Shown here: in pieces, positions 1 to 64,000 of the stretch
How positions within the stretch are numbered: position 1 is the first letter of the stretch
Layout: each line of letters begins with the position of its first letter
NCBI GenBank assembly: GCA_965240325.2
Contig: OZ251227.1
Coordinates: 1,612,001 to 1,676,000, forward strand
Source: Rebecca billardiae RCC1528
Taxonomy: Eukaryota; Protista; Haptophyta
Length of the DNA: 64,000 nt
Direction of reading: 5' to 3'
Position numbers and translations under genes: made by a program
The notes under the pieces: generated by a model
Seen by the model: the letters and a program-made list of their open reading frames with translations, nothing else
What the model was told of the DNA's origin: nothing
The model's database searches: none

Positions 1-610
1 CATACGAACCGACGCCGCTCGCCTCCATGTACGTGGCCTCGCTCCCGGGCAGCGCCACACTGATGGGCAGCTTGCGCATGACCTGGCCGCGGGCGAGGGT
101 GGACCCCTTCTCCTTGTCAGCGGAATGGTCACCTCGGAAGTAGTATGTGCCGGCTCCGAGCTTCTGGCCGTCGGGGAGCTTGCACTCGACATTGAGATCA
201 AGCTCGAAGAGGATGAACGGGTATGCGGGCTCCTTGAGCAATCCCCAGATCCAGAAGCCGTCGCGGCGGTCGTCTGGGTCTTCGCTGAGTATCCAGCGAG
301 CCCTACCGCCCGGAATGACGGCAGGGCATTCGTCGACGCGGATGGCGCCCTGCGGGGGCTCGTACCCGGGCTCCTCCTCGAAGGACACACGGAGCGCCAG
401 CTCGCCACTCCCAACAATGGAGATGAGCAACGTGCCAGCCCAGAGCGGCTGCGCCGGCGCCGATGCAAGGATACGACTCCTGTGCGATGGGAGACGAACG
501 GAGGCGCGGCCGCGATGGCCGGTGATGGCAGCGGCTGACGCCACCCCCATTTGAAGCGACGCGATGATGAGCGCAGCGAGGGCAGCGCGGGCCGCCATCA
601 ATCCCATCAT
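1..610 (-). CDS. Hypothetical protein, probably plastid-targeted; runs off the window start
   Basis: Open frame from ATG 610 (MMGLMAARAALAALIIASLQMGVASAAA...) with signal-peptide plus transit-like N-terminus and a globular part (EPGYEPPQG...WILSEDPDDRRDGFWIWGLLKEPAYPF). Absent from the ORF track because its stop lies outside the window. Confidence 0.75.
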   Translation of the reverse strand, partial: MMGLMAARAALAALIIASLQMGVASAAAITGHRGRASVRLPSHRSRILASAPAQPLWAGTLLISIVGSGELALRVSFEEEPGYEPPQGAIRVDECPAVIPGGRARWILSEDPDDRRDGFWIWGLLKEPAYPFILFELDLNVECKLPDGQKLGAGTYYFRGDHSADKEKGSTLARGQVMRKLPISVALPGSEATYMEASGVGSY

Positions 611-765
611 CGCGATTCTCGCGCGCGACTGTCGTCGCGCGAATCCTCTGGAAGCTTGCACTCTGTTTCGTCTTTCGGCTGCTGACCAGGACGCGCGACT
701 GTTTCAAGCGTGCGGTCTGTCGACCGCCATCGCTGCCGGGTCGCGCGCCGCTGCAGCGGCGCGGC

Positions 766-1464
766 ATGCCGCCAAAGAAGGCTGCGGGCAAGGGGAAGGG
801 CAAAGAGAAGAAGAAAGGTGCGCGTTGCGCGATCGTTTGGTCTGCTGGTGCCTCCGGCGTGCGCGCTCCGCACCGCAGGCCACCCCTGACGCACAGACTG
901 CGCCCGTCCCTTGCCCGCACAGCCGATGATGGCGAGCTCACGACGGCTGACTTGCTGCAGCGGGCCGCACTGCGCATAGAGTCGCTCGAGCGCCAGCTCA
1001 TGTGGCGCGAGGAGCGTATGCTCCAGGCCATCTCCGCGCAGAAGGAGCTGCGCGAGCGCGTGCTGCAGTACCACACCGACTTTGCGTCTGAGAAGGAGGA
1101 GGTCTTCGACATCACGGCCGACATGACGCGCCAATACAAAGGGATGCAGGAGGAGCTCATGCGAAAGATCAGCTCGCTCGAGGCGACGATCAGCTCGCAG
1201 CGCGACGAGCTCGAGCTCTCGCGCCTCGCCCACGAGGAGACGAAGAAGGCGAAAGACCAGGTGATTGCGCTGAAGGACGCAGAGATAGCCGAGCAGAAGC
1301 AGAAGATGGAGGAGATGGCCATCGAGTTTGGCGAGATGCTCAAGGAGACGCTAGATAAGATGGGCGAGCGTATCGAGCTGACCAGCAACACATGGGAAAA
1401 TGAGACCGGCGCGCCAATCATGAACAGGCTACAGGAGTTCAAGCTGAACGTTGCCGACGTGTAA
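766..1464 (+). CDS. Coiled-coil flagellar protein, CCDC153/DRC12-like; in-frame intron 818-922
   Basis: MPPKKAAGKGKGKEKKK start, 105-nt GT..CAG intron, then coiled coil with DITADMTRQYKGMQEEL and MEEMAIEFGEMLKETLDKM motifs recalled from this family. Confidence 0.75.
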   Translation: MPPKKAAGKGKGKEKKKGARCAIVWSAGASGVRAPHRRPPLTHRLRPSLARTADDGELTTADLLQRAALRIESLERQLMWREERMLQAISAQKELRERVLQYHTDFASEKEEVFDITADMTRQYKGMQEELMRKISSLEATISSQRDELELSRLAHEETKKAKDQVIALKDAEIAEQKQKMEEMAIEFGEMLKETLDKMGERIELTSNTWENETGAPIMNRLQEFKLNVADV

Positions 1465-2239
1465 CGGCCCCAGAGTCTCGGACTCGGTCGGCCCCATACC
1501 ACTTGTACTGTCAGGCGTGAATCATGAATCTTGCCTGGGACTCCGCGGGATCGGCAGACCGACGATCCAGCCTTATGCTATAGTCACTGCTAGCCGTGTC
1601 AGTCAGCCTTGCACCGGTCGCCGGAGTGGACTACCCGGCACGGCACGGCACTAGCCACTACGGTCATGACTATGCCGAGCAGCCCGAGCCTCAGCCTCAG
1701 GCTCAGGGCAGTCAGCTGTCAGGCCGACCGCTAGGGCCGCTGATCCGTATCGCTCAGATACACGCGGACAGCGGCGTCGGCGAGGCGCCGTCGTCGGCTC
1801 GGTGAGGACTTCGGACTCGGACTCGGTCTCGGTCGGACTTAATTCTGAGTGACCGCACCGTGGCCGGGCTCGGGGCTGACTGTCCGTGGTGGCTCGTCGG
1901 ACGGGCGAGTCGGCCGCGGCCGCGTCGGCCGACCGCGGCCTGTCAGCCTCAGGCCCGGCCGACTAAACGCAGCGCCCGCGCCCCGGGCCTTGCAGTAGCT
2001 AGTGCTGATGATTGCACTCCGATCCGGTCCAATATCGTCACTACGGCATGGCGGGCTGGCGCCGACGGCATGCATCAGGCTCAGCGCATTGGCGGGGTGT
2101 GCAAGCGAGTTATACTATACCCAGGTGTGTTTGCTATAGAAGCCTTTCTATGGGAAAATTGAGGGGGTGGCGAATACAGCCTAGCTATAGGGTAGAGTGC
2201 ACCTAACTGACATGCCCCAACCATGATGATACTAGTACA

Positions 2240-3240
2240 TGCTGTGAGGATCAGCATGGCTGCCGGCTCTCGGTCTCGGCCAGCGACGAGGGGGGACGGG
2301 GGTGCCTATCCAACCTAACCAGCCAACCATGTTTCGGCAGCCAGCATGAGGATCAGCATGGCTGCCGTCTCTCGGGCTCGGCCAGCGACGAGGGGGGTGC
2401 CTATCCAACCTAACCAGCCAACCATGTTTCGGCAGCCAGCAAAGTGAGTAGGATCAGCATGGCTGCCGTCTCTCGGGCTCGGCCAGCAACGAGGGGGGTG
2501 CCTATCCAACCTAACCAGCCAACCATGTTTCGGCAGCCAGCATGAGGATCAGCATGGCTGCCGTCTCTCGGGCTCGGCCAGCGACAAGGGGGGTGCCTAT
2601 CCAACCTAACCAGCCAACCATGTTTCGGCAGCCAGCATGAGGATCAGCATGGCTGCCGTCTCTCGGGCTCGGCCAGCGACGAGGGGGGTGCCTATCCAAC
2701 CTAACCAGCCAACCATGTTTCGGCAGCCAGCATGAGGATCAGCATGGCTGCCGTCTCTCGGGCTCGGCCAGCGACGAGGGGGGTGCCTATCCAACCTAAC
2801 CAGCCAACCATGTTTCGGCAGCCAGCATGAGGATCAGCATGGCTGCCGGCTCTCGGGCTCGGCCAGTGACGAGAGGGGTGCCCATCCAACCTAACCAGCC
2901 AACCAAGTTTCGTCGCCAGCAAGTGCGAGCATGAGCAAGGCTGCCGGCCGTCCATGCGTCCCGTGCGTCCGCGCGGCCGCCGCGGCCGGCCGGCCTGGAC
3001 TCACGGGACGCGAGAGGGGTGCCCATCCAACCTAACCACCCAACCAAGTTTCGTCGCCAGCATGAGCGCCAGCATGGCTGCCGGCTCTCAGCCAGCCGGC
3101 TGGTCGTGAGATGGTTGCCCATCCAACCTAACCACCCAACCATCGTGGTCAGCATGCGCGAGCATCAGCATGGCTGCCGGCCCCCACCGAGCTTTGAGAA
3201 GTGGGGTGTGCCAACCTAACCTAACCACCCAACCATTTTC
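2240..3240 (+). repeat. Tandem array of ~95-bp units (6 near-identical plus degenerate copies) carrying CCAACCTAACCAGCCAACC
   Basis: ATGTTTCGGCAGCCAGC recurs at about 2329, 2424, 2525, 2620, 2715 and 2810. Confidence 0.95.
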
Positions 3241-4393
3241 TCGTGTGCGCGTTAGTTAGCGCACGTCGCACGAGCGCAGCTGGTCCGTGCGGTGCGGGAG
3301 CTCGTGCGAGCAGCCACACTGCGAGTCCAGATTATGGCGGCGGGGACGCTACCGTCGTTTTCGCGCCGCTGCCGCTGCAACTGCTGGAGCGGCACCACGG
3401 CGGCTCGCCGCGCGGCGCCGGCGCTGCTCGCTCGCGGTCTGGCACGCTGGAAGAAGTCGTGTGCGGATTGTTGTTGACAGACGCAAAATGGGGCGCGGGG
3501 GCGGGTGGGGCAGCTCGAGCCAGCTGACGCGCGGCATGCATCATGCACAGCGGGGAGGTCTGGGATGCACACCTCTCGTGCTGTGATCGAGGCGCGCGCA
3601 GCCCCGCGGAGGCCGCGGACGGCGTTCTCAGTAAGCCGCTGGCAGCAGCAGTGCGTGTCCGGCAGCGGGGAACAAAATGGGGGCGCGGGGGCCGCGGCAC
3701 GTGCGCCCTCGCGAGCGCCCGCATCGAGAGCATCGCGTCTTTGCCGCTCCTGGCGCAGCCACTACCGCGCCCGTCCCGGCGCTGCGCTGGCTCGGGCGGC
3801 GCGGGCGTCGCTAACGCCGATTCGCTTGATTGATGAAAGGCCGCGAGTCCGCTCCGCGACGAAACTTGGTTGGGTGGTTAGGTTGGATGGGCACCCCACG
3901 TTCGTCGTCAGGCGGCAAAGCGGCAGCCATCTTTATTCAGATCACATCATCAGCGCATTGTTTTAATGTTTTTGAAATGCTTTTTTAAGATTCTTAGCTA
4001 GCACGGGTGACGGGTCCGGTAATCGCTGTCCGGCTGGGAAGGTTAGCTGGTTAGGCACCAGCCGGCTGTCCGGTGAACTTGGTTAGGTCCGGTAGCGCAG
4101 TCCGGCTGTGATGGTTGGGCACTGGCTCTCTGTCCGGCGACCTTGGTTAGGTCCGGTGATCGTAGTCCGGCTGGCCACTCTTGGAATGGTTGGGTGGTTA
4201 GCCGCTGTGGAAGGACGTTTTTGGGCCCCAACCAAATGTGGTGAGTAACCTGCTTACGGAAAAAGATTACTCCGGTGTGACTCGCTTCCATGGTCCATTG
4301 GCGCGCTGAGTCTCGGATGAGTCAATGATGAGGTACTATTGAGAGTAGCTATGCGCCTATATATGACACGCGTGTATGTAAATAAAATCGTGA

Positions 4394-4395
<2 letters not shown>

Positions 4396-4441
<46 letters not shown>
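4396..4441. repeat. (TA)n microsatellite
   Basis: Direct reading. Confidence 0.95.
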
Positions 4442-4443
<2 letters not shown>

Positions 4444-4597
4444 ATCAGTGACTGATCTACGGCCTACAGAATAAGTACAGAGTAACTACAGAGTACAGAC
4501 AGACACATACAGTAATACACATGAAGTACATGCCCGAGCATCGTGGGGTAAGCAGTCAGAGCAGATCCAGAGGCTCTAGGTGCGCAAGCTGGGCGTG

Positions 4598-5620
4598 CTA
4601 GTCCACAAAGCCCGTCGCTCGCTCGGGCGCGACTCGGCGCATGCCTGTCTTGCCGCCGCCCACGCCGCAATGCAGCCTCGGCGCCATCGGGATCGGAGGC
4701 AGAACCGCGTGCGACGATTTGTGTCCGTGCGCTGCGAGCGGCGAGGTGCGCCGACCACCGGGGCCGACGGAGCGGTCGATCGCGAGCGGCATCACGCAGC
4801 CGACCCACACGTCCCGGAACGCGCTCTCATCCGACGCACGCAAACGCGCCCCCAGCGCACAGCCCGCCAGCAGGAGCTCGAGCGCACGCGCGCGCGCCGG
4901 CCGCGGGAAGAGATGCGCGTTGGCAGGCGACCACGGCTGCGTGGCTGCGACAATGACGTGGGCGGCCGAGCCCGGCAGCGCGCCCCGCTCGCAGAGGCGG
5001 CGGGCCGTCTCGAGGGGCGTGTACGCCGGCTCGACCGTCAGGCCGATGCGCGCCGCCATCTCGCGCACGTGCGCCGGCATGGGCGCCGCAGGCAGGTGGC
5101 AAGGGTCTCGGCCGTCGCGCAGCGCGCACTCGACACGCTCGGCCGAGAGGTGCTCGACGTAGTGGAGCGGGTAAGAGACGGGCGAGCTCCACCAGTTGGA
5201 CGCGCAGAACAGGAGGAGCACGTCTTGCTCGCGCGCGCGCATCCGCATGCCGCTGCTGCCGTCCGCACCATGTGCCAGCAGCAGCAGCACGATCCTCGAA
5301 TGGCCGCCCGCGGCAGCGAGGGAGATGGGCGTCGCGCCACCACGGTCGTCCGAGGGGTCGAATGCCTGGATGTTGACACGGGCGCCGTGTTCGAGGAGGA
5401 AACGTGCGGCCTCGTACTGCCCGTGCTCGCACGCAACGTGCAGCGCCGTCATGCCAGCGCCCTCGCCACCGCCCGCTTTCCAGGACTTGCCCGCGTTCAC
5501 GTCGAAACCGCGCAAGATCAGATCGGGGAGGAGGTCGACTCGGCCGTCGCGAGCGTGTCGCATGAGCGGTGTCAGGGGCTGCCGGTCTAGCTCCATCGCC
5601 AGCCGGCGCTGCCGAGGCAT
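4598..5620 (-). CDS. Ankyrin-repeat protein
   Basis: GMTALHVACEHGQYEAARFLLEHGARVN and GATPISLAAAGGHSRIVLLLLAHGAD ankyrin repeats; C-terminal PWSPANAHLFP motif. Confidence 0.85.
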   Translation of the reverse strand: MPRQRRLAMELDRQPLTPLMRHARDGRVDLLPDLILRGFDVNAGKSWKAGGGEGAGMTALHVACEHGQYEAARFLLEHGARVNIQAFDPSDDRGGATPISLAAAGGHSRIVLLLLAHGADGSSGMRMRAREQDVLLLFCASNWWSSPVSYPLHYVEHLSAERVECALRDGRDPCHLPAAPMPAHVREMAARIGLTVEPAYTPLETARRLCERGALPGSAAHVIVAATQPWSPANAHLFPRPARARALELLLAGCALGARLRASDESAFRDVWVGCVMPLAIDRSVGPGGRRTSPLAAHGHKSSHAVLPPIPMAPRLHCGVGGGKTGMRRVAPERATGFVD

Positions 5621-5798
5621 GGTGTATCAACGCTGGGTCCAAGGGCCCCAACTGTTGCGGCTTGCTCACCTTGCTGGGCGACCATGCGCAGGCGGACGAG
5701 CAGTACCCGCTGAGGTGAGACTGTGGAAACCCACTGCCACCGTCACACAAGGCAAATATTTTGGGTTTAGGCTAATTTGCGGGGATAAGGATGGCGTC

Positions 5799-6171
5799 AG
5801 AGGGGGAGAAGGGGGAGAGAAGGGGGAGAGAGGGGGGAGAAGGAGGAGGAGGAGGGGAGAAGGAGGAGAGAGGAGGGGAGAGGGAGGGAGAGGGAGGGGA
5901 GAGGAGGGGAGAGGGGAGAGGAGGGGAGAGGGAGGGGAGAGGGAGGGGAGAGGAGGGGAGAGGGAGGGGAGAGGGAGGGGAGAGGGAGAGGGAGGGGAGA
6001 GGGAGGGGAGAGGGAGAGGGAGGGGAGAGGGAGGGGAGAGGAGGGGAGAGGGAGGGGAGAGGGAGGGGAGAGGAGGGGAGAGGGAGGGGAGAGGGAGGGG
6101 AGAGGGAGGGGAGAGGGAGGGAAGGGAGGGAAGGGAGAGGGAGGGGAGAGGGAGAGGAGAGGGAAGGAGGG
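5799..6171 (+). repeat. Polypurine (G/A-only) low-complexity tract
   Basis: About 370 bp of GAGGGGAGAGG-type units. Confidence 0.95.
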
Positions 6172-6539
6172 CACATGTCAGAGAGAAGACAGTGCGCATG
6201 CTGCCGCGCAAACGCGGCGGATGGTTGGTGCGCTGCGCTGCGCGAGCGTGCTCGCACCATGCTCAAGTCTGGAGTACGTATGGGCAGGATCGTCGTTGCG
6301 CGCCGAGTAGGTTGCAGCGTCTGCAGGTAGAGAGGGCGTGCTGCACGACTGCCACTTGCGCCCCTGCGCCATGTAGATGGAGAGCACCTGCCTGCGCCCA
6401 CCTGCACGGCAGCACAGGACACAAACACGCGGTGCACACGGCGCGCACACACGGCACGGCAGGGTGGTGCTCTCGCGCGCACCTGCGTTCGGGAAGCGTG
6501 GTGGCACGGGGAGAGCGGATCGATGCACCTCAGTTCACG

Positions 6540-8500
6540 CGCGCCGAGCTCTGCCCACGCCGCCGCAGCCCGCTCTCCGCCGAGCCCGTCGTCACCGTAG
6601 CCGTGCGGCGCGCGCGCTCGGCTGCACAGCACGGCGCGCCGCGCGGCGCTGAGGCGCGCGGCGCGCCGCCGGCCGCGCGCGCCGCGCCGAGTCCGAGGAC
6701 GGTGCCGAGCGCGGCGTCACGCAGCGCGACGTGGTCGATGCGCCTCCGTTCGTGCGCGCCGAGCTCCGCCAACGCCGCCGACACGCGCTCTCCGCCGAGC
6801 CCGTCGTCACCGTAGCCGTGCGGCGCGCGCGCTCGGCTGCACAGCACGGCGCGCCGCGCGGCGCTGAGGCGCGCGGCGCGCCGCCGGCCGCGCGCGCCGC
6901 GCCGAGTCCGAGGCCGGTGCCGAGCGCGGCGCCACGCAGCGCGACGTGGTCGATGCGCCTCCACTCGTGCGCGCCGAGCTCCACCACCGCCGCCGATGCC
7001 CGCCCGCCGCCGAGCGCGTCACCGTAGCCGTGCGGCGCGCGCGCTCGGCTGCACAGCACGGCGCGCCGCGCGGCCCTGAGGCGCGCGGCGCGCCGCCGGC
7101 CGCGCGCGCCGCGCCGAGTCCGAGGCCGGTGCCGAGCGCGGCGTCACGCAGCGCGACGTGGTCGATGTGCCTCCGTTCGTGCGCACCGAGCTCCGCCAAC
7201 GCCGCCGCCGCCCGCTCTCCGCCGAGCCCGTCGTCACCGTAGCCGTGCGGCGCGCGCGCTCCGCCGCACAGCACGGCGCGGCGCGCGGCGCTGAGGCGCG
7301 CGGCGCGCCGCCGGCCGCGCGCGCCGCGCCGAGTCCGAGGACGGTGCCGAGCGCGGCGTCACGCAGCGCGACGTGGTCGATGTGCCTCCGTTCGTGCGCA
7401 CCGAGCTCCGCCAACGCCGCCGCCGCCCGCTCTCCGCCGAGCCCGTCGTCACCGTAGCCGTGCGGCGCGCGCGCTCGGCCGCACAGCACGGCGCGGCGCG
7501 CAGCGCTGAGGCGCGCGGCGCGCCGCCGGCCGCGCGCGCCGCGCCGAGTCCGAGGCCGGTGTCGAGCAAGGCGCCACGCAGCGCGACGTGGTCGATGCGC
7601 CTCCGTTCGTGCGCGCCGAGCTCCGCCAACGCCGCCGATGCCCGCCCACCGCCGAGCCCGTCGTCACCGTAGCCGTGCGGCGCGCGCGCTCGGCCGCACA
7701 GCACGGCGCGCCGCTGAGGCGCGCAGCGCGTGGCCGGCAGCGCGCCGCCGGCCGCGCGCGCCGCGCCGAGTCCGGTGCCGGTGCCGAGCACGGCGCCACG
7801 CAGCGCGACGTGGTCGGGAGGCTCAGCTCGTGCGCACCGAGCTCCGCCCACGCGGTCGACGCCCGCTCTCGAACGAGGCCGTCACGGCCGCCGTGCGGCG
7901 TGCGACCTCGGCCGCGCGGCCGCGCACGTCGAGGCGCGCTGCACGGCCGCGGCCGCGCGCCGCGCCGAGTCGGAGGTCGGCGCCGAGCACTGCGCCGCGC
8001 CGGCCGCGCCGAGAGAGGCGGACGACATCCGGCTAGCCAGGCACGCCGATCGTCGCCACCGCCGTAGAAGCCCGCTCGCCGCTGAGTCCGTCACCGTAGC
8101 CATGCGGCGCGCAAGCTTGGCCGCGCGGCACGGCGCGCCGCGGTGCGGCGCCGGCCGTGCGCGCGGCGTGCTGGGCCGAGTCGGCAGCCGGGGGCGAGTA
8201 CTGCGCCGCGCCGAGAGGAGCGGGGCGCCGAAAGATGCGGGCGATGCACCGCCGGCGGAGCACGCCGATCGATCGCCTCCGACGCCGCCGAGTCTGCCAC
8301 AGCGGTAGTGCTGCGCGTGCGATCACAGACGCAAAGCCGCTTGCGCGCGCGCGGCGCGCTTGACCAAGTCGAGTCCGATGACGGTAGTGGCTGCGCGGCC
8401 GCGCAGAAAGAACGAGCCGATGCACTTCAGGTCGTGCACACCGATCTCCGCCGACGCCCGCTCTCCGCCGAGCCCGGCACCGCCGCCCGGCGGCAAGCCG
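6540..8500. repeat. Tandem array of ~215-bp GC-rich units (about 6 conserved, then degenerate)
   Basis: GTCACCGTAGCCGTGCGGCG recurs roughly every 212-215 bp from ~6590 to ~7665, with diverged copies at ~7880 and ~8090. Confidence 0.9.
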
Positions 8501-9179
8501 AGCTGCTCGGCGCGGCGCGGCGCGGCGCGGCGCGGCGCGGCGCGGCGCGCCGAGCCACGGCGCCGCCCGTCGGCGGGGCGCGCTCAGCCGAGGCGAGGAT
8601 GATGCAGATGGCAAGTAGACTGCCATGCAGAAAGAAGCGGTCGACGCGCCTTGGGATGTGCGCGCCGAGCACTGCCGCGTGCGGTTGTGCTGGACACGCG
8701 TCGCCGTCGGAACCGTCGGCGTGCCAGCAGGAAGAGCAGGAGAAGGGCAGGAAGAAGGGCAGGCCCGCATGACGTGTATCGGAGGGCGCGGCGTGCTCAG
8801 CTTGGCGGCGTGCCGCACCGACGGGCGGAGGCAGGCGAGGGCGAGCGCCGGCGGCGGTTGGGGGCGCCGCGCGCGCGTGCGGAGGTCGCCGACCGAGGGG
8901 TGGGGCCGTCGCGGGCGCTCTGTTCTCGGCTGAATTCAAACTCCAAACCGCAGTCGTCGATTCAAAATCACTACGCCACCTGGTTATTCGGACTCTTCCG
9001 GACTTTGAACCCCTCGAACCCCGACCGGGTTGAACCCCCTCGTCGAGATCGAACCCCCAGTCTGAGATTGTCCCCGACAATAGGAACGCTGCCCCCTCCG
9101 CCGAACCCCTTCTTGTCCCCGGTACCACAACTATCGTACGGTAATTCGTCAAAAAGCCAAAAGGCGTCGAAAAGGCACG

Positions 9180-10670
9180 ATGGCGGCGCCCCACTTCCTC
9201 GTCATCATCATTGCTGCAGCATCATCATCATTGCTGCACGCGGCTGCGGCCTGTGCGGCCAATGCAGCCACAGCTCGGATGATGATCTCTTCGCGCCCTA
9301 TGCCTCTGGTCGTGCACGAGGCTGGTCGATGCACTCAGCATTGCGCGCGTCTGCGCTCTAGGGCGCTGCCGCGGCCACCGTGTGCCGCCGCGCGCATGGA
9401 TGGCACGCGTGACGAGGACGGCACGGTGTTCGGATTGCCGCGCGTGGACGTCGCCGAGCCCCTCGGGCTGCTGCTCGCGTGCCAGCTCGTACTCTTCGTC
9501 GGCGTGGGCGCTGTAATCCCCACCCTACCCCTGTACGGCAAGGCGATCGGCCTGTCCTCGTCTGTCAACGGCATCGTGATTGCGGCGCCGGCGGCGGCGC
9601 TGCTCGTTGGCGCAGCACCGGCGGGGTCGTTTGCAGACCGCGCGCGCAAGCCCGCGATGATCGGTGGCATGCTACTCACCGCGCTCGCCGACGCGGGCAC
9701 CGCCGCCTCGCGCTCGCTCGTGCCTCTGCTGGTCGCGCGCCTTGCGCTCGGCGCCGGCCGGTGCATCTCAGAGTCAGGCGAGCGCGGCATGCTGGCTGAC
9801 CTCGCCGGGCGCGCGCCTGAGCTCCGAGGGCGTGCGCTCTCCGCGCAGCAGGCGGTGTGCGCGCTCGGCATCGCCATCGGCGCGCCCATCGGCGGCGCGG
9901 TCGTCGACGTCTTCGGCGCGCCGGCCGCCTTCCTGTGCGTCTCGGCCGCGGCGAGCGCGTGCGCTCTGGGCTACGTGCTGCTGCCGGAGACTCTGCCCGC
10001 GGTGGCGGAGGCGGAGGCGGCCGCGCCTGCGCCGCCCGAGGTGGACGTGTGGGCGACGTGGGGCGAGCTGCTGCGCGACGCGCGATGGCGCGGTCTTGCC
10101 GCGTGCGAGATGGGCGCTCGCGTCGGCTTCGCCGCCAAGGTCGCAGCCGTGCCGGTGCTGGCGGCGCGCGTGCTGCCTGGCGGGGTGGCGGGCGCGGGCG
10201 CGCTGCTCTCGGCGGCCGGGCTAGCCGGGCTGGTTGGCGCGCCCGTGGGCGGCTGGCTCACCGACCGTGTGGGCGCGCGCGCCACGGCCGGTGTGAGCGG
10301 CCTCGTCTCTGGCGGCGCGCTGCTTGCCATCCCGCTTGCCCTCGGCGCGGGGCGCGCCACCGCCGATGTGGACGGCCCGCTGGGCGGGCTGAGCGTGGGC
10401 GGGGCAGCGTTTGCCGCGCTCGTCGTGCTGTGGGGGATGGCCGTTGCGGCGCAGGGCCCGGCGCTCACGGCACTTGGGCAGCAGCTCGCGCCCAAGGACG
10501 CACAAGCCACGGCGCTTGCCTTTCCCCGCGCGGCAGCCGACGGCATGTACGTGGTCGCTCCGTTCGCCCTCGGCCTCATTACCGACGCGACGTCGACAAC
10601 GGGCGCCGAGTGTGGCGCGGCCGGGCTGGCTGTGGGGCTCGGCGCGATGGCGCTGCTCGTGCTGTCTTGA
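9180..10670 (+). CDS. MFS transporter (DHA1-like) with N-terminal presequence
   Basis: About 12 hydrophobic segments; motif A variants GSFADRARK and GWLTDRVGAR; GIAIGAPIGG motif C; signal/transit-like N-terminus. Confidence 0.9.
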   Translation: MAAPHFLVIIIAAASSSLLHAAAACAANAATARMMISSRPMPLVVHEAGRCTQHCARLRSRALPRPPCAAARMDGTRDEDGTVFGLPRVDVAEPLGLLLACQLVLFVGVGAVIPTLPLYGKAIGLSSSVNGIVIAAPAAALLVGAAPAGSFADRARKPAMIGGMLLTALADAGTAASRSLVPLLVARLALGAGRCISESGERGMLADLAGRAPELRGRALSAQQAVCALGIAIGAPIGGAVVDVFGAPAAFLCVSAAASACALGYVLLPETLPAVAEAEAAAPAPPEVDVWATWGELLRDARWRGLAACEMGARVGFAAKVAAVPVLAARVLPGGVAGAGALLSAAGLAGLVGAPVGGWLTDRVGARATAGVSGLVSGGALLAIPLALGAGRATADVDGPLGGLSVGGAAFAALVVLWGMAVAAQGPALTALGQQLAPKDAQATALAFPRAAADGMYVVAPFALGLITDATSTTGAECGAAGLAVGLGAMALLVLS

Positions 10671-11809
10671 CGTTGAAAGGGGTACCGTGGCCTTGCCTGT
10701 TGCCATCATCGGACTTCGTCACCAGATACGAGTCATCGTCGCACTCATATATCAATCATCAGCGCGCATCATCGTCATCATAGCAGTATATATATCATTA
10801 CTGCTCGTTCTCGCCCGCCATCTCGCGGTTTCTCATCAACACCTCGGAACAGACAATATATCACATTTTCACTCTGCACGCCGGCCGAGTGCTGTCTGAC
10901 TACTGCCAGCTCGCGTCGGAATCCGAAAGGGAATCCGATCAGCGGATCAGCCCGACTCGCCGAGTCGCCGATGGCGATGGCACGTGACTGTGAGTCGTCG
11001 TGACGACGGTCGTGACCGTATAGCTAATTACAGTAGGTACTACTCATCGGTACTCCGTGAATCCTCCGACAGAGCCTCTGTGACTCCGTCCCCGTCACTC
11101 GTCAGCGTCTCCGACTCCGTCAACTGTCTGAACTGAGTTACTGACTGTCTCCGAGTCCGACTCAGCCTCCGCCTACTCCGTAGCCCGCACGCGTATAGCT
11201 AAGCTACTGCTAGACTATAGGCGTGAGCCGTATTATTCGTAGTAGTCCGGACGCACTGAATCAACTCACAACTGCCGACGTGAGTACGAGTGCCGCAAGG
11301 GCAAGGCCCTACAGTACTGTAAAGGCGCGAGGCCGCCGAAGCCGCCGCAGCACACTCAAGTCTCAACTAGCTAGTTACTAGACGAGGTACTCTTAGCGGT
11401 ATCGTCAAGCGACTGATGCCGCTGACTGAATACAGAATCAAAACGCGCGCGCGTCATCGTCGACGTCACATCGTCATCGAGTCACCGGCCGCCCGGCCGG
11501 GCGAATATAAACGTTCGCTCTGGCCATCCGCATTGATTCAGAATGAATTTATGGAATATTGAATAATCATATATTGATTCTGCCGCCAGCTGCATTGGCA
11601 GCTGAGTGGCACGGTGACACGAGTGCGGAGTCTGCGGACGAATCATCTGCGCGGATATATATTTATAATATTGTTCTGACTCCATGACGCCATATATATT
11701 ATATTGACGGTACCTTATTGGCGGTGGTATATATTCATATTGGACCAAATTAAATAATTGGACGCGGTCGGATTCACGGGTACACGGGCACGGCCCACGG
11801 GGCCACGAC

Positions 11810-13525
11810 TAGGGGGGCCAAAGTGGCACTGTAGCGTTACTGACGGCCACGAGCGCGGGTCCTAGCGAGTGTTTAGAGCTGATTTCGGGCTGGATCATTT
11901 GCCCTCTGGAGGGGTCTGGGCCGGCCATGTAAAAAAATCAGGTGCACATACCCTGAATATAGGGCGTAACGGCTAGCATATTTACTTATTATAATGAGCC
12001 TGAACTTATTGGAAACGGTATGTAACGGTCGTCCTATATGTGACATATAGACCATGTCGACCTCACTTTGATAGAGCATCTCAGCGAGATCGTTCTGAGT
12101 CCCCAGCAGCAGCAGGTCCCAACATGCGACATAGGCTGTGTACTGGCAGGCTGTCAAATATGTAGTTTCCTAGAAGCCACCGATCGTTACATACCCACTG
12201 TGTATATAGGCGCCATGCTGATGAATACAGCCTCGTCTGATCTCGAGCTGCGAGATACGTTTTCAGACTGTGTATACGGCCACGCGTACGGCGTATTGCA
12301 GACATAGTAGACCCAAAGCACCGGCCCCACGTCCTTAGCCCGGGAGTGCTCTCGGTCATAGTCAAGGTTTAAAGTGACTCGAGCCAACCGTCACCGCTCC
12401 CTGGCCGAGACCTACGAGGCAGGTCAAATCTGTCGTCGTCGCAGTGCGGCACAGTGCCGAGCATGCGATTCGGCAGCAAACGTCTGCTCCAGGCGGTGGC
12501 TGGCGTGTCTGCACCAAACCAGGCTGGATGGGATTGGTCCATATAGGTACGCACTACCCTGTTCCGCGCTATTTCTGGGCTTAGGGGCGGATATTCGGCC
12601 TACAGAGGCTGATCCGGCGCTGTTCGGCGCTCCTGGCTGGCTGCGCGGAGCCCAACGGCAAGCGCCGGCGTGTGCAAGGTGTCAAGATTGAGACGGTCTC
12701 TGACGCTCCCGCCGGTCTTGGGCGCACCAGGGTGCATGAGGGCCCATCTGCATCTGCTTCTGCAGGCATGAGCGTCACAGGGGCGCGCTTGCGGGCACGG
12801 TCGAGTGCACGTCGGACCTGTCGAATGAGCCAACCGCTGCCTGCGAGCACGTCCGCGACGTCCTGAGAGGCGAATGGGAGGCGCCCAGACGCCATCAGAG
12901 GGCACACGTGACCCATACCCAACGTACTGACCATCGCAAGTGCCACGGCAGGTGCAAACACGGGCCCTACAAGCGGAACATGACAGTTGCGAGCTCCGCG
13001 GAGGTGTTGCGCGCGAGCTCGCGCCGGTCTGCTGACGGCGATTCCGGCGCAGCAGGGCAGGCTAGGCGAGCTGGGCATCCACATACATACATGGGCACTT
13101 GGTGCGAGCATCGATCTCAACTGTGCGAGTTGATCATGAGCCACACCGTGCGGTAGCGTGACGGGCGCACGCAGCGCGCCAATTCAAGCCGGCCGACGCG
13201 CGCCGCGCACGGCGCGAGATGGCCAAGAAGCGGGTGGTGAGCCGCTGGTGGCGCAAAGGCACGGGTCAGTAGCGCCCACCAGCGTCACGCGCGCGCGCAC
13301 CAGAGACCATCTCGGCGTCTCAAAGGTCGCGAGCGCGCGGCGGTCCACTGCCTCCGGCCGCTCGCGCTGGAGCGGAACCGAGCTCTGAGCGTCCGAAGGC
13401 GTGAAGCTCGATTTTCGAGCGGGGTCCGAGAAAAAGGCTCCGCGCCACCCTAAAAGGCCGAGGGCGGAGCGAAAATGCGACGCGACTTTGCTTTTCATTT
13501 TTAAATGGGCGGTTTGGCCCCCCTA
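11810..13525. mobile_element. Non-autonomous TIR element (hAT-like termini)
   Basis: TAGGGGGGCCAAA...TTTGGCCCCCCTA 13-bp TIR; CCACGAC duplicated at 11803-11809 and 13526-13532. Confidence 0.85.
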
Positions 13526-13967
13526 CCACGACTTAGACTACGAGCAGCGTCGTCGTGCGCAGCGGCCGGTGGCCACGGCCTCGCCGGAATTCTCGGCGGA
13601 TGGCTCAGCGCCCCGGCGATCACAGTCAGTCACGCTCACAGGATCACTTACGGCCACGCGGGCACGGGCAGTCGGCGGAGTCAGTCGCCCGAGTGAATGG
13701 CATCATCGTGATCCGTCCGGCGTCGGGCCAAGCACGCTGGAGCACCGAGCAGGCTGCTTGATGAGCGTGTTCGACGACAGGATGTCACTGGATGCAGATA
13801 AATAATAAATAGGCGCCGAGAGCGAGTCTGCCGATGCCATCACTCTGTGCTGCAGTGCGCGGATGACCTCGGCGAGCGCTGCCAGGCGGTGCCGCACAGC
13901 CACGGCGCTCGGCTCTGGGCCTGACTCGAGGTTGCAAGCGCCCAGCGCAGAGTCGACGCGTCCACTC

Positions 13968-15209
13968 TCACAGCCGCTGCTCGGCGAAGTAGTAGAGCGC
14001 GGTGAACCACGCCAGCCGCCCGAGCTCGGCCGCGTGCGGCGAGGTGCGCGGGGCCACGTACTTGTCCAGCTGGCGCGGGGCGGAGATGCGGCAGGCGCGC
14101 GCAAAGGTTGGCGCCACGCGCGTGCGCGCTGCAGCGGCGCGCGACGATGCCGCGCTGCGCGCACCGCGTACACTGCGCCACTCGCGGCGGCACTCGCGAG
14201 CGAGAGGGGCGCCAGGTAGTCCGCCAGCTTGCCCGCGGCCGTGCGCATCGACTGGTTGGAGACGTACGCGTTGAAGCCGATGAAGAGCGTGCAGATGAAC
14301 GGCCCTGTGCACACAACGCGCACGGCGCGCAGCGCGGCGCGAGGCCGTGCGCGCAGCGCGCGTCAGAGGCGTCGCGGCGCGTCGCGGCGGCGCGCGGCGG
14401 TGCGCACGCGCACCGAACACGGCGTGCTTGAACGCCATCGGCAGCACCGACCCCGGGCGGCGCGCGGCCATGCGCGCGGCGACGAACTCGGCCATCGAGC
14501 TGAGGATGCCATCAAAGGAGCCCCACACCGCAAAGAGGAGCACCGCGAGCCAGGAGTCGATGCGCCCGCCGTGCGCGCCCGCCTGCGCCGCGAGGGCTGC
14601 GAGCGCGCAGAGCACGGTGGAGAGCAGCACCTTGCTCTCGACCACCGCCCCCTTGCGGCCGAAGCGGCGCGCGCCCGCCGCCGCGTCGGTGCTTGCCGCC
14701 TTCTTGGCGCTCGCGCGCGTGGTGCGCACGGTCGGCGGCGCGGGCGAGGCGGCGCGCGCGGGCGGCTTGCGCTTCGAAGCGGACGCCTGCCAGTACTCGC
14801 CGAGGTTCTTGTCCTCGAGCTGCTTGCGCGCGGTCTTGGCAACCGTCTCGGGCAGCGGCTTGGGCGGGACGCGCTTGGGCGACGTCCGAGGCGACGTCTT
14901 GGGCGAGGCCTTCGGGGAGGGCTTCGGCGACGTCTTGGGCGTGGTCTTGGGCGAGGCCTTCGGCTTGGGCGTGGCCTTCGGCTTGGGCGTGCCCTTCGCC
15001 GGCGACTTGGCGCGTGCGCCCGCCTTGGGCGACGAGACCTTGGTCGCAGGCGTCTTGCGCGCGGCCGGCGCGGGCGAGTCGGCCGTTCGCCTGCTCGAGC
15101 GCCTACCACCCGGCGTCACGTCCCACGCCGGGCCGGGATGGTCCAGCTCGAGGCCGGCCACCGCCCGCGAGGGCTTCGGGCTCTTCGTCGCGGACTTGCG
15201 CGGGGGCAT
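13968..15209 (-). CDS. Mpv17/PMP22-like membrane protein with long K/P/S-rich N-terminus; introns 14305-14413 and 14070-14164
   Basis: Spliced product reads ...FKHAVFG/PFICTLFIGFNAYV...KLADYLAPL...VYA/LDKYVAP...LAWFTALYYF, four TM segments spaced as in Mpv17/PMP22; both introns are GT-AG and keep frame. Confidence 0.6.
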   Translation of the reverse strand: MPPRKSATKSPKPSRAVAGLELDHPGPAWDVTPGGRRSSRRTADSPAPAARKTPATKVSSPKAGARAKSPAKGTPKPKATPKPKASPKTTPKTSPKPSPKASPKTSPRTSPKRVPPKPLPETVAKTARKQLEDKNLGEYWQASASKRKPPARAASPAPPTVRTTRASAKKAASTDAAAGARRFGRKGAVVESKVLLSTVLCALAALAAQAGAHGGRIDSWLAVLLFAVWGSFDGILSSMAEFVAARMAARRPGSVLPMAFKHAVFGARAHRRAPPRRAATPLTRAARTASRRAARRARCVHRAVHLHALHRLQRVRLQPVDAHGRGQAGGLPGAPLARECRREWRSVRGARSAASSRAAAARTRVAPTFARACRISAPRQLDKYVAPRTSPHAAELGRLAWFTALYYFAEQRL

Positions 15210-15478
15210 GAGTGCCGTTCTCCCCGGCGAACGAGCAGTGGTGCTGCGCGCGACAGGCTCACCGGTCGCGCAGGATTTGAACCTGCACCGGTGGTGCTGC
15301 ACGGGCTCCGAGCGGCCGGTGCGGCGGTGCCTTGCCGGGCGGCCCGGATCGAGAGCTGGTACTATTTTGGATCGGCCCCGCCGGACTTTTTTCGCTTGCT
15401 GTTGCGGGCGCGCGGGACGGAGAGGCGGGCAGCGGTGACGAGCGAGCGCAGGCCTCGTCGAAGGCGCCGGCCGTCGTG

Positions 15479-17439
15479 ATGAGCGACGATGGCATCACGG
15501 GAGCTGGCGGCGCGGGCTCGGCGGAAGCGGAGGAGGGCGCGCCGGCGCCGGCCAGTGTGCCGGACGACTTCTTCGCCAACCCATTCGCTGACCCGTCCGC
15601 CGGCTTCGACGTCAACCCGTTCGACGCAGCCGGCGGCGGCGGCGGCGACGGTAGCGGCGCAGGGGGGTTCGATGCCTCGCCGCCGGCCGCGCCGCCGCTC
15701 GAGCTCTTCGGCGCGGCGGAGGCGGATCCGGTGGGGTGGGCGGCATCGTCACCCCCCGCCGAGACGGAGGAGCTGCGCGCCGAGCTCGAGCGCGCGCACG
15801 CCGAGCTCGCCGCCGCGCGCGCCGCGCGCGCCGAGCTCGACGCCGAGCGCGAGCAGCTGGCATCCGCGCGCGCCGAGCTGGAGGCGCTGAGGGCGCGGCA
15901 CGCGGCGACGGAGTCGGAGCTGGAGGCAGCCCGGGCCGCAGCCTCCGAGCCGCCCGCGATCGACGAGTCGCGCTACGTGCCGCGCGACGAGCTCGCGGCC
16001 GAGCGCGAGCGGCATGCGTCTGCGCGCGCCCAGCTCGATGCGCTGCGCGCGCGGCACGCGGCGACGACCGCGGCGGTGGACGAGGCGCGGTACGTCGCGC
16101 GCGAGGAGCTAGAGGCGACGCTACACGAGATGACGTCGCGCGCCTCCGAGCTCGAGGCCACCTTCGGCGCGCTCCAGGCCGAGTGCCTCCGCGTGCAGGC
16201 CGAGCGCGATGAGCTGGACGGACTGCTGAGCGAGGCGCGCGCGCACGCGGCGCGGGGGGAGCAGGGCGGCGAGGCGGGCGGCGCGCTGGGGGCGGAGCTC
16301 GCGGCTGAGCTCGCCGTCGCGCGCTCCGAGCGCGACGCCGAGCGCGCCGACGCCGACGCGCTCCGCGCGGAGCTCGCCGACGCGCGGCGCGAGCACGCGG
16401 CTGCGCTCGGCGCCCGCGAGCGCGCGGCGCGCGAGGCGGCGGAGGGCGCGGAGGGCGCGCGTTCTGAGAACGAGGCGCTGCGCGACGCGGCGGAGCGGAG
16501 CGCCGAGTTCGCGCGGGCGGCGCACGACGAGGCGGTCGTGCTCGGCGCCGCGGTCGAGGCGCTCTCCGCCGAGGTTGAGCAGCTCAGGGCCGCCGACCCG
16601 TCGGAGGGCGGGCGGAACGCTGCGGAGGCGGAGGAGGCGGCCGCGGACGCGGAGGCGGCGCGCGCCGAGGCGGCCGCGGCGGCGGAGGCGGCGCAGAGGC
16701 GAGCGGCGGCGGCCGAGGCGCGCGCCGCGGCGGCCGAGGCGCGCGCCGCCGAGCTCTCCGCACAGCTCGACGCCTCAGCCGCCGCCGCGCCCGTCGAGGC
16801 GACCGCGGCCGCGTGCGCTGGGCCGGGCGGCGGCGCGGCCTCCGTCGCCGCGCCCGCCGCCGAGCTGCTCGCCGCGCGCGCCGAGGCGGAGGCGCTGCGC
16901 GCGCAGCTCGACGCCTCAGACGCGACGCACGCGCGCGCGCTCGCCGCGCTCCGCGCCGTCGCGCTGCAGAGCTCAGAGCGAGCGGCGGAGGCGGAGGGCG
17001 TGGCCGCGGGCGCGCTCGCGCGCGCCGAGGCGGCGTTGGCTGACGCGGCCGCGGGCGGCGAGGCGGGGGGCGCGGCGACGACGGCGGCGCTCGCCGAGCT
17101 GCGCGCCATCGCCGAGGCGAGTAGCACGCGCGCCGCCGAGGCACACTCGGACCTGCACGCCGCGGCCGCGCCCAACGGCGCTGAGCCCGCCGCGGCCGCG
17201 CCGCCTCCGGGCGCCGGCGCGGCCGCGCCGGGCGCGGGCGCCGCCGCTGCCGCGCTGCGAGACGCGCTGGTCGCCGAGCTGCACGCGCAGCTGGACGAGC
17301 AGACGGCGGCGCACGCGCGCGCGCTGGGCGAGATGCGCGCGCTCGCCGAGGCGGCCAACGAGCGCGCGGCGGAGGCGGAGGGCGCCCTCGAGCGGCGGCT
17401 TGCGCTCGGCGGCGGCGGCGGCGGCGGCGGCGCGGGCGC

Positions 17440-17471
<32 letters not shown>

Positions 17472-17478
17472 CGGGCGC

Positions 17479-17518
<40 letters not shown>

Positions 17519-20365
17519 GCGGCGGCTTTGCACGAGCAGCTCGCCGTGCTGCGCGCGCAGCTCGAGGCGCAGGCGAGCGCGCACAGCGCCGCGCTCGCCG
17601 AGGTGCGCGCCTCCGCCGCCGACGCCGCCGCCGAGCGCGCGACGCGCGAGGGGTTGGCACAACTCGAGGCGGCGCGCGGCGCGGCCGCGGCAGAGGCGGC
17701 GGCGGCGGAGGCGGCGCGCGAGGCAGTGCAGCAGCAGCTGGACGACGCGGCGGTGATGCACGACGCCGCGCTGGGCGAGGCGCGCGCGCGCGCGCACGCG
17801 GCCGAGGCGCACGCGGCCGAGTCCGAGGCGCGCGCCGCCGCCGCGCTCGACGGCGCGAGGCGCGAGGCGGCCGCTGCGGAGGGCCTGAGGCAGCAGCTGC
17901 GCGCGCTCGGCGGCGGCGGCGGCGCGGACGGCGGCGGCGGCGGCGCGGACGGCGGCGGCGGGCGCGGCGGCGCGCTCGCCGAGGCGCGCTCGCCGCCCAC
18001 CGGCGGTGCGCGGCCGGCGGGCAGCCCCCTGCCCCCGTCGACGCCCTCCTCCGAGGTGCGCTCCGCGCTCGGCGCCTCCGAGGAGCGCGCGCGCAGGGCG
18101 GAGGAGGCGGCGGCGCGCGCGGCCGCGAGCGCGGACCGAGCGCGCGCCGCCGAGGCGGATGCGGTGGCCGCGGCGCGCGCCGAGGCGGCGGACGCGGCGG
18201 AGGCGCGCGCCGCGCTCGCGGCGACGCAGCGCGCGCTCGCCGAGACGTCCGACGCGCTGCGCGCGTGCACGCGCAGCGCCGCCTCCGCCGCCTCCGCCGC
18301 CGGCGCCACAGCCATGCCCGGCGGCGCGGCGCGGCACGGCGGCGCGCCGCCCGCGCCGAGGAGCGACGAGGGCGCGCGCGGCCCGGCGGCGGAGGCGGAG
18401 GCGGCGGAGGCGGCACGCGTGCGGGCGCAGGCGCGCGCGCTCGAGGCGGCGGGCACGGAGCACGCGCGGCGGCTGCAGCGGCTGTGCGACACCCTCGTCG
18501 CCTACGCCGCCGGCGCCACCGCCGTCTCCGCCGCCGCCGAAGCGCCGCGCCCCGCCGCCGAGCCGGCATCGACGCCGCCTCCGCCGCCGGCGCTCGCGGG
18601 CGCGCGCGGCGGCGCGGCGGACGCGCCGCCCTCGCCGTCGGCCGGCGCGCTGCTTGGCGCCTCCGCCGCCGCCGCCCTGAGCTCGGTGGAGGACCTGTGC
18701 GACGCGATCGCGCAGCGCGCGGCGCAGGCGCACGCCGCCGCGCGCGCCGCCGAGGCGCGCGCCCTCTCCGCGCGCGCCGACGCGGCGGACGCGGAGGCGC
18801 GCGCACACGCGGCCGACGCGCGCGCTCGGGACGCGCACGCCGCCGCCGCGCTCGAGCTCGGCTCAGCGGCGGCGCGGCGTGGGGAGCACGGCTTCGGCGG
18901 CACGGCGTACGCGCCGCGCCGCGCCGCGCGCACGCCCTCGCCCGACCGCTCCGACGCGCGCGCCGCCGACAGCCTCCGCCTCGAGCTGGCGGAGACACGC
19001 ACCGCCCTCGCCCGCTCGCGCGCCGAGGCGCAAGAGTTGCGCTCGGCGCTGGCGGGCGCGGACTCGACGCGCGCGCAGCTGCGCTCGGCGCAGACCGAGC
19101 TGCCCACGCTGCGCGCGGAGGTGGCGCGCGCGCGCGCGGACGAGGGCAGCGCGCGGCGCCAGCTCGCCGAGGCCTCCGCCGAGCTCACCGCCGTGCGCGC
19201 GATGAACGAACAGCTGCGCGCGCAACTGGACGCCAGGCTGCGCGCGGACGGTGCGGCGGCGCGCGCCGCCGCCGCCGCGAGCGCGGCGCCGCCGCACGCG
19301 CGCGCGGGCGCCGCGCTCAAGACGCCGACGCTCTCGGGCGCGGGCGCGGGCGCGGGCGTCTCCGCGGCGGCCGACGCCCGCGCCCCGAGCACGCCGCCGC
19401 CGTACGCCCTCCGCCTCAGCCCGGGCGCGGGCAGCGGCGGCGCGCAATCTCGCGAGCGCGAGATTGCAGAGGCGCGGCGCGAGGCGGCGGCACACGCAGA
19501 GGTGGCGGCGCGGCTGAGGCTCGAGCTCGACCTCTCGCGCGCGGCGGCGATGGAGGGGCGCGCGGCGCGCGCGGGCGGCGCGCGGGGCTCGCCGCTCGGC
19601 CTCGGCTACGGCTGCGCGGGGGCAGCCGGCTCGCCCGGCGGCGGCGCCAACGGCTGGGGCGGCGGCGCGGGCGGCGCGGCCGAGGGCGCGGGCGCGGGCG
19701 CGCTCCGCGGCGGCGGCGGCGGCGCGCGCGCGTCCCCGCCCTCGCCCGCCACGGCGGCGGCGGCGGCGGCGGCGGAGAGCGAGCGCAACCAGCTCGCAGC
19801 AGAGCTGATCGCGACGCAGCGGCAGCTCGCCGCGGCCGAGGCGCGCGCCGCCCGCCTCGCCCTCGCCGAGCACGAGCGCACAGGACTGCTGCTGCACGCC
19901 GCACCGCCCGGCGGAGGCGCGGCGGGCGCGCGCTATTTCGCAGCGTCGCCGCCGGGGGTGGCCGCCGGCGCGCCCGCCGCGTCCGAGCTCGCCGAGCTGC
20001 GCGCCTCGCATGCCGCGCTGCGCGCGCGCGCCGCCCTCTCCGACGCGCGCGTCGCCGAGCTCGCCGGCGAGAACGAGGCGCTGCGCGCGCGCGCGGGCGG
20101 TCACGCGCCACAGCCGCACCGCCGCTGCTGGCCGGACGAGCGCTACGAGCAGCACTCGTCTTACTCCAGCGGCGGCGGGGCGCCGCTCGGGTTTGGCGGC
20201 GCGGGATACGCGCCGGGCGCCGAGCGGCGCAGCCCCGCCTCTGCGCGCTCGAGCGGCGCGCATCAGCAGCCGCCGCTGCCGCGCGCCGCGTGCTCGCCGC
20301 ACGCCGCCGCCGGCTCGCCGATGCCGCCACACCCGGGCGGGCCGCTGCCGTCCGGGATGCTGTGA
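15479..20365 (+). CDS. Large Ala/Glu/Arg-rich coiled-coil protein
   Basis: About 1630-codon open frame with heptad-like ELxxLRAxL segments; N-terminal NPF motifs (FANPFAD, DVNPFD). Confidence 0.75.
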
Positions 20366-20571
20366 AGCCCGTGACACTCTAAGGGAGGCCGTGACTCCAG
20401 CCCGAGCACGGAGCAGTGTGACTAGACGGTGTCGCAGCAGTGACGATACGCCGCCGACAGCAAGTAGCGCAGGCTGCGACAGCGCGCGCAGAATTTGTTA
20501 TTACCGCCAGCGCGGCATCATCCATCCGTATTTTTAAAATTAATTTTATAATAATAATAATATATTAATAA

Positions 20572-21844
20572 TGGCCCGCGGTGCAGGGCGGAGCGCGCAG
20601 CGTGGAGCCCGCACCAGCGGGCCCGAACCACGTTTCAAAAAGATCTTTGATCGTCAAGAAAAAAGGGACGGGGGGCGGCGGAAAAAAAGGGACGGGGGGC
20701 GATTTTTAGGGCTGGCGGAGACCGAGTTTCGAGTTTTTGAGATCGCATTGAGAGGTCTATCAGGCCAAAAAAAACGCGCCCAGCTGATTCCCTTAAGTAA
20801 AGTGCCATCTGGACGTCAGCTGGACGTGACATTAGTGTAACGGTTCGTTACGAGCGAATCGTACTCGTCTTCCCGGATCGCGTGACGTCCGGACTGGGCC
20901 ACATCCGGATCGTCGGAGGTGACGTGCCCCGGCATGGCGGATATGCGGGACGGCGCCTGCACGTGCCTCCGGACCCGCCTCCCGCTTGCTGCTCACGCAG
21001 TCAGCTGCGACCGTGGCGCATGATCGCAGAAGCAGTGCCGGCAGTACGGCCTGCATCAGCTAGTGCCGCGCCGTCGTGGCGCGCGCGGTACGGTTGCGCG
21101 TTTGCAGCGCTCGCCGCTCGGGCGACGGCACGCGCGTGCGGCTCAGGTGTGTCAAATGCGGTCTCGTCGGCGCGCTTTCGCCTGCCACCTCGTGCACCCG
21201 TGCCGCCAGTTTCATCGTCTTCATGAGGACTGCTGCTGCTGTCGCCATCCGCTCTCCATCACCCCGAGTCGCCGGTCGCGCGGCGCGCGCGGTAGGCACT
21301 AGGCAGGGCGTACGGTCACTCACCCGTGCAACGGGTCAAGTGGCCAGAGTACGTCTGGTCGTTGGCTGGCACGGGCCGCAGCGCTAAAGCACCCTGCTGT
21401 CACACCCGACTCCTTCAGTACTCCGAGCTCCGCGGCACGACTCACTCGGCACGATCGCGGACGGGTCGGATCCGAGCTGATCAGCCAGAGTTGGACACAG
21501 TTTGGCAGCTACTAGTAGTAATTCCGATGCCGATGGCACGATCGCGGACGGGTCGGATCCGAGCTGATCAGCCAGTTGGACATTTGGCAGCTAGTTGTCA
21601 GACGGACGTCCGATTTGACGACCGGTGCCGGGTGCGGTCTCAGGTCCGCTGCTGTGATTGTGTGAAGTGTGAATGAGTCTCGCGGTCGCGCAGGCAGGGC
21701 GACGGTCGGACTAATAGCTTCAGTCATCTCAGAACCGACTTCAACTGGCGAACTGCCACTACGGCGGAGAGCCGCGATTGCACGGCCACCGCGGGCCCCC
21801 AACTGCGTTGATTCTATGCAGAAAAGGACCGCGGAACGCGGTCA
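20572..21844 (+). mobile_element. Asymmetric-end element copy E1 (Helitron2/Helentron-like, non-autonomous)
   Basis: TAA|TGGCCCGCGGTGCAGGG...GGACCGCGGAACGCGGTCA|TAA; internal 40-bp direct repeat at ~21448 and ~21534. Confidence 0.85.
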
Positions 21845-22166
21845 TAATAATACTATTCGTTGCTGCCGCTGCTGCACTTGCAGCCTGCTGCTCCGGGAGA
21901 GTGCTGCCTGATGTGCCCTCGCCCTCGGCGAGTCATCATCATCATCGTCGTCTGCATCATGTGCTGACGAGAGCGCCCATCGCCAGCTGAGGGAAGTGCG
22001 CCTGCTGACAGCCCGCCCGCCGGCAGACGACGCTTCAAACGTAGTCTGAACTCTGAAGTCTGATTATGACGAGACATAGTCACGTCTGACGATCACTGAT
22101 GAGTGACGCGAGCGCGTCGTCCCGCCGCCCCCGGCCGCGCCCGCCAGGCCGCTCGGCGCACTCTCA

Positions 22167-25100
22167 TCAGCCAGCGGCCGGGCGGTCGGCGCGCACAGCG
22201 GCCCAGTCCTCCACGCACGCGCGCATCGCCGCAGCCTGCCGCGCCGCCAGGCCGGACGGCGGGGCCGCGCCCTCGGGCCGCGCGCCGCCGCCCGCGCCCT
22301 GCTCTGGCGCGTGCGCGGCGCCCTCCGCCTCCTCCAAGCGCGCGAGCGCGCACGCGCGCTCGGCGAGCTGCAGCAGCCGCTTGGCGCCGACGGGCCCGGC
22401 GCCGAGCGCGGCTGCGGCCATCGGCTCGAGGGCGGCCGCGTCGATGGGCAGCGCGGCGCGCGCGAGCAGCGCGCGCGCCTCGTCGGCCGTGCGCAGCAGC
22501 GGCACGCGCTGTGTCTCGTCAAAGGCGCCTCGCAGCAGCGCGCAGCTGGGCGCGCGCGGATCGGAGGTCGTGCCGATCACGATGAGCGCCGGAGGCAGGA
22601 GCTCGGCCGCCGCACGACCGCCGGGCGCGTCGGCGTCGACGGTGCCGCCGCCGCCGCCGCCCGGCGCGGCTGGCTCGGCGGCGCCGGTGTGCTGCGGTGC
22701 GCGCGCGCCGAGCGGCTCGCGCAGCAGCGCGCGCAGCGTCGCCGCCACCGCCTCCGAGCCCGCGAGCAGCCTGTCCACGTCGTCGAGCAGCAGCGCGGCG
22801 CGGCGCATCGCGCGCGCCTCGCCGAACGCGGCCGCGAGCGCCGCGCACCGCGCGCCCTCGCCCTCGGCGCCCGCGAGCGCGTCCGCGGGCGTGAGCACGC
22901 GCGCGTAGTCCACCACGCCCTCGGCGGAGGCGAGCGCGGCCGCCCACGCGCCGAGCGCCGTCACGCCCGCGCCCTCGCCCTCCGCGGCGAGCAGCAGCGA
23001 GCGCACGCGCGCGGGCGGCGCGCCGCCGTCCGCGCGCGGCGGCGCCGCGCCACCCTCCTCCGCCGCCGCCGCCGCGCCGCCCACGAAGAGGCGGAGCGAG
23101 CGCTGCAGCCGCGCGTGTGCGGCCGAGGGCGGGGCGGCGCCGTGAAGGGCAAAGCGCGCGCGCAGCTCGTCGTCGCGCTTGCCGAGGGCGGGCGTGATCT
23201 CGCGCAGTGCCAGCTCGAAGTCCGAGGCGCGCACGCGCACGCCGCCCAGACCGTCCGCGTCCGCCTCCGCCGCCGCCGCGTCCGCCGCTGCCTCATCCAG
23301 CGGCGCGGCCGCCGACGGCGCGCCGCCCGGCTCGGCAGCCGCGCCCATCGCGCGCTCGAGGGCGAAGGACGCGGCGGAGCGCACGAGGCCGGCGAGCTCC
23401 GCGCCGGAGAAGTGCTCCGTGCGCTGCGCCAGCGCGCCCGCCGCGCCCGCGTCGTCGATCAGCTCGGCCGCGCCCTCGTCCAGCACGCCGTTGTCGCGCA
23501 TCGCGCGCGTGTGGATGCGGAGGATGTCCCGCCGGCCCGCCGCGTCCGGCAGCGCGACGCGCAGCTGGACCTCGAGGCGGCCCGGGCGGAGGAGGGCCTC
23601 GTCGAGGAGCTCGGGGCGGTTGGTCAGCCCCACGACGAGCACGTTCGGCGCCTCCACCACGCCGTCCATCTTGGCGAGCAGCTGGTTCACCACCGAGTCG
23701 CGCACGCCCGACGAGTCGCCGGACACGGAGCCGCGCGCGCGCGCGATGGCGTCCATCTCGTCGAGGATGATCACGTGCAGCGCGGACGCGTCGCCCGCCG
23801 CGGCGTACTCGGCCTCGGCGGGGGCGAAGAGCTTGCGGATGTTCGCCTCCGCCTCGCCGACGAACTTGGACAGGCACTCCGGCCCGTTCACCACCTGCGG
23901 CTCGCGCGCGCCCAGCAGCCGCGCCAGCTCGCGCGCCAGCAGCGTCTTGCCGCAGCCCGGAGGCCCCGAGAGGAGAATCCCGCGCACGTGCGAGATGCCG
24001 AGCTGCCTGGCCGCGGCGGGGTTGGCGCGCGAGGCGAGCACGCGGCGCACGATCGCGTCGAGCTGCGCCTCGAGCCCGCCCACGTTCTGCGAGAGCGGCG
24101 AGCGCGCGCCGCCGTCCGCGCCGCCGCCCGGCTCGGCGCGGCGCGCGCCGAGCGCGGCCACGCGGCGCGCACTCTCCTCTGCGCCCTCACCCTCGTACAG
24201 CGACGCGTCCTGCACCCGCTGGAAGGCGGCGGCGAGCGGCGCGCGCTCGAGCGGGAGCGGCGCGTACGGCTCGAGCGGCGGCAGGTCCTCCGCGGCGAGC
24301 GTCGCGGGCGGGCGCAGCACCACCTCGAGCAGCGCCGCGCGGCCGAGCGCGCCCGAGTACTCCTGCGTCAGACCGCCGAGCAGCAGCGTCGCGTTGGCGG
24401 CGGTCGGCGCGCCGCTCACGCCGCCAAAGCCGGTGCCCGCCGCCTCGAGGGGCGCGCCGACGGGCGCAAAGTCGCCGTCGCGCGTGAGGCGCAGCTTCGT
24501 GATCTGCGCCGTGCCGACGAGCGGCTTGAGCAGCGTGATCGTCCCGGTCGGCGGCGACGTGAGCGCGACGCGCGAGCGCCGCGCCGCCGCGGCCGCGGCC
24601 GCGGCCGCCTCCGCCGCCTCGCCGCCGTCGGCGCCGCCCGACGCCGGCGGCGGCAAGGGCGCCGGGAGCAGGTGGACGCGCACGTCCCACCGCTTCCCTT
24701 CCGCGTCGCCGCTCACGCGCAGCGTGCGCGCCTCCTCCAGCTCCTCCGCGCCGTCGAGCAGCTGCGCCCAGCTCGCCTCGCCCGCCCGCACGTGCACCTC
24801 GTTCAGCGAGCTCGCGACCGCGTCCCGGAGCTCGTCCTCGAGCCACGTGCCCCACTCGACGCGGCCGGTGCCGCTGCTCTCAGTGCCCACGCCCGTGCAC
24901 TGCTCGATCGCGTCGCGCGCCGAGCGCACCACCGGCCCGAGCGCCGGGTGCTCGTCGGCGCTCGCGCCGTCGCCGCCGTCGCGCCGCAGGTGTGGCACGC
25001 TCACGTGGTACGCGGAGTCGGGTGGTCCGGAGGCGAGGACGCGCGCCCGGAGGCGAGCGACGCGAGACGGCGCGGCGCAGGCGCCCGGGAGGAGCCGCGC

Positions 25101-25175
25101 GCCGTGCCTCGCGAACTTGCCCGCGACGGCCGCGGCGAGCACGGCGAGCAGCGCCGCGCGCATCGACACCCGCAT
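22167..25175 (-). CDS. NSF/Sec18-like AAA+ ATPase with N-terminal signal-peptide-like presequence
   Basis: [70 protein letters not shown]; degenerate D2 domain. Confidence 0.9.
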
Positions 25176-25493
25176 GATTGGGAGCCGCGGGATGCGGCCC
25201 CCGGACCCACGGCCGCGGTGCGCCGGAGCCCGGAATCCCCGCGAGGCCGCCGAGGCGCCAATATTTCGCGCCATTTTTCTCGCGGCACGTCGTCAACTCT
25301 CGGATGTGACTCCCTTGCTCGGATCGTCACTGTGGACTGTGGAGTTCAGAGTGTCCGAGCGACGCTCTCGCTCGCGACGACGGTTTGCACTTTCAACTTT
25401 GCCGCGCTGCGAGCCTTTGGCCGGGCCGGGGGGGCGCGAGCGCGCGGCGCGCAGCAAGAGTGCTCGCGGACGCGGGGTCTACCGGGTGTAGCT

Positions 25494-26524
25494 ATGGTGG
25501 CGACGAAGCGCTCGCGGTCCGCGCGCGAAGCGCCCGAGCCCAGGGGCCGAGGCCATGCGGCGAAGGGCAAGGCGGCCGTGACCAAGGCGGGTGGAAAGAA
25601 GAAGGCCGCGGCCGAGCCCGCCGGCCTCTCCGCTGCGCAGCTCGAGAAGATCCAGAAGGTGATGGACGCGCATGCGCTGCTGCGCGGGGTCGGGAAGGCC
25701 ATCGAGCAGCAGATCGAGCGGCACCCGATGCAGCGCGCGCCGGACGGGGGGGAGACCACGTTCAAGCCCATCGAGATCGAGATGCCCGAGGACCTCTACG
25801 AGCACTCGCGGATCGGCCGCGGCAAGTACGCAAGCGCGTGGCACAGGACGAAGGACAGGCGCGGCGAGGTCGTCCTCAAGCGCGAGCGGCTGCAGCGCGC
25901 GAAGGCGCTGCACAAGCAGGCCTTGCTCGACGAGGGTGCGCGCTCGAGCGCCGAGCGCATCAGCCTCCCGCCCTCTCCCCCCCCGCCCCGGCGCCCGTCC
26001 CGTCCACTGCCCCGTGCCACGCGCGCGCTGCGTGTTGGCCCTGTGCTGAACGCCTCGGCCGCGGCCGTCGACCCCGCGCCATGCGGCGTGCAGATGACGA
26101 CGAGGACGCGCAGCGCTGGTCGCAGCTCTCCAAGAAGCGGCAGGCCAAGTACCTCGAGATGGCCGGCGGCGCGGACGACGCGCACGACGACGAGGGCGCG
26201 GGCGAGGAGGGCGGCCATGCTGAGGATGCGGACGCGGAGGAGGAGGAGGGGGCGCCCTCTTCCACGCTCAAGGCCGAGAGCTGCTCGCTCGTGATGCACC
26301 CGGCGGTGGCGCACGAGACGCTCGCGCTGCCCAAGGAGGGCCCCTGCGTGATGCGCTGCTTCACGCTGCACGGCAAGCAGGAGGTGCACGCGCCGATCAT
26401 CAAGCTGCAGACGCGGTACAACTACGCGCGCCAGACGCTCACAGTCAAGGGCAAGGTGCAGTACAAGAAGTGGGAGGCGCGCGCAGAGGAGGCGGAGGAG
26501 GAGGAGGAGGCCAGCGCGCAGTGA
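25494..26524 (+). CDS. Hypothetical basic/acidic protein; intron 25936-26093
   Basis: MVATKRSRS... exon joined in frame by a GT..CAG intron to DDDEDAQRWSQLSKK...; coding-like codon usage. Confidence 0.7.
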
Positions 26525-26925
26525 GCGCCGTGGTATTGCCCGCGCGCGAGCTTGTGTCGCGCCCCCTCGCGCCCGGCGACGACTCGCAGCCATCGCAAGT
26601 GTGCTCGGCGCGGCGCGCCCTGAGCTGCACGACGCCGATAGCAACAGCGTCGACCAGTTTCGTCCAAGGCTCGTTCAATCGCTCTAAACGCTACTGTACG
26701 TGGTGTGTCCCGGCGATTCCCGCGCACGCGGAACCCGCTGGCAGCTTTGATAACTTTGACAGCTTGATGCCCTGGAGAGTGGAGGACGCCAATGCTTCGG
26801 GATGCCGGTGTTGCAAGTGACCTCGATCCCCTCGGGTCTCCACCGCCGACCACCGCGCGGGGTTAAAGGCCTAACGGGGACTGTGTCTGACACTGTGTGC
26901 GGTCGACTGCGTGCGGATATATCTC

Positions 26926-26954
26926 GAGGGTGCACCAGCCGCGGGCCCCTAACT
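26926..26954 (+). mobile_element. Truncated 3' subterminal motif of the E1-E5 family
   Basis: GAGGGTGCACC..CCGCGGGCCCCTAACTA resembles 56892-56916 but the terminal hairpin is missing. Confidence 0.5.
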
Positions 26955-27245
26955 AAGAGTCTAGCTGCGACGTTGATTTACGATGACGAAAAAGCCGACC
27001 ACGCCGGAACTTCGGCGGTCAGCGGCAAAATAAAATTTGTCGTCAGCAAATAATTCAGACGTGAGGATATATCCCCTATAACTACTAGCTAATACGACAA
27101 TAATCGGCTTAAAGTTAACTCACTACTCAGTTAACTGATAATAACTCGATTCCCGTCGAACGATTGAGCACCTTAGCAGGGCGCCCTTGGCGTCCTACAC
27201 TTAGCAGGGCGCCCTTGGCGTCCTACCACCGTGCAGCCTCACCAT

Positions 27246-27950
27246 TCACAGGCGCGTCACAATGGTGCGGTTCATGAGGAATACTGTCACAGCGCCCGTG
27301 CACGTCATGAGGTGCAGGATCTCCTGCGAGCCGAACGTCTTTGGCCACGGGTCTGGCCAGTGCGATGCGTACGCGACACCACCAAGCAGATACTGCAGCA
27401 GGGAGCCCATGTGCAGCCGCCACTCGGTGGTGGTGCAGCGCGCGTACATCATCGGCGCGGCGGAGAGGACGCATGCCACCATACCGATGGCCACCGCTGT
27501 CTCCGACCACCGGCCGCCGCGCTTGACGAATGAGTGTCGCGCGCCGACACCGAGGCAGCCCACAATGCCTGTGCCGACGATGATTGCCTTCTGCTGCGGA
27601 AGGAGAAGGGTCATCGGGCAGTACGCGCCGGCCACCATCATTAGAATGCCCACATGGTCGAGGTCCGAGATGAACTGCTCCGCAGCGAGGCTCCAGCGCC
27701 GCCGGTGGAACTGCGAGCTCACGCCGAACTGCACCGCCCAGCCGAGGATGAAGCCGAGAGCGCCCCACGTTGCGCGCGGCGTCGTGCAGCGCGAGAGGAG
27801 GTCCGCGGCGAAGAAGGGCGTAAGCGCAAAGAATATTTCGTGGCTGACGCCGCGTAGAGAGGGCTTCGGCTTGGAGCCGTCGCAGTAGAAGTACGTGTAC
27901 CGGTCGCTCCGCTGCGGCCCGTAGCCCAATCTCGTGAGCAAGGCCGCCAT
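27246..27950 (-). CDS. Hemolysin III / PAQR family membrane protein
   Basis: KPSLRGVSH, SSQFHR, DHVGILMMVAGAYCP and WPDPWPKTFGSQEILH motifs; about 7 TM segments. Confidence 0.9.
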   Translation of the reverse strand: MAALLTRLGYGPQRSDRYTYFYCDGSKPKPSLRGVSHEIFFALTPFFAADLLSRCTTPRATWGALGFILGWAVQFGVSSQFHRRRWSLAAEQFISDLDHVGILMMVAGAYCPMTLLLPQQKAIIVGTGIVGCLGVGARHSFVKRGGRWSETAVAIGMVACVLSAAPMMYARCTTTEWRLHMGSLLQYLLGGVAYASHWPDPWPKTFGSQEILHLMTCTGAVTVFLMNRTIVTRL

Positions 27951-28447
27951 TGCTGAATCAAGAAAAGGAAGCGCCCGGATCGCTTGCTCGCCAGCCGCCT
28001 TGCCACGGTGCATCTGACAGCACTTCAGCAATGCACGTGACGGAATTGATGAGAATCGTGGTTATTGGAATCACATGATTGGTGCATGCTTATTTATTGC
28101 TTTCTGTGAAGGACTGTCACGACAACGCGCTGCAGAGTGCAGTCACGCGTTCGTACAGTCGCTTCAGATCATCACAGCGAGACTGCCTCACGGTGCATGT
28201 GTGCTGTGCTGTCTGTCTGCGACCTGTTCAACTGGCACGGGTCGAGATCGGTGACACAGGCCGTCGCCGCGTGTCAGTCGTCAAGTGGTCAACCCAGTCA
28301 CGCATCGCCATCGGCACGGCGCGTCGTGCGGACCGGAGCCACGAGTCCCTGCAAGCCCGATCACCACTGTGAGGCTGCACCGCGGCTGACGTGCGCGTGC
28401 GAAGCCATGCGTCACACAGGTGCAAATGGCGTGCCCAACACATGGAC

Positions 28448-29257
28448 TCATGGCGTCAGCATGCGAAGCAAGTCCGAGCGAAGCGTCGCGTCCGACTGGA
28501 AGACGCCGTGCAGCGCGCGCGTCGTCGTGCGCGCACCCGGCTGCTGCACACCGCGCATGGACATGCACATGTGTGCGCACTCGACGATCACGGCGACGCC
28601 CTTGGGCGCGAGGTGCTCCATGAGCGCGGTGGCGACCTGCACCGGCCGTCCAACGAGGGGATGCGGTGTGAGGGGGCGGATGGCCTGCGCCGTGTACGCG
28701 CGCGCGCGCACACGCACCTGCTCTGTCAACCTCTCCTGCACCTGCAGCCTGCGTGCGTACATACCCACCAGCCGGCCGAGCTTGGACAGGCCGATCACCT
28801 TCCCGTCGGGCACGTAAGCGACGTGCGCCTTACCGTAGAACGGGAGCATGTGATGCTCGCACAGCGAGTGCACGCCGATGTCGCGCACAATGACCATGTC
28901 GCCGCACCGATCCTCGTTAAAGATGGCATCGCCGATCACGTCGGCGGGGGACAAGAGGTAGCCGGCCGTGCAGTCGAGGAGGGCCTTCGACATGCGCGCC
29001 GGGGTGTCGACGAGGCCCTCGCGCTCCGGGTCCTCGCCGAGGCACTCAAGCAGCGTGCGCACCGCCGCCTCCATCCGCTCGCGCTTCCGCTTTTTCGCGA
29101 TGCCGGCTGAGCCAGCGTTGGCGTCCTGGTCGTCGCGGCTGTGCACTGCATTGACAACCTCGTCAGACGCGTACAGTACGTCGACAGGCCGCTTTGCGCT
29201 CGGGCTAGGCGAGTCCGCCCGCTTGCCCTCGGCCTCCAGCGTGTCCTCGGCGATCAT
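28448..29257 (-). CDS. GCH1: GTP cyclohydrolase I; in-frame intron 28637-28717
   Basis: [40 protein letters not shown] and HMCMSMRGV; zinc ligands intact. Confidence 0.97.
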
Positions 29258-29549
29258 CTCCGCCGTTGAATGGGTGTGGGGACGTGGCCGTGCGACGCCC
29301 TCAGTTGGCCGGGGCAGCTGACGAACGCAGCTCGCGCGCCTCAAATAATTCGATCGATGAATACGGGGCGGGATCCGGCTCTATCTGCTGAAGATCCCGG
29401 TCCGGTCCGGGGGGCGGGGGAAGCATTTGCGCTCGCCAGGGAGCCACCCTGGCGAGCGCCGCCCAGTGAGCCTCGCCGTCGCCGTCGGGCAAGTGTCGTG
29501 GCTCCGGCGGAAGGAGGTTAGACGGCGAGCCCCGCGCGCTGCAGTGGCT

Positions 29550-30839
29550 ATGACTGGTCAGCGAGCCGTGACCGTCGTGGCGGTGCTGGTCCTGTCGGTC
29601 GCACGGGCGCACCCGGACTACATCGACACGTCCCTCTGCGGCGAGGCGGCGCACCCGGACGGGCCCCACAAGGGACACGGCGCCCCGGTGCTTGACAGAG
29701 ACCTCAGCCTCCGCTTCTTCTGGGCAACACCAGACAATTCTGTGGCCCTTGACGATGCCACCGAGTACCCCGCCTACGACGAGTGGGTGGCACAGAACGG
29801 TCACCTCGAGCTGCCGCCGGGCGCGTTTGCCCCTGGCGAGCGCCTGGTGGCCCTCCTCGCCTGCGGGGGCGGGCGCACGTGCCAGGTGCTCATGACAGCC
29901 ACGGCGGGTGCGTTTGAAGACCGCGGGATCAATAACGACGGGGACGCGCAGCAAGACGCGGCAGTTCGCTGCAGCGGGCGCCGTGTGGACGTCCGCGGAG
30001 CCAATTTGGCCTACCACCCCCTCGTGTGGACTGCCCCGGCAGCCGGGTCGGGCCCCGTGGCATTCGGCGTGACCGCCGCCGCGTCCCAGTCCTCCTCCTA
30101 TCTCCGCCTCACGCCTTCCCACGTCGTTGCCGCAAACGCGTCTCTGGCGCGGCCCGGGGGGGCACCTGCAGGTCCGCCCGCACCCCGGGAGAAGCGGATG
30201 GCCCTCGTGCTCGTGCTCCACGGCTGGTTTGCGGCGCTTGCCTTCGCCGTCGCCTTTCCCCTCGCGGCCGCCCTTGCGTGGGCCACGCGCCCACTCCGGA
30301 GAGGGCGGTCAGCCACGGCTGCGCAGCCAGAGCCTTCCCACGCTCCTGTTGGCGCACTCGCGGGGTTGGCCTCCAAGCGCGTGTCGGCACACAAGCGACT
30401 CGCCTACACTGGGGCAGTGCTCGCAGCCGTGGCCTTCGTCCTCGTCTTCGCCTACAACAGCGCCCCGGGCTTGGACCACTTCTGGGACTCCCACAGCCAT
30501 TGGGGCATCGCTGCCCTCATCCTTGCAGCGAATCAAGTGCAGGGGGGGCTCCTGCGCCCACCAAATGCGGGCGCGGGCGAGAGGCCTTCGAGCGAGCGCC
30601 TGCGGTGGCGCGCCGTCCACGGCATTGCGGGGCTCCTCACCCTCACTGCCGGTGTCGTGGCCACGTGGAAGGGTCTGAATGACGCGGCTCACGAGGGCGC
30701 CGTTGCGGGCGCGCTGCTCGCGCGGATCGTGACGACGGTGTGGCTGTGTATTCTCATCATGGCTGTTCTTGCAGGGGAGGTGCGCCGGCGATTCGCTACC
30801 GAGGCTGTGCTTGAGACGGGGGCTGCCGCCGAGAAATGA
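29550..30839 (+). CDS. Signal peptide + Reeler-like domain + cytochrome b561 domain (ferric-chelate-reductase-like)
   Basis: Four heme-ligand-type His in TM helices (LHGW, AHKRL, HSHWG, VHGIAG), QVQGGLLRP and RLRWRAVH; WTAPAAGSGPVAF is Reeler-like. Confidence 0.8.
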   Translation: MTGQRAVTVVAVLVLSVARAHPDYIDTSLCGEAAHPDGPHKGHGAPVLDRDLSLRFFWATPDNSVALDDATEYPAYDEWVAQNGHLELPPGAFAPGERLVALLACGGGRTCQVLMTATAGAFEDRGINNDGDAQQDAAVRCSGRRVDVRGANLAYHPLVWTAPAAGSGPVAFGVTAAASQSSSYLRLTPSHVVAANASLARPGGAPAGPPAPREKRMALVLVLHGWFAALAFAVAFPLAAALAWATRPLRRGRSATAAQPEPSHAPVGALAGLASKRVSAHKRLAYTGAVLAAVAFVLVFAYNSAPGLDHFWDSHSHWGIAALILAANQVQGGLLRPPNAGAGERPSSERLRWRAVHGIAGLLTLTAGVVATWKGLNDAAHEGAVAGALLARIVTTVWLCILIMAVLAGEVRRRFATEAVLETGAAAEK

Positions 30840-31334
30840 CGAATGAGGCGCCGCCGCCGCGCCGGCCTAAGGCCAGTAACTATGCAAGGCCAAAGGTGCA
30901 CGCGTCGGCCGCGCGCGCGCGCGCATACGAACGTCGTAGACGTATTATCGGTGTCACTCACAAACGTGTCTCGGATTCGCCCACCTATAAGTCGGCGATT
31001 GCCGATTGCCTTCGGCTGGCAGGCAGTGGCAGATCACAACGGTGCGGATCCGTACGGGCTGAGGGGAGAATCTCACATATTGACGCAATCAGACCGCGTC
31101 GTAATCAAGTCGGCAGCGATATCGTCTCACAGGCTGTTTTCACACCTAAATCCACCGCTACAAAAATCCCTCAAATCCTGCTGCGCGCATCTGATCCATT
31201 TCATCCTCTTTTTTGATTTTGCGGAGCACGTGCGCCGGCCCCCGCCCCCCCCGCCCCCCGGCTTTCGCTCGTAACGCTCAGACCTTTGGCGGGGGGCGGG
31301 GGGGTGCGCCATAACACCGAATACGGTTACTTAG

Positions 31335-32816
31335 CTAGTACTTGCGTCGCACTGCGTCCGCCACGCGTAACACGTCCACCATCTCCTTCACATCGTGAAC
31401 GCGGTGAATGTCCACAGCTGGGACACAACACGCTGTGGCAGCCGCGGTTGCCCATACGCGATCTGCAGCTGTCGGGGCGTGCACGATATCCTCATCGCTC
31501 ACGGGCCACAGGCCTGTCGCGCTGTGCTGGAGCACACCGCCGAGCCAGGCCTTGCGCGACAGCCCCATGAGCACCGGCAGGTCTCCCAGCCCCGCGCGCA
31601 CCACATCCAGGTGCTGCAAGACGGCCAAGTTATCCGCAGGGGACTTGCTGATACCGAGCCCAGGGTCCATGACCACGTCGAAGCGGGGCAGCCCTGCGGC
31701 GAGGGCGAGCTGGGTCTGCGCTCCGAGCTCAGCCACCACAGCTTCTGCCACGCCCCCAGGCCAGCGCGAGAAGTCCCCCTGCCCTGAGCCCAACCCTTTG
31801 CGCACCCATGCAGCTTTGGACATGCGTGCGCTGTACTTGCGTGTGCTCTCCTCCATGCAGTGCATGAGGATGAAGGGCACTCCCAGGCGGGTGGCCAATG
31901 GCGCCATGCGCTCGTCGACAGTGCCACCAGATATGTCGTTCACAATGTCTGCACCGGCGGCAACAGCCTCCTCGGCCACCGCGGCGCTGAATGTGTCCAC
32001 GGAGATGGGTACCGAGAGCCCACTCGCTCGCAAGGCACGCACGGCTGGCACGACGCGCGCCATCTCGCGCGCCTCCGCAGCACCAGTCACGCCCGTCGCA
32101 TAGCCTCCAATGTCGATCACGTCGGCCCCTGCCGCCACCATCGCGAGGGCGTGGCGGCTAGCAGCCTCTAGCGCGGCCGCGCTGGGCTCATCCTTCACGT
32201 GTGGCGTATCCGAGTCGGGGGACATGTTCAGGATTCCCATCACGTAACTGCGCGCGCCCCAGGTCCACACCTGCGCGGGCGAGCCCGACAAAGGGCAGGC
32301 CGCGCGCGCGCCAAAGGCACGGGGTAGGGCGGGTACCACCCGCTCGCCTGCGAGCTCAGAAACCGTGCGGCTGGTCGGCGGGAGCCGCAAATCACCCGCC
32401 ACCTCGGCAAGCGCCTGCAGCAGCGCCTGGTGCCTCTCGCCGCCCCGCGGCGCAGGCGCGTCGAGCGCGAGGCCGCCGCCGGCGTAGCTGGCGTCGTCTA
32501 GTGCGACGAGATCGACATCCGTCGCTGTTGTGGAGCTGGGCAGTGCCACCGCCGCTGCTCGAACGCTCGCAGCTACCGCCGTGGCAGCGGCGAGCAGCTC
32601 AACCACGGAGGCACTCGTCTCCACCCCTGCAACTGCGTGAAGCGTCGCGTCAGCCGCGGGAACGCCCCTAGCCTCCGGAGGTGGCGATGGAGAGCATACA
32701 AGCGACGATGTGCGCACGACCCGCCCGACGTTGCCCAGCTCGCGCAGCGCGGCGCGCACGGCTGCGACCCGGTCCCCTGAGCCCGCACGGAGGCCGAACC
32801 ACGCGACGCGCACCAT
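31335..32816 (-). CDS. Divergent HPPK-DHPS (FolK-FolP) fusion
   Basis: YVMGILN, DVIDIGG, ISVDT, IVNDISGG, ILMH, DPGLG, GLSRK and RVHDV; the N-terminal ~160 aa follow the HPPK pattern (GDR..AL..L, SSL, VET...ELL, DVDLV, LAEV). Confidence 0.93.
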   Translation of the reverse strand: MVRVAWFGLRAGSGDRVAAVRAALRELGNVGRVVRTSSLVCSPSPPPEARGVPAADATLHAVAGVETSASVVELLAAATAVAASVRAAAVALPSSTTATDVDLVALDDASYAGGGLALDAPAPRGGERHQALLQALAEVAGDLRLPPTSRTVSELAGERVVPALPRAFGARAACPLSGSPAQVWTWGARSYVMGILNMSPDSDTPHVKDEPSAAALEAASRHALAMVAAGADVIDIGGYATGVTGAAEAREMARVVPAVRALRASGLSVPISVDTFSAAVAEEAVAAGADIVNDISGGTVDERMAPLATRLGVPFILMHCMEESTRKYSARMSKAAWVRKGLGSGQGDFSRWPGGVAEAVVAELGAQTQLALAAGLPRFDVVMDPGLGISKSPADNLAVLQHLDVVRAGLGDLPVLMGLSRKAWLGGVLQHSATGLWPVSDEDIVHAPTAADRVWATAAATACCVPAVDIHRVHDVKEMVDVLRVADAVRRKY

Positions 32817-32891
32817 GCTGCACGTAACCTGGAGGTCCGGGCCGGTTGCTGGAGCTCCTGACCTCCCCTGTCCTGACCAATCGTACCATAA

Positions 32892-33504
32892 TGTATGGAG
32901 CGCTCGTTGGAACTTGAGCGGGGGTGGAACTTGACATCGCATTTCCCAGCGAAGTGCCCCATCTCGGCGGGGCTGGCACGGTCGGCACACGCTCCTGAGC
33001 GCTCGCTTTGCGGTGCGGCAGGCCTTGGACAGCCCAGACAGACATGCCGCGACCGAATTACCGGGCCATGCGCGCACCACACCCGCGCTACATGGCCTAC
33101 GCGCTGGACGACTGAGAGGCAACGCCGAACCACTGCATTCCACTGCCCCGCATGCACCCCGAGTCACCTTCAGAGCGCGTCGACGAGCGCAGAGCGGGTG
33201 CGTGGGAGTTCGACCAACTCGTGTACCTTCTTGCAAGCACCAGCGGCGAGGTCGCAAGCCGAACCTTGACCAGCCGTGGAACTTGAGCTGGTCGGCAGCA
33301 AAACCACCGTTCAACCCGGATCAAGTTAGCAGCGTGCGAGGAGGAGGCGCGGTGCGCGTCCGCGGCTGGCGAGAGGCGTCCGGACCGTGCCGTTCTCGGC
33401 CGCGCCCGCGCGCTTCCCGCCGCCGCGGGCCCCGTGTACGCCCGTCGTCGCCCTCGCCGCGCGGGCGCCAAACCGGCGTCAAGTTCCAACGAGCGCTCCA
33501 TACA
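32892..33504. mobile_element. MITE-like element with 26-bp perfect inverted repeat
   Basis: TGTATGGAGCGCTCGTTGGAACTTGA (32892-32917) is the reverse complement of 33479-33504; extra GGAACTTGA motifs lie inside. Confidence 0.75.
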
Positions 33505-33540
33505 CGGTCGAGCACCCCTCGCTGTGCGAGGGGTCCGGCG

Positions 33541-34116
33541 GAAAGGACAGTGGCACCCTGGTCAATCTGGCCCCGCGCCCCTCTCGCGGGCTCTGGCGCG
33601 CGAACGCTTTGTCACTAGTGGCTGCCGAGCCGTAGATTGGCGCTCCGTGCACCAACAAAGACATCCCCAGCCGCATGTTGCCACTCGACACCTCGTCTCG
33701 CCTCGCGCGGAGCCAACTTGTGGTGTGCGGGAGCTACCCGAAGCACAGGCTGTGCTGCGCGCGGCGCGTCGCGAGTCGGGAGTGCATCGGAGCACACGGC
33801 GGTGCATGACGTGCCATGAGGCAGACATGAGTATGTATTCAACGGATTGCGCGTGCGACGCCGTCGCGATGCACTGTTGACCCGCCACGCGTGTCGCTAC
33901 ACGGCCCAGTGTGCTTCGAGTGGCTCCCGCACACCACAAGTTGGCTCCGCGCGAGGCAAGACGAGGTGTCGAGTGGCAACATGCGGCTGGGGATGTCTTT
34001 GTTGGTGCACGGAGCGCCAATCTACGGCTCGGCGGCCACTAGTGGATACGCGTTCGCGCGCCAGAGCCCGCGAGAGGGGCGCGGGGCCAGATTGACCTGG
34101 GTGCCACTGTCCTTTC
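33541..34116. mobile_element. Foldback element with ~205-bp inverted arms
   Basis: 33541-33747 matches the reverse complement of ~33910-34116 with scattered mismatches. Confidence 0.85.
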
Positions 34117-35230
34117 TGTTGGCGGTGTCGCAGAGCGACCCGCCGGCCGTTACAGGGCCATTAGAAGGCAGTGTACTAATTCTATGATTTAATTAAAGAC
34201 ACAGTCACGAGGGCGCAGCTCTCCTGATTCGTCTGTAGTGGTACTCCACCCGTCCCAGAAACCCCGTGAGCCCGTCTTCGGCTCAGCGGGCTCATGACAT
34301 TCCATGGAATGTCATGAGCGCCCGGACTATTATTAAAACTGACCGCCACGCACTAGTTGCGGGTATTTTTCAATACCACGGACTCGACTCGAGCCTTGAC
34401 GTATGGGGCTGGGACGGGTGGGTCGAAGCTTGCAGCAGTGGCAGTGGTGTGAGCATTCTATTCCTTTGGTGTGAGCACGTTGACGTTCAGGTCGCCATCA
34501 TGGTGGACGTCGTTGTTATCGTCGTCGACGTCGTCAGGCCCACCGGGGAGATGTATGGGTACTTTATCCATACCGTACTCGGTACGTATGGCGGGCCGTA
34601 GGTCCGCCCCTTGTAGTGCCCGGGAAAAAGATAAGAAAAAGATAAGAAAAAGAAAATCGCCTCGCCAAGAAAAGAATATCGCCTCGCTCACTACCGGGCG
34701 CCCTCGCAGCTCCCACTGGGGACGCTCGGCCGAAAACCATCTGGCGCCTGGCGCGGAGCGCGTGGGCGGCGCGCGCCGAATCCAACGCCGGCGCGGACAT
34801 CGTGAGAGGACTCCCGAACGGTGCTTTCGCCCGATTCGCGATTGCTGCCCTCGTCGTCTCGCGTGCAGGTCGAACGAGGGCCAAAGTCGACGCGTTTGGA
34901 GGTACGCTCGGCGCGTCGACACGATCGTGCGACCTGGGGCGGTCCTCGCCCGACTTGCACGTCGAGCGCTCGCACGAGCCATAGCATCAAGCGCTGCGCA
35001 CGATGGCCGCCTCGCTCGATTCACCGTCGCGCGTCGGGCTCGGTGCGGAAAGGCCCTCATCACGAGGTGTCTCGCGGGCGGGAAGCGCCATCCCACGCGA
35101 CGCAAGATTTGGCGCGGCCTTCTGAACACCATAACCGGAATCCACACACCGGACTATCCAGGTGCCCCGGTTGGCAAGGTCGGGCGCATGCAAATCCGTT
35201 TGCTACGGTCGGTGGCGTTGTCCGGCCTGC

Positions 35231-35812
35231 ATGGCGTCGACGGTGGCCAATGCGACGGAGGGGCAGCGCAAAGCGGCGTACGACGCGCACTGCACGCACC
35301 TGCTGGGTCTGCCGCCGTGGCAGGAATCGCGTCTTCGCGAGTCGGCGACTGAGGCGACAGCGCGCTATCACCGATCCCAGATGCGCACTGTCCGCGACGA
35401 GATGAAACGTCGCGCGTGCAGAATCGCCGCCCCATCCTCCACCATGGCACGGGCGCTGCGGGACGAGGCCGACGTCGTGAAGCCGGTGACGCATGCGCTG
35501 CGCTTCCTGTGCCTGCTCGAGCAGCGCGTGCCCACCCTCGATCGCGAGTGGCACACGCTCTCGCACTGCGCGCGCGCGCACCACCAACAGCTCCTGATAC
35601 CGCCGAACGTGCGAGTGCCGGACCTGTCGCACGGAGCGGCGAGCGCCGACGAACGCTTGGACCTGGACGCGCTGTTGCGCAGCGTGGCGGCCGTGCACGG
35701 CGCCGACGCGACCTTCGCCGAACCTCGTGCCCGGAGCGGACATTGGCATCCTCGCGACACACGATCTCAGCTGGCGGCAGGAGGAGATGCTCTTTCGTCA
35801 TCCTGCCCGTAA
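35231..35812 (+). pseudogene. Unrecognised ORF remnant carried inside the TIR element
   Basis: Coding-like frame (MASTVANA...) that appears to continue in another frame (GADIGILATHDLSWRQEEMLF); no family recognised. Confidence 0.35.
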
Positions 35813-36232
35813 AAACGCTAAAAGGCGCGAACCCGCTGGGGAAATATTGCGACAGCACTGGCACGGCCCGCCGACCCCCCCCGCCCGCCAGGGCACAGTT
35901 TTCACTTGTTTAGGAAATCGTCAAATAATAGGAAGTTCTTGACCAGCCTATGGTAGCGCGTACGCGACCGCCCGGGGAGCACGGGGCAGGCTCGACCAGC
36001 TGCTACCCGCGGCTGAGACTGCCAGCTGACATCCGGACCTGCACTTTCGCCCTTGCTCGGGGCACAGCAGGTCCATGCGAGCCGCGCAGCGCAGGTGGAT
36101 CGCGCTTCAGCAGCTCAAGGCCGCGCTCAAGCTTTACGATCGCGGTGCAGGCTATGCTCTGCCACCAACGCCGACTTCGTGTCGACGATCGGGCACTGCC
36201 GCCGACGAATCAGGAGACCCGCGTCGTCCTAC

Positions 36233-36501
36233 CAAGGGGCTTACAAAATACCACTGGGGGCGAAAGCGCCAGTGCGGAGCCCCGTCGCGACCCCGGCTCC
36301 TCAAACGGAAAGTGTCCGGTAGCTCTTATGGAAAAAAGACCGGAATGCCTTGAAAGAATACGAGATGTGTCGACAGATTACCCGCTTTCCCGGATTCAAA
36401 CTTCTCGCACAGTGTTTTCCACTCACCGGACACAATCCGTTTGAGGAGCCGGGGTGGCGACGACTGTGTTTCGCCCCCAGTGGTATTTTGTAAGCCCCTT
36501 G
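36233..36501. mobile_element. 269-bp MITE, P-element-like termini
   Basis: CAAGGGGCTTACAAAATACCACTGGGGGCGAAA TIR; 7-bp duplication GTCCTAC at 36226-36232 and 36502-36508. Confidence 0.9.
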
Positions 36502-36583
36502 GTCCTACCTGTGTCGTTAAATCATAGAATGGGTATGGGGGTAGTGATAGATCCCCGGGCGGGCCGCACCTGTCTTGGCCACG

Positions 36584-37198
36584 ATGGCGTCGCCCAAATT
36601 CGACGTCGTCTTGGCGTGCTGCCGCAAAACTCTCATGATCGGAAGATGCGGGAAGCTGCCATGGCCGCGCCTGCAACTTGATTACCACTTCTACCATCAG
36701 CTTGTGAGCTCCACGCGCGACCCGCTCAAGCGTAACGCCATGATCATGGGTACGCGCACATTCAGCAACATGCAGAAATACAGCCCCTGGGCGTTCGACC
36801 TGGGCCTCCTAGCCCTCCCTGTGGTCCTCACCCGCCGTCCGGAAGCGGATGCCCGGGCGCTCTTCAAGATACCCAAGGACGTGCTTGTTGCTGAATCTCT
36901 CGAACACGCGATGCAGCTCGTGGCAACGGACGAGGTTGTCGGTGACGTGGCCGTCGAGAAGGCATATGTTCTTGGGGGAGCTGCGCTGTATGCGGAAGCC
37001 CTCGCATCGGACAGGCTCGAGCGCGCGTATGTGACGTGGGTCGATCTGCTACATGAGGAACGCACCCCTGATGACTTGTGCCTTCCTGCTGGTTGCTTTG
37101 ATCAACTCGTGTTGGATCCGCAATGTTCCCGTGCAGGGAAGGTTCACACGAGCTCACATGGGATTGGTTTTGAGTTCAACACGTTTGTCCGAGGATGA
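36584..37198 (+). CDS. DHFR: Divergent monofunctional dihydrofolate reductase
   Basis: IGRCGKLPWPRLQLD, DPLKRNAMIMGTRTF, VLTR, SLEHA, VLGGAALYAEAL, YVT and GIGFEFNTFVR; stop codon with no thymidylate synthase domain following. Confidence 0.92.
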   Translation: MASPKFDVVLACCRKTLMIGRCGKLPWPRLQLDYHFYHQLVSSTRDPLKRNAMIMGTRTFSNMQKYSPWAFDLGLLALPVVLTRRPEADARALFKIPKDVLVAESLEHAMQLVATDEVVGDVAVEKAYVLGGAALYAEALASDRLERAYVTWVDLLHEERTPDDLCLPAGCFDQLVLDPQCSRAGKVHTSSHGIGFEFNTFVRG

Positions 37199-37228
37199 TT
37201 CTGACTCAATTAGATACGACGGACCGGC

Positions 37229-37345
37229 CGAGAGAGAGAGAGAGAGCCGAGAGAGAGAGAGCCGAGACGGAGAGAGAGAGCTGAGAGAGAGAGAGAGAGA
37301 GAGCTGAGAGAGTGAGAGACGGAGTCACTAGCGAAAGAGAGCGAG
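37229..37345 (+). repeat. Imperfect (GA)n microsatellite
   Basis: Direct reading. Confidence 0.9.
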
Positions 37346-37454
37346 ACGAGAGCGGAGTCCTGAGCGGAGAGACTCGGACTGCTACTTGCTAGATAGAGTC
37401 TAGAGATAGCTATACTGTGAAGCCTGAGTATCACATTAGTATTTAATATATATA

Positions 37455-39071
37455 TGACCGCGTTCCGCGGTCCTTTTCCGTAGAACGAACGTAGTTCGGG
37501 GCCCGCGGTGGCGGTGCACCCTCCGTCGCAGTCGTCCCGTACACGTGTAACTAGACTCCATCCAGCGGCGCGCCGCCCCAGCGCCGCGCCGCCGCCGGCG
37601 TGCGCCGAGTGTGGATGTCGGTCGTCGGCCGAGCTGCCCTCATCACAGACGGCCCTTACCTGACCCCCTGCGCGTGCGCGACGGCCGACAGGCGGATGCG
37701 ACTCGGCGTGATCGACGCACGAGCGCGACTCTTGCACGCCAGGCCACCGGCGGAGCTGACTGACAGCCAGGGAGCCGGACGGCGCGGGACCGCGCGGATT
37801 CGACCGTTCGTTCGGGCCTGCCGCTGACCGTCGTCGCCGCGACGCCAGCAGCGCAGGAGTAGATGATCTGCAGGTCAGTAGGGTTCGACCTGCGCGCCTG
37901 CGCGACGGCCGACAGGCGGGCGCGAGGCGTGAGCGACGCATGAGCGCGACTCAACGTGCACACCAGGCACCACGCGGCCGAGCTGACTGACCGCGAGCCA
38001 GGGAGCACGGTGCGAGCAGCCATGCAGCACCGGTGCTTGCGCGCGCCGCGCGTGCACGGGGTGACACACCTCGGTCAGGCTCGGCACGCGTCGCAGAGGC
38101 ACGGCCAGCTCTGGGCACGCCAGGCGCCCAGGCCACGCGGAGCTGACAGCCACGGGGAGCCGACGGCGCGCGGGGCCGCGGCCAGTTCCGAGTTCGACTT
38201 GCGCCTGCTCTGAAGAAGAGTTCTGGGAGACCCTGGCGGAGAGGCATGGCAAGGGGGGCGTGTGGTGAAGTCGGAGACTCCGAGATCGATCAGTCCGGCA
38301 TCATGCGCCGCTGCCCCCGAGCTTGCGAGAGCCCGAACACAGGGCGGCGGCTGCGGCGGCGGCGGCGCGGCCGCGCGCCGGCCGGCCGCGCAGGCATCGA
38401 CAGGGCGCGGCAGGGGCGTGCGGAGTGACTAGTGAGCGGGCACGAACGCGATGTCGACGGCCGTCGGGACCCGCCGCAGACGCGCGCTCCAGGCGCCACT
38501 CGGCACTTGCCACGCGCACCTGCCCATCGAGCGCCCCCTTGCGGACCAACCAAGAGTCGTCGAGGCTCGCTCGCCACCCCAGCAGAAGAAACCTGCACAG
38601 CACGTCGTCCTTGCGACGACGGCAGGTTTTGAGCTCGCCAGCTCGGTAAGTCAGTGACTATGGAATGGGCTGGCAACGAATAGCTGCGCGGGTATTTTCA
38701 ATAAGGCTTGCGGGTTTTAGACTCTAGATACCAACCGCCGCGAAGCCAAGTTCATATTCATCAAGGCGGAGGCAAACTATCACACATGAACGAGAGTCTA
38801 CCCACAAAATCGCGCTCGTCACGAACCGTTACGTTAATGTCACGTCCAGCTGACGTCCAGATCGCACTTTACTTAAGGGAATGAGCTGGACGCGCTTATT
38901 TTCGGCCTAATAGACCTCTCTATGCGATCTCAAAAACTCGAAACTCGGTCTCCGCCAGCCCTAAAAATCGCCCCCCGTCCCTTTTTTCTTGATCAAAGAT
39001 CTTTTTGAAACGTGGTTCGGGCCCGCTGGTGCGGGCTCCACGCTGCGCGCTCCGCCCTGCACCGCGGGCCA
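37455..39071 (-). mobile_element. Asymmetric-end element copy E2
   Basis: TGACCGCGTTCCGCGGTCC at the left; about 250 bp at the right is the reverse complement of the E1 5' end. Confidence 0.85.
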
Positions 39072-39080
39072 TAATAGTAA

Positions 39081-41199
39081 TGACCGCGTTCCGCGGTCCT
39101 TTTCCGTAGAACCAACGCAGTTGGGGGCCCGCGGCGCAGTGGTTGAGAATGAGACCGTGACGTCGTCAATCCGCACGGTCTGGCGTCTGCCTGGCAGTCA
39201 GACAGGCCGAGCCGCACCGTCTCGGAGAGTGAGTGAGAGTCAGACCCGTCCGTCGGACTCGCGGCGCGTGAATGGGCGCGCCGACGGCCAAGGGTGGCAC
39301 GGGACACCAGCGGACGGGCCGCGCGGGGAAGCGGGGCGGCGCGCGCGCAGGGCGAGAGGCGCGGACGGGCCGCGCGGGGAAGCGGGGCGGCGCGCGTGCA
39401 GGGCGAGAGGCGCCGCGCGGCGCGGGCCGGCGCGTGCGCGCGCGCGCGCGCACCTGCTAGAGGTGCTCGCGCTGCGCCATGCGCTCGACGAAGGGCCGCT
39501 GGTCGCTCAGCCGGCGCGCCTCGGGCCGGCATAGCGAGAGCGCGCGCCACTGCTGCCCGCCCACGCTGCGCAGCCACGCGCAGACCGAGCGGAGCTCGGG
39601 GTGGGACGAAGCGAGTGGCGTGTCGCGCCCGCCGCCAGGCGCACGCGTGCCCTGCTCCGCACCGCGCCGCCGTGCTCGCCCGCCGCCTGCTCCGCCGCGT
39701 CGGCCTCGAGGATGGCGGCGGCCAGCGGCAGGCTGAGCGGCGCGCGCTCGCCCACCGTAGCTTCGAGGGCCGTCCACACCTGCTCGAGCTGCTGCAGGGC
39801 GTGGACAAGGGCAGCGCGCGCGCCCAGCGCATCCGTGCCGCGTGACGCAGCGCGTCGAGCTCGGCGTCTCGCTTCGCCAGCTCGGCGCCCAGCGCCTCTG
39901 CGCGCACGCGTCGAGCTCGGCGTCGCGCTTTGCCAGCTCGGCGCCCAGCGCCTTCACGCGCACGTGCTCGTGTATCTGCGCGCGCACGGCCTGCGCGCCG
40001 CCGCCCATCTGCGCGCGCAGACTCGGACTCGTCGCGGCTGGCTGCTAGGGAGTGCTAGGGTGCGCGCCGCGTAGTCGATGGCCAAGGCCTGCAGCCAGCG
40101 CGCCTGCACCGAGAAAAGAAGGCGCGGCACGCGCGCTATAACCCAGTCCACGCAGACACGCGAGCGCGTGCTGGAGCGGCGCGCCGGGGCAACCGTCCAC
40201 GTCGGCCGCGCGGGAGCCGCAGGTACTCTCGCGTGCCTGCGCGACGCAGCGCGCACGCACAGCGAAACGGGCGCGGGGTAGAATTCAGGAGAGCGCCGCC
40301 GCCCGCGCACCACCCCACCGAGAGTGCGCACATGCGCACGCCACGACATGGCACGACATGGCGCACGAGTCGGACGCAACGCCCGACAGACAGAAGCCTT
40401 CGAAAATCCGCGCGCGCCCGCAAACGCGGCCGCGCGCGCGGGCGGGCGCGCGGGCGTGCGTGCGCCACCCGCGCGGGAGGCGCCCGCGGCCGCGCGGGCG
40501 GCGCGCGCGCGGCGCGCGCTCCGCGCGGTCGTCCACACCGATGGCGGTCGATCGAGGGCGACGAGGGCTCGCCCCGTTTTGGAGCGAGCGCGTGCCGCGC
40601 GCCCCCTGGCCCCCAACTGGGTATGATAATACCCACAATTACCCAAAATGACCTTATGCCCCCAACACCGTTAGCGAGCCAATGTACTGATATGATAGAC
40701 TGAACGAGAGTACCCACAATTACCCAATATACTCCAGTAGTGAATACGACCCCGACGAAGCCAATATATATCGGTTGGTTACTTCACTGATCCCGTAAGG
40801 ACGTGCAAAAATAGCCTCAAAGAAGTGGTGGTTGGTTGGGGGCTGGCCAGGGTAGGGCTGGAGGCTTCGGCCGCCAGTCTGATCACCCGGAGCCCGTTAT
40901 AAAGGGGAATTTAGGAGAAGCTGACGCTTGTATTGGACTTGTAACCGTCCTACTTCACACAGAAGTGAACTCTCACGCCCGGCCGTCCACGATTGATTAG
41001 GGGAATGTCGTGGACGCGGTTTTTTTCTCCGTGATGCATCTGTAGAGAGGGTCTCAAAATTCGAAACTCGGTCTCCGCCAGCTAGCCCTAAAAATCGGCC
41101 CCCGCGTCCCTTTTTCTTGATCAAAGATCTTTTTGAAACGTGGTTCCGGCCCGCTGGTGCGGGCTCCACGCTGCGCGCTCCGCCCTGCACCGCGGGCCA
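39081..41199 (-). mobile_element. Asymmetric-end element copy E3 with gene-fragment-like cargo
   Basis: TAA|TGACCGCG...CCGCGGGCCA|TAA; interior ~39330-39700 is homologous to ~57270-57670 and includes a duplicated ALGAELAKRDAELDA coding segment. Confidence 0.85.
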
Positions 41200-41675
41200 T
41201 AATTTAAGCTGCGCTAGATCGCGTATACTATTACCGAGTCACGACGATCTATCGACTTATTCAGAGTCTTATTAGCAGACTATATTTCCGGCAGGCCACC
41301 GCCCACCGGGCGCCGCGTACAAGCGGTCCTCGTCTTGGCACCGCCTCTCTAGGGGCAGATCGTATGTGTATCCCGACGACATGAACATTAGAGTGCCCTT
41401 TGCCGCACCGTCACCAGAAGGCGGCGACGTCGTCGACAGTTGGGATCAGTCGAGTGGTAGTCGCTGGCGTCGGCTCATTTGGGCGCGCGCGGCGGGCTGC
41501 CGCTGCGCGCGCCGATGACGCTCCAAGCTGTTGAGGGGGGCTGCTGCGAGTCCCCTTGGTGCCGAGCTGGTTACCTCGGGGGCATCAGCTGGCGAGCCCG
41601 GCTGTGCCAGTGATATCCGGACCCCTTGTGAGCTCCGCGCCAGGCCCACCAAAATGACAACTGCGCAACAAATCA

Positions 41676-42772
41676 CGGATATCCCACTGCTGTCCTGTGC
41701 CATAGGACTGGGTCCTATGCCACAGCCACAGGACAGCCACAGGGACGACTCAGTAGACGACATTTTCTCATATTGCCGAATGGTACGACTGCACCTAGGG
41801 GTCGGTAGCAGTGTCGCCACCATCCGCCAGAGCGAGCTTGTTGTGATTTTCGACCACCACCGCATGTTTTGGGCTCCACGGATGGAGCGCGTGAAGCCGT
41901 CGCGGTCGTTGCCGCCTTGCGACTCCACGGCGGCAACGCCGACCGCCATGTGGCACTTGTAGATGACACCCAGCTTGATGCTCACACATCGTGGTTCACT
42001 GTGTTCGACCGGAGCCGTATGAGGTTCATCCACAATGCGTTTTGGTCCTCGCCAAGCATGGCATTGTACGTCACGCCGGGGCTGCGCGCGCAAGCTGCTG
42101 CGGGTCTCTCGCGTCGTCAGGTGGTTGCGATGGAGCATCGGCGCGCATGTAGAGCAAGCCTCGGAGGTAGCCGGAACATCTTGCCATGTCGCGTGCGTGG
42201 ATGGTATCGCACCTGTAGACACGCCATGCGTGTGCCGCAGTCGATTTACGCGACGCTCGACCCGCACGCTATTGGATTCGTGGGCTCATCGTCCACAAGG
42301 ACGGCTGCCACCATCGTGGGAGGTCCGTGGCCGCTCGCACAATGGCGGTTGCCCTCTCTTCGCCCCGCCCCAAATCGGTGTGCTACGGGCAGCAACGCGC
42401 CTGGCGGCGTGGGCGGCGGTGCGGGCGGTGGCGCGGGCATCCGGCGCGAGCACTCGCCTGCGCTGTCCGTGCCCAGGGTCGCCGCTCGGCTGCCAGGGGC
42501 GAGCAACTGACGCTGTCATGTGCTGGTTGTGGGGCCGTCCCTGGACGCCGGTTGTCCCACAACCGAGCGCGCGCGCGCGCGCGTACGCGCGCGCGCGCCC
42601 GATCGCTGTAGCAGTGGCGGCAGGCGGAGACGGTGTGTGTCAATAGCCGGTTGAGTTGTGTGTACGATATAGCCACACCGATGATCGTACGCGCAGAACT
42701 GAGGCGCTGGCGCTCTGGTGATCTTGTCCTATGGCATAGGACTGAGTCCTATCTGTTGCAGGGGGATATCCG
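41676..42772. mobile_element. 1.1-kb TIR element, copy 1 (CGGATATCCC termini, 4-bp TSD ATCA)
   Basis: ATCA|CGGATATCCC...GGGATATCCG|ATCA; highly similar to 57672-58772. Confidence 0.92.
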
Positions 42773-42971
42773 ATCACGTAAAGTGACCGACGGTGACGAC
42801 TGTGAGTCGGAGTGACTGACGTGAGCGGCCGGCGTACATGTGCACTGCGGCTTACTTATAATGCAGCAGTACAATCATGCCGTACACAGCATCCGCCTCC
42901 GGCCCGAGTAGTTACTTAGAGTAGTCGTCTGTCATCGCGAGCCTCCTGACGAGTCCGGCCAGTCCGGCCTG

Positions 42972-44420
42972 TCATCGCGAGCCTCCTGACGTGTCCGGCG
43001 CACCCTCATCACTCACTTCACCGTTGGCCGGAGGCCGGGTAGTGCCTGTGGGACCCAAAGCTCTTGCGAGCATTGCGCCAAGTGCCAGCGTGGCAACGCA
43101 TAGCGCGAGGAGGAGGAGGAAGGGTGCGTGGACGTCAAGGGGAAATGGAAGCTCGCTGTGCGCGAAGGCGGCGTAGATGCTACCCATCGCAATGGGAGTG
43201 GCACCTCGGCCGAGACCTGACACGGACGCCACGAGGCCGTTGACCAAGCCCGCGTCTGCTGCGGTGACTAGGCTGTTGGTCATGAGCTGCAGCGCAATGA
43301 AGATGAGGGTGCCTGCTGCGCCGCGCACGGCTGCGATCAGCATCAGCGCAGGCCAGAGGAGCTGCGCAGGGAGCCTGGGCAGCACTGGCACGAGCGCAAT
43401 GTAGCAGCCGGCGAGCGCCTGGCCCAGCTCGAGGCAGCCCGGCAGGCCCAAGCGGCCGGCTGTCGCGGGAAAGGCGAGTGGTCCGATGACCAGAACAATG
43501 CCGGTCGGTGCGAGGGCCATCCCGAGCTGCGCGGGGTCGAGGCCGAGCCCCCTGCTGCGGCTCGCGAGGAAGATGGGGACGACCTCGGCGACGCCCCCAA
43601 AGTAGAGCTGCACGGCGAGGTGGACGCCGATGGTGATGGGCACTGCCGCGTGGAGCCCCCACACGCGCCGAGACTCGCGCGGTGGAGCGGCCGCGGTCGC
43701 AGCAGCCGGTGCACTGGCAGACTCTCCGGCCGCCTCGTCCGCAAGACGGCGCCACCCCCGAGCAGGGACCGGCTCGTCGAAGAAGGCCAGCGCCACGAGC
43801 CCGACGCCGGGGCCAACAATCGCCGCACCCACGTACACGAGCAGAAATGGGTGGCGGTCGAAGACCGTGCCGCCGAGGAGCTGCGGGAAGGCGTCAGCCG
43901 GGCGGCTCAGCAGCGCGGCCAGCAGCGGTCCCAGCGCGTGCCCTGCGCCGTATGCCACGCCAAGGGCGGAGAAGCCGCGCGCCCGATTGTCCTCGGTGGT
44001 GATCTCGCGCATGGTAGCGTAGCAGATGCCTGCAGTCGCGTGCAGGAGTCCGCAGAGGCTGCGCGCGGCGAGCGCCTGCAAGAGGGTCGTCGCCATGCCA
44101 AAAGCGACAAGGCACGCGGCGGTGGTCGTCAGGCCAAGGGCGAGGACGCGCCTGCGGCCGTACACGTCGCTCATGCGGCCCCAGAAGGCGCCGACCGCGA
44201 AGGTGGAGAGGAAGTAGGCCGACTGGAGGAGACCTGCAGCGTAGCCAACACCCTCCTCAGCCACCCCAAAGGTCTGGACGAGGAAGGGGAGGGTCGGCAG
44301 CGGCGCCGTGAAGGCTAGAACCTCGCCCATGGTCACGAGCACGAGGATAACCACCGAACGCCAGGGCAGGGGTGCGGACTCAGGCGCCGGGGGAGCCTCC
44401 CCGGCGGGAGGGGCCCACAT
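42972..44420 (-). CDS. MFS transporter (ZIF-like/DHA1)
   Basis: GYAAGLL.SAYF, WGRMSDVYGRRRV, ARSLCGLL, REITTEDNRARGFS and FDRHPFLL motifs. Confidence 0.92.
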   Translation of the reverse strand: MWAPPAGEAPPAPESAPLPWRSVVILVLVTMGEVLAFTAPLPTLPFLVQTFGVAEEGVGYAAGLLQSAYFLSTFAVGAFWGRMSDVYGRRRVLALGLTTTAACLVAFGMATTLLQALAARSLCGLLHATAGICYATMREITTEDNRARGFSALGVAYGAGHALGPLLAALLSRPADAFPQLLGGTVFDRHPFLLVYVGAAIVGPGVGLVALAFFDEPVPARGWRRLADEAAGESASAPAAATAAAPPRESRRVWGLHAAVPITIGVHLAVQLYFGGVAEVVPIFLASRSRGLGLDPAQLGMALAPTGIVLVIGPLAFPATAGRLGLPGCLELGQALAGCYIALVPVLPRLPAQLLWPALMLIAAVRGAAGTLIFIALQLMTNSLVTAADAGLVNGLVASVSGLGRGATPIAMGSIYAAFAHSELPFPLDVHAPFLLLLALCVATLALGAMLARALGPTGTTRPPANGEVSDEGAPDTSGGSR

Positions 44421-44584
44421 CTCCGCCTCGCTCGCAGCCCGCACGGTTCCTCTCACGGCCAGCAGCCGGGCGCGCGACCGCGCGGCCGGGCTGCCGGCGA
44501 ACAGCACAGTACGGCCCTTGACTCTGGGTTCCTGACGAACGTTCCTGATTCCTGAACCCATCCTGATTTGAGCCGACGGCCAGC

Positions 44585-46993
44585 ATGGCTGCCGCGAGCG
44601 ACGGCGGGCCAACCTGCGATGCTGACGTCGACCGGGTGATCGTGCACATCGACTGCGATGCGTTTTACGCGCAGGTGGAGGAATTGCGTGACCCGTCGTT
44701 GCGCAGCCGGCCGCTCGCAGTCACGCAGAAGTACCTGGTCGTGACGTGCAACTACCCGGCGCGCGAGCGCGGCGTCACCAAGCTGATGGCGACGGCAGCG
44801 GCGCTGAAGATCTGCCCAGAGCTCGCGCTAGTGAACGGGGAGGACCTGACGCCGTACCGCGCGGCCTCGAAGGCTCTCCGTGCTGCCCTCGCCCCCTTCG
44901 GCACCGTGCAGAAGCTCGGGCTGGACGAGTGCGTCGTCGATGTGACTACGCGCGCAAAACAGGCGGCGTCCACCGGGGCCGCGGCCGCTTGGTGCGGCCA
45001 CGTGCACGATGTGGCGCTGGGCACGAGCACGGCCGAAGCGCAGGCCGGTCGCACGCAGGTGTACCGCCCCATGGACTTGCGCGCGTGTGCCGCGCGTGCC
45101 CCAGCCGCGTCGCCGAGCGAGCGGCCTCACGACGATGACTCGGCTGGCATGGAGGCGGCGACGCTGTTGTTGATGCACGGCACTGCCATCGCCGCAGAGG
45201 CACGCGCGGCCGTGCGCGCCGCCACAGGGCTGCGCTGCTCCGCCGGCATCGCACACAACCCTCTGCTCGCCAAGCTCGTTTCCGGCCTGCACAAGCCGGA
45301 CGACCAGACGGCGCTGCGCGCGCGGGACGGGTGTGCGTTTGTCGCCCCGCTGCCCATCCGAGCGCTGCCGGGCGTGGGCGCGACGGTGGAGCGGGCGCTG
45401 CAGGGCGTGCTGGGCGTGCGCACGGCGGGCGAGCTGCGTGCGCACTCGCTCGCGGACGTCTCTCGGGCGCTTGCCGAAGGCGGCGCTTCCGCCGCCGCGG
45501 GCGGGCGCTCGACGCTCAGCGCGCGCGCTCTGCTGGGCATGGCGGTCGGCCGCGACCCGACGGCTGTGCGGCTGACCGCCCCGCCGGCGAGCCTGACTGT
45601 GGAGGACTCGTTCCGCCCGTGCGAGAGCCACGCGGAGCTCGCACTCACCGTGCGGCGCCTCGCGCCGGACCTCCTCGCGCGGCTCGCCGAGGAGCAGGCG
45701 GAGACGGGCCGTCGCGCGCGCACCCTCGTCGTGAAGTGGCGCGCGCGCGGAGGGCGCGCGGGCAGGCGCGTGAGCCGCTCAGCGCCCATGCCAACTCTCG
45801 TGTACTCTCGAGCGCGGCGCCGGCCGTCCGGCGCTGCGCCCGACGCGGCCTGGCCGCAGCACGCCCCCTCGATCTCGCCCGCGCTCGTCGCGCTCGAGCG
45901 CGCGGCCTCGGCGATTCTGCGCGAGCAGCTGCGCGAGCCGTTCGCCCTGACACTGCTCTCACTCGGTGCCACGGCGTTTGGCGCTGGGTCAGCCGCCGAG
46001 GGCGCGGCTCCGCGGGCGGCGGGCTTTGTGGCCGCGGCCGCGGCGGGGCCCGGCGCGGTCGCAGTGCGCCATTCGCCCGGCGCTGTGGCGGGGCATGCAG
46101 GTGAAGCCGCACACGCCGGCAGCTCGCCGTGTGGCGCGGAGGGCGCCCGGCCGCCGTCCAAGTCTGAGCTGAGACGCGCGGCCGACGACTCGCGAGCGGT
46201 CAGCGGCGCGGCTGTGGCGGGCGCGAACGCGGCGGGGCGCGTCGAGAGCGGTGGCGGCAGTTTCTGGGCGGAGCTCTCCGCAGCCGAGGCGGAGCAGTGC
46301 GACGAGCTTGGTGCCAGCCCGCACGCACGCCCCGAGCATGCCGCGGGCGCAGCGGCTGGCTGTGATCGGCGGGCGCGACAAGCGCTGCTGCTGTCCCCTC
46401 CGGTGCTCGACGGCAGCGGCCCAAGCGCGTCGCCGCCACCGCTAGCTGGGCCCGTCAACGGCGCGCAGCTGTTACACACAGGCGTGCCTGCGTCTGGCAC
46501 TGCTGGCGCTTGGGCGTGCCCCGTGTGCACCTTCGTGAACTGCAAGCCAGAGGCGCCCGTGTGCGAGGTGTGCGCAAGCGAGAGGTCTCGCGCGCTGTCG
46601 GTGCCATCGGCCGCAGGAGCGCGCGCACCCGAGGCGGCCTGTGACGGCGTGCCGCCATGCGGTGCCGCCGCGGGTAAAGCACAGGGCGACGTCTCTCTTG
46701 CGGTGGAGCCCGCGGTGGACGATGCGAGAGCCCTAGGTGCGGGTGGACCTGCCTCATCGCACGCCGCCGCCCTCTTTTCCAAGCGGTGGGCGATGCCGAC
46801 GCCACAGGGTCGCAGCGGTCATGCCTCCCGCACTCGCAGTCGTCCGAGCAGGAGTCCGGTCCGACATGCTGGCTCGCCCCATCACGACGGCCATGTTGCT
46901 GCCCGCCATGATGAAGACGATCATCACCGGCGTGCAGCTCATGTTGCTGATGGCCCCATGGAGCGCTTCATTGTCCGCCGCCGGCTACTGTAG
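44585..46993 (+). CDS. POLI: Y-family DNA polymerase iota-like with RanBP2-type zinc finger
   Basis: IVHIDCDAFYAQVE, PLAVTQKYLVVTCNYPAR, NGEDLTPYR, LGLDE and LAKLVSGLHKPDDQT; WACPVCTFVN..EAPVCEVC. Confidence 0.9.
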   Translation: MAAASDGGPTCDADVDRVIVHIDCDAFYAQVEELRDPSLRSRPLAVTQKYLVVTCNYPARERGVTKLMATAAALKICPELALVNGEDLTPYRAASKALRAALAPFGTVQKLGLDECVVDVTTRAKQAASTGAAAAWCGHVHDVALGTSTAEAQAGRTQVYRPMDLRACAARAPAASPSERPHDDDSAGMEAATLLLMHGTAIAAEARAAVRAATGLRCSAGIAHNPLLAKLVSGLHKPDDQTALRARDGCAFVAPLPIRALPGVGATVERALQGVLGVRTAGELRAHSLADVSRALAEGGASAAAGGRSTLSARALLGMAVGRDPTAVRLTAPPASLTVEDSFRPCESHAELALTVRRLAPDLLARLAEEQAETGRRARTLVVKWRARGGRAGRRVSRSAPMPTLVYSRARRRPSGAAPDAAWPQHAPSISPALVALERAASAILREQLREPFALTLLSLGATAFGAGSAAEGAAPRAAGFVAAAAAGPGAVAVRHSPGAVAGHAGEAAHAGSSPCGAEGARPPSKSELRRAADDSRAVSGAAVAGANAAGRVESGGGSFWAELSAAEAEQCDELGASPHARPEHAAGAAAGCDRRARQALLLSPPVLDGSGPSASPPPLAGPVNGAQLLHTGVPASGTAGAWACPVCTFVNCKPEAPVCEVCASERSRALSVPSAAGARAPEAACDGVPPCGAAAGKAQGDVSLAVEPAVDDARALGAGGPASSHAAALFSKRWAMPTPQGRSGHASRTRSRPSRSPVRHAGSPHHDGHVAARHDEDDHHRRAAHVADGPMERFIVRRRLL

Positions 46994-47315
46994 CGTAGTT
47001 CACTGAAGGACTACGACCTATTCTCACAGTCGTGTCAAATAGTGATGATGGCGCGAGTCGTATATAGTATTAGCAGCATTAATTATAGCGCGCAGTATAG
47101 ATGGCCATAGCAGTAGACTCAAAATCACTCAAATTGATGTAGTCGCGTAGTAAATAAGTAAAACTCCCGATCGGCCTAGTGTAGTAAGTGTAGTGACATC
47201 TGAGTCGGTAGGTACGTCAATCTGCTGCAGCCCGCGCGCCCTGCGCTCATCGTCGTTTCACTGACGATGATTGGTGCTGACACCATAGATATGCTGATAC
47301 AGTCAGCAGCAGGGC

Positions 47316-47957
47316 TTAGCAGCCCTCCGACGGTTCTGCGGTCATTTCGCTTACAAGGTCTATAGCTGCGACGCCCACAGCACCTGTGCCGACCAGCTGT
47401 GCGATGGTGCCCGAGTTCACGCCACCCATGGCGAAGACAGCGAGGCGAGGATGCGCACGGACAAGCTCCGCGAGGCGTGCGGCACCGAGAGTCTCCGCGC
47501 CAGGATGCGAGCGCGTGGGAAACACCGGCGAGAGGAACGCCGCGTCCGCGCCCAGCTGCTCTGCTCGCGCGAGCCCATCTGCGCCATGGCACGCAGCTGT
47601 GAATCGCCAGGCTGGCCTTCGCTCGCGCCATCGGATGAGCTCATCCAAGAGCTGCTCGGGGCAGTGAAGACCGTCTGCGTCCAGGGTGTCGGCGAGATCC
47701 GGATCTCGCGCCACCAAGAAGGGCAAACCCCTTCCACGACAGGCATCGCGGACGCGCGACGCCACCTCTAAGCGTGCAGGTTGATCGAGGTGGTAGTCTC
47801 TGAAGACAACCCACGAGCCCGCGGGGAGTCGCGCCACGAGGGGAGCAAAGGGGCCCTGCCGCCGCTCGTCCGTCACGGCGATAAAGCAGGGCAGAGCGCG
47901 ATTGGCCAATGCCGAGTCCCTCGGTAGAGAGGAGAGGGTGTGCCGCCACGCCGCCAT
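47316..47957 (-). CDS. Thiamine-phosphate synthase/TenI family protein
   Basis: VTDERR, VVFRDY, ADGLH, TAACH, GADAAFLSPVFPTRSHPG and VFAMGGV. Confidence 0.88.
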   Translation of the reverse strand: MAAWRHTLSSLPRDSALANRALPCFIAVTDERRQGPFAPLVARLPAGSWVVFRDYHLDQPARLEVASRVRDACRGRGLPFLVARDPDLADTLDADGLHCPEQLLDELIRWRERRPAWRFTAACHGADGLARAEQLGADAAFLSPVFPTRSHPGAETLGAARLAELVRAHPRLAVFAMGGVNSGTIAQLVGTGAVGVAAIDLVSEMTAEPSEGC

Positions 47958-48224
47958 GCTGTCGATCTCGATTGAGGGCCTCGAAGGCTCAGCGAGGGCT
48001 TTCGGCAGGCGACGTTTCTTTCCGTTCGGCTTGCTTCGGGGTCGACGTCCAATCAAAGGAATGAATCAATGAGCACTGAGTAGGGCGTAATCGACCAATC
48101 GTCGTGCGTCCGGTAAACTTTTGCTCTGGATCCGGAGCCATCGGGACGAGCTTGGTCGTGAGTTTGGCTGGCCCTGCCCGCCTCGGCTCGGCCGCCCGCG
48201 TGCCTGCTCACGGCCACCGAGACG

Positions 48225-49734
48225 ATGAGCGGCCGACGCCGGCAACGGAGCTTTCCGCACAACAAGTGGATGCCCGAGGAGGTGGATATCATCTACCGCT
48301 GCCTCGCTGACGCCCAGCTCATGGCAAATTTCGACTCCGAAGTCTTTCCCTGCGGGCAGTTCCCCACCGTGCGCGTCTCGTCGCACATCACAGAAGGGCA
48401 CGCGTACTTCCCGCTCTGCAAGGCGATCGCCGACCAGATCCTGGAGCACGCGGGCGAGGCAAACGCCAACTGCATGCGCCCGCTGCACTCCATCGCCAGG
48501 AAGATCCAGGACATGCGCGAGTTCACACTGTCGTGCAACGAGTCGATCGAGGACCCGCTGGTGCTATACGGCGCGTTCGACCTGATGGCCTTCATGGAGC
48601 AGCCGCGCACGAGCAGCGGGGCAATCGTGCTCAGGCCGCCGCGCCAACTGCCGAACCCCGAAGACGTGAGCGCCCTCATGTCCGCCGACTGCCCGCCACC
48701 CACGCGCGACGGCGCGACGATCACGTTCCAGACGCGCCTGCTCAACCCGTACCTCGCGTGCACGCTCTGCATGGGGTACTTCCGCGAGGCGTGCACGATC
48801 ATCGAGTGCCTGCACACGTTCTGCAAGACGTGCATCAGGGACCACTTCCGCGACTCGCAGCACTGCCCCACGTGCAACAAGGACCTCGGCGGCAACCCGG
48901 CCGAGCTCGTGCGCAACGACCGCACGCTGCAGTCGATCGTGGACAAGGTGCTCGCGCCCGATCCGGACGGGCTGTCCGGGAGCAAGAGGGTGAGCAAGCT
49001 CGCGAGCGCGCGTGCGCGCGTGGCGCCAAGCACGCGAGCGCGCGCGCGCTCGTGGGGCGCGTGCCCGCCCGTCAGCCCGCGGCGCGCGCGTCTCACGCAC
49101 GCGCGCGCCCCCGCGTGCCGTGCCCGCCACCGCCCAGCCGCTCGAGGGCGCCGGGCTGCCGCTCGAGAAGCGGCTGCGCACAGAGACCGGCATGGGGCAC
49201 ATCTCCTTCTCGCTGCACGCGGAGGGCGAGTCGGACGTGTCCGCGCTCGGCCGGCCGTTCCTGCGGACCGACTCGACGATGACGATCAACCACCTGCGCA
49301 AGTACGTCCTGGCAAAGACGCACACGACCGTGCCGCCCGACTGCGCGCTGCAGATCCTGTGCCACGACCAGGTGCTGCGTGCTGACTGGACGCTCGCCTG
49401 CGCGTACAACGAGTGCTGGAACAACCCGCTGCAGGACATGGTCCTCAAGTACCGCATGGTGAAGAAGGAGACGCCCACCAAGACGCCCGTGCTGGCAGCG
49501 GCGGAGGCCGATGGTGACGGCGACGGCGACGGCGCGCGCGAGCTCGACTTCATGGGCGTTGACGCGGACGAGAAGGCTGACGAGCCTGATGGTCCCGGCG
49601 CTGCTGCCGAGGATGCGCCGCTCGATGGCACTGTGACGGTCCACGTGAACGAGGAGACTGCTGCCGACGAGCAGACCGTCGGTGATGCGGAGCAGGCTCC
49701 CAAACCAGCGACCGAGGGTCCCAGCAGCAGCTGA
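48225..49734 (+). CDS. Polycomb group RING finger (PCGF/BMI1-like) with RAWUL domain; intron 48990-49137
   Basis: LNPYLACTLCMGYFREACTIIECLHTFCKTCI...CPTC...DRTLQSIVDK; RPFLRTDSTMTINHLRKY..K, QILC, WTL and MVLKYR. Confidence 0.9.
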
Positions 49735-50292
49735 TTGCTGAATCGCCTGTGCGAGTGACAATGTGATGCTGCATTATCACGCTTCAATGCCATTCACTGC
49801 GCGCGGCGTCGGACGACAATGCTGCTGCGGTAGTAGTAGTGGCGACTCATGATGATATGGCTATATGCTGACTGTAATTAACGACGACAAATCGACACTA
49901 TATGTCGCGACTCGACGCAGAGATTCATTTAATGATTTATGGCCCGCGGTGCAGGGCGGAGCGCGTAGCGTGGAGCCCCGCCGGGGGCCCTCACTACGTT
50001 GTCAAAAAGATCTTTTGATCAAAGAAAAGGGGACGGGGGACGATTTTTAGGGCTGTTGGAGGGTGAGTTTTCGCTTTTTCGAGGGGTACGTTGGCCCATA
50101 GTGCTCTGCATTAGCAACTACGCGCTTGACGAAATAAGCGCGCCCACGCCATTCCGCATAAGTCGATGGACGGACGTGGGATCAGATACCCCGGGGGTGA
50201 AACAAGTGAGTATTTTTGTCCTTCTTGTATGCTGGAGTACGAGTTTGCCGAGCGACGTTTGATTGTTTTGGGTCGAAAACAGCTATGAGGCC

Positions 50293-50510
50293 AGATTCTT
50301 TTGAATAGCGCTTGCGAAAATAAGTTACCCGCCTGTCTCGATGGATGAACCGCCTCATGGTATTGAAAGAGATTCTTTTAAATAAGGCTTTTAAACCAAG
50401 TTACCCACCTGTCTCGTTGGATGAACCTCCTCATCATATTGAAGAGATTCTTTTGAATAGCGCTATTTAAAGCCAGTTACCCGCTTGCCTCGATGGATGA
50501 ACCTCCCGTC
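50293..50510 (+). repeat. Three ~77-bp AT-rich tandem units inside E4
   Basis: AGATTCTTTT...AGTTACCC(G/A)C..G.CTCG.TGGATGAACC occurs three times. Confidence 0.85.
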
Positions 50511-52496
50511 ATCCCGTGCCTGTGATGAAGAGAGAGGCGCTTGTGAGTTGCCGGAAAACAGGTTACCCGCCCGCCAGTTGCGGGAGGCCCGAGGGCGCTG
50601 GGCGGGCGAGGAAGTGCCGTGCAAAGGCGCGCACCGAGTGCGCCACGGGTGCCGGCCGGCCGCTGGTCTCGCCCTATCGCCTTCCGCCCTCCCCGAGCGC
50701 GCCTGCAGGTACCTCCGGACGCGCATTCGGCTTGCTCACTCGATCAGCTCACTCACAGCTGCCGGTCACGCAGCCGCGCGGCGGCCCCGCGCGACCTGAG
50801 GTCACCGCGGCCGAAAGTGTGCGTGCGCGCCGCGCCGGTGCCCTCGCGCCGGTGGCGTGGGCTGGCTGGCTGCTGGTCTCGCCCACGCGCCCCACTCACC
50901 CCAAGCGCGCAACGCCTGCGGGAAGCGCCGGCACCATACCGCTAGCTGACTACTGCCTGCACGTCGACGCCGTCGGCGCCGCGCCTCGATCGATCGTCGA
51001 CTCGCAGACCGCGTTGCGACTCCGTCCGCGCCCGCGCGCAGGGTGGGAGATGCTGATGCAGGAGCAGATGCAGGACTCGGACGCCGAGCTGGAGTCGAGC
51101 GCCACGTTCCGCACCCACTGCTACGCATACGGCGCTCCTGCGCGAAGACTGGCCGTACGGTGCTCGTGGTGCCGTCTGTCCGAGTCTTTGCGCGAACTAC
51201 TTCGTTCGTCGGCTTGCTTGGAGATGATCTGATGAGAGATGCAAGGCGATCAATAGGCGGAATGAGCCCCGGGGTCGCGCGAGCTCGCCCACCTCGCCCG
51301 GCGCGCACGCCGACGCCGCCACCGCGGCTCGGCGGCCGGACTAATCTCGGCCCGCGGCGCGTGCCCGTCCCCCCGGCCGGGCGCACGCCGCCGCCGGGCG
51401 CCGCCGCCGCGCAGGCAGTGCACTCGGTGGACGAGGAGACGGCCCTGCTGCGCGCGGAGCGCTGCGCGCCGCGCGCTGCTCCTGCTGCGGTGCGCAGCAG
51501 TCCGCTCGTCCGCCCCGCGGGCTCGCCACGGAGCCGACGAGGCCGGACTAATCTCGGCCCGCCGGGCGCGTGCGTCGGGCAGCGTCGGCCCCCGGGCCGG
51601 CGGTGCGCGCCGCCGCCGCCGCCGCGCAGGCCGTGCACTCAGTGGATGAGGAGACGGCCCCGTGCGCAGACGAGGAGGTGCCCATCAGCGGCACACTTTA
51701 CGCGCTGCGGCGGCGGCTGCGCGCATCATCGAGTTAGATTAGTTACCGTAGGCGCGGTGGCAGCAGCTCCGACTGCTCAGGCCCTCAGCTCAGGCGAACG
51801 GCAACGCTGAAGCTTGGCGATGACTCGCGAACTCAGTCAGGAAGTCAGTAGCTACATGTCCTAAGACAGACTCGCCGCCTGAGCCATATTGAAAGCGGTT
51901 AAATAAACAGTTCTAACGATCCTTCGATCAAGCTCAATAGCAATCTCATCATCTATAGAATCTTTATGACTGCGCGCCCTTCAATCTGAATATCATGAAC
52001 GGTACGGAAACTGACTTTGTGCCTCATGTGCCCGTCGTCCTAATCGTACGACGTGCGTTAAGTTTTCTGTTTTGTCGCAACATGGGGGTATGGGGGTAAT
52101 CAGTGATTTATTGTTGTTCGGTCTTTCACACCCGCGCCTTTTACCCCCTAATACTGAAAGATACTGACTTTGCGCACGCGCTCCTCCTAATCGTTCGTGC
52201 GTTAAGTTTCGTCGCGCAATCATGGCCCGTTGCTGCTTGGTCTTTCACACCCTCGCCTTTTACCCCCTATGGGGGTAATACTGAAAGATACTAGTTAATG
52301 ATGAGGCCGGCCAGGTTCGTTCGCGAACGACCACTTATGAACGACGATATAATAAACTTCTCAAGCTCAATAGCAATATATCTCTATTATAAAAACATCT
52401 GACCCGCGCGCCCTCCAATCAAAAGCAGCATATACTTTACGACGATGATGATCGTCGTCGGCAGCAAAAGTCCGTTGGCCCTTGAGCCGGGACGCC

Positions 52497-53189
52497 ATGC
52501 TCGAACAGAGTGCCGAACAGATGCTGGGCAACGTCGACGAGTTCCCCGTGACGGCAGAAGAGGCCGCGCTCCTCGTGGCAGCGATAGAGGAGTACGAGCG
52601 GGTCGACGAGTTCCGTGACCCTGTACTCGACGCAGCCATGCTTGCAATCCCTGACGACCAGGTGGAGTGGCCGTGCGCTCTTCACCAATGCGCTCGCTCT
52701 CCCGACGGCCGGTCGACATCGGCAACGCCGGTGCAGCACGAGTCTGCCGAGTCCACGCCGCCCGACCAGCAAATCCCTGCTGCCAAGAGCTTCTCGCGCA
52801 GCTCGCGGCGCGGTCTCACGCTCGGCGTCGACACGAGCCGTGAGGAGTCGAGCGTTTCAAGGCCGGTCGACGAGCAGGCGATCATCCGGCAGCTCGACGC
52901 AAACGAGTCGCGCGCGCAGCAGCCTGCTCAGCCACCCCTGCCCACCATCGTCTGGCCGCAGCAGCAGCTCGCTCTGCCGGGTGGCGGCAACGGGATGTTT
53001 GGCATCTGTCTGTTCCCACAGCCGCCCGCCGGTTTACCAGACCGTTCTTCGTGCGGCGGTGTCTTGAGGCGACACCTCGCAACCTCGGGCTGGAGGACTA
53101 GCCAGCCAGTGTGGGCGTGCGCCCCCGGGCGGCATCGGCCGCCGAGTTGCAGGCAAGCCGACGTGCCGCTGCGAGCCGGAGCCTCATGA
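52497..53189 (+). CDS. Hypothetical ORF within E4
   Basis: Acidic helical N-terminus (MLEQSAEQMLGNVDEF...) with coding-like codon usage; no family recognised. Confidence 0.3.
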   Translation: MLEQSAEQMLGNVDEFPVTAEEAALLVAAIEEYERVDEFRDPVLDAAMLAIPDDQVEWPCALHQCARSPDGRSTSATPVQHESAESTPPDQQIPAAKSFSRSSRRGLTLGVDTSREESSVSRPVDEQAIIRQLDANESRAQQPAQPPLPTIVWPQQQLALPGGGNGMFGICLFPQPPAGLPDRSSCGGVLRRHLATSGWRTSQPVWACAPGRHRPPSCRQADVPLRAGAS

Positions 53190-53208
53190 CGTTCATGCGG
53201 TCGGCGGA

Positions 53209-56200
53209 CACAGCAACGATTTCTTTTTTAAAGCGGCCGTTAAGGAAACTCCAACAAATGAGTTTTCAGCCGTTAACGGCTGAATCTGGTGGTCCGGGCC
53301 AAATCCCGAGAGCGTTCGTCGCTCGGCGTCGCACGGACGCCGTCGCAGGGCTTGGCGAGCGGACGTTCGACTCGCGGTGCGAGCGCGCGCCGTGCGTGCG
53401 CGTGTGGCGGCGTCCACGTCGCCGCTGCGCCACCGGTGCTCTAATCGCGGGTGTTCCCCAACCTATCCCCCGCCTGCCCCGCACCCGCTCCGCGTCCCGA
53501 CGCGCCACACCGATCTACTTTGCTAGGTCTGTTCGTAACACGGTGCGAATTCGCGCCCGCCCGCACGCCGCTGCGCGCGGGGATGCAGGAAGTGTATGGA
53601 GGGGCGCGGAGTTGTTATTCAGGCGGCGGGTTACTCGTGATGCACGCACATGCGCAGCGGGAACGCTTACTTTTGCATGGGTGACCGGGAATTTGCATCA
53701 GACTAACTTGCTGCGGCTGCGCCCGGCACGGCCGCGCGGCGGACCGCGCTCGCCGCGCGCAGCAATGGCGACGGCTGTGCTCACCGTGGGCAAGGGCAAG
53801 CGTTCCTGCGCGAAGCCTAGGAAGCCCAAGCTGCATCGCAAAGGTGCCTAACGCATCGGGCGCCACGTCTCTGCCGCATCTGCATGGCTGCGCATGGCCG
53901 CGGCGCTCAGCCGCACGAGATGCTCAAGCTGCGCGCGCGCGAGGCCGCGAGCGAGGTGGACCACTCGATCATGCCGAACGAGAACTACCTGGCGGAGGTC
54001 AAGCGCAGCGTCAACAGCCTCGTCGCCATCAAGGCCCAGCGGAAGAAGAACAACCTGCTGCGTGTAGCCAAGCTGCGGCTCTTCTCGTGAGACGCGCTCG
54101 TCTTGCATGCCTTCACCTCGCTCGACGACGAGGGCGTCGTGCACTAGGCGCGCGAGAAGGACCGCACACTGAGCATCGTGGGCTCGCGCCAGCCCGAGAG
54201 TTCTCGACGTGGCTCAACCTGGGCATGCGCCACCCGATCCCGCCGCCGGTGGCTGGCTCACGTGAGAGCGCGCTGCGCAATCGCGAGCACGCGGGCGCGG
54301 GCGTGATGATGATCGGCAGCGAGTCGGCGGCGCGGCCGTGGCCGCAGGCCGTGGGCGCCGTGCTGGATCGCTTGGAGCACTACGGCAAGTCCGCGCGCCC
54401 GCGCGGGCAGCCGCATGTCCTCCTCCTCTCGGCGGACACGGGCCAAACGCAGCGCACTCGCGCGCGGCCACGATCGCCATCGTGCGCAACTATGAGGGTG
54501 TTGCGCTCGCGTCGTCGGAGGCGATCGCCATCTCGGAGCGGCCGGACTCGGACATGCCCGAGCTATGGAGCGCGGACGCCGACGGGATCAATGACGTGAT
54601 CCGGAGCGGCCGGCTCCCACCGCGACCGGCGCCGCCAGCTGCCGCCGCTGCACGTGGCCAGCGCGGCAGGGCGGCGCGGCTGGCGGCGCTGCAGGCGGCG
54701 CGGCCGGCGACGCGGCCGGCGGCGCGGCCGGCGGCAGCGGCGGCAGCGGCAGCGGTAGCGGCGTAGCTGGCGGTGCCGCCGGCGCTGGAGTCCGCGCGGC
54801 CGGTTGCGCGGTCGGCGGCGCGGCCGGCGGCGCGGCGGGCGGCGCGGCTGGCAACGCGGGCGCGTCCGCGGGCACGGGCGGCGGCGCGGCCGGCGCGAGC
54901 GGCAGCGGCAGCGGCGTGGCTGGCGGCACAGTCGGCGCTGGCGTCCGTGCGGCCGGTGGCGCGGCCGGCGGCGCGGCCAGCGGCGCGGCTGACAGCGCGG
55001 GCGGTGGCGCGGCCGGCGGCGGCACTGCCGGCGGCGGCGCGGCCGGCGGCGCGGCCGCGCGCGGCCGGCGCGGCCGGCAGCAGCGGCGGCAGCTGCAGCG
55101 ACAGCGGCGTGACTGGCGACACAGCCGGCGTTGGCGTCCGCGCGGCCGGTGGCGCGGCCTGCGGCGCGGCCGGCGGCGCGGCTGACAGCGCGGGCGATGG
55201 CGGGCCCGGTGGCGGCGCGCCCGACGGCGGCACGCCCGACAACTGCGCGCCAGGCGGCGGTGCGCCCGGCGACGCGGCCGGACGCGGCCGGCGGCGCGGC
55301 TGGCAACGCGGGCGCGGGTGCTGGCGGCGGCGCGGGCGGCGCGGGCGGCAGCTGCAGTGGCGTGGCTGGCGGCACAGCTGGCGTTGGCGTCCGCGCGGCT
55401 GGAGGCGCGGCCAGAGGTGCGGCCGGCGGCGCGGACAGCGGCGCGGCTGACAGCGCTCGCGATCGCGCGGCCGGCGGCGGCGCGGCCGGCGGCGGCGCGG
55501 CCGGCGGCGGCGCGGCCGGCGGTGGCGCGGCCGGCGGCGGCGCGGCCGGTGCGGGCGGCAGCAGCAGCACTGGTGGCAGCAGCAGCGGCAGCTGCGTGGC
55601 TGGCGGCACCGCTGGCGCTGGCGTCCGCGCGGCCGGTGGCGCGGCCGGCGGCGCGGCCGGGGGCGCGGCCGGGGGCGCGGCTGGCAACGTGGGCGCGGGC
55701 GCGGGCGCGGGCGGCGGCGTGGGCGGCGCGGCCGGCAGTGGCAGCGGCGTGGCTAGCGGCACAGCCGGTGCTGGCGTCCGCGTGGCCGGTGGCGCGGCAT
55801 GTGGCGCGGCCAGCCGCGCGGCTGACAGTGCGGGTGGTGGTGCGGCTGGTGGCGGCGCGGCCGGCGGCGGCGCGGCCGGCGGCGGCGCGCAGCAGCGCGG
55901 CCTCGGTGGCAGCACTGCCTCGGCAGGCGGCAGCGCGGCCGGCGGCGGTTTTGGCGGCGGCGCCGAGGCGGCCGACTACGCGGAGGAGCAGAAGGCCATC
56001 GTGGCGTGCACCGGCGCTTACGCCAGCCTCGCCAGCCTCGCCGGCCAGGGCTCGCACAACGTCCCACCGCTCCGCTTCAACGTCTGGGCGGTCACGGAGG
56101 CGGGCGCAGACGGCGTCTCGCCTCAGGCGGCGGGGGCGCCTCGTGCAGCTCGCGGACGAGCAGGTGCAGGGGCATTTCGTGCAGGTGACCAAGCGTGCGA

Positions 56201-56760
56201 TGCCGCTCGTGCACGCGCGCAAGTCACTCGACTCATTCGTCCGCGAGTACGCCGAGGGGAAGAAGTCGACGGCGGAGCCGCACATCTCGACGGTCGCGCA
56301 GCTCGTGCGCCGCGTGTCGCTTGCGACGTGGGCAGAGGAGTTCGGCGACAAGGTGCGGCGGCTCTGGCTGAAGAAGTACGCCAAGCGGCAGCGCGAATGG
56401 CAGCGCAGGGCGGAGACCGACGCGATCGACCTGATCGCGGAGTGCATGACGGCGCGCAAGCTCCTGCGCGAGGAGGCTGGGCTTCCGGAGAAGGAGTTTT
56501 CGGCACTCAGGAGCAAATTGATGGCGGCGCGCTCGCCGGACCGCTCGGTGACGGTGATTTACGACGCGGATGTCGCGCGCGACGGTAGCGGGGCTGGGTA
56601 GCGGCAATCAGGCAGCTGACGGTGCGGGCATGCAGGGGGGACCAGCCGCGCGCGCGCGCCGCCCCCTAGGGGCGCGCGCGCAGCGCATAGTAATTTTTCG
56701 AAAATTAATCTGGCCGCTGGACACGCTAACGGCCGCTTTAAAAAAGAAGTCGTTGCTGTG
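53209..56760 (+). mobile_element. CAC..GTG TIR element (CMC/EnSpm-like) nested in E4
   Basis: CACAGCAACGA(T/C)TTCTTTTTTAAAGCGGCCGTTA inverted repeat; GA on both flanks (53207-53208, 56761-56762). Confidence 0.85.
53765..56601 (+). pseudogene. Decayed ORF with central Gly/Ala repeat expansion (~54640-55960)
   Basis: Coding-like segments (MATAVLTVGKGKR..., HEMLKLRARE..., FVQVTKRAMPLV...) broken by in-frame stops and frameshifts. Confidence 0.55.
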
Positions 56761-56984
56761 GACTCGGGCTATCGGCGACAGACCCGCTCACGGCCCGCCG
56801 GCCCGGCCCCGGTCGGCGGCAACCCGCGCGGCAACTGAGTTGGCAGCTCAGGCGAACTGTTACACATGCCAGACTGAGACAGCAGCCGACGGAGGGTGCA
56901 CCGCGGGCCTCTAACTACGTTGGTTCTACGGAAGGACCGCGGAACGCGGTCATTATGACTTAGTTAGAGATGACGAATGCCATG

Positions 56985-56987
<3 letters not shown>

Positions 56988-57047
<60 letters not shown>

Positions 57048-57050
57048 AGA

Positions 57051-57099
<49 letters not shown>
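56988..57099. repeat. (GA)n directly followed by (CT)n, forming a palindrome
   Basis: GA run, central CAGAGTACTCTC, then CT run. Confidence 0.95.
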
Positions 57100-57104
<5 letters not shown>

Positions 57105-57147
57105 ATTATTAAGTCTATAGCGTAGTCATCATCTCTGATGTCAATAA

Positions 57148-60100
57148 TGACCGCGTTCCGCGGTCCTTCCGTAGAACCAACGTAGTTAGGGGCCCGCGGT
57201 GCAACCTCCGTCGGCTGCTGTCGATCAGTCTGACACTCTGACTGACATGGCGGGCCGAGGACTGTCGCCGCGGGCCGCGCGGCGGGAAGCGCGGCCGCCG
57301 GGGCGGCGCGCGCGCGCAGGGCGAGAGGCGCCGCGCGGCGCGGGCCGGCGCGGGCGGGCGTGCGGGCGCACCTGCTTGAGGTGCTCGCGCTGCGCCATGC
57401 GCTCGACGACGGGCCGCTGGTCGCTCAGCCGGCGCGCTTCGTGCCCGGGCAGAGCGAGAGCGCGCGCCACTCGGCCAGCGGGCACTGCTGGCCCCGCGGC
57501 CCCGGTGCGCTGCGCAGCCGCGCACCGATCGCCAGAGGCGAGACCGAGCGGGAGCTCGGAGTGGAACGAGGCGAGCGGCGCGTCGCGCCTGCCGCCGCGC
57601 GTGCGCGCCTGCTCCACCGCGCCGCGCCGTGCTCGCCCGCCGCCTCCTCGTCCGCCGGCGTCGGCCTCGAACGGATATCCCGCTGCGATCCTATCCCATA
57701 GGATTCAATCCTATGGCATAGGATGGCCCCAGGGACGACTCAGCAGACGACATTTTCTCATGTTGCCGAATGGTACGACTGCACCTAGGGGTCGGTAGCA
57801 GTGTCGCCACCATCCGCCAGAGCGAGCTTGTTGTGATTTTCGACCACCACCGCATGTTTTGGGCTCCACGGATGGAGCGCGTGAAGCCGTCGCGGTCGCT
57901 GCCGCCTTGCGACTCCACGGCGGCAACGCCGACCGACATGTGGCACTTGTAGATGACACCCAGCTTGATGCTCACACATCGTGGTTCACTGTGTTCGACC
58001 GGAGCCGTACGAGGTTCATCCACAATGCGTTTTGGTCCTCGCCAAGCATGGCATTGTACGTCACGCCGGGGCTGCGCGCGCAAGCCGCTGCGGGTCGCTC
58101 GCGTCGTCAGGTGGTTGCGATCGAGCATCGGCGCGCATGTAGAGCAAGCCTCGGAGGTAGCCGGAACATCTTGCCATGCCGCGTGCGTGGATGGTATCGC
58201 ACCTGTAGACACGCCATGCGTGTGCCGCAGTCGATTTACGCGACGCTCGACCCGCACGCTCTTGGATTCGTGGGCTCGTGGTCCACAAGGACGGCCGCCA
58301 CCATCGTGGGAGGTCCGTGGCCGCACGCACGATGGCGGTTGCCCTCTCTTCGCCCCGCCCCAGAATCGGTGTGCCACGGGCAGCAACGCGCCTGGCGGCG
58401 TGGGCGGCGGTGCGGGCGGCAGCGCGGGCATCCGGTGCGAGCACCCGCCGGCGCCGTCCGTGCCCAGGGTCGCCGCTCGGCTGCCAGGGGCGAGCAACTG
58501 ACGCTGTCATGCCGATCCTATGTAGCCGTCCCTGGCGCGGATCCTATGGCATAGGATCGCGCGCGCGCGCGCGGTCGCGCGCGCGCGCGCGCGCGACCGC
58601 CGTGGCAGTGGCGGCAGGCGGAGATGGTGTGTGTCGACAGCCGGTGGAGTTGTGTGTACGATATAGCAACACCGATGATCGTATGCGCAAAATTGAGCCG
58701 CTGGCGCTCTGGTGAACTCATCCTATGCCATAGGATCAGATCCTATCTGTTGCACTTGCAGTGGGATATCCGCGAAGCCACGCAGCGGCGGCGGCCAGCG
58801 CGGCAGGCCGTGACAATCGGCAGCCCGTGGCCGTGCGTGCTCGCCGAGTTGCTGCTGCTGCACCTCCGGCGCGGTCGACGACCGAGTTGAGGAGGAGCTC
58901 GCGCTCGGCGTCGAGGAGCTGAGCTCGCGAGCTCGAGCTCGCCCTTCAGCCGCACTACTAGCTCCGGAGTCCGGGCGGCATCCGGCTCATCTCCGCTGCG
59001 CCTGCGGCGTGCCGTCGCGGCACGCTCCCGTCCTCATTCCTCAAGCGACGAGCTCGCGTAGTGCTCCGGACTCGGCTCGCCCTTCGCTCCTCCTCGAGCG
59101 ACGAACGCGCCTGCGGGTAGGTTGTTGGGCGCGCGCCGACTCGGCGTGACTCGGCCTGACGCGGCCCGGCGAGACGACACGGACCGGTGGGCGCGCTCGG
59201 TGAGAGCGGAGTGCGAGGGCCGGGCGAGACGGAGTAGACGCGGGGCCTGCGAGGCGACAGGCGCGCTCGGGGAGAGCAGAGTGCGAGGGCGAGAGGCAGC
59301 GGCCGGCCGGCCTCCGCCACCACCTCGCGCACCGCGGCGTACTGCGGCGGCACGCGCACGCACGCGGTCCCGGCGGTCCGAGTCAAGGGCTCCGCAGTTC
59401 CACGCGTCGCGGTCGCGCCGGCGTCACCGGCGCCGGAGTCGTCAAGGGCCTTGCCCCAAGTGCAATTTCGTCTGCGTGCTGTATTCGTATCACGAATACC
59501 CTACTATGGGGGTACGGAGTGATCATCTTTTCATCTGCAGTGCGCCCTTATGGGGGTACGGAGTGATCATCTTTTCATCTGCACTAGTGCGCCCTCTAAT
59601 CTCGCCTGCCTGAGCTGTGTGCGTCTCTTATTCTTAGTAAACTGTAGCTAGTGGCTTCCGCGGGAACCATGTCCATTTACGACCATGCACGTTCAACCGT
59701 ATCGTCGGAAGATTGAACGGGAACCCCCTTGGTAGAATACCCTGCTACTGTAGGACCCCCGTGCACATGCACTTTTAAAAAACACGTCCGGCCCTGGGTC
59801 CGGTTGGTCCCGGGCTGGCGACCAAGTTTTGTTCCGTATGAATATTTACAACAAATCGCAGCTAGATATTCGTTCACTACCCAGATATACTGACAAAGGC
59901 ACGTCCAGCGGTTACGTATTACTCACGTCCGTCCGTAGATACGGAATTGGAGTGGGCGCGGCTATTTCGTCAATGCGTCTGGCTAATGCAGAGCAATGGG
60001 CCAAGGTACCCCTCAAAAAAGCGAAAACTCACCCTCCGACAGCCCTCAAAATCGTCCCCCGTCCCCTTTTCTTTGATCAAAAGATCTTTTTGATAACGTA

Positions 60101-60155
60101 GTGAGGGCCCCCGGCGGGGCTCCACGCTACGCGCTCCGCCCTACACCGCGGGCCA
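57148..60155 (-). mobile_element. Asymmetric-end element copy E5
   Basis: TAA|TGACCGCG...CCGCGGGCCA|TAA; the right ~180 bp is the reverse complement of the E4 5' end. Confidence 0.85.
57672..58772. mobile_element. 1.1-kb TIR element, copy 2 (TSD CGAA), nested in E5
   Basis: CGAA|CGGATATCCC...GGGATATCCG|CGAA. Confidence 0.92.
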
Positions 60156-60179
60156 TAATCTCAATGTCTGAAGTCAGAA

Positions 60180-63100
60180 TCAGTCGTCATCAGAGTCAAT
60201 GGCTGCGCGCCCTCGCGCGCCCTCCGGTGGCCTCGGGAACCAGACGACCTCCTTGTCAGCCTTCAGGCTGTTCGAGCCGAGCACGTCGTGCTCCCAGTGC
60301 ACAGTGATCGGCTGCATCATCATCCATGATGCTCGGCGGCCGGCGCGGCATGACACGCATCCCTCATCGAGCGACCTGCGGCGCTGCCGCAGCACGCGCT
60401 TGCCGTCGCGCAGGCCGCCGCCGGGCAGCACGACGCCCGGATCCTTTTGCGGCATCCGCTTCATGCAGTAGCCGTTGCACACCGGCCACGCGTACGCGCC
60501 AGCCGGGCGAGAGGACGAGCCCGTTGGAGGGGTCCTGCTGCGCGGCTCCGCCGAGCGCGGGCGCACGCGCTCCTTGGGCACTGCCAGCGACCCGTCGTGC
60601 CGCTTGGATGCGGCCGGCGGTCCCCCGACACGAGAAGGCCCAACCCATGCGCCAGTGCGAGTCCAGTTGGCCTCAGATGCGCCCGTCGTCGGGATCGCCC
60701 TCGCGCCACCGGGCACGAGCTTGATGTGCCTCGATGGGGGCGTCGGCGGCTTCGGCAGCGGCCCATACATCACGCCTTCCGCCACTCCGTCGCCCTCCTG
60801 CATGCTCGCGCCCGCGTCGGCGCCCGCCGCGTGCGCAGCCACTGATGGCGACCGCGTGGGCACACCTGATGCAGTGCTAGCCGCTGCGCGTGCTGCCGAG
60901 CCTGCAAGGCCGCCGCCCTGTGAAGAGCCAGAGGCTTTGGCCCCTGCACCGCCGGCATTTGCGGCTGCGGCTGCGGCTGCGGCTGCGGCTGCGGCTGCGG
61001 CTGCGGCGGCCGCGGCCGCGGCCGAGCCAGCGCCCTCGCCCACGCCCGCGCCTAGGCCAGCGGCCGCGGCCGCGCCCGTAGCCGCGCGCGCGCCTGCGCC
61101 CGCGCCCGCGCCAGTGCTTGCGCCAGTGCCTGTGCCAGCTTCCGCGCCAGCTCCCGCGCCAGCGCCAGCGCCAGCGCCAGCGCCTGTGGCAGCGCCCGCG
61201 CCTGTGCCTGCGCCCGCGCCCGCGGCAGCGCCCGTGCGCGCACCAGCGTCTGCGCCCGTAGCCGCGCCCGCGCGTGCGCCCGCGCCGGCGCCCGCGCCCG
61301 CGCCAGCGCCCGCGCTCGCGCCCGCGCCCGCGCCCGATGCAGCTGGTTCGGCGCAGTCCAGGCAGTGCAGCCCCTCGCCGAGCGAGTCGACGTATGCGCT
61401 CGCGCAGCGCGAGCAGACGAGCACGCCGTCTGCGCTGCGCCGCGTCTGCCTCCGCGTGAGCTCGCGGCCGCACCAGCTGCACGGCAGCCTCCCGTTGGGG
61501 CAGTCGGCGCACGCGTGCTCCTCCGCGTACGCGCGCGGGATGGCGGCGCCGCAGGCCAGCGGGCACTTGACGGGCACGCGCGCGCACTCCCTCTGGTGCT
61601 GTGCGAGCTCCTCGCGCGGGATCTGGCGTCCGCAGCCGGGGTCGCAGCCGACCGGCCTGCGGGCGCACATCTCAAGGTGCGGCGGCAGCTGGAAGTACTG
61701 CATCTGCTGCTTGCACCACTGGCACTCGCACGGCCGGTTCGGGCACACGTCGTAGTGGCCGGCCTCGTCGTCCTCGATGAGCTGCGCCGAGCACTCCCAC
61801 TTGCACGGCAGGTAGCAGTGCGAGCGGTGCGGCTCGCGCTCGCACCAACGGATGCGCTGCTGGCACCGCTTGCACTCGTGCGGCCGGTGCGTGCACGTGC
61901 GCGCGTGGTTGCTGAACTCCATGCGCGGCACGCGCGCGCCGCAGCCGAACGTGCACTCGAGCCGGAAGCGCGGGCAGCGCTTCTCGTGCATCAGCAGGTC
62001 GCGGCGGCGCACGCTCGCGCGGCAGCCGTGCGGGCACTCGAGCAGTGCAAGAGGGCACGTGCGCAGGTGCGCGTCCATCTCCGAGCGGAAGATGTCCTTC
62101 TGGCACCCGTTGGGGCAGGGCACCAGCCCGTGCGGGCACACGGGCTCGTGCTCCGCCATCGCGCGCGGGTTGAGCAGCTCGGTGCAGCCGCGCGCCTTGT
62201 TGGTGCACGCGTACAGCGCCTTTTGGCCTGTTGTCCAGCGCAGCCGGCGCTCGGGGCACCACACGCCCGGGTGGAAGGCGCAGAGCTTGGCCGCGGGCAT
62301 GTCGCACATCGTGCACACCGCCTCGCGCCGAACCACCGCGCCGAACTGCTCCGCGCCGCACATCTCGCACTGCTCCGCGCCCGGCCACAGCTTGAAGTCG
62401 CACTGCTCGCACGGCCGCAGGCCCGGGAGCACGTGTCCGCCCTTGCGGCAGCCGGTCGGCTGGTGCCGCTCGCGCGCCTCGGCGTCGGTGTGCTCGCCGT
62501 ACTGCGCCGCGGAAGGCAGCGGGCGCGGGCGCGCGCGCGCGCGCGGTGTGCGCACGTCTGAGCGATGCGCGCGCAGCTCTCGCCTCACGCGCGCAAACGG
62601 CAAAGCTCGGCACGCGCGCGCTCACGCGCGCAGCGCAGCAGCGGGCGCGGGCGGTGTGGGGCGGTGTGGATGGCGCGCACATAGTCGTAGATGGTGCCCT
62701 CGTACCCGGCGCTGCCGCAGCAGTCCCACTGCACGGCGCCCCACTTGGTGGTCTTCACCGCGCCCGGGTGGTATTGGCACGCGCCGAACCGCGACTGGTC
62801 GTCCCGGTGCACCCACACGCCGCACTGCGTGCACTGCATCTGGCCGGTCGAGTGCTCCGTGTTTGCCTTGCAGCCGACGTGCCGCGGGTCGATCGACTTG
62901 CAGCACGTGTACAAGCCCTTCACCGTGTCCGGCGCGTGCACGCTCACGTCCGTCGAGCCCCGGCGCGAGTCGACGTTGTCCGACACCCTGCGCGCACGGT
63001 GCGGCGCGGTGGGCGGCGGGCGCGAGGGGGGTCTCAGCGTGCACGCGGGAGCGAGGCGCGCGCGCGCGGGCCACAGCTGCGCACGGCGCTGCGCGGCACG

Positions 63101-63995
63101 GCGCGGCCACGCGCGCGCACCACTTCCGGAACGAGCCGCGCGCGGAGACGCCGTCCTCGGCGAGTGGCGCGGCCAGCGGCGGCGTGGTCGCGCGCGCCGG
63201 TCCCGTCGGCGCCGACTCGGCGCCGAGCTTGAGCGAGAGGCCGTCCCCGACACGCCCCTCCTGGTCAGCAGACACCAGCACAAACTTGCCCACGCCGCGC
63301 GAGGCTGAGCCGCGCTCGGCCTCGGCGGGCTGAAGGCGGCGCGGTGGGGGCGATGGCGACGGGGAGCGGGAGGTCCGGCGCGAGGAGAGCTTGGACGACG
63401 CGGCGGAGCGCCCCGGCGGCTCGGGCATGAGGACTGACGTGCGCCGGGACGAGAGGCTGCTCGGCGAGGCGGAGGCCAGCCCCTCGCGCGCCTCCGCCGA
63501 GCCGCGCCGGCTGCGCGGCGGCGTGGACGGCTGGCTGGGCTGGAAGCTCCGCTTGTAGCTGGCCGGGTCGCTGGCGGCCCAGACGGGGATGTAGCCGCCT
63601 CCGTCGCTGGGCGAGGCGGCGGGCTCGTTGTCCTCGTCGCGCACCGACAGCGACGACGCGTTCTCCACGCTCCCGGCGGCGGACGAGGGCCGGCCCGCCC
63701 GCAGCGCCGCGCTCGGCGAGTGCGCGCGCACGGCGCTGGTGGTGCTCGCGTTCGAGCTGCGGCGGCTGCGGTTGTTGAAGCTGCCGCCGGGGCTGCTGGC
63801 GTTCGAGACACGGCGGACGCGCTCGAGCGTGGGCCCAGCCGAGAGCCGAGCGGCGCGCTTGGACTGCGCGTCCGGCGGCGTCAGCGCGCCGCGCGGCGAG
63901 TTCGCCTCAGACCTCGGCTCCGAGCCTGGCGGCAAGATCTTGGGCGGCGACGAGAGGACGGCGAGCTTGTTGAACGGGGCGGAGCCGCGCTCCAT
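60180..63995 (-). CDS. Multi-zinc-finger protein (tandem TRAF-type fingers plus YHPG..WDCC motif); introns ~62502-62680 and 62988-63120
   Basis: Repeated HxxxCPxxxxxCPxGC units; spliced junctions FRKW/VSDN and TIYDY/YGEH keep frame. The start may be ATG 63995 or lie further upstream. Confidence 0.8.
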
Positions 63996-64000
63996 CGACT

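Follow-up and report, generated by a model that had tools for sequence, protein, structure and literature searches.

The locus described here lies on contig OZ251227.1 of the GC-rich haptophyte alga Rebecca billardiae RCC1528 and was analysed within a 64-kb window of that contig (1,612,001-1,676,000); all coordinates below are positions in this window. Pfam, NCBIfam and fold searches confirmed five genes at 27.2-37.2 kb, each in the place assigned to it by a preliminary description of the same DNA: a HlyIII/PAQR membrane protein, GTP cyclohydrolase I (GCH1), a cytochrome b561 protein, an HPPK-DHPS fusion and a stand-alone DHFR (Table 1). GCH1, DHPS and DHFR, three non-homologous members of a single pathway, fall within 8.8 kb. 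DHNA, FPGS and pABA genes had been described as missing and, indeed, the larger open reading frames (ORFs) of the window contain no further pterin or folate family, while neither a thymidylate synthase nor a FolB remnant was found at the locus.

Table 1. Genes, domains and spacers of the locus, with positions in the 64-kb window and the evidence for each.
Feature	Position	Strand	Evidence
HlyIII/PAQR membrane protein	27246..28031	-	PF03006, E 3.4e-23
GCH1 (GTP cyclohydrolase I)	28448..29257	-	PF01227, E 1e-66; TIGR00063, 213.6 bits (cut-off 181.6)
Spacer GCH1/b561, 292 bp, genes divergently oriented	29258..29549	.	Gene coordinates
Reeler-cytochrome b561 protein, 429 aa	29550..30839	+	PF03188, 33.5 bits
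HPPK-DHPS fusion, 493 aa	31335..32816	-	Profile matches PF01288 (below cut-off), PF00809, TIGR01496
DHPS domain, aa 181-493	31335..32276	-	PF00809, 179.2 bits (cut-off 25.5); TIGR01496, 184.2 bits (cut-off 162.6)
HPPK domain, aa 1-165	32322..32816	-	PF01288, 20.1 bits (below cut-off 25.7)
Repeat-filled spacer, 3.76 kb, between head-to-head DHPS and DHFR genes	32817..36574	.	Self-complementary matches
DHFR, stand-alone, ORF of 207 aa	36575..37198	+	PF00186, 35.5 bits (cut-off 25)

GCH1 consists of two exons (29257-28718 and 28636-28448) separated by a single in-frame GT..AG intron of 81 nt (28717-28637). Once this intron is removed, the 242-residue product contains the zinc-site motifs CEHH and HMCM and, with its TIGR00063 score above the cut-off, the gene is intact, as had been proposed. 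It is 72% identical to GCH1 of Pavlovales sp. CCMP2436, with a dS of 0.9. Public contigs carrying genes of the locus retain the GCH1 intron and are therefore DNA. The HlyIII/PAQR gene, called on two such contigs (L003 and L004), encodes 234 residues with a probable start near 27950; it appears to be a neighbour unrelated to the pterin pathway. The b561 protein comprises a signal peptide, a Reeler-like domain and a cytochrome b561 membrane domain, and the Atlas clusters closest to it, scoring 0.92 and 0.91, consist of proteins that combine Reeler and b561. It is thus of the Reeler-b561 (ferric-chelate-reductase-like) type, which is not known to be tied to pterins, and the earlier suggestion that the cluster might be redox-coupled to it found no support. 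The short spacer between GCH1 and the b561 gene could possibly serve as a common promoter. The spacer between the DHPS and DHFR genes is of another kind, with foldback elements at 33541-34116 and 36231-36503 and stretches of 590 bp and 300 bp that match their own complement at 84.6% and 70.7%, respectively. Contigs of other sequencing runs stack, to a depth of up to 140, solely over the repeats of this spacer. The first ATG of the DHFR gene lies at 36584 and gives a protein of 204 residues.

The active sites were compared column by column with 120 DHPS and 145 DHFR sequences, with positions numbered after the E. coli reference proteins FolP, FolK and FolA. In the DHPS domain, every residue that binds pterin or pyrophosphate is kept (N22, D96, N115, D185, S219, R220, K221, R255 and H257). 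The pABA site, formed by loop 1, loop 2 and F190, has lost its canonical residues: loop 1 has no Phe at the Phe28 site, loop 2 (S61-T62-R63-P64) carries S61A and a deletion of R63-P64, and F190 is replaced by Ile. P64 and F190 are invariant across the 120 other DHPS sequences. Of 56 columns with at least 90% conservation, the domain keeps 48 (86%), and six of its eight changes fall in one of the two loops or at F190 (Fisher p 3e-4). Loops 1 and 2 form the pABA site and also handle pyrophosphate (PMC10328974); loop 2 aids pyrophosphate release, so that DHPS catalysis itself may have been lost. The TIM-barrel fold is retained (Foldseek TM 0.86-0.91 against solved DHPS, normalised to the target chain), and the domain groups with the eukaryotic fusions on a branch of 0.84, which is unremarkable among eukaryotic DHPS.

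The HPPK half of the same gene is, by its residues, degenerate. It carries R82A, R92T and H115A and has also lost F123 and N55 (literature numbering), keeping D95, D97 and R121. Of its 30 columns with at least 90% conservation, 17 are changed (43% kept), and its catalytic loops have pLDDT below 50 in the AF2 model. The difference in retention between the two halves (86% versus 43%, p 1e-4) indicates that selection protected the DHPS part after the HPPK part had been released. With such an HPPK domain, the cluster alone could not make the substrate of DHPS.

The stand-alone DHFR presents a similar picture. It keeps A7, I14, G15, W22, the catalytic Asp D27, T46, G95, G96, Y100 and T113, and most of its NADPH residues, G13 and R44 of the NADPH loops being changed. 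Replacements have occurred at all seven of the positions that, following the literature, we take to contact p-aminobenzoyl-glutamate (pABG), namely L28Y, F31Y, K32H, I50M, R52S, L54W and R57D. Among these, three basic residues have become His, Ser and Asp and three hydrophobic ones Tyr, Tyr and Trp; R57, here Asp, is conserved in 97% of DHFR sequences. A five-residue insertion lies at the Arg57 site, and the P71-V83 stretch contains neither Arg nor Lys. Of 20 highly conserved columns, 8 are lost overall, two of them NADPH-loop residues. Outside the wider pABG region, 12 of 14 columns are kept at the 90% threshold and 23 of 26 at 80%; the concentration of changes is significant at p 0.007-0.05 for the strict contact set and at p 9e-6 for the wider region. 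The AF2 model has a pLDDT of 90.2 and matches solved DHFRs (Foldseek E 2e-15, TM about 0.8); the models of the divergent proteins are confident except in the remodelled loops. The earlier claim that both enzymes changed the residues recognizing the pABA-glutamate half of folate and kept those for pterin thus agrees with the column comparison. Outside the pABA/glutamate sites, the two proteins keep 86-96% of the highly conserved columns. Losses so significantly concentrated are not uniform decay, and the residue pattern supports the view that the co-substrate has changed.

Phylogenetic analysis placed the DHFR in a clade with Pavlovales DHFR-TS (support 100/99), the lineage from which, on this tree, it derives. 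Its terminal branch (1.44) is roughly ten times as long as those of its canonical relatives (0.12-0.16). The dS to CCMP2436, 2.2 for DHFR against 0.9 for GCH1, hints that the DHFR copy split off before the species did, although the DHFR estimate is inflated by a GC3 shift. Its GC3 of 0.67 is the lowest in the window (0.75-0.96 in the other genes) and near the local non-coding GC, which fits low expression or relaxed selection. The preliminary description would have counted a dN/dS near 1, joined with silent genes and unconserved linkage, against its reading; the pairwise ratio between this DHFR and canonical Pavlovales DHFR, which do not form a clean pair, lies below about 0.3.

These features bear on the main rival explanation, that the two genes are redundant duplicates which, having lost their folate function, are decaying towards pseudogenes as selection is relaxed, and that they came to lie beside GCH1 by historical accident and to no present purpose. 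The degenerate HPPK domain, the long DHFR branch, the DHFR columns lost (two in the NADPH loops), the low GC3 and the repeat-filled spacer are all consistent with it. So is the fact that searches of 5.8 billion proteins, 1.8 billion representatives, and metagenome and viral contigs returned no orthologue of the divergent DHPS or DHFR. Relaxed selection, however, should spread changes evenly, whereas here they cluster in the pABA site (p 3e-4) and the pABG site (p 0.007 or lower), with pterin, pyrophosphate and most NADPH residues left intact. Nor would it be expected to produce so sharp a retention gap within one gene. Both reading frames run unbroken and without a frameshift through the entire homologous span, where a stop-free frame would arise by chance with a probability of 7e-4 (DHFR) or 2e-5 (HPPK-DHPS). 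Relaxed selection would also leave unexplained why copies from two different families adjoin GCH1. On balance we consider this explanation unlikely, if still a serious one.

A second alternative is an ordinary folate pathway whose genes lie together by accident, its HPPK-DHPS and DHFR being the only ones in the genome and still making dihydropteroate and tetrahydrofolate. That canonical copies exist elsewhere, which would make the divergent genes paralogues, is something we infer; moreover, the DHPS domain scores above the TIGR01496 equivalog cut-off, and its branch is not extreme. Yet a fusion whose HPPK has lost R82, R92, H115, F123 and N55 could not make its own substrate, and the loss of the invariant P64 and F190 and of the nearly universal R57 would be hard to reconcile with folate synthesis. 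In bikonts, DHFR and thymidylate synthase are as a rule parts of one fused protein, and the related Pavlovales sequences have this canonical DHFR-TS form; the locus carries DHFR without its partner. The dS contrast with GCH1 described above likewise speaks against this account, which appears highly improbable.

The linkage itself carries weight. In a genome assumed to hold 14,000-20,000 genes, a five-gene run containing three of 10-20 pathway genes is expected by chance only 2e-5 to 3e-4 times per genome. Chance linkage of GCH1, DHPS and DHFR is therefore very unlikely, and the proposal that these pterin genes cluster non-randomly is upheld. Conservation of the arrangement in related algae, which had also been suggested as a check, did not materialize: the GCH1 loci of Pavlovales sp. 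CCMP2436 (20 kb) and of a second related species (a 6-kb contig) lack the other four genes. The genes could be functional in separate roles, with adjacency reflecting no common pathway. The DHFR might, for example, be a salvage reductase for dihydropterin or dihydrobiopterin, and the DHPS a non-catalytic pterin-binding or regulatory protein. Retained pterin pockets with the co-substrate sites gone would suit such roles, as would the unrelated b561 and HlyIII genes and the relatives without the linkage, and without S61 and the Arg-Pro pair of loop 2 the DHPS may be unable to carry out its chemistry (PMC10328974). Against this stand the low expectation of chance linkage (at most 3e-4 per genome) and the fact that two consecutive enzymes have lost recognition of the same half of folate, for which a shared altered substrate is the simplest account. 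Separate roles are, in our view, improbable.

We therefore tentatively favour, at somewhat less than even confidence, the explanation that the divergent DHPS and DHFR are lineage-specific copies of folate enzymes that have acquired a new function on a non-folate pterin. It builds on the observed gene identities, residue pattern, non-random changes, DHFR origin and physical linkage. The intact GCH1 would provide the pterin precursor. The DHPS, with its pocket for 6-substituted 7,8-dihydropterin diphosphate apparently intact and its co-substrate lid rebuilt, may couple the pterin to some nucleophile in place of pABA, or may merely bind pterin. The DHFR, using NADPH and its catalytic Asp, would reduce its substrate, probably one with a non-anionic tail, at the 7,8-dihydropterin ring. 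The HPPK domain would be an inactive relic, in which case a canonical HPPK encoded elsewhere must supply the activated pterin. Counted against this explanation are the DNA nature of the public contigs with genes of the locus, the orthologues not found and the unconserved linkage, as well as the low GC3 of DHFR, its changed G13 and R44, and the 3.8 kb of repeats in what would be a shared promoter. That the genes are expressed and act jointly in one pathway, and what they produce, we likewise infer. The more specific proposal of the preliminary description, a cluster for a non-folate pterin conjugate, holds up in part: linkage, site remodelling and the origin of DHFR speak for it, while the lack of conserved linkage and of orthologues and the degenerate HPPK speak against it. 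In its full form, with DHPS coupling a non-pABA, probably non-anionic nucleophile and DHFR reducing the product to yield a new pterin conjugate (a cofactor, pigment or signal), it is distinctly unlikely.

Folate enzymes are among the most conserved enzymes and the best studied drug targets. Natural variants with pterin chemistry but without pABA-glutamate recognition are, to our knowledge, rare, and the methanopterin pathway, found in archaea and methylotrophs, is the clearest precedent for them. If true, the favoured explanation would point to an undescribed algal pterin metabolite, made by two consecutive enzymes encoded beside the first enzyme of the pathway; if the genes are decaying duplicates instead, the locus offers a clean case of function loss domain by domain.

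In domain order and fold, the fusion resembles yeast FOL1 (2bmb) and the cytosolic HPPK-DHPS of Arabidopsis (7mpy), with Foldseek E values of 1e-28 and 2e-27 and TM of 0.72-0.81. As in the Arabidopsis cytosolic isoform, an N-terminal targeting extension appears from the sequence to be absent. The yeast and Arabidopsis fusions are, however, bifunctional and keep the HPPK catalytic residues, most of which are lost here, as well as the loop-1 Phe, the Arg-Pro pair and F190, all of which are missing here. The DHFR shares motifs, fold and 47-55% identity with Pavlovales DHFR-TS (KAJ1616002.1 from CCMP2436 and the metagenomic P0244 and P0245), including the catalytic Asp and the Gly-Gly NADPH motif. 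It differs in the absent thymidylate synthase domain, the roughly tenfold branch, the replaced pABG contacts and the five-residue insertion.

In tetrahydromethanopterin synthesis, a DHPS-type enzyme joins the same activated pterin to an aryl amine other than pABA. The dihydromethanopterin reductase DmrA evolved from DHFR and reduces another pterin conjugate, so that the methanopterin route follows the same evolutionary logic of retuning a DHFR copy to a pterin with a different tail (PMC6193120). The DHFR described here belongs to the haptophyte DHFR-TS lineage, unlike the bacterial DmrA. A search with the archaeal methanopterin DHPS-like model TIGR00284 gave 19 bits for the divergent DHPS (cut-off 256.65), and this assignment was rejected; methanopterin-dependent genes were not seen in the window. 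Were the conjugate-forming cluster real, it would be an independent algal repeat of the divergence of methanopterin from folate synthesis.

Metabolic clusters of eukaryotes include those for nitrate assimilation in algae and for specialised metabolism in fungi and plants. The present locus departs from them in that the two relatives do not share its linkage and in that its pathway genes are interspersed with two unrelated genes and 3.8 kb of repeats. It resembles them in bringing three non-homologous genes of one pathway together within 9 kb, partly head-to-head, and, if the favoured explanation is true, it would add to them a new example built from duplicated genes of primary metabolism.

The five genes that the preliminary description had placed between 27.2 and 37.2 kb were all identified by Pfam and NCBIfam, in densely packed DNA with a GC fraction of 0.61–0.85 (2-kb blocks). 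GTP cyclohydrolase I (GCH1) and the cytochrome b561-type gene (b561) form a head-to-head pair with a gap of 292 bp; the HPPK-DHPS fusion and the stand-alone DHFR, both divergent, form another with a gap of 3.76 kb. At the local base composition, the chance of a stop-free frame of the observed length is 7e-4 for the DHFR and 2e-5 for the fusion. The number of five-gene runs per genome expected by chance to contain three of 10–20 pterin/folate genes is 2e-5 to 3e-4. Conservation of the linkage could not be upheld, as the GCH1 loci of two related species are without the other cluster genes. Between that low expectation and these unlinked loci stands the reading that the genes have independent functions and share no pathway, which we consider rather improbable. 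The flanking ORFs that were scanned yielded no additional pathway genes, and an Rfam scan gave no riboswitch or other RNA family at gathering thresholds. Two major-facilitator transporters flank the region, one 17 kb upstream of it and the other 6 kb downstream; both match MFS_1 and not the folate-biopterin transporter family. A 1677-codon ORF without a Pfam family lies in DNA of 0.84 GC, where long overlapping ORFs occur on both strands.

Features of the locus and its flanks (window positions)
Feature	Position	Strand	Identified by
Major-facilitator transporter	9180–10670	+	MFS_1
1677-codon ORF	15332–20365		
HlyIII/PAQR membrane protein	27246–28031	-	Pfam, NCBIfam
GTP cyclohydrolase I	28448–29257	-	Pfam, NCBIfam
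GCH1 intron	28717–28637	-	
Cytochrome b561-type membrane protein	29550–30839	+	Pfam, NCBIfam
G-rich low-complexity run	31210–31231		
HPPK-DHPS fusion	31335–32816	-	Pfam, NCBIfam
Foldback element, ~576 bp	33541–34116		
Foldback element, ~273 bp	36231–36503		
Stand-alone DHFR	36575–37198	+	Pfam, NCBIfam
Major-facilitator transporter	42972–44612	-	MFS_1

When 1.8 billion representatives were searched exhaustively with HMMER, the best relatives of the divergent DHFR were DHFR-TS proteins or fragments at 49–55% identity, one of them from the related Pavlovales sp. CCMP2436; none above 55% was found in the collections searched, and the nearest are all canonical. No thymidylate synthase remnant was found downstream of the gene. 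In the tree it shares a clade with Pavlovales-type DHFR-TS (support 100/99) and lies outside the canonical subclade (97/89), on a terminal branch of 1.44 as against 0.12–0.16 for canonical relatives. The claim that its p-aminobenzoyl-glutamate (pABG) contacts are altered and its pterin residues kept is borne out: W22, D27, Y100 and T113 are retained, as are A7, I14, G15, P21, G43, T46, G95 and G96 (E. coli numbering), while all seven residues of a strict set, the pABG contacts of the literature, are changed (L28Y, F31Y, K32H, I50M, R52S, L54W and R57D). The adjoining T35, S49 and N59 are also changed, a 5-aa insertion lies at the Arg57 site, and G13 and R44 are changed in the NADPH loops. Enrichment of changes at the pABG site has p = 0.007–0.05 for the strict set and p = 7e-4 to 9e-6 for a wider region that was defined partly after inspection of the data. 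The structural model (pLDDT 90.2, with its minimum at the insertion) matches the fold of solved DHFRs. Since three basic tail contacts have become His, Ser and Asp and three hydrophobic ones Tyr, Tyr and Trp, the side chains suggest that the tail of the substrate is not anionic. Pairwise dN to canonical relatives is ~0.5 and dS at least 1.9 (saturated), compared with 0.15 and 0.8–0.9 among those relatives themselves. This dS exceeds that of GCH1 to CCMP2436 and hints that the DHFR split may predate the species, although the fall in GC3 to 0.67 inflates it.

The fusion protein was aligned with 119 database homologues and E. coli FolP and FolK (K-12 record), and its well-conserved columns were read in E. 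coli numbering. The DHPS domain retains 48 of the 56 columns of at least 90% conservation, as well as the pterin and pyrophosphate pocket (N22, D96, N115, D185, S219, R220, K221, R255 and H257). Six of its eight changes fall in loop 1, loop 2 or F190 (Fisher p = 3e-4), so that here too the proposal of an altered pABA site beside a kept pterin site holds. Loop 1 carries T24S, no Phe at all and G32P, loop 2 carries S61A and has lost R63-P64, and F190 is replaced by Ile; P64 and F190 are invariant across the other 120 sequences. In DHPS enzymes, the pABA site is built by loops 1 and 2, which also bind pyrophosphate and magnesium (PMC10328974). The HPPK domain scores below its Pfam cut-off, and of its 30 highly conserved columns 17 are lost; R82, R92, H115, F123 and N55 are gone, and D95, D97 and R121 remain (literature numbering). 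Within this one gene, retention is thus 86% for the DHPS domain versus 43% for the HPPK domain (p = 1e-4), so that the former has been protected by selection since the latter was released. In the AF2 model the barrel is confident, and confidence is poor precisely in loops 1 and 2, in an insertion and in the catalytic loops of HPPK; the top Foldseek matches are yeast FOL1 and the Arabidopsis cytosolic HPPK-DHPS. No FolB remnant was found upstream of the HPPK domain, and no DHPS relative exceeded 41% identity in the collections searched.

The GCH1 ORF holds an in-frame 81-nt GT..AG intron, a segment absent from transcript-derived and annotated relatives; DNA-derived relatives have an insert at the same site. 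Its position is common to other Pavlovales-like GCH1 genes, and DNA-based gene callers read through it, leaving 27 spurious residues in database proteins. Once spliced, GCH1 is intact as described, with its zinc-site motifs present and the FolE equivalog cut-off passed. An ordinary folate pathway that is simply clustered seems a highly improbable reading beside the altered pABA-glutamate sites of the other two enzymes. The closest named relatives are from CCMP2436 and a Pavlova transcriptome (64–70% identity), and the GC-rich source haptophyte accordingly looks like one of the Pavlovales. To CCMP2436, dN is 0.21 and dS 0.90; dN of the window copy (0.21–0.22) is about twice the value of 0.09 that separates, at a comparable dS, two other Pavlovales-like species, and dN/dS is ~0.23–0.33 versus 0.14. 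To account for this excess, either the lineage is a faster one or the window copy has undergone some relaxation or adaptation.

The b561 protein, proposed as a possible redox partner, carries a signal peptide, and Pfam assigns no name to its N-terminal domain. In the Atlas, the clusters closest to it consist of green-algal and animal proteins that combine Reeler and cytochrome b561 domains, like ferric-chelate reductase 1, and it looks like a Reeler-b561 protein akin to ferric-chelate reductases; nothing links it to pterins.

The spacer between the fusion and the DHFR contains two foldback (self-complementary) elements. Contigs from other sequencing runs on 31300–37250 fall almost only on the repeats at 32.9–36.2 kb and give no sign of expression; their 95–99% identity and depth of up to 140 mark the spacer sequences as multi-copy repeats. 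As listed, the DHPS ORF extends back to 33314, its initial 166 codons being repeat sequence; on public contigs the gene call starts at 32816 and gives a product of 493 aa. Logan contigs L001–L004 (100% identical; 1.7 and 6.6 kb) were considered as transcripts and rejected: they tile 24586–32920 without gaps and retain the GCH1 intron, so the contigs bearing GCH1, b561, HlyIII and DHPS are DNA. Contigs of two independent public assemblies end at the G-rich run just downstream of DHPS.

No orthologue of the divergent DHPS or DHFR was found in any protein, metagenome or viral collection searched, and a viral origin was rejected as no relatives were found in IMG/VR. One 189-aa stand-alone DHFR of the Pavlovales DHFR-TS type (P0251) shares the clade of the divergent DHFR but was rejected as an orthologue: its identity is only 37%, Arg57 is still present, and the contig that bears it is AT-rich. 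That contig (L058, a metagenome scaffold of 1419 bp), on which the DHFR is head-to-head with a UvrD-family helicase, may come from a haptophyte virus or another protist. The contigs that carry the closest canonical DHFR-TS and HPPK-DHPS proteins come from other samples and share no repeats with the window. We infer that canonical copies of both lie elsewhere in the genome.

It had been proposed that this cluster, derived from folate genes, makes or recycles a non-folate pterin conjugate. Judged from the sequences, a neofunctionalised pathway, in which DHPS and DHFR would have shifted to a non-folate pterin substrate, is a tentative reading that falls somewhat short of an even chance. Two successive folate enzymes have lost the pABA-glutamate half in parallel and in a site-specific way; this, together with intact pterin, pyrophosphate and NADPH sites, intact ORFs and linkage to GCH1, argues for such a shift and disfavours uniform decay. 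Against the shift stand the long branch of DHFR and its low GC3, the repeats that fill the spacer, the lack of orthologues in the collections searched and the possibility that DHPS has lost catalysis altogether. That the genes are relaxed or decaying duplicates is, on balance, unlikely. For the substrate shift, a precedent exists in methanopterin synthesis, where DmrA derives from a DHFR (PMC6193120); the evolutionary logic is alike, but the DHPS and DHFR described here lie outside the enzyme families of that pathway.

What the first reader, a model, noticed from the sequence alone, without database searches (positions are those of the whole stretch)
31335..32260. DHPS domain with intact pterin pocket but replaced pABA pocket
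Compared by eye with E. coli FolP. Kept: N22 (GILN), D96 (SVDT), N115 (VND), M139, D185 (DPG), K221 (SRK), R255/H257 (RVH). Changed: loop 1 PDSFSDGG to PDSDTPHV (F28 and D30 lost), loop 2 GESTRPG to GYATGVT (R63 and P64 lost, loop shortened), F190 to I (DPGLGISK), S222 to A (SRKA). F28, P64, F190 and S222 are established pABA/sulfonamide contacts. There are also insertions after LMH and after SRKAWLG. A coordinated change in an unbroken ORF suggests a new acceptor substrate, or a pterin-binding non-catalytic protein (inference).
Basis: partly seen in the sequence, partly recalled or inferred. Interest (0 to 1): 0.85.

Follow-up and report, generated by a model that had tools for sequence, protein, structure and literature searches.

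The report
Algal DHPS copy without pABA pocket
A haptophyte alga carries a folate-synthesis gene (HPPK-DHPS) whose kinase half is dead and whose synthase half keeps a complete pterin-binding pocket but has lost the pocket for its second substrate, so it probably binds pterins without making the folate precursor.

Summary
The gene (window 31338-32816, minus strand, 493 aa, no stop) is an HPPK-DHPS fusion.

- **DHPS half:** it keeps 36 of the 42 columns that are at least 95% conserved in 383 DHPS domains. All six losses lie in loop 1, loop 2 or at F190 (P = 1.8e-4). These include F28, P64 and F190, the three ring residues that cage pABA. All 30 invariants elsewhere are kept.
- **HPPK half:** it keeps only 9 of 22 invariants and falls below the Pfam and NCBIfam cut-offs.
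- **Relatives:** five Pavlovales haptophytes are nearest (46-49% identical) and all are canonical. No protein seen among the hits shares the derived loops.
- **Rate:** the end branch is about four times longer than its sisters', whereas the neighbouring GCH1 gene evolves at a normal rate.
- **Frame:** at least five lineage-specific indels are all in frame.

**Reading:** a selected, DHPS-derived pterin-binding protein that no longer makes dihydropteroate. A new acceptor substrate is less likely.

S222A means nothing because that site varies. R63 is not universal.

**Unknown:** whether the gene is expressed, and whether a canonical copy exists elsewhere in the genome. The scan's only earlier notes on this lie on this same window.

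The parts
31338..32816 (-). Coding sequence of the HPPK*-DHPS* protein: 493 aa from the ATG at 32816, with the stop at 31335-31337.
   Evidence: ORF list and ATG map. The identical 493-aa protein was called on two DNA contigs of other runs. The AlphaFold2 model has pLDDT 83 and pTM 0.85, and its best fold matches are the bifunctional HPPK-DHPS structures 2bmb and 7mpy.
32337..32816 (-). Degenerate HPPK domain (aa 1-160).
   Evidence: Pfam HPPK scores 20.1 bits, below the gathering score of 25.7, while relatives score 106-129. There is no TIGR01498 hit, while relatives score 94-97 bits. Only 9 of 22 columns at least 95% conserved in 238 HPPK domains are kept. Lost: N>H at 60, E>A at 82, R>A at 87, R>T at 97, H>A at 122, F>A at 131.
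31338..32264 (-). DHPS (Pterin_bind) TIM-barrel domain (aa 185-493) with an intact pterin pocket and partial anion site.
   Evidence: The equivalents of N22, D96, N115, D185, K221, R255 and H257 are all kept. 30 of 30 family invariants outside loops 1 and 2 and F190 are kept.
32181..32219 (-). Remodelled loop 1 (aa 200-212, PDSDTPHVKDEPS). F28 and S29 are lost, G31 and G32 are replaced, and there are 4 extra residues.
   Evidence: F28 is F in 263 of 267 relatives.
32079..32108 (-). Remodelled loop 2 (aa 237-246, GGYATGVTGA). S61 becomes A, R63 and P64 are deleted, and T62 is kept.
   Evidence: P64 is P in 267 of 267 relatives and S61 is S in 265 of 267.
31650..31652 (-). Codon of I389, the F190 equivalent (DPGLGISK).
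   Evidence: F in 267 of 267 relatives and in 383 of 383 DHPS domains.
31761..31859 (-). Lengthened variable loop after LMH (aa 320-352).
   Evidence: It has 5 extra residues next to LMH that no haptophyte relative has. Model confidence here is low (pLDDT 48-59).
31470..31511 (-). 14-residue insertion after SRKAWLGGVLQ (about aa 436-449).
   Evidence: unique to this protein. Cutting it out raises the profile score by about 20 bits simply because an insert is removed. No candidate excision restores loops 1 or 2.
28451..29257 (-). Neighbouring GTP cyclohydrolase I gene. Catalytic motifs are intact and it holds a predicted in-frame 81-nt GT-AG intron at 28637-28717.
   Evidence: Pfam 224 bits, DNA read, and a tree with a normal branch length of 0.36.
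29427..30839 (+). Cytochrome b561-domain membrane protein lying between GCH1 and the DHPS* gene.
   Evidence: Pfam PF03188, 33.5 bits. A 429-aa gene was called on the DNA contigs L007 and L008.
36584..37198 (+). Stand-alone, weak DHFR-like gene, head-to-head with DHPS* across 3.7 kb.
   Evidence: Pfam DHFR_1, 35.5 bits. In the alignments to solved DHFRs, the stretch opposite the conserved 'RPL.GR' segment has no matching arginines, while the acidic residue and the GG motif are kept.

Best explanation
**What it is**
- The gene encodes a lineage-specific, fast-evolving descendant of the haptophyte bifunctional HPPK-DHPS.
- Selection still keeps it, but it no longer makes dihydropteroate.

**Shown by the sequence**
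- The protein keeps the two-domain fold.
- The DHPS barrel keeps every family-invariant residue outside loops 1 and 2 and F190. These include the pterin contacts (D96, N115, D185, K221) and the anion-site residues (N22, R255, H257).
- The three ring residues that cage pABA (F28, P64, F190) are gone, as are S61 and R63.
- The HPPK active site is gone.

**Inferred mechanism**
- The barrel still binds a reduced 6-substituted pterin, possibly one carrying a phosphate or pyrophosphate.
- Loops 1 and 2 can no longer close into a pABA pocket.
- The fused kinase cannot supply the pyrophosphate donor.
- The protein therefore acts as a pterin-binding pseudoenzyme that holds, senses or hands over a pterin.

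**Possible pathway context**
- It sits beside an intact GCH1 and a DHFR-like gene that has lost its folate-tail contacts.
- This suggests a role in unconjugated pterin metabolism rather than folate synthesis. This last step is speculative.
For: - **Selective retention:** the DHPS half keeps 36 of 42 invariants. All six losses lie in loop 1, loop 2 or F190 (P = 1.8e-4), and 30 of 30 are kept elsewhere.
- **Domain contrast:** HPPK keeps 9 of 22 invariants, about the same rate as at variable columns. Fisher test against DHPS gives p = 4e-4.
- **Role of the lost residues:** the pABA pocket is formed by Phe17, Pro53, Phe172 and Lys203 of S. aureus DHPS, whose three rings pack against pABA (PMC6057106). 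By the motifs in the alignment, I read these as F28, P64, F190 and K221 of E. coli.
- **Frame kept open:** at least five indels unique to this protein (+1, +4, -2, +5 and +14 aa) are all in frame across 493 open codons.
- **Gene-specific acceleration:** the end branch is 1.74 against about 0.45 for five canonical Pavlovales sisters, with the clade supported 100/98. The neighbouring GCH1 takes the same sister position with a normal branch of 0.36.
- **Unique derived state:** all close relatives are canonical, and none of the 267 relatives screened shares the derived loops. These came from the listed best hits of a word-indexed search of 5.8 billion clusters and an exhaustive search of 1.84 billion representatives.
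- **Precedent:** actinobacterial FolP2 is a DHPS homologue that does not complement folP and is regarded as non-functional as a DHPS (PMC1971073; PMC7058287).
Against: - There is no evidence of expression. No RNA run holds the gene. The two contigs that carry it come from DNA runs.
- No second species carries the derived form. Conservation of the new loops and dN/dS therefore cannot be measured.
- Ligand binding is inferred from residues alone.
- Loops are the parts of any barrel that tolerate change best, so some of the clustering could reflect tolerance rather than design.
- The protein still passes the TIGR01496 equivalog cut-off (185 against 162.6 bits).
- It is unknown whether a canonical copy exists elsewhere in the genome.
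- The AlphaFold2 model leans on an alignment of canonical relatives and is not independent evidence of folding.
Confidence: 0.55

Rival explanations
1. Decaying relic. The lineage takes up folate, or has another source of it. The HPPK-DHPS gene is under relaxed selection and on its way to becoming a pseudogene. The pattern seen is an early stage of decay.
For: - The HPPK active site is destroyed, which alone would stop the canonical pathway.
- The branch is four times longer than its sisters'.
- There is no expression evidence.
- The derived form is known from one genome only.
- Loops are where relaxed proteins change first.
Against: - 30 of 30 DHPS invariants outside the loops are kept, including ligand-contact residues that folding does not need. 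HPPK keeps only 41% of its invariants.
- At least five unique indels are all in frame, and 493 codons stay open.
- Whole-gene neutral decay should hit both domains alike, and it should produce frameshifts.
Confidence: 0.2
2. Still a transferase, but with a new acceptor. The barrel binds an activated hydroxymethyl-dihydropterin made by a separate kinase. It couples this to a nucleophile other than pABA. The neighbouring DHFR-like enzyme then reduces the product.
For: - The pterin pocket and the anion-site residues N22, R255 and H257, plus T62, are kept.
- The pABA cage is replaced rather than merely deleted. Loop 1 gains four residues with charged side chains, and F190 becomes a smaller hydrophobic residue.
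- The gene is clustered with GCH1 and a DHFR-like gene that lacks its folate-tail contacts.
- From my own knowledge, not checked here: DHPS homologues with another acceptor exist in archaeal methanopterin synthesis.
Against: - The fused HPPK cannot make the donor, and no other HPPK is known in this genome.
- Loop 2 has lost R63 and P64 and is two residues shorter. This loop helps to hold the leaving pyrophosphate (PMC6057106).
- No second sequence shows that the new loops are conserved.
Confidence: 0.15
3. An ordinary, working DHPS whose loops are simply unusual. HPPK activity is supplied from elsewhere.
For: - It passes the TIGR01496 equivalog cut-off.
- T62 and K221 are kept.
- R63 is not universal, being A in 13 fungal enzymes.
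Against: - F28, P64 and F190 are F, P and F in 263, 267 and 267 of 267 relatives, and all three are lost here.
- The profile score is about 85 bits below that of the close relatives.
Confidence: 0.07

Closest known systems
Canonical bifunctional HPPK-DHPS of haptophytes and other eukaryotes (Diacronema lutheri KAG8461670; structures 2bmb of yeast and 7mpy of Arabidopsis)
   Same: - Same two-domain order, fold and descent.
- The gene is sister to five Pavlovales sequences (support 100/98).
- The pterin pocket is identical.
   Different: - The HPPK catalytic residues are lost.
- The pABA cage (F28, P64, F190) and S61/R63 are lost.
- Loop 1 is lengthened and loop 2 shortened, and there are two extra insertions.
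- The branch is four times longer.
- The neighbours differ: three Pavlovales have a Na/Ca exchanger gene downstream, and this locus does not.
FolP2 (Rv1207, PDB 2vp8), the second DHPS homologue of actinobacteria
   Same: - It is a DHPS-fold protein that does not work as a DHPS.
- It does not complement folP, it sits away from the folate genes, and it is still kept in genomes (PMC1971073; PMC7058287).
   Different: - Its origin is independent. This protein scores 81 bits against 2vp8 but 122 bits against B. anthracis DHPS.
- This one is eukaryotic and fused to a dead HPPK.
- FolP2 coexists with an active FolP1. That is not known here.
- I did not compare the residue changes of FolP2 site by site.
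Other Pterin_bind (PF00809) proteins that bind a pterin or folate without using pABA (methyltetrahydrofolate:corrinoid methyltransferases)
   Same: The same TIM barrel, in which the conserved Asp/Asn/Asp pocket holds the pterin ring. No pABA pocket is needed.
   Different: Only a marginal profile match (NF005719, 23.7 bits against a cut-off of 259). By descent this protein is clearly a DHPS.
Sulfonamide-resistant DHPS variants (Sul1-4) and loop 1/loop 2 resistance mutants
   Same: The changes sit in the same loops that shape the pABA and sulfonamide pocket (PMC6057106).
   Different: - Those enzymes keep the pABA cage and remain active.
- Scores to the Sul models are far below their cut-offs (125 against 600 bits and lower).
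- Here the cage residues themselves are removed.

Membership tests
Dihydropteroate synthase (EC 2.5.1.15; PF00809, TIGR01496) | Pterin_bind TIM-barrel domain scoring above the curated cut-offs | tested here: met
   Pfam scores 179.2 bits against 25.5. TIGR01496 scores 185.4 against 162.6, while close relatives score 268-272. The best fold matches are DHPS structures.
Dihydropteroate synthase (EC 2.5.1.15; PF00809, TIGR01496) | Pterin-pocket residues D96, N115, D185 and K221 (E. coli numbering) | tested here: met
   All four are kept.
Dihydropteroate synthase (EC 2.5.1.15; PF00809, TIGR01496) | Pyrophosphate/anion site: N22, R255, H257 and loop 2 T62/R63 | tested here: inconclusive
   N22, R255, H257 and T62 are kept. 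R63 is deleted, but R63 is A in 13 of 267 relatives.
Dihydropteroate synthase (EC 2.5.1.15; PF00809, TIGR01496) | pABA pocket: ring residues F28, P64 and F190, with K221 | tested here: not met
   F28 is replaced, P64 is deleted and F190 becomes I. Only K221 is kept. The three are conserved in 263, 267 and 267 of 267 relatives. The pocket definition comes from PMC6057106.
Dihydropteroate synthase (EC 2.5.1.15; PF00809, TIGR01496) | Condenses DHPPP with pABA | not testable with these tools
   Needs an enzyme assay or complementation.
HPPK (EC 2.7.6.3; PF01288, TIGR01498) | Profile score above the curated cut-off | tested here: not met
   Pfam scores 20.1 against 25.7, while relatives score 106-129. 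There is no TIGR01498 hit, while relatives score 94-97 against a cut-off of 54.1.
HPPK (EC 2.7.6.3; PF01288, TIGR01498) | Family-invariant catalytic and substrate-binding residues | tested here: not met
   9 of 22 columns at least 95% conserved are kept. The fully invariant N, E, R, R, H and F are all replaced.
FolP2-type inactive DHPS paralogues | Specific sequence kinship with actinobacterial FolP2 | tested here: not met
   2vp8 scores 81 bits, below ordinary DHPS at 122 bits. The tree places the protein within haptophyte HPPK-DHPS.
FolP2-type inactive DHPS paralogues | Coexists with an active DHPS in the same genome | not testable with these tools
   Only this window can be read. No Pavlovales-type full-length second copy turned up among proteins called on this organism's DNA-run contigs, but short or split genes would be missed.
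Pseudoenzyme (a folded homologue kept by selection without the ancestral catalysis) | Loss of residues needed for the ancestral reaction, together with evidence of continued purifying selection | tested here: inconclusive
   The loss is shown. Selection is inferred from 30 of 30 invariants kept and the in-frame indels. There is no dN/dS and no expression data.

The most novel reading that the evidence does not exclude
GCH1, the cytochrome b561 protein, HPPK*-DHPS* and the DHFR-like gene form a eukaryotic metabolic gene cluster for a non-folate pterin. In this reading, DHPS* either couples an activated pterin to a new acceptor or carries the pterin between enzymes, and the DHFR-like enzyme, which has lost its contacts to the folate tail, reduces it. 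Both enzymes would have shed their recognition of the pABA-glutamate part in step with each other.
Probability: 0.12. Interest if true: 0.85.

Novelty: new variant of a known kind. Interest (0 to 1): 0.55.

Why it matters
- DHPS is the sulfonamide target and one of the best-understood enzymes of folate synthesis. This natural variant removes exactly the pABA cage, keeps every pterin contact, and sits next to a dead HPPK. It is a clean natural experiment on what the barrel can do without its second substrate.
- It may point to unknown pterin biology in haptophyte algae, especially given the neighbouring GCH1 and altered DHFR-like gene.
- If this is the only copy in the genome, the alga should need external folate. 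That would bear on vitamin exchange in plankton.
- In practice, automatic annotation will call this gene 'dihydropteroate synthase', because it passes TIGR01496. Metabolic reconstructions would then wrongly credit the organism with folate synthesis.

Tried and rejected
1. **Transcript evidence, withdrawn.** I first took the two 1.7-kb Logan contigs L005 and L006 for mRNA, because they are colinear and share the same start at 32920. I rejected this. The same two runs give 6.6-kb contigs that span three genes and include the unspliced GCH1 intron, so they are DNA runs. The shared contig end fits a break at a repeat.
2. **Hidden introns.** I asked whether the odd loops or insertions could be unrecognised in-frame introns, as in GCH1. 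I tested 1,230 in-frame GT/GC-AG excisions of 30-240 nt against a profile of canonical haptophyte proteins. The best gains come only from cutting the 14-residue insert, and none restores loop 1 or loop 2.
3. **Sequencing runs.** Only two weak holders were found, and neither is on record as RNA. One holds a 151-nt identical piece. A sediment metagenome holds a 173-nt piece with 7 differences. This is too little for any test of selection.
4. **Closer orthologues.** None was found above 49% identity in the word-indexed search, the exhaustive search or the JGI metagenome contigs.
5. **Sul-type resistance enzyme or FolP2 kin.** Rejected on scores.
6. **P0003 as a second copy from the same organism.** Rejected. 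A GCH1 from the same run is only 63% identical to the window's GCH1.
7. **Earlier scan notes.** Searches by sequence and by words gave nothing on a second HPPK-DHPS or on other folate genes in this genome.

Full report
**1. What is at the coordinates**

The minus-strand ORF 31335-33314 holds a 493-codon gene from the ATG at 32816 to the stop at 31335-31337. Pfam finds a full Pterin_bind domain (179 bits). The HPPK match is only sub-threshold, at 20.1 bits against a gathering score of 25.7.

Solved DHPS structures match at up to 2e-34. An AlphaFold2 model (pLDDT 83, pTM 0.85) is most like the bifunctional HPPK-DHPS structures 2bmb and 7mpy. The model rests on an alignment of canonical relatives, so it shows compatibility with the fold and nothing more.

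**2. Check of the observation**

I fetched the real E. coli folP from NC_000913 and aligned it with the protein and its relatives.

| Group | Residues (E. coli numbering) | State here |
|---|---|---|
| Pterin pocket | D96, N115, D185, K221 | kept |
| Anion site | N22, R255, H257, T62 | kept |
| Loop 1 | F28, S29, G31, G32 | replaced, with 4 extra residues |
| Loop 2 | S61 | A |
| Loop 2 | R63, P64 | deleted |
| Barrel wall | F190 | I |

In 267 relatives, F28 is F in 263, S61 is S in 265, P64 is P in 267 and F190 is F in 267.

A paper on S. aureus DHPS states that Phe17, Pro53, Phe172 and Lys203 form the pABA pocket. The three rings pack edge-to-face on pABA. Loops 1 and 2 order only in the near-transition state, and the loop 2 Thr bridges the pABA amine and the pyrophosphate (PMC6057106). 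By the motifs in the alignment, I read these as F28, P64, F190, K221 and T62 of E. coli. All three ring residues of the cage are therefore gone.

- S222 is a variable site. It is R in the nearest relatives and A in 10 others.
- R63 is A in 13 fungal enzymes.
- The fate of D30 depends on the alignment.

**3. Is the pattern more than chance?**

- Among 383 DHPS domains, 42 columns are at least 95% conserved, and the protein keeps 36 of them.
- The six losses (T24S, F28, S29, S61, P64, F190) all lie among the 12 invariants of loop 1, loop 2 and F190. Hypergeometric P = 1.8e-4. All 30 invariants elsewhere are kept.
- The HPPK half keeps only 9 of 22 such columns. The fully invariant N, E, R, R, H and F are all replaced. 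Fisher test against the DHPS half gives p = 4e-4.
- HPPK has no TIGR01498 hit, while relatives score 94-97 bits.

The two halves are therefore under very different constraint. That does not fit simple decay of the whole gene.

**4. Relatives and rate**

- The nearest proteins are canonical HPPK-DHPS of Pavlovales haptophytes. These are Diacronema lutheri (49%), Pavlovales sp. CCMP2436 (46%) and three unnamed sequences. Prymnesium and Emiliania follow.
- The Pavlovales proteins are 65-76% identical to D. lutheri, and all carry canonical loops.
- In a maximum-likelihood tree, the window's protein is sister to these five, with the clade supported 100/98. Its end branch is 1.74, against about 0.45 from the same node to each sister.
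- As a control, the neighbouring GCH1 (spliced by hand) takes the same sister position with an ordinary end branch of 0.36.
- The acceleration therefore belongs to the gene, not to the lineage.
- None of the 267 relatives screened has the same combination of changes, and the JGI metagenome contigs hold nothing closer than 41%. These 267 are the best hits listed by the two large protein searches.

**5. Has the reading frame been kept by selection?**

An open frame alone is weak evidence at 65% G+C. Against ten haptophyte relatives, however, the protein has at least five indels of its own (+1, +4, -2, +5 and +14 residues), and all are in frame. If indels fell in frame by chance one time in three, five in a row would occur about 4 times in 1,000. 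This figure is my own rough estimate.

GCH1 next door has an in-frame 81-nt GT-AG intron that reads like an insertion. I therefore tested every in-frame GT/GC-AG excision of 30-240 nt in this gene. None restores loop 1 or loop 2.

**6. Context**

- The gene lies between an intact GCH1 plus a cytochrome b561-domain protein on one side and a weak stand-alone DHFR-like gene on the other.
- In that DHFR-like gene, the stretch opposite the conserved 'RPL.GR' segment lacks the arginines, while the acidic residue and the GG motif remain.
- Three Pavlovales have a Na/Ca exchanger gene directly downstream of HPPK-DHPS. This locus does not.
- In two relatives, GCH1 is not next to HPPK-DHPS.
- The cluster is therefore particular to this lineage.

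**7. What remains unknown**

- **Expression.** No RNA run holds the gene. The contigs I first took for transcripts come from DNA runs.
- **A second copy.** None appeared among full-length proteins called on this organism's DNA-run contigs. Short or split genes would have been missed, and I could not read the rest of the genome.
- **Earlier scan notes.** All notes on this feature lie on this same window.

**8. Verdict**

My estimates for the four readings are:

| Reading | Probability |
|---|---|
| Selected DHPS-derived pterin-binding protein that has lost dihydropteroate synthesis, fused to a dead HPPK | about 0.55 |
| Early decay | 0.2 |
| Transferase with a new acceptor | 0.15 |
| Ordinary DHPS | 0.07 |

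The closest known analogue in function is actinobacterial FolP2, but the origin here is independent. The feature is a new variant of a known kind, and I rate its interest as moderate.

Noticed in passing
window 28637-28717 (minus strand, inside GCH1 28451-29257): A predicted 81-nt in-frame GT-AG intron (GTGCGT...GTGCAG). It reads as a 27-residue insertion in the ORF translation. Removing it restores the canonical GCH1 sequence around 'LTEQ|VATAL'. Short in-frame introns in this genome can therefore pass for protein insertions.
   Followed up: partly
window 32892-32917 and 33479-33504: A perfect 26-nt inverted repeat brackets 613 bp just upstream of the gene, which looks like a miniature transposon. 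DNA contigs from two independent runs both end at 32920, as expected at the edge of a multi-copy repeat. The window holds only this one pair.
   Followed up: partly
window 36584-37198 (+): A stand-alone DHFR-like gene (Pfam 35.5 bits). It keeps the acidic residue and the GG motif, but the stretch opposite the conserved 'RPL.GR' segment, which holds the folate tail, has no arginines. It lies head-to-head with the DHPS* gene.
   Followed up: partly
L001 2616-3620, L002 2084-3547, L009 11535-13109: In three Pavlovales genomes, a Na/Ca exchanger gene lies directly downstream of canonical HPPK-DHPS on the same strand. This small conserved gene order is absent from the window.
   Followed up: yes
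window 31342-31514: A sediment metagenome run holds a 189-nt contig that matches the 3' end of the gene over 173 nt with 7 differences. A close relative of this organism may therefore live in sediments. Only one difference lies away from the contig ends (a Val to Leu change).
   Followed up: no
window 15332-20365 and 16000-20000: A tract of 84-85% G+C carries a 1677-codon ORF and GCG-rich tandem repeats, for example 39-nt units at 17407-17510. Its nature was not examined.
   Followed up: no
L012 4175-6685 (Pavlovales sp. CCMP2436): A Sel1/zf-MYND gene lies about 3 kb from GCH1 in CCMP2436. An earlier scan note reports a Sel1-MYND gene 3.5 kb before this window's start. This may be a remnant of shared gene order.
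   Followed up: no
window 31338-32816: The protein passes the NCBIfam equivalog model for DHPS (185 against 162.6 bits) despite lacking the pABA cage. Automatic annotation would therefore name it a working dihydropteroate synthase.
   Followed up: yes

What the first reader, a model, noticed from the sequence alone, without database searches (positions are those of the whole stretch)
36584..37198. Stand-alone DHFR lacking the folate-glutamate-binding motif
The sequence resembles the DHFR half of plant/protist DHFR-TS (S..DP.K.NA.IMG) but stops with no TS. The catalytic acidic residue (LPWPRLQLD) and the GG NADPH motif remain. MGRKTWES reads MGTRTFSN, and RPLxxRxN (the Arg binding the glutamate alpha-carboxylate) reads AFDLGLLALP. 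Inference: a pterin reductase for unconjugated or differently conjugated dihydropterins, or an antifolate-insensitive self-resistance copy. The change matches the DHPS* change.
Basis: partly seen in the sequence, partly recalled or inferred. Interest (0 to 1): 0.75.

Follow-up and report, generated by a model that had tools for sequence, protein, structure and literature searches.

The report
Stand-alone DHFR copy without folate-tail site
A GC-rich alga, probably a haptophyte, has an intact extra copy of dihydrofolate reductase that keeps its cofactor and pterin-ring site but has lost the arginine and neighbouring residues that grip the tail of folate, and it sits beside two other pterin-pathway genes, so it may reduce a pterin other than folate; neither its expression nor its activity has been tested.

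Summary
Window 36584-37198 (+) is an intact 204-codon ORF with a DHFR fold (Pfam PF00186 E 1e-8; AlphaFold pLDDT 91.9; Foldseek TM 0.76 to Arabidopsis DHFR-TS). It stops at the end of the DHFR domain. No thymidylate synthase motif or domain was found anywhere in the 64-kb window.

Its nearest relatives among 1.84 billion representatives are canonical DHFR-TS proteins of a pavlovophyte-like clade (45-55% identity). It is sister to that clade on a long branch.

Against 117 homologues it keeps the catalytic Asp, Trp, both Thr, Tyr, the GG motif and the NADPH-site Thr. It changes almost every residue of the p-aminobenzoyl-glutamate site:
- The Arg found in 97% of homologues (human R70) is replaced, with no basic residue in the segment.
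- R65S, L67W, S59N and N72G; P61 deleted; F34Y and T38V.
- A 5-residue insertion is predicted to form an extra helix.

pN 0.36-0.39 against pS 0.69-0.75, and an open frame expected in 6 of 10,000 shuffles, argue against an old pseudogene.

GCH1 and an HPPK-DHPS paralogue that lacks its pABA loops lie within 9 kb.

Most likely it is an NADPH-dependent dihydropterin reductase for a non-folate pterin, but this is inferred. No orthologue, RNA evidence or assay exists. The scan noted it only on this window, not on other DNA.

The parts
36584..37198 (+). DHFR* gene: single open frame of 204 codons plus TGA stop; a complete DHFR domain with no targeting extension and no TS
   Evidence: last strand FEFNTFVR aligns with the last DHFR strand of DHFR-TS proteins
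36680..36682 (+). codon of D33, the catalytic acid (human E30 / E. coli D27)
   Evidence: aligned; Asp in 91% and Glu in 8% of 117 homologues
36752..36820 (+). rebuilt segment, residues 57-79 (TRTFSNMQKYSPWAFDLGLLALP): helix C and the loop that normally carries RPLxxRxN; no basic residue in 67-79
   Evidence: pLDDT falls to 77-79 here and an extra helix 68-75 is predicted
36806..36820 (+). 15-nt in-frame insertion (LLALP) absent from all 117 homologues
   Evidence: codon alignment; alignment
36974..36979 (+). codons of G131-G132, the invariant GG of the NADPH site
   Evidence: invariant in 117 of 117 homologues and kept here
37196..37198 (+). TGA stop directly after the DHFR domain, followed by a GA-rich microsatellite
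36231..36503 (.). 273-bp fold-back (MITE-like) element 80 bp upstream of the ATG: nested inverted repeats of 35 nt (100%) and 38 nt (92%)
31335..32816 (-). neighbour: HPPK-DHPS paralogue (DHPS*), head-to-head with DHFR*; conserved DHPS core kept, loop 1, loop 2 (TRP deleted) and the GF(x)K Phe changed
28448..29257 (-). neighbour: GTP cyclohydrolase I
   Evidence: Pfam PF01227 E 8e-67
29550..30839 (+). neighbour: membrane protein with a cytochrome b561 domain
27246..28013 (-). neighbour: HlyIII/PAQR-type membrane protein

Best explanation
DHFR* is a lineage-restricted, stand-alone paralogue of the DHFR domain of the alga's DHFR-TS family, and selection has kept it intact. It retains the machinery for NADPH-dependent hydride transfer to a bound 7,8-dihydropterin ring: the catalytic Asp, the Trp/Thr water network, Tyr, the GG turn and the NADPH-site Thr. 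The channel that normally holds the p-aminobenzoyl-glutamate tail has been rebuilt: the conserved Arg and its surroundings are gone, and a 5-residue insertion is predicted to form a short extra helix. I infer that it works as an NADPH-dependent dihydropterin reductase for a pterin that lacks the folate tail or carries a different one. It probably acts with the adjacent GTP cyclohydrolase I and the adjacent DHPS paralogue, which has lost its pABA loops. Shown: fold, retained and lost residues, phylogenetic origin, absence of TS, signs of purifying selection, and the gene neighbourhood. Inferred: catalysis, substrate, and any pathway link with the neighbours.
For: The fold and family are secure. 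Of 24 columns that are 90% or more conserved in 102 homologues, the query keeps 17, including D33, W27, T59, G131, G132 and T151; Y136, 87% conserved among 117 homologues, is kept as well. It departs at 7. Six of those seven (F37Y, T41V, S62N, L69W, R72D, N74G) lie in or support the tail site. The human residues S59, P61, N64, R70 and Q35 are listed as substrate-site and alpha-carboxylate contacts in PMC7435474. By my own post-hoc grouping, 6 of 7 tail-site columns changed against 1 of 17 others, a hypergeometric p of about 3e-4 worked out by hand. The frame is open over 204 codons, which 12 of 20,000 shuffles achieve. No indel breaks the frame, although nucleotide identity to its closest relatives is only 52-55%, and pN is 0.36-0.39 against pS 0.69-0.75. 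The query is sister to the canonical clade with support 95/80. GCH1 and the DHPS paralogue lie within 9 kb. The DHPS paralogue keeps its highly conserved core residues but changes loop 1, deletes the Arg-Pro of loop 2 and replaces the GF(x)K Phe. There is precedent for a DHFR-fold enzyme retargeted to another pterin: DmrA reduces dihydromethanopterin analogues while true Dfr enzymes do not (PMC6193120).
Against: No RNA run was listed, so expression is unknown. No orthologue with the same changes turned up among 1.84 billion representatives, in the word search or in JGI metagenome contigs, so conservation of the altered site cannot be shown. GC3 is 0.67, falling to 0.50 at the 3' end, against 0.72-0.86 in the neighbours; this could mean weak expression or relaxed constraint. 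The terminal branch is long, 1.57 against 0.11-0.8. R57T removes one NADPH 2'-phosphate contact and G18M changes a 95%-conserved Gly. The pN/pS values are summed over both lineages and pS is saturated. I could not confirm that the same genome also holds a canonical DHFR-TS.
Confidence: 0.45

Rival explanations
1. It is a non-catalytic or regulatory DHFR-like protein. It would bind NADPH and/or a pterin, or modulate the canonical enzyme, as the enzymatically inactive Arabidopsis DHFR-TS isoform inhibits its family members.
For: Substrate-site residues are heavily altered. The adjacent DHPS paralogue also looks like a binder rather than a normal enzyme, with only a weak HPPK match (E 8.5e-4, below the cut-off) and its pABA loops gone. 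Inactive inhibitory DHFR-TS isoforms are described in Brassicaceae (PMC6451014).
Against: All residues needed for hydride transfer and the catalytic acid are kept, which a pure binder would not require. DHFR* has no TS domain, and from general knowledge DHFR-TS proteins dimerise through TS, so an Arabidopsis-type inhibitory mechanism is unlikely.
Confidence: 0.2
2. It is an unexpressed or recently silenced duplicate (a young pseudogene) whose frame is still open, and the rebuilt segment is simply damage.
For: No RNA evidence was obtained. The exact protein is absent from the 15-billion-protein collection, although four neighbouring genes of the same organism are present. GC3 is lower and decays toward the 3' end. 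The branch is long. The gene sits between fold-back elements and microsatellites. No orthologue was found.
Against: About 45-50% amino-acid and 45-48% nucleotide divergence has accumulated without a single stop or frameshift. The departures are concentrated in one functional site and the rest of the core is kept. pN is about half of pS. The model is confident, pLDDT 91.9. Absence from the collection is weak evidence: the contigs there are genomic pieces that break at repeats, and the exact sequences tried for two other window genes were also not found.
Confidence: 0.2
3. It is still a dihydrofolate reductase: a low-affinity or antifolate-insensitive back-up to DHFR-TS that holds the tail through other residues.
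For: The core active site is intact. Three other homologues among 117 also lack the Arg, carrying K, K or C with diverged loops, so an Arg-less DHFR-fold protein is not unique.
Against: The Arg is 97% conserved, and six tail-site positions changed together with an insertion. An acidic or hydrophobic residue replaces the carboxylate-binding Arg. Scores against trimethoprim-resistant Dfr models are far below the cut-offs. I found no antifolate-producing context nearby.
Confidence: 0.15

Closest known systems
DHFR domain of bifunctional DHFR-TS of pavlovophyte-like haptophytes (P0003, P0004, P0005, P0006, P0224, P0225)
   Same: Closest relatives, 45-55% identity, with shared clade signatures such as ACRKT, STRDPL and YAEALAS(D/E)RLERAYVT; same fold and the same catalytic and NADPH residues.
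   Different: All of these keep RPLxxRLN. Those whose sequence extends beyond the DHFR domain (P0003, P0004, P0006, P0224) continue into TS; P0005 and P0225 are fragments. DHFR* has neither the motif nor a TS domain, carries a 5-residue insertion and sits on a branch 2 to 14 times longer.
DmrA, dihydromethanopterin reductase of Methylobacterium extorquens (a DHFR homologue)
   Same: It is a precedent for the DHFR fold being retargeted from dihydrofolate to a pterin with a different side chain. It works in a pathway that, from my own knowledge and not checked here, also uses a DHPS-like condensing enzyme with a non-pABA partner (PMC6193120).
   Different: DmrA is bacterial and not closely related. 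DHFR* arose independently inside a eukaryotic DHFR-TS clade. Its substrate is unknown, and I did not compare DmrA's tail site.
Pteridine reductases PTR1 (trypanosomatids) and FolM (E. coli)
   Same: They have the proposed function: NADPH-dependent reduction of unconjugated dihydropterins alongside a canonical DHFR(-TS). The PTR1 background is in PMC10135059; FolM is from my own knowledge.
   Different: Those enzymes are short-chain dehydrogenases, whereas DHFR* has the DHFR fold.
Enzymatically inactive Arabidopsis DHFR-TS isoform that inhibits its paralogues
   Same: It is a divergent extra copy of DHFR(-TS) with altered function in a photosynthetic eukaryote (PMC6451014).
   Different: The Arabidopsis protein keeps the TS half and, according to that paper, lacks the last protein motif. 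DHFR* is DHFR-only and its changes are confined to the folate-tail site.

Membership tests
Dihydrofolate reductase, PF00186 (EC 1.5.1.3) | DHFR alpha/beta fold and a significant profile match | tested here: met
   Pfam 35.6 bits against a cut-off of 25; pLDDT 91.9; Foldseek E 3e-16 and TM 0.73-0.78 to solved DHFRs
Dihydrofolate reductase, PF00186 (EC 1.5.1.3) | Catalytic acid (Asp/Glu) with its Trp, Thr and Tyr partners | tested here: met
   D33, W27, T151 and Y136 are kept
Dihydrofolate reductase, PF00186 (EC 1.5.1.3) | NADPH site: invariant GG turn, Gly-x-x-Thr, Ala at the strand A end | tested here: met
   G131, G132, G56, T59 and A11 are kept; one contact is lost (R57T)
Dihydrofolate reductase, PF00186 (EC 1.5.1.3) | Conserved Arg (human R70 / E. 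coli R57) that binds the glutamate alpha-carboxylate, within RPLxxRxN | tested here: not met
   Arg in 114 of 117 homologues; here D72 or A77 depending on gap placement, with no basic residue in 67-79, plus R65S, L67W, N72G and a 5-aa insertion
Dihydrofolate reductase, PF00186 (EC 1.5.1.3) | Reduces 7,8-dihydrofolate with NADPH | not testable with these tools
   needs an enzyme assay
Bifunctional DHFR-TS of bikont eukaryotes | Thymidylate synthase domain fused C-terminally | tested here: not met
   TGA directly after the last DHFR strand; no TS motif in six frames of 64 kb; no Pfam domain in the 12 scanned ORFs downstream
Trimethoprim-resistant Dfr families (NCBIfam DfrA models) | Score above the curated cut-off of a resistance model | tested here: not met
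   12-25 bits against cut-offs of 325-360
DmrA-type dihydromethanopterin reductases | Membership of the bacterial DmrA clade | tested here: not met
   The nearest relatives among 1.84 billion representatives are eukaryotic DHFR-TS, and the query nests beside them at 95/80. DmrA sequences themselves were not placed in the tree.
PTR1 / FolM pteridine reductases (SDR superfamily) | Short-chain dehydrogenase Rossmann fold | tested here: not met
   All top structural matches are DHFRs; Pfam finds only PF00186

The most novel reading that the evidence does not exclude
GCH1, the pABA-pocket-less HPPK-DHPS paralogue and the Arg-less DHFR paralogue form a eukaryotic gene cluster for a previously unknown reduced pterin cofactor or metabolite. 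In that compound the pterin would be joined to something other than pABA-glutamate. This would be an independent algal counterpart of the way methanopterin synthesis re-used DHPS-like and DHFR-like enzymes. DHFR* would carry out the final dihydro-to-tetrahydro reduction.
Probability: 0.25. Interest if true: 0.85.

Novelty: new variant of a known kind. Interest (0 to 1): 0.6.

Why it matters
In bikont eukaryotes DHFR is normally fused to TS, and a survey of green-lineage algae found it single-copy there (PMC6451014). The Arg that grips the folate glutamate is close to universal. A selected, TS-less copy in which only the folate-tail site has been rebuilt, lying next to GCH1 and a DHPS copy with the matching loss, gives a concrete candidate for a non-folate pterin reductase on the DHFR fold in a eukaryote. 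It also points to a possible small metabolic gene cluster in an alga. It would be a natural experiment on how DHFR substrate specificity is re-targeted. The proposal can be tested with one recombinant protein and a panel of pterins.

Tried and rejected
- **Intron or frameshift artefact in the altered segment:** rejected. The only GT...AG pair is 20 nt apart and out of frame, and the codon alignment shows in-frame homology followed by a clean 15-nt insertion.
- **Splicing to a TS exon:** no TS motif in the window and no domain in the 12 downstream ORFs scanned.
- **RNA evidence:** The look-up of sequencing runs (kind rna) listed no run, so read laying could not be used.
- **Logan contigs as transcripts:** ERR14847148 and ERR14847151 first looked like transcripts of the neighbours. 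They are collinear genomic pieces covering window 24586-32920, including intergenic DNA, so they say nothing about expression.
- **Orthologue search:** the word search found two canonical fragments. The exhaustive representative search found only canonical DHFR(-TS). The JGI metagenome scan found nothing. The ESM Atlas returned only generic DHFR clusters.
- **Synteny:** the closest HPPK-DHPS genes of relatives sit beside a Na/Ca exchanger and an acidic protein, with no DHFR-like gene next door.
- **Canonical DHFR-TS in the same organism:** the last word search found further clade members from other samples only, so this stays unresolved.
- **Viral origin:** considered because a 189-aa stand-alone relative lies on a 27-31% GC scaffold. 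The tree places DHFR* with the algal clade, not with that protein.

Full report
**1. What is there**

Window 36584-37198 (+) is an uninterrupted frame of 204 codons ending in TGA. It matches Pfam DHFR_1 above the curated cut-off (E 9.6e-9, 35.6 against 25 bits). Among solved structures it matches DHFRs only, led by Arabidopsis DHFR-TS1 (8dae, 5e-12) and chicken DHFR. An AlphaFold2 model built on a 103-sequence alignment is confident: pLDDT 91.9, pTM 0.89. It superposes on plant, fungal, vertebrate and protozoan DHFRs at TM 0.73-0.78. So the fold and family are not in doubt.

The frame is unlikely to be open by chance. Only 12 of 20,000 shuffles of the same bases stay open, and the other five frames hold 3-9 stops. 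Using the lower stop density of the GC-rich flanks, the probability is 1.3e-2.

**2. Stand-alone, no TS**

The last strand (FEFNTFVR) aligns with the last DHFR strand of DHFR-TS proteins, and the stop follows at once.

- A six-frame scan of the whole 64-kb window for five strongly conserved thymidylate synthase motifs found none. The motifs were written from general knowledge of TS.
- The stretch from 37.2 to 42.9 kb is a GA-rich microsatellite, short direct repeats and GC-rich sequence. Twelve of its ORFs of 130 aa or more gave no Pfam hit.
- The next recognisable genes are an MFS transporter (42972-44612, minus strand) and a Y-family polymerase.

Transcript data could not be obtained: no RNA run was listed.

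**3. Where it comes from**

The word-based search found only two relatives, both canonical haptophyte-type fragments. The exhaustive search of 1.84 billion representatives returned 690 homologues.

- The best hits are P0003 (591 aa, DHFR-TS, 55% identity over the matched stretch), P0004, P0005 and P0006. These share clade-specific strings with the query.
- Wherever their sequence extends beyond the DHFR domain, they continue into TS.
- In a maximum-likelihood tree the query is sister to this clade with support 95/80. Its terminal branch is 1.57, against 0.11-0.8 for the clade members.
- Earlier notes of the scan call the genome a pavlovophyte haptophyte. I did not verify the taxonomy myself.

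DHFR* is thus a divergent paralogue of the DHFR domain of that lineage's DHFR-TS, not a foreign gene.

**4. What is kept and what is lost**

I aligned the query with the DHFR domains of its 117 nearest homologues and listed the strongly conserved columns (alignment A1 repeats this with 102 homologues).

Kept:
- A11, I19, G20, P26, W27.
- D33, the catalytic acid.
- N51, M55, G56, T59, P68, A109.
- G131 and G132, which are invariant.
- Y136, A139, T151, D164.

Changed:
- G18M.
- F37Y (human F34) and T41V (T38).
- R57T (K54) and S62N (S59).
- The Pro equivalent to P61 is deleted.
- R67S (R65), L69W (L67) and N74G (N72).
- The Arg present in 114 of 117 homologues (human R70, E. coli R57) aligns with D72. 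If the gap is placed as the predicted strand boundaries suggest, it aligns with A77.
- Five residues (LLALP) are inserted.

No Arg or Lys occurs anywhere in residues 67-79. At the DNA level the segment is homologous in frame up to the GCG codon and then carries a 15-nt insertion, so a compensated frameshift is not needed to explain it. The model predicts an extra short helix (68-75) in place of the usual loop, with lower confidence there (77-79).

PMC7435474 lists Ile7, Glu30, Phe31, Gln35, Ser59, Pro61, Asn64, Arg70 and Val115 as the human substrate site. In that paper Arg70 and Gln35 hold the alpha-carboxylate and Asn64 holds the p-aminobenzoyl carbonyl. In DHFR* the ring-side residues are kept or conservatively replaced: V9, D33, Y34 and L130. 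Every tail-side residue is different: H38, N62, deletion, Y66, D72/A77.

Of 24 columns conserved at 90% or more, 7 differ, and 6 of those 7 are tail-site or tail-supporting positions. By my own post-hoc grouping that gives p of about 3e-4, worked out by hand. The supporting roles of T38 and N72 come from memory, not from a tool.

**5. Is it alive?**

Against the closest coding sequences (L002, L003), nucleotide identity is 52-55%, yet there is no frame-breaking indel or stop. Non-synonymous differences are about half the synonymous ones, which are saturated: pN 0.36-0.39 against pS 0.69-0.75. A copy that had drifted neutrally this far would almost certainly be broken. The gene has therefore been under purifying selection for most of its history.

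Signs of weaker constraint exist:
- GC3 is 0.67, falling to 0.50 near the 3' end, against 0.72-0.86 in the neighbours.
- The branch is long.
- No orthologue carrying the same changes was found anywhere.
- The exact protein is not in the 15-billion-protein collection, although GCH1, the b561 protein, HlyIII and DHPS* of the same organism are.

The last point is weak. The contigs concerned (ERR14847148, ERR14847151) are 100% identical, collinear genomic pieces covering window 24586-32920 that end at repeats. The exact sequences tried for two other genes of the window were not found either.

**6. Context**

Within 9 kb upstream lie four genes:
- an HlyIII/PAQR membrane protein (27246-28013, minus strand);
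- GTP cyclohydrolase I (28448-29257, minus strand; E 8e-67);
- a cytochrome b561 membrane protein (29550-30839, plus strand);
- an HPPK-DHPS paralogue (31335-32816, minus strand), which is head-to-head with DHFR*.

The 3.7 kb between the last two holds fold-back elements: 229-nt arms at 33519-34138 and a 273-bp MITE-like element at 36231-36503.

I made a quick independent check of the DHPS paralogue against 52 homologues. It keeps the invariant core residues: the N, D, N, D, K and R-x-H positions that line the pterin site in E. coli DHPS (that mapping is from memory). It replaces the loop-1 Phe-Ser and Gly, deletes the Arg-Pro of loop 2 (ESTRPG reads YAT--G), and changes the invariant Phe of G-F-x-K. 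Its HPPK match is below the Pfam cut-off.

So two neighbouring, divergently transcribed paralogues from the later part of the folate pathway (DHPS and, two steps on, DHFR) have each kept the pterin side and lost the pABA or pABA-glutamate side, next to the enzyme that starts pterin synthesis. The canonical HPPK-DHPS genes of relatives have different neighbours and no DHFR-like gene beside them.

**7. How it most likely works**

Shown: the fold, the retained catalytic and NADPH residues, the rebuilt tail site, the origin by duplication from DHFR-TS, the absence of TS, the selection signal and the neighbourhood.

Inferred: DHFR* binds NADPH and a 7,8-dihydropterin and transfers hydride to C6 as DHFR does. 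Its substrate would carry no pABA-glutamate, or another substituent that fits a more hydrophobic, non-basic channel.

DmrA is a precedent. It is a DHFR homologue that reduces a dihydromethanopterin analogue, while the true Dfr enzymes of the same bacterium reduce dihydrofolate and show little or no activity on that analogue (PMC6193120). PTR1 and FolM do the analogous job on a different fold.

I put this reading at about 0.45. The rivals are:
- a non-catalytic pterin/NADPH binder or regulator (0.2; compare the inactive inhibitory Arabidopsis DHFR-TS isoform, PMC6451014);
- a recently silenced copy (0.2);
- a residual or antifolate-insensitive dihydrofolate reductase (0.15; resistance-model scores are far below cut-off).

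**8. Membership and novelty**

DHFR* belongs to the DHFR superfamily by fold and descent. It fails one tested defining feature of dihydrofolate reductases proper, the carboxylate-binding Arg, and the defining fusion of bikont DHFR-TS. It should therefore be named DHFR-like, not DHFR.

Arg-less homologues are rare but not unique: 3 of the 117 others, with K, K or C and unrelated loops. I found no paper describing a TS-less, Arg-less DHFR paralogue in haptophytes or other algae. The literature searches were few, and the algal folate survey I read did not mention haptophytes.

I rate it a new variant of a known kind. Interest is 0.6, held down by the lack of expression data, orthologues and biochemistry. 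The scan had noted this gene only on this same window, as part of the cluster note, and not on other DNA.

**9. Limits**

- Whether the same genome holds a canonical DHFR-TS remains unconfirmed.

Noticed in passing
window 36231-36503: A 273-bp fold-back element with nested perfect 35-nt and 92% 38-nt inverted repeats lies 80 bp upstream of the DHFR* start codon. It is MITE-like and occurs only once in this window.
   Followed up: partly
window 33519-34138: A large fold-back with 229-nt arms (92% complementary, 162 nt apart) lies in the spacer between DHPS* and DHFR*.
   Followed up: no
window 37230-37344 and 37670-37952: A GA-rich compound microsatellite starts 30 bp after the DHFR* stop. About 330 bp beyond its end lie two copies of a repeat roughly 60 nt long, spaced about 222 nt apart.
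   Followed up: no
L009:814-1383 (protein P0010): A 189-aa stand-alone DHFR with the canonical Arg lies on a 27-31% GC metagenome scaffold, 105 nt from a UvrD-type helicase gene. It branches beside the pavlovophyte-like DHFR-TS clade and shares ACCRKT and MGRKTF with DHFR*. It may be a giant-virus or other AT-rich genome that captured an algal DHFR.
   Followed up: partly
window 24586-32920 (loci L005-L008): Logan contigs of runs ERR14847148 and ERR14847151 are 100% identical to and collinear with this part of the window, so public reads of the same organism exist. The contigs end at repeats at 24.6 kb and 32.9 kb.
   Followed up: partly
window 16001-20000 and 54001-56000: Blocks of extreme G+C content (81-85%) stand against a background of 61-70%.
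   Followed up: no
window 44585-44612: The longest ORFs of the MFS transporter (minus strand) and the Y-family DNA polymerase (plus strand) overlap head-to-head by 28 bp, so the two genes probably share a very short divergent promoter region or use later start codons.
   Followed up: no
window 22311-26294: A 1327-codon open frame on the plus strand lies just upstream of the cluster. I did not examine it.
   Followed up: no
window 28448-29257: The GTP cyclohydrolase I match to Pfam comes in two stretches (profile 1-120 and a second stretch), suggesting an insertion in the domain. I did not check whether this is the genome's only GCH1.
   Followed up: no
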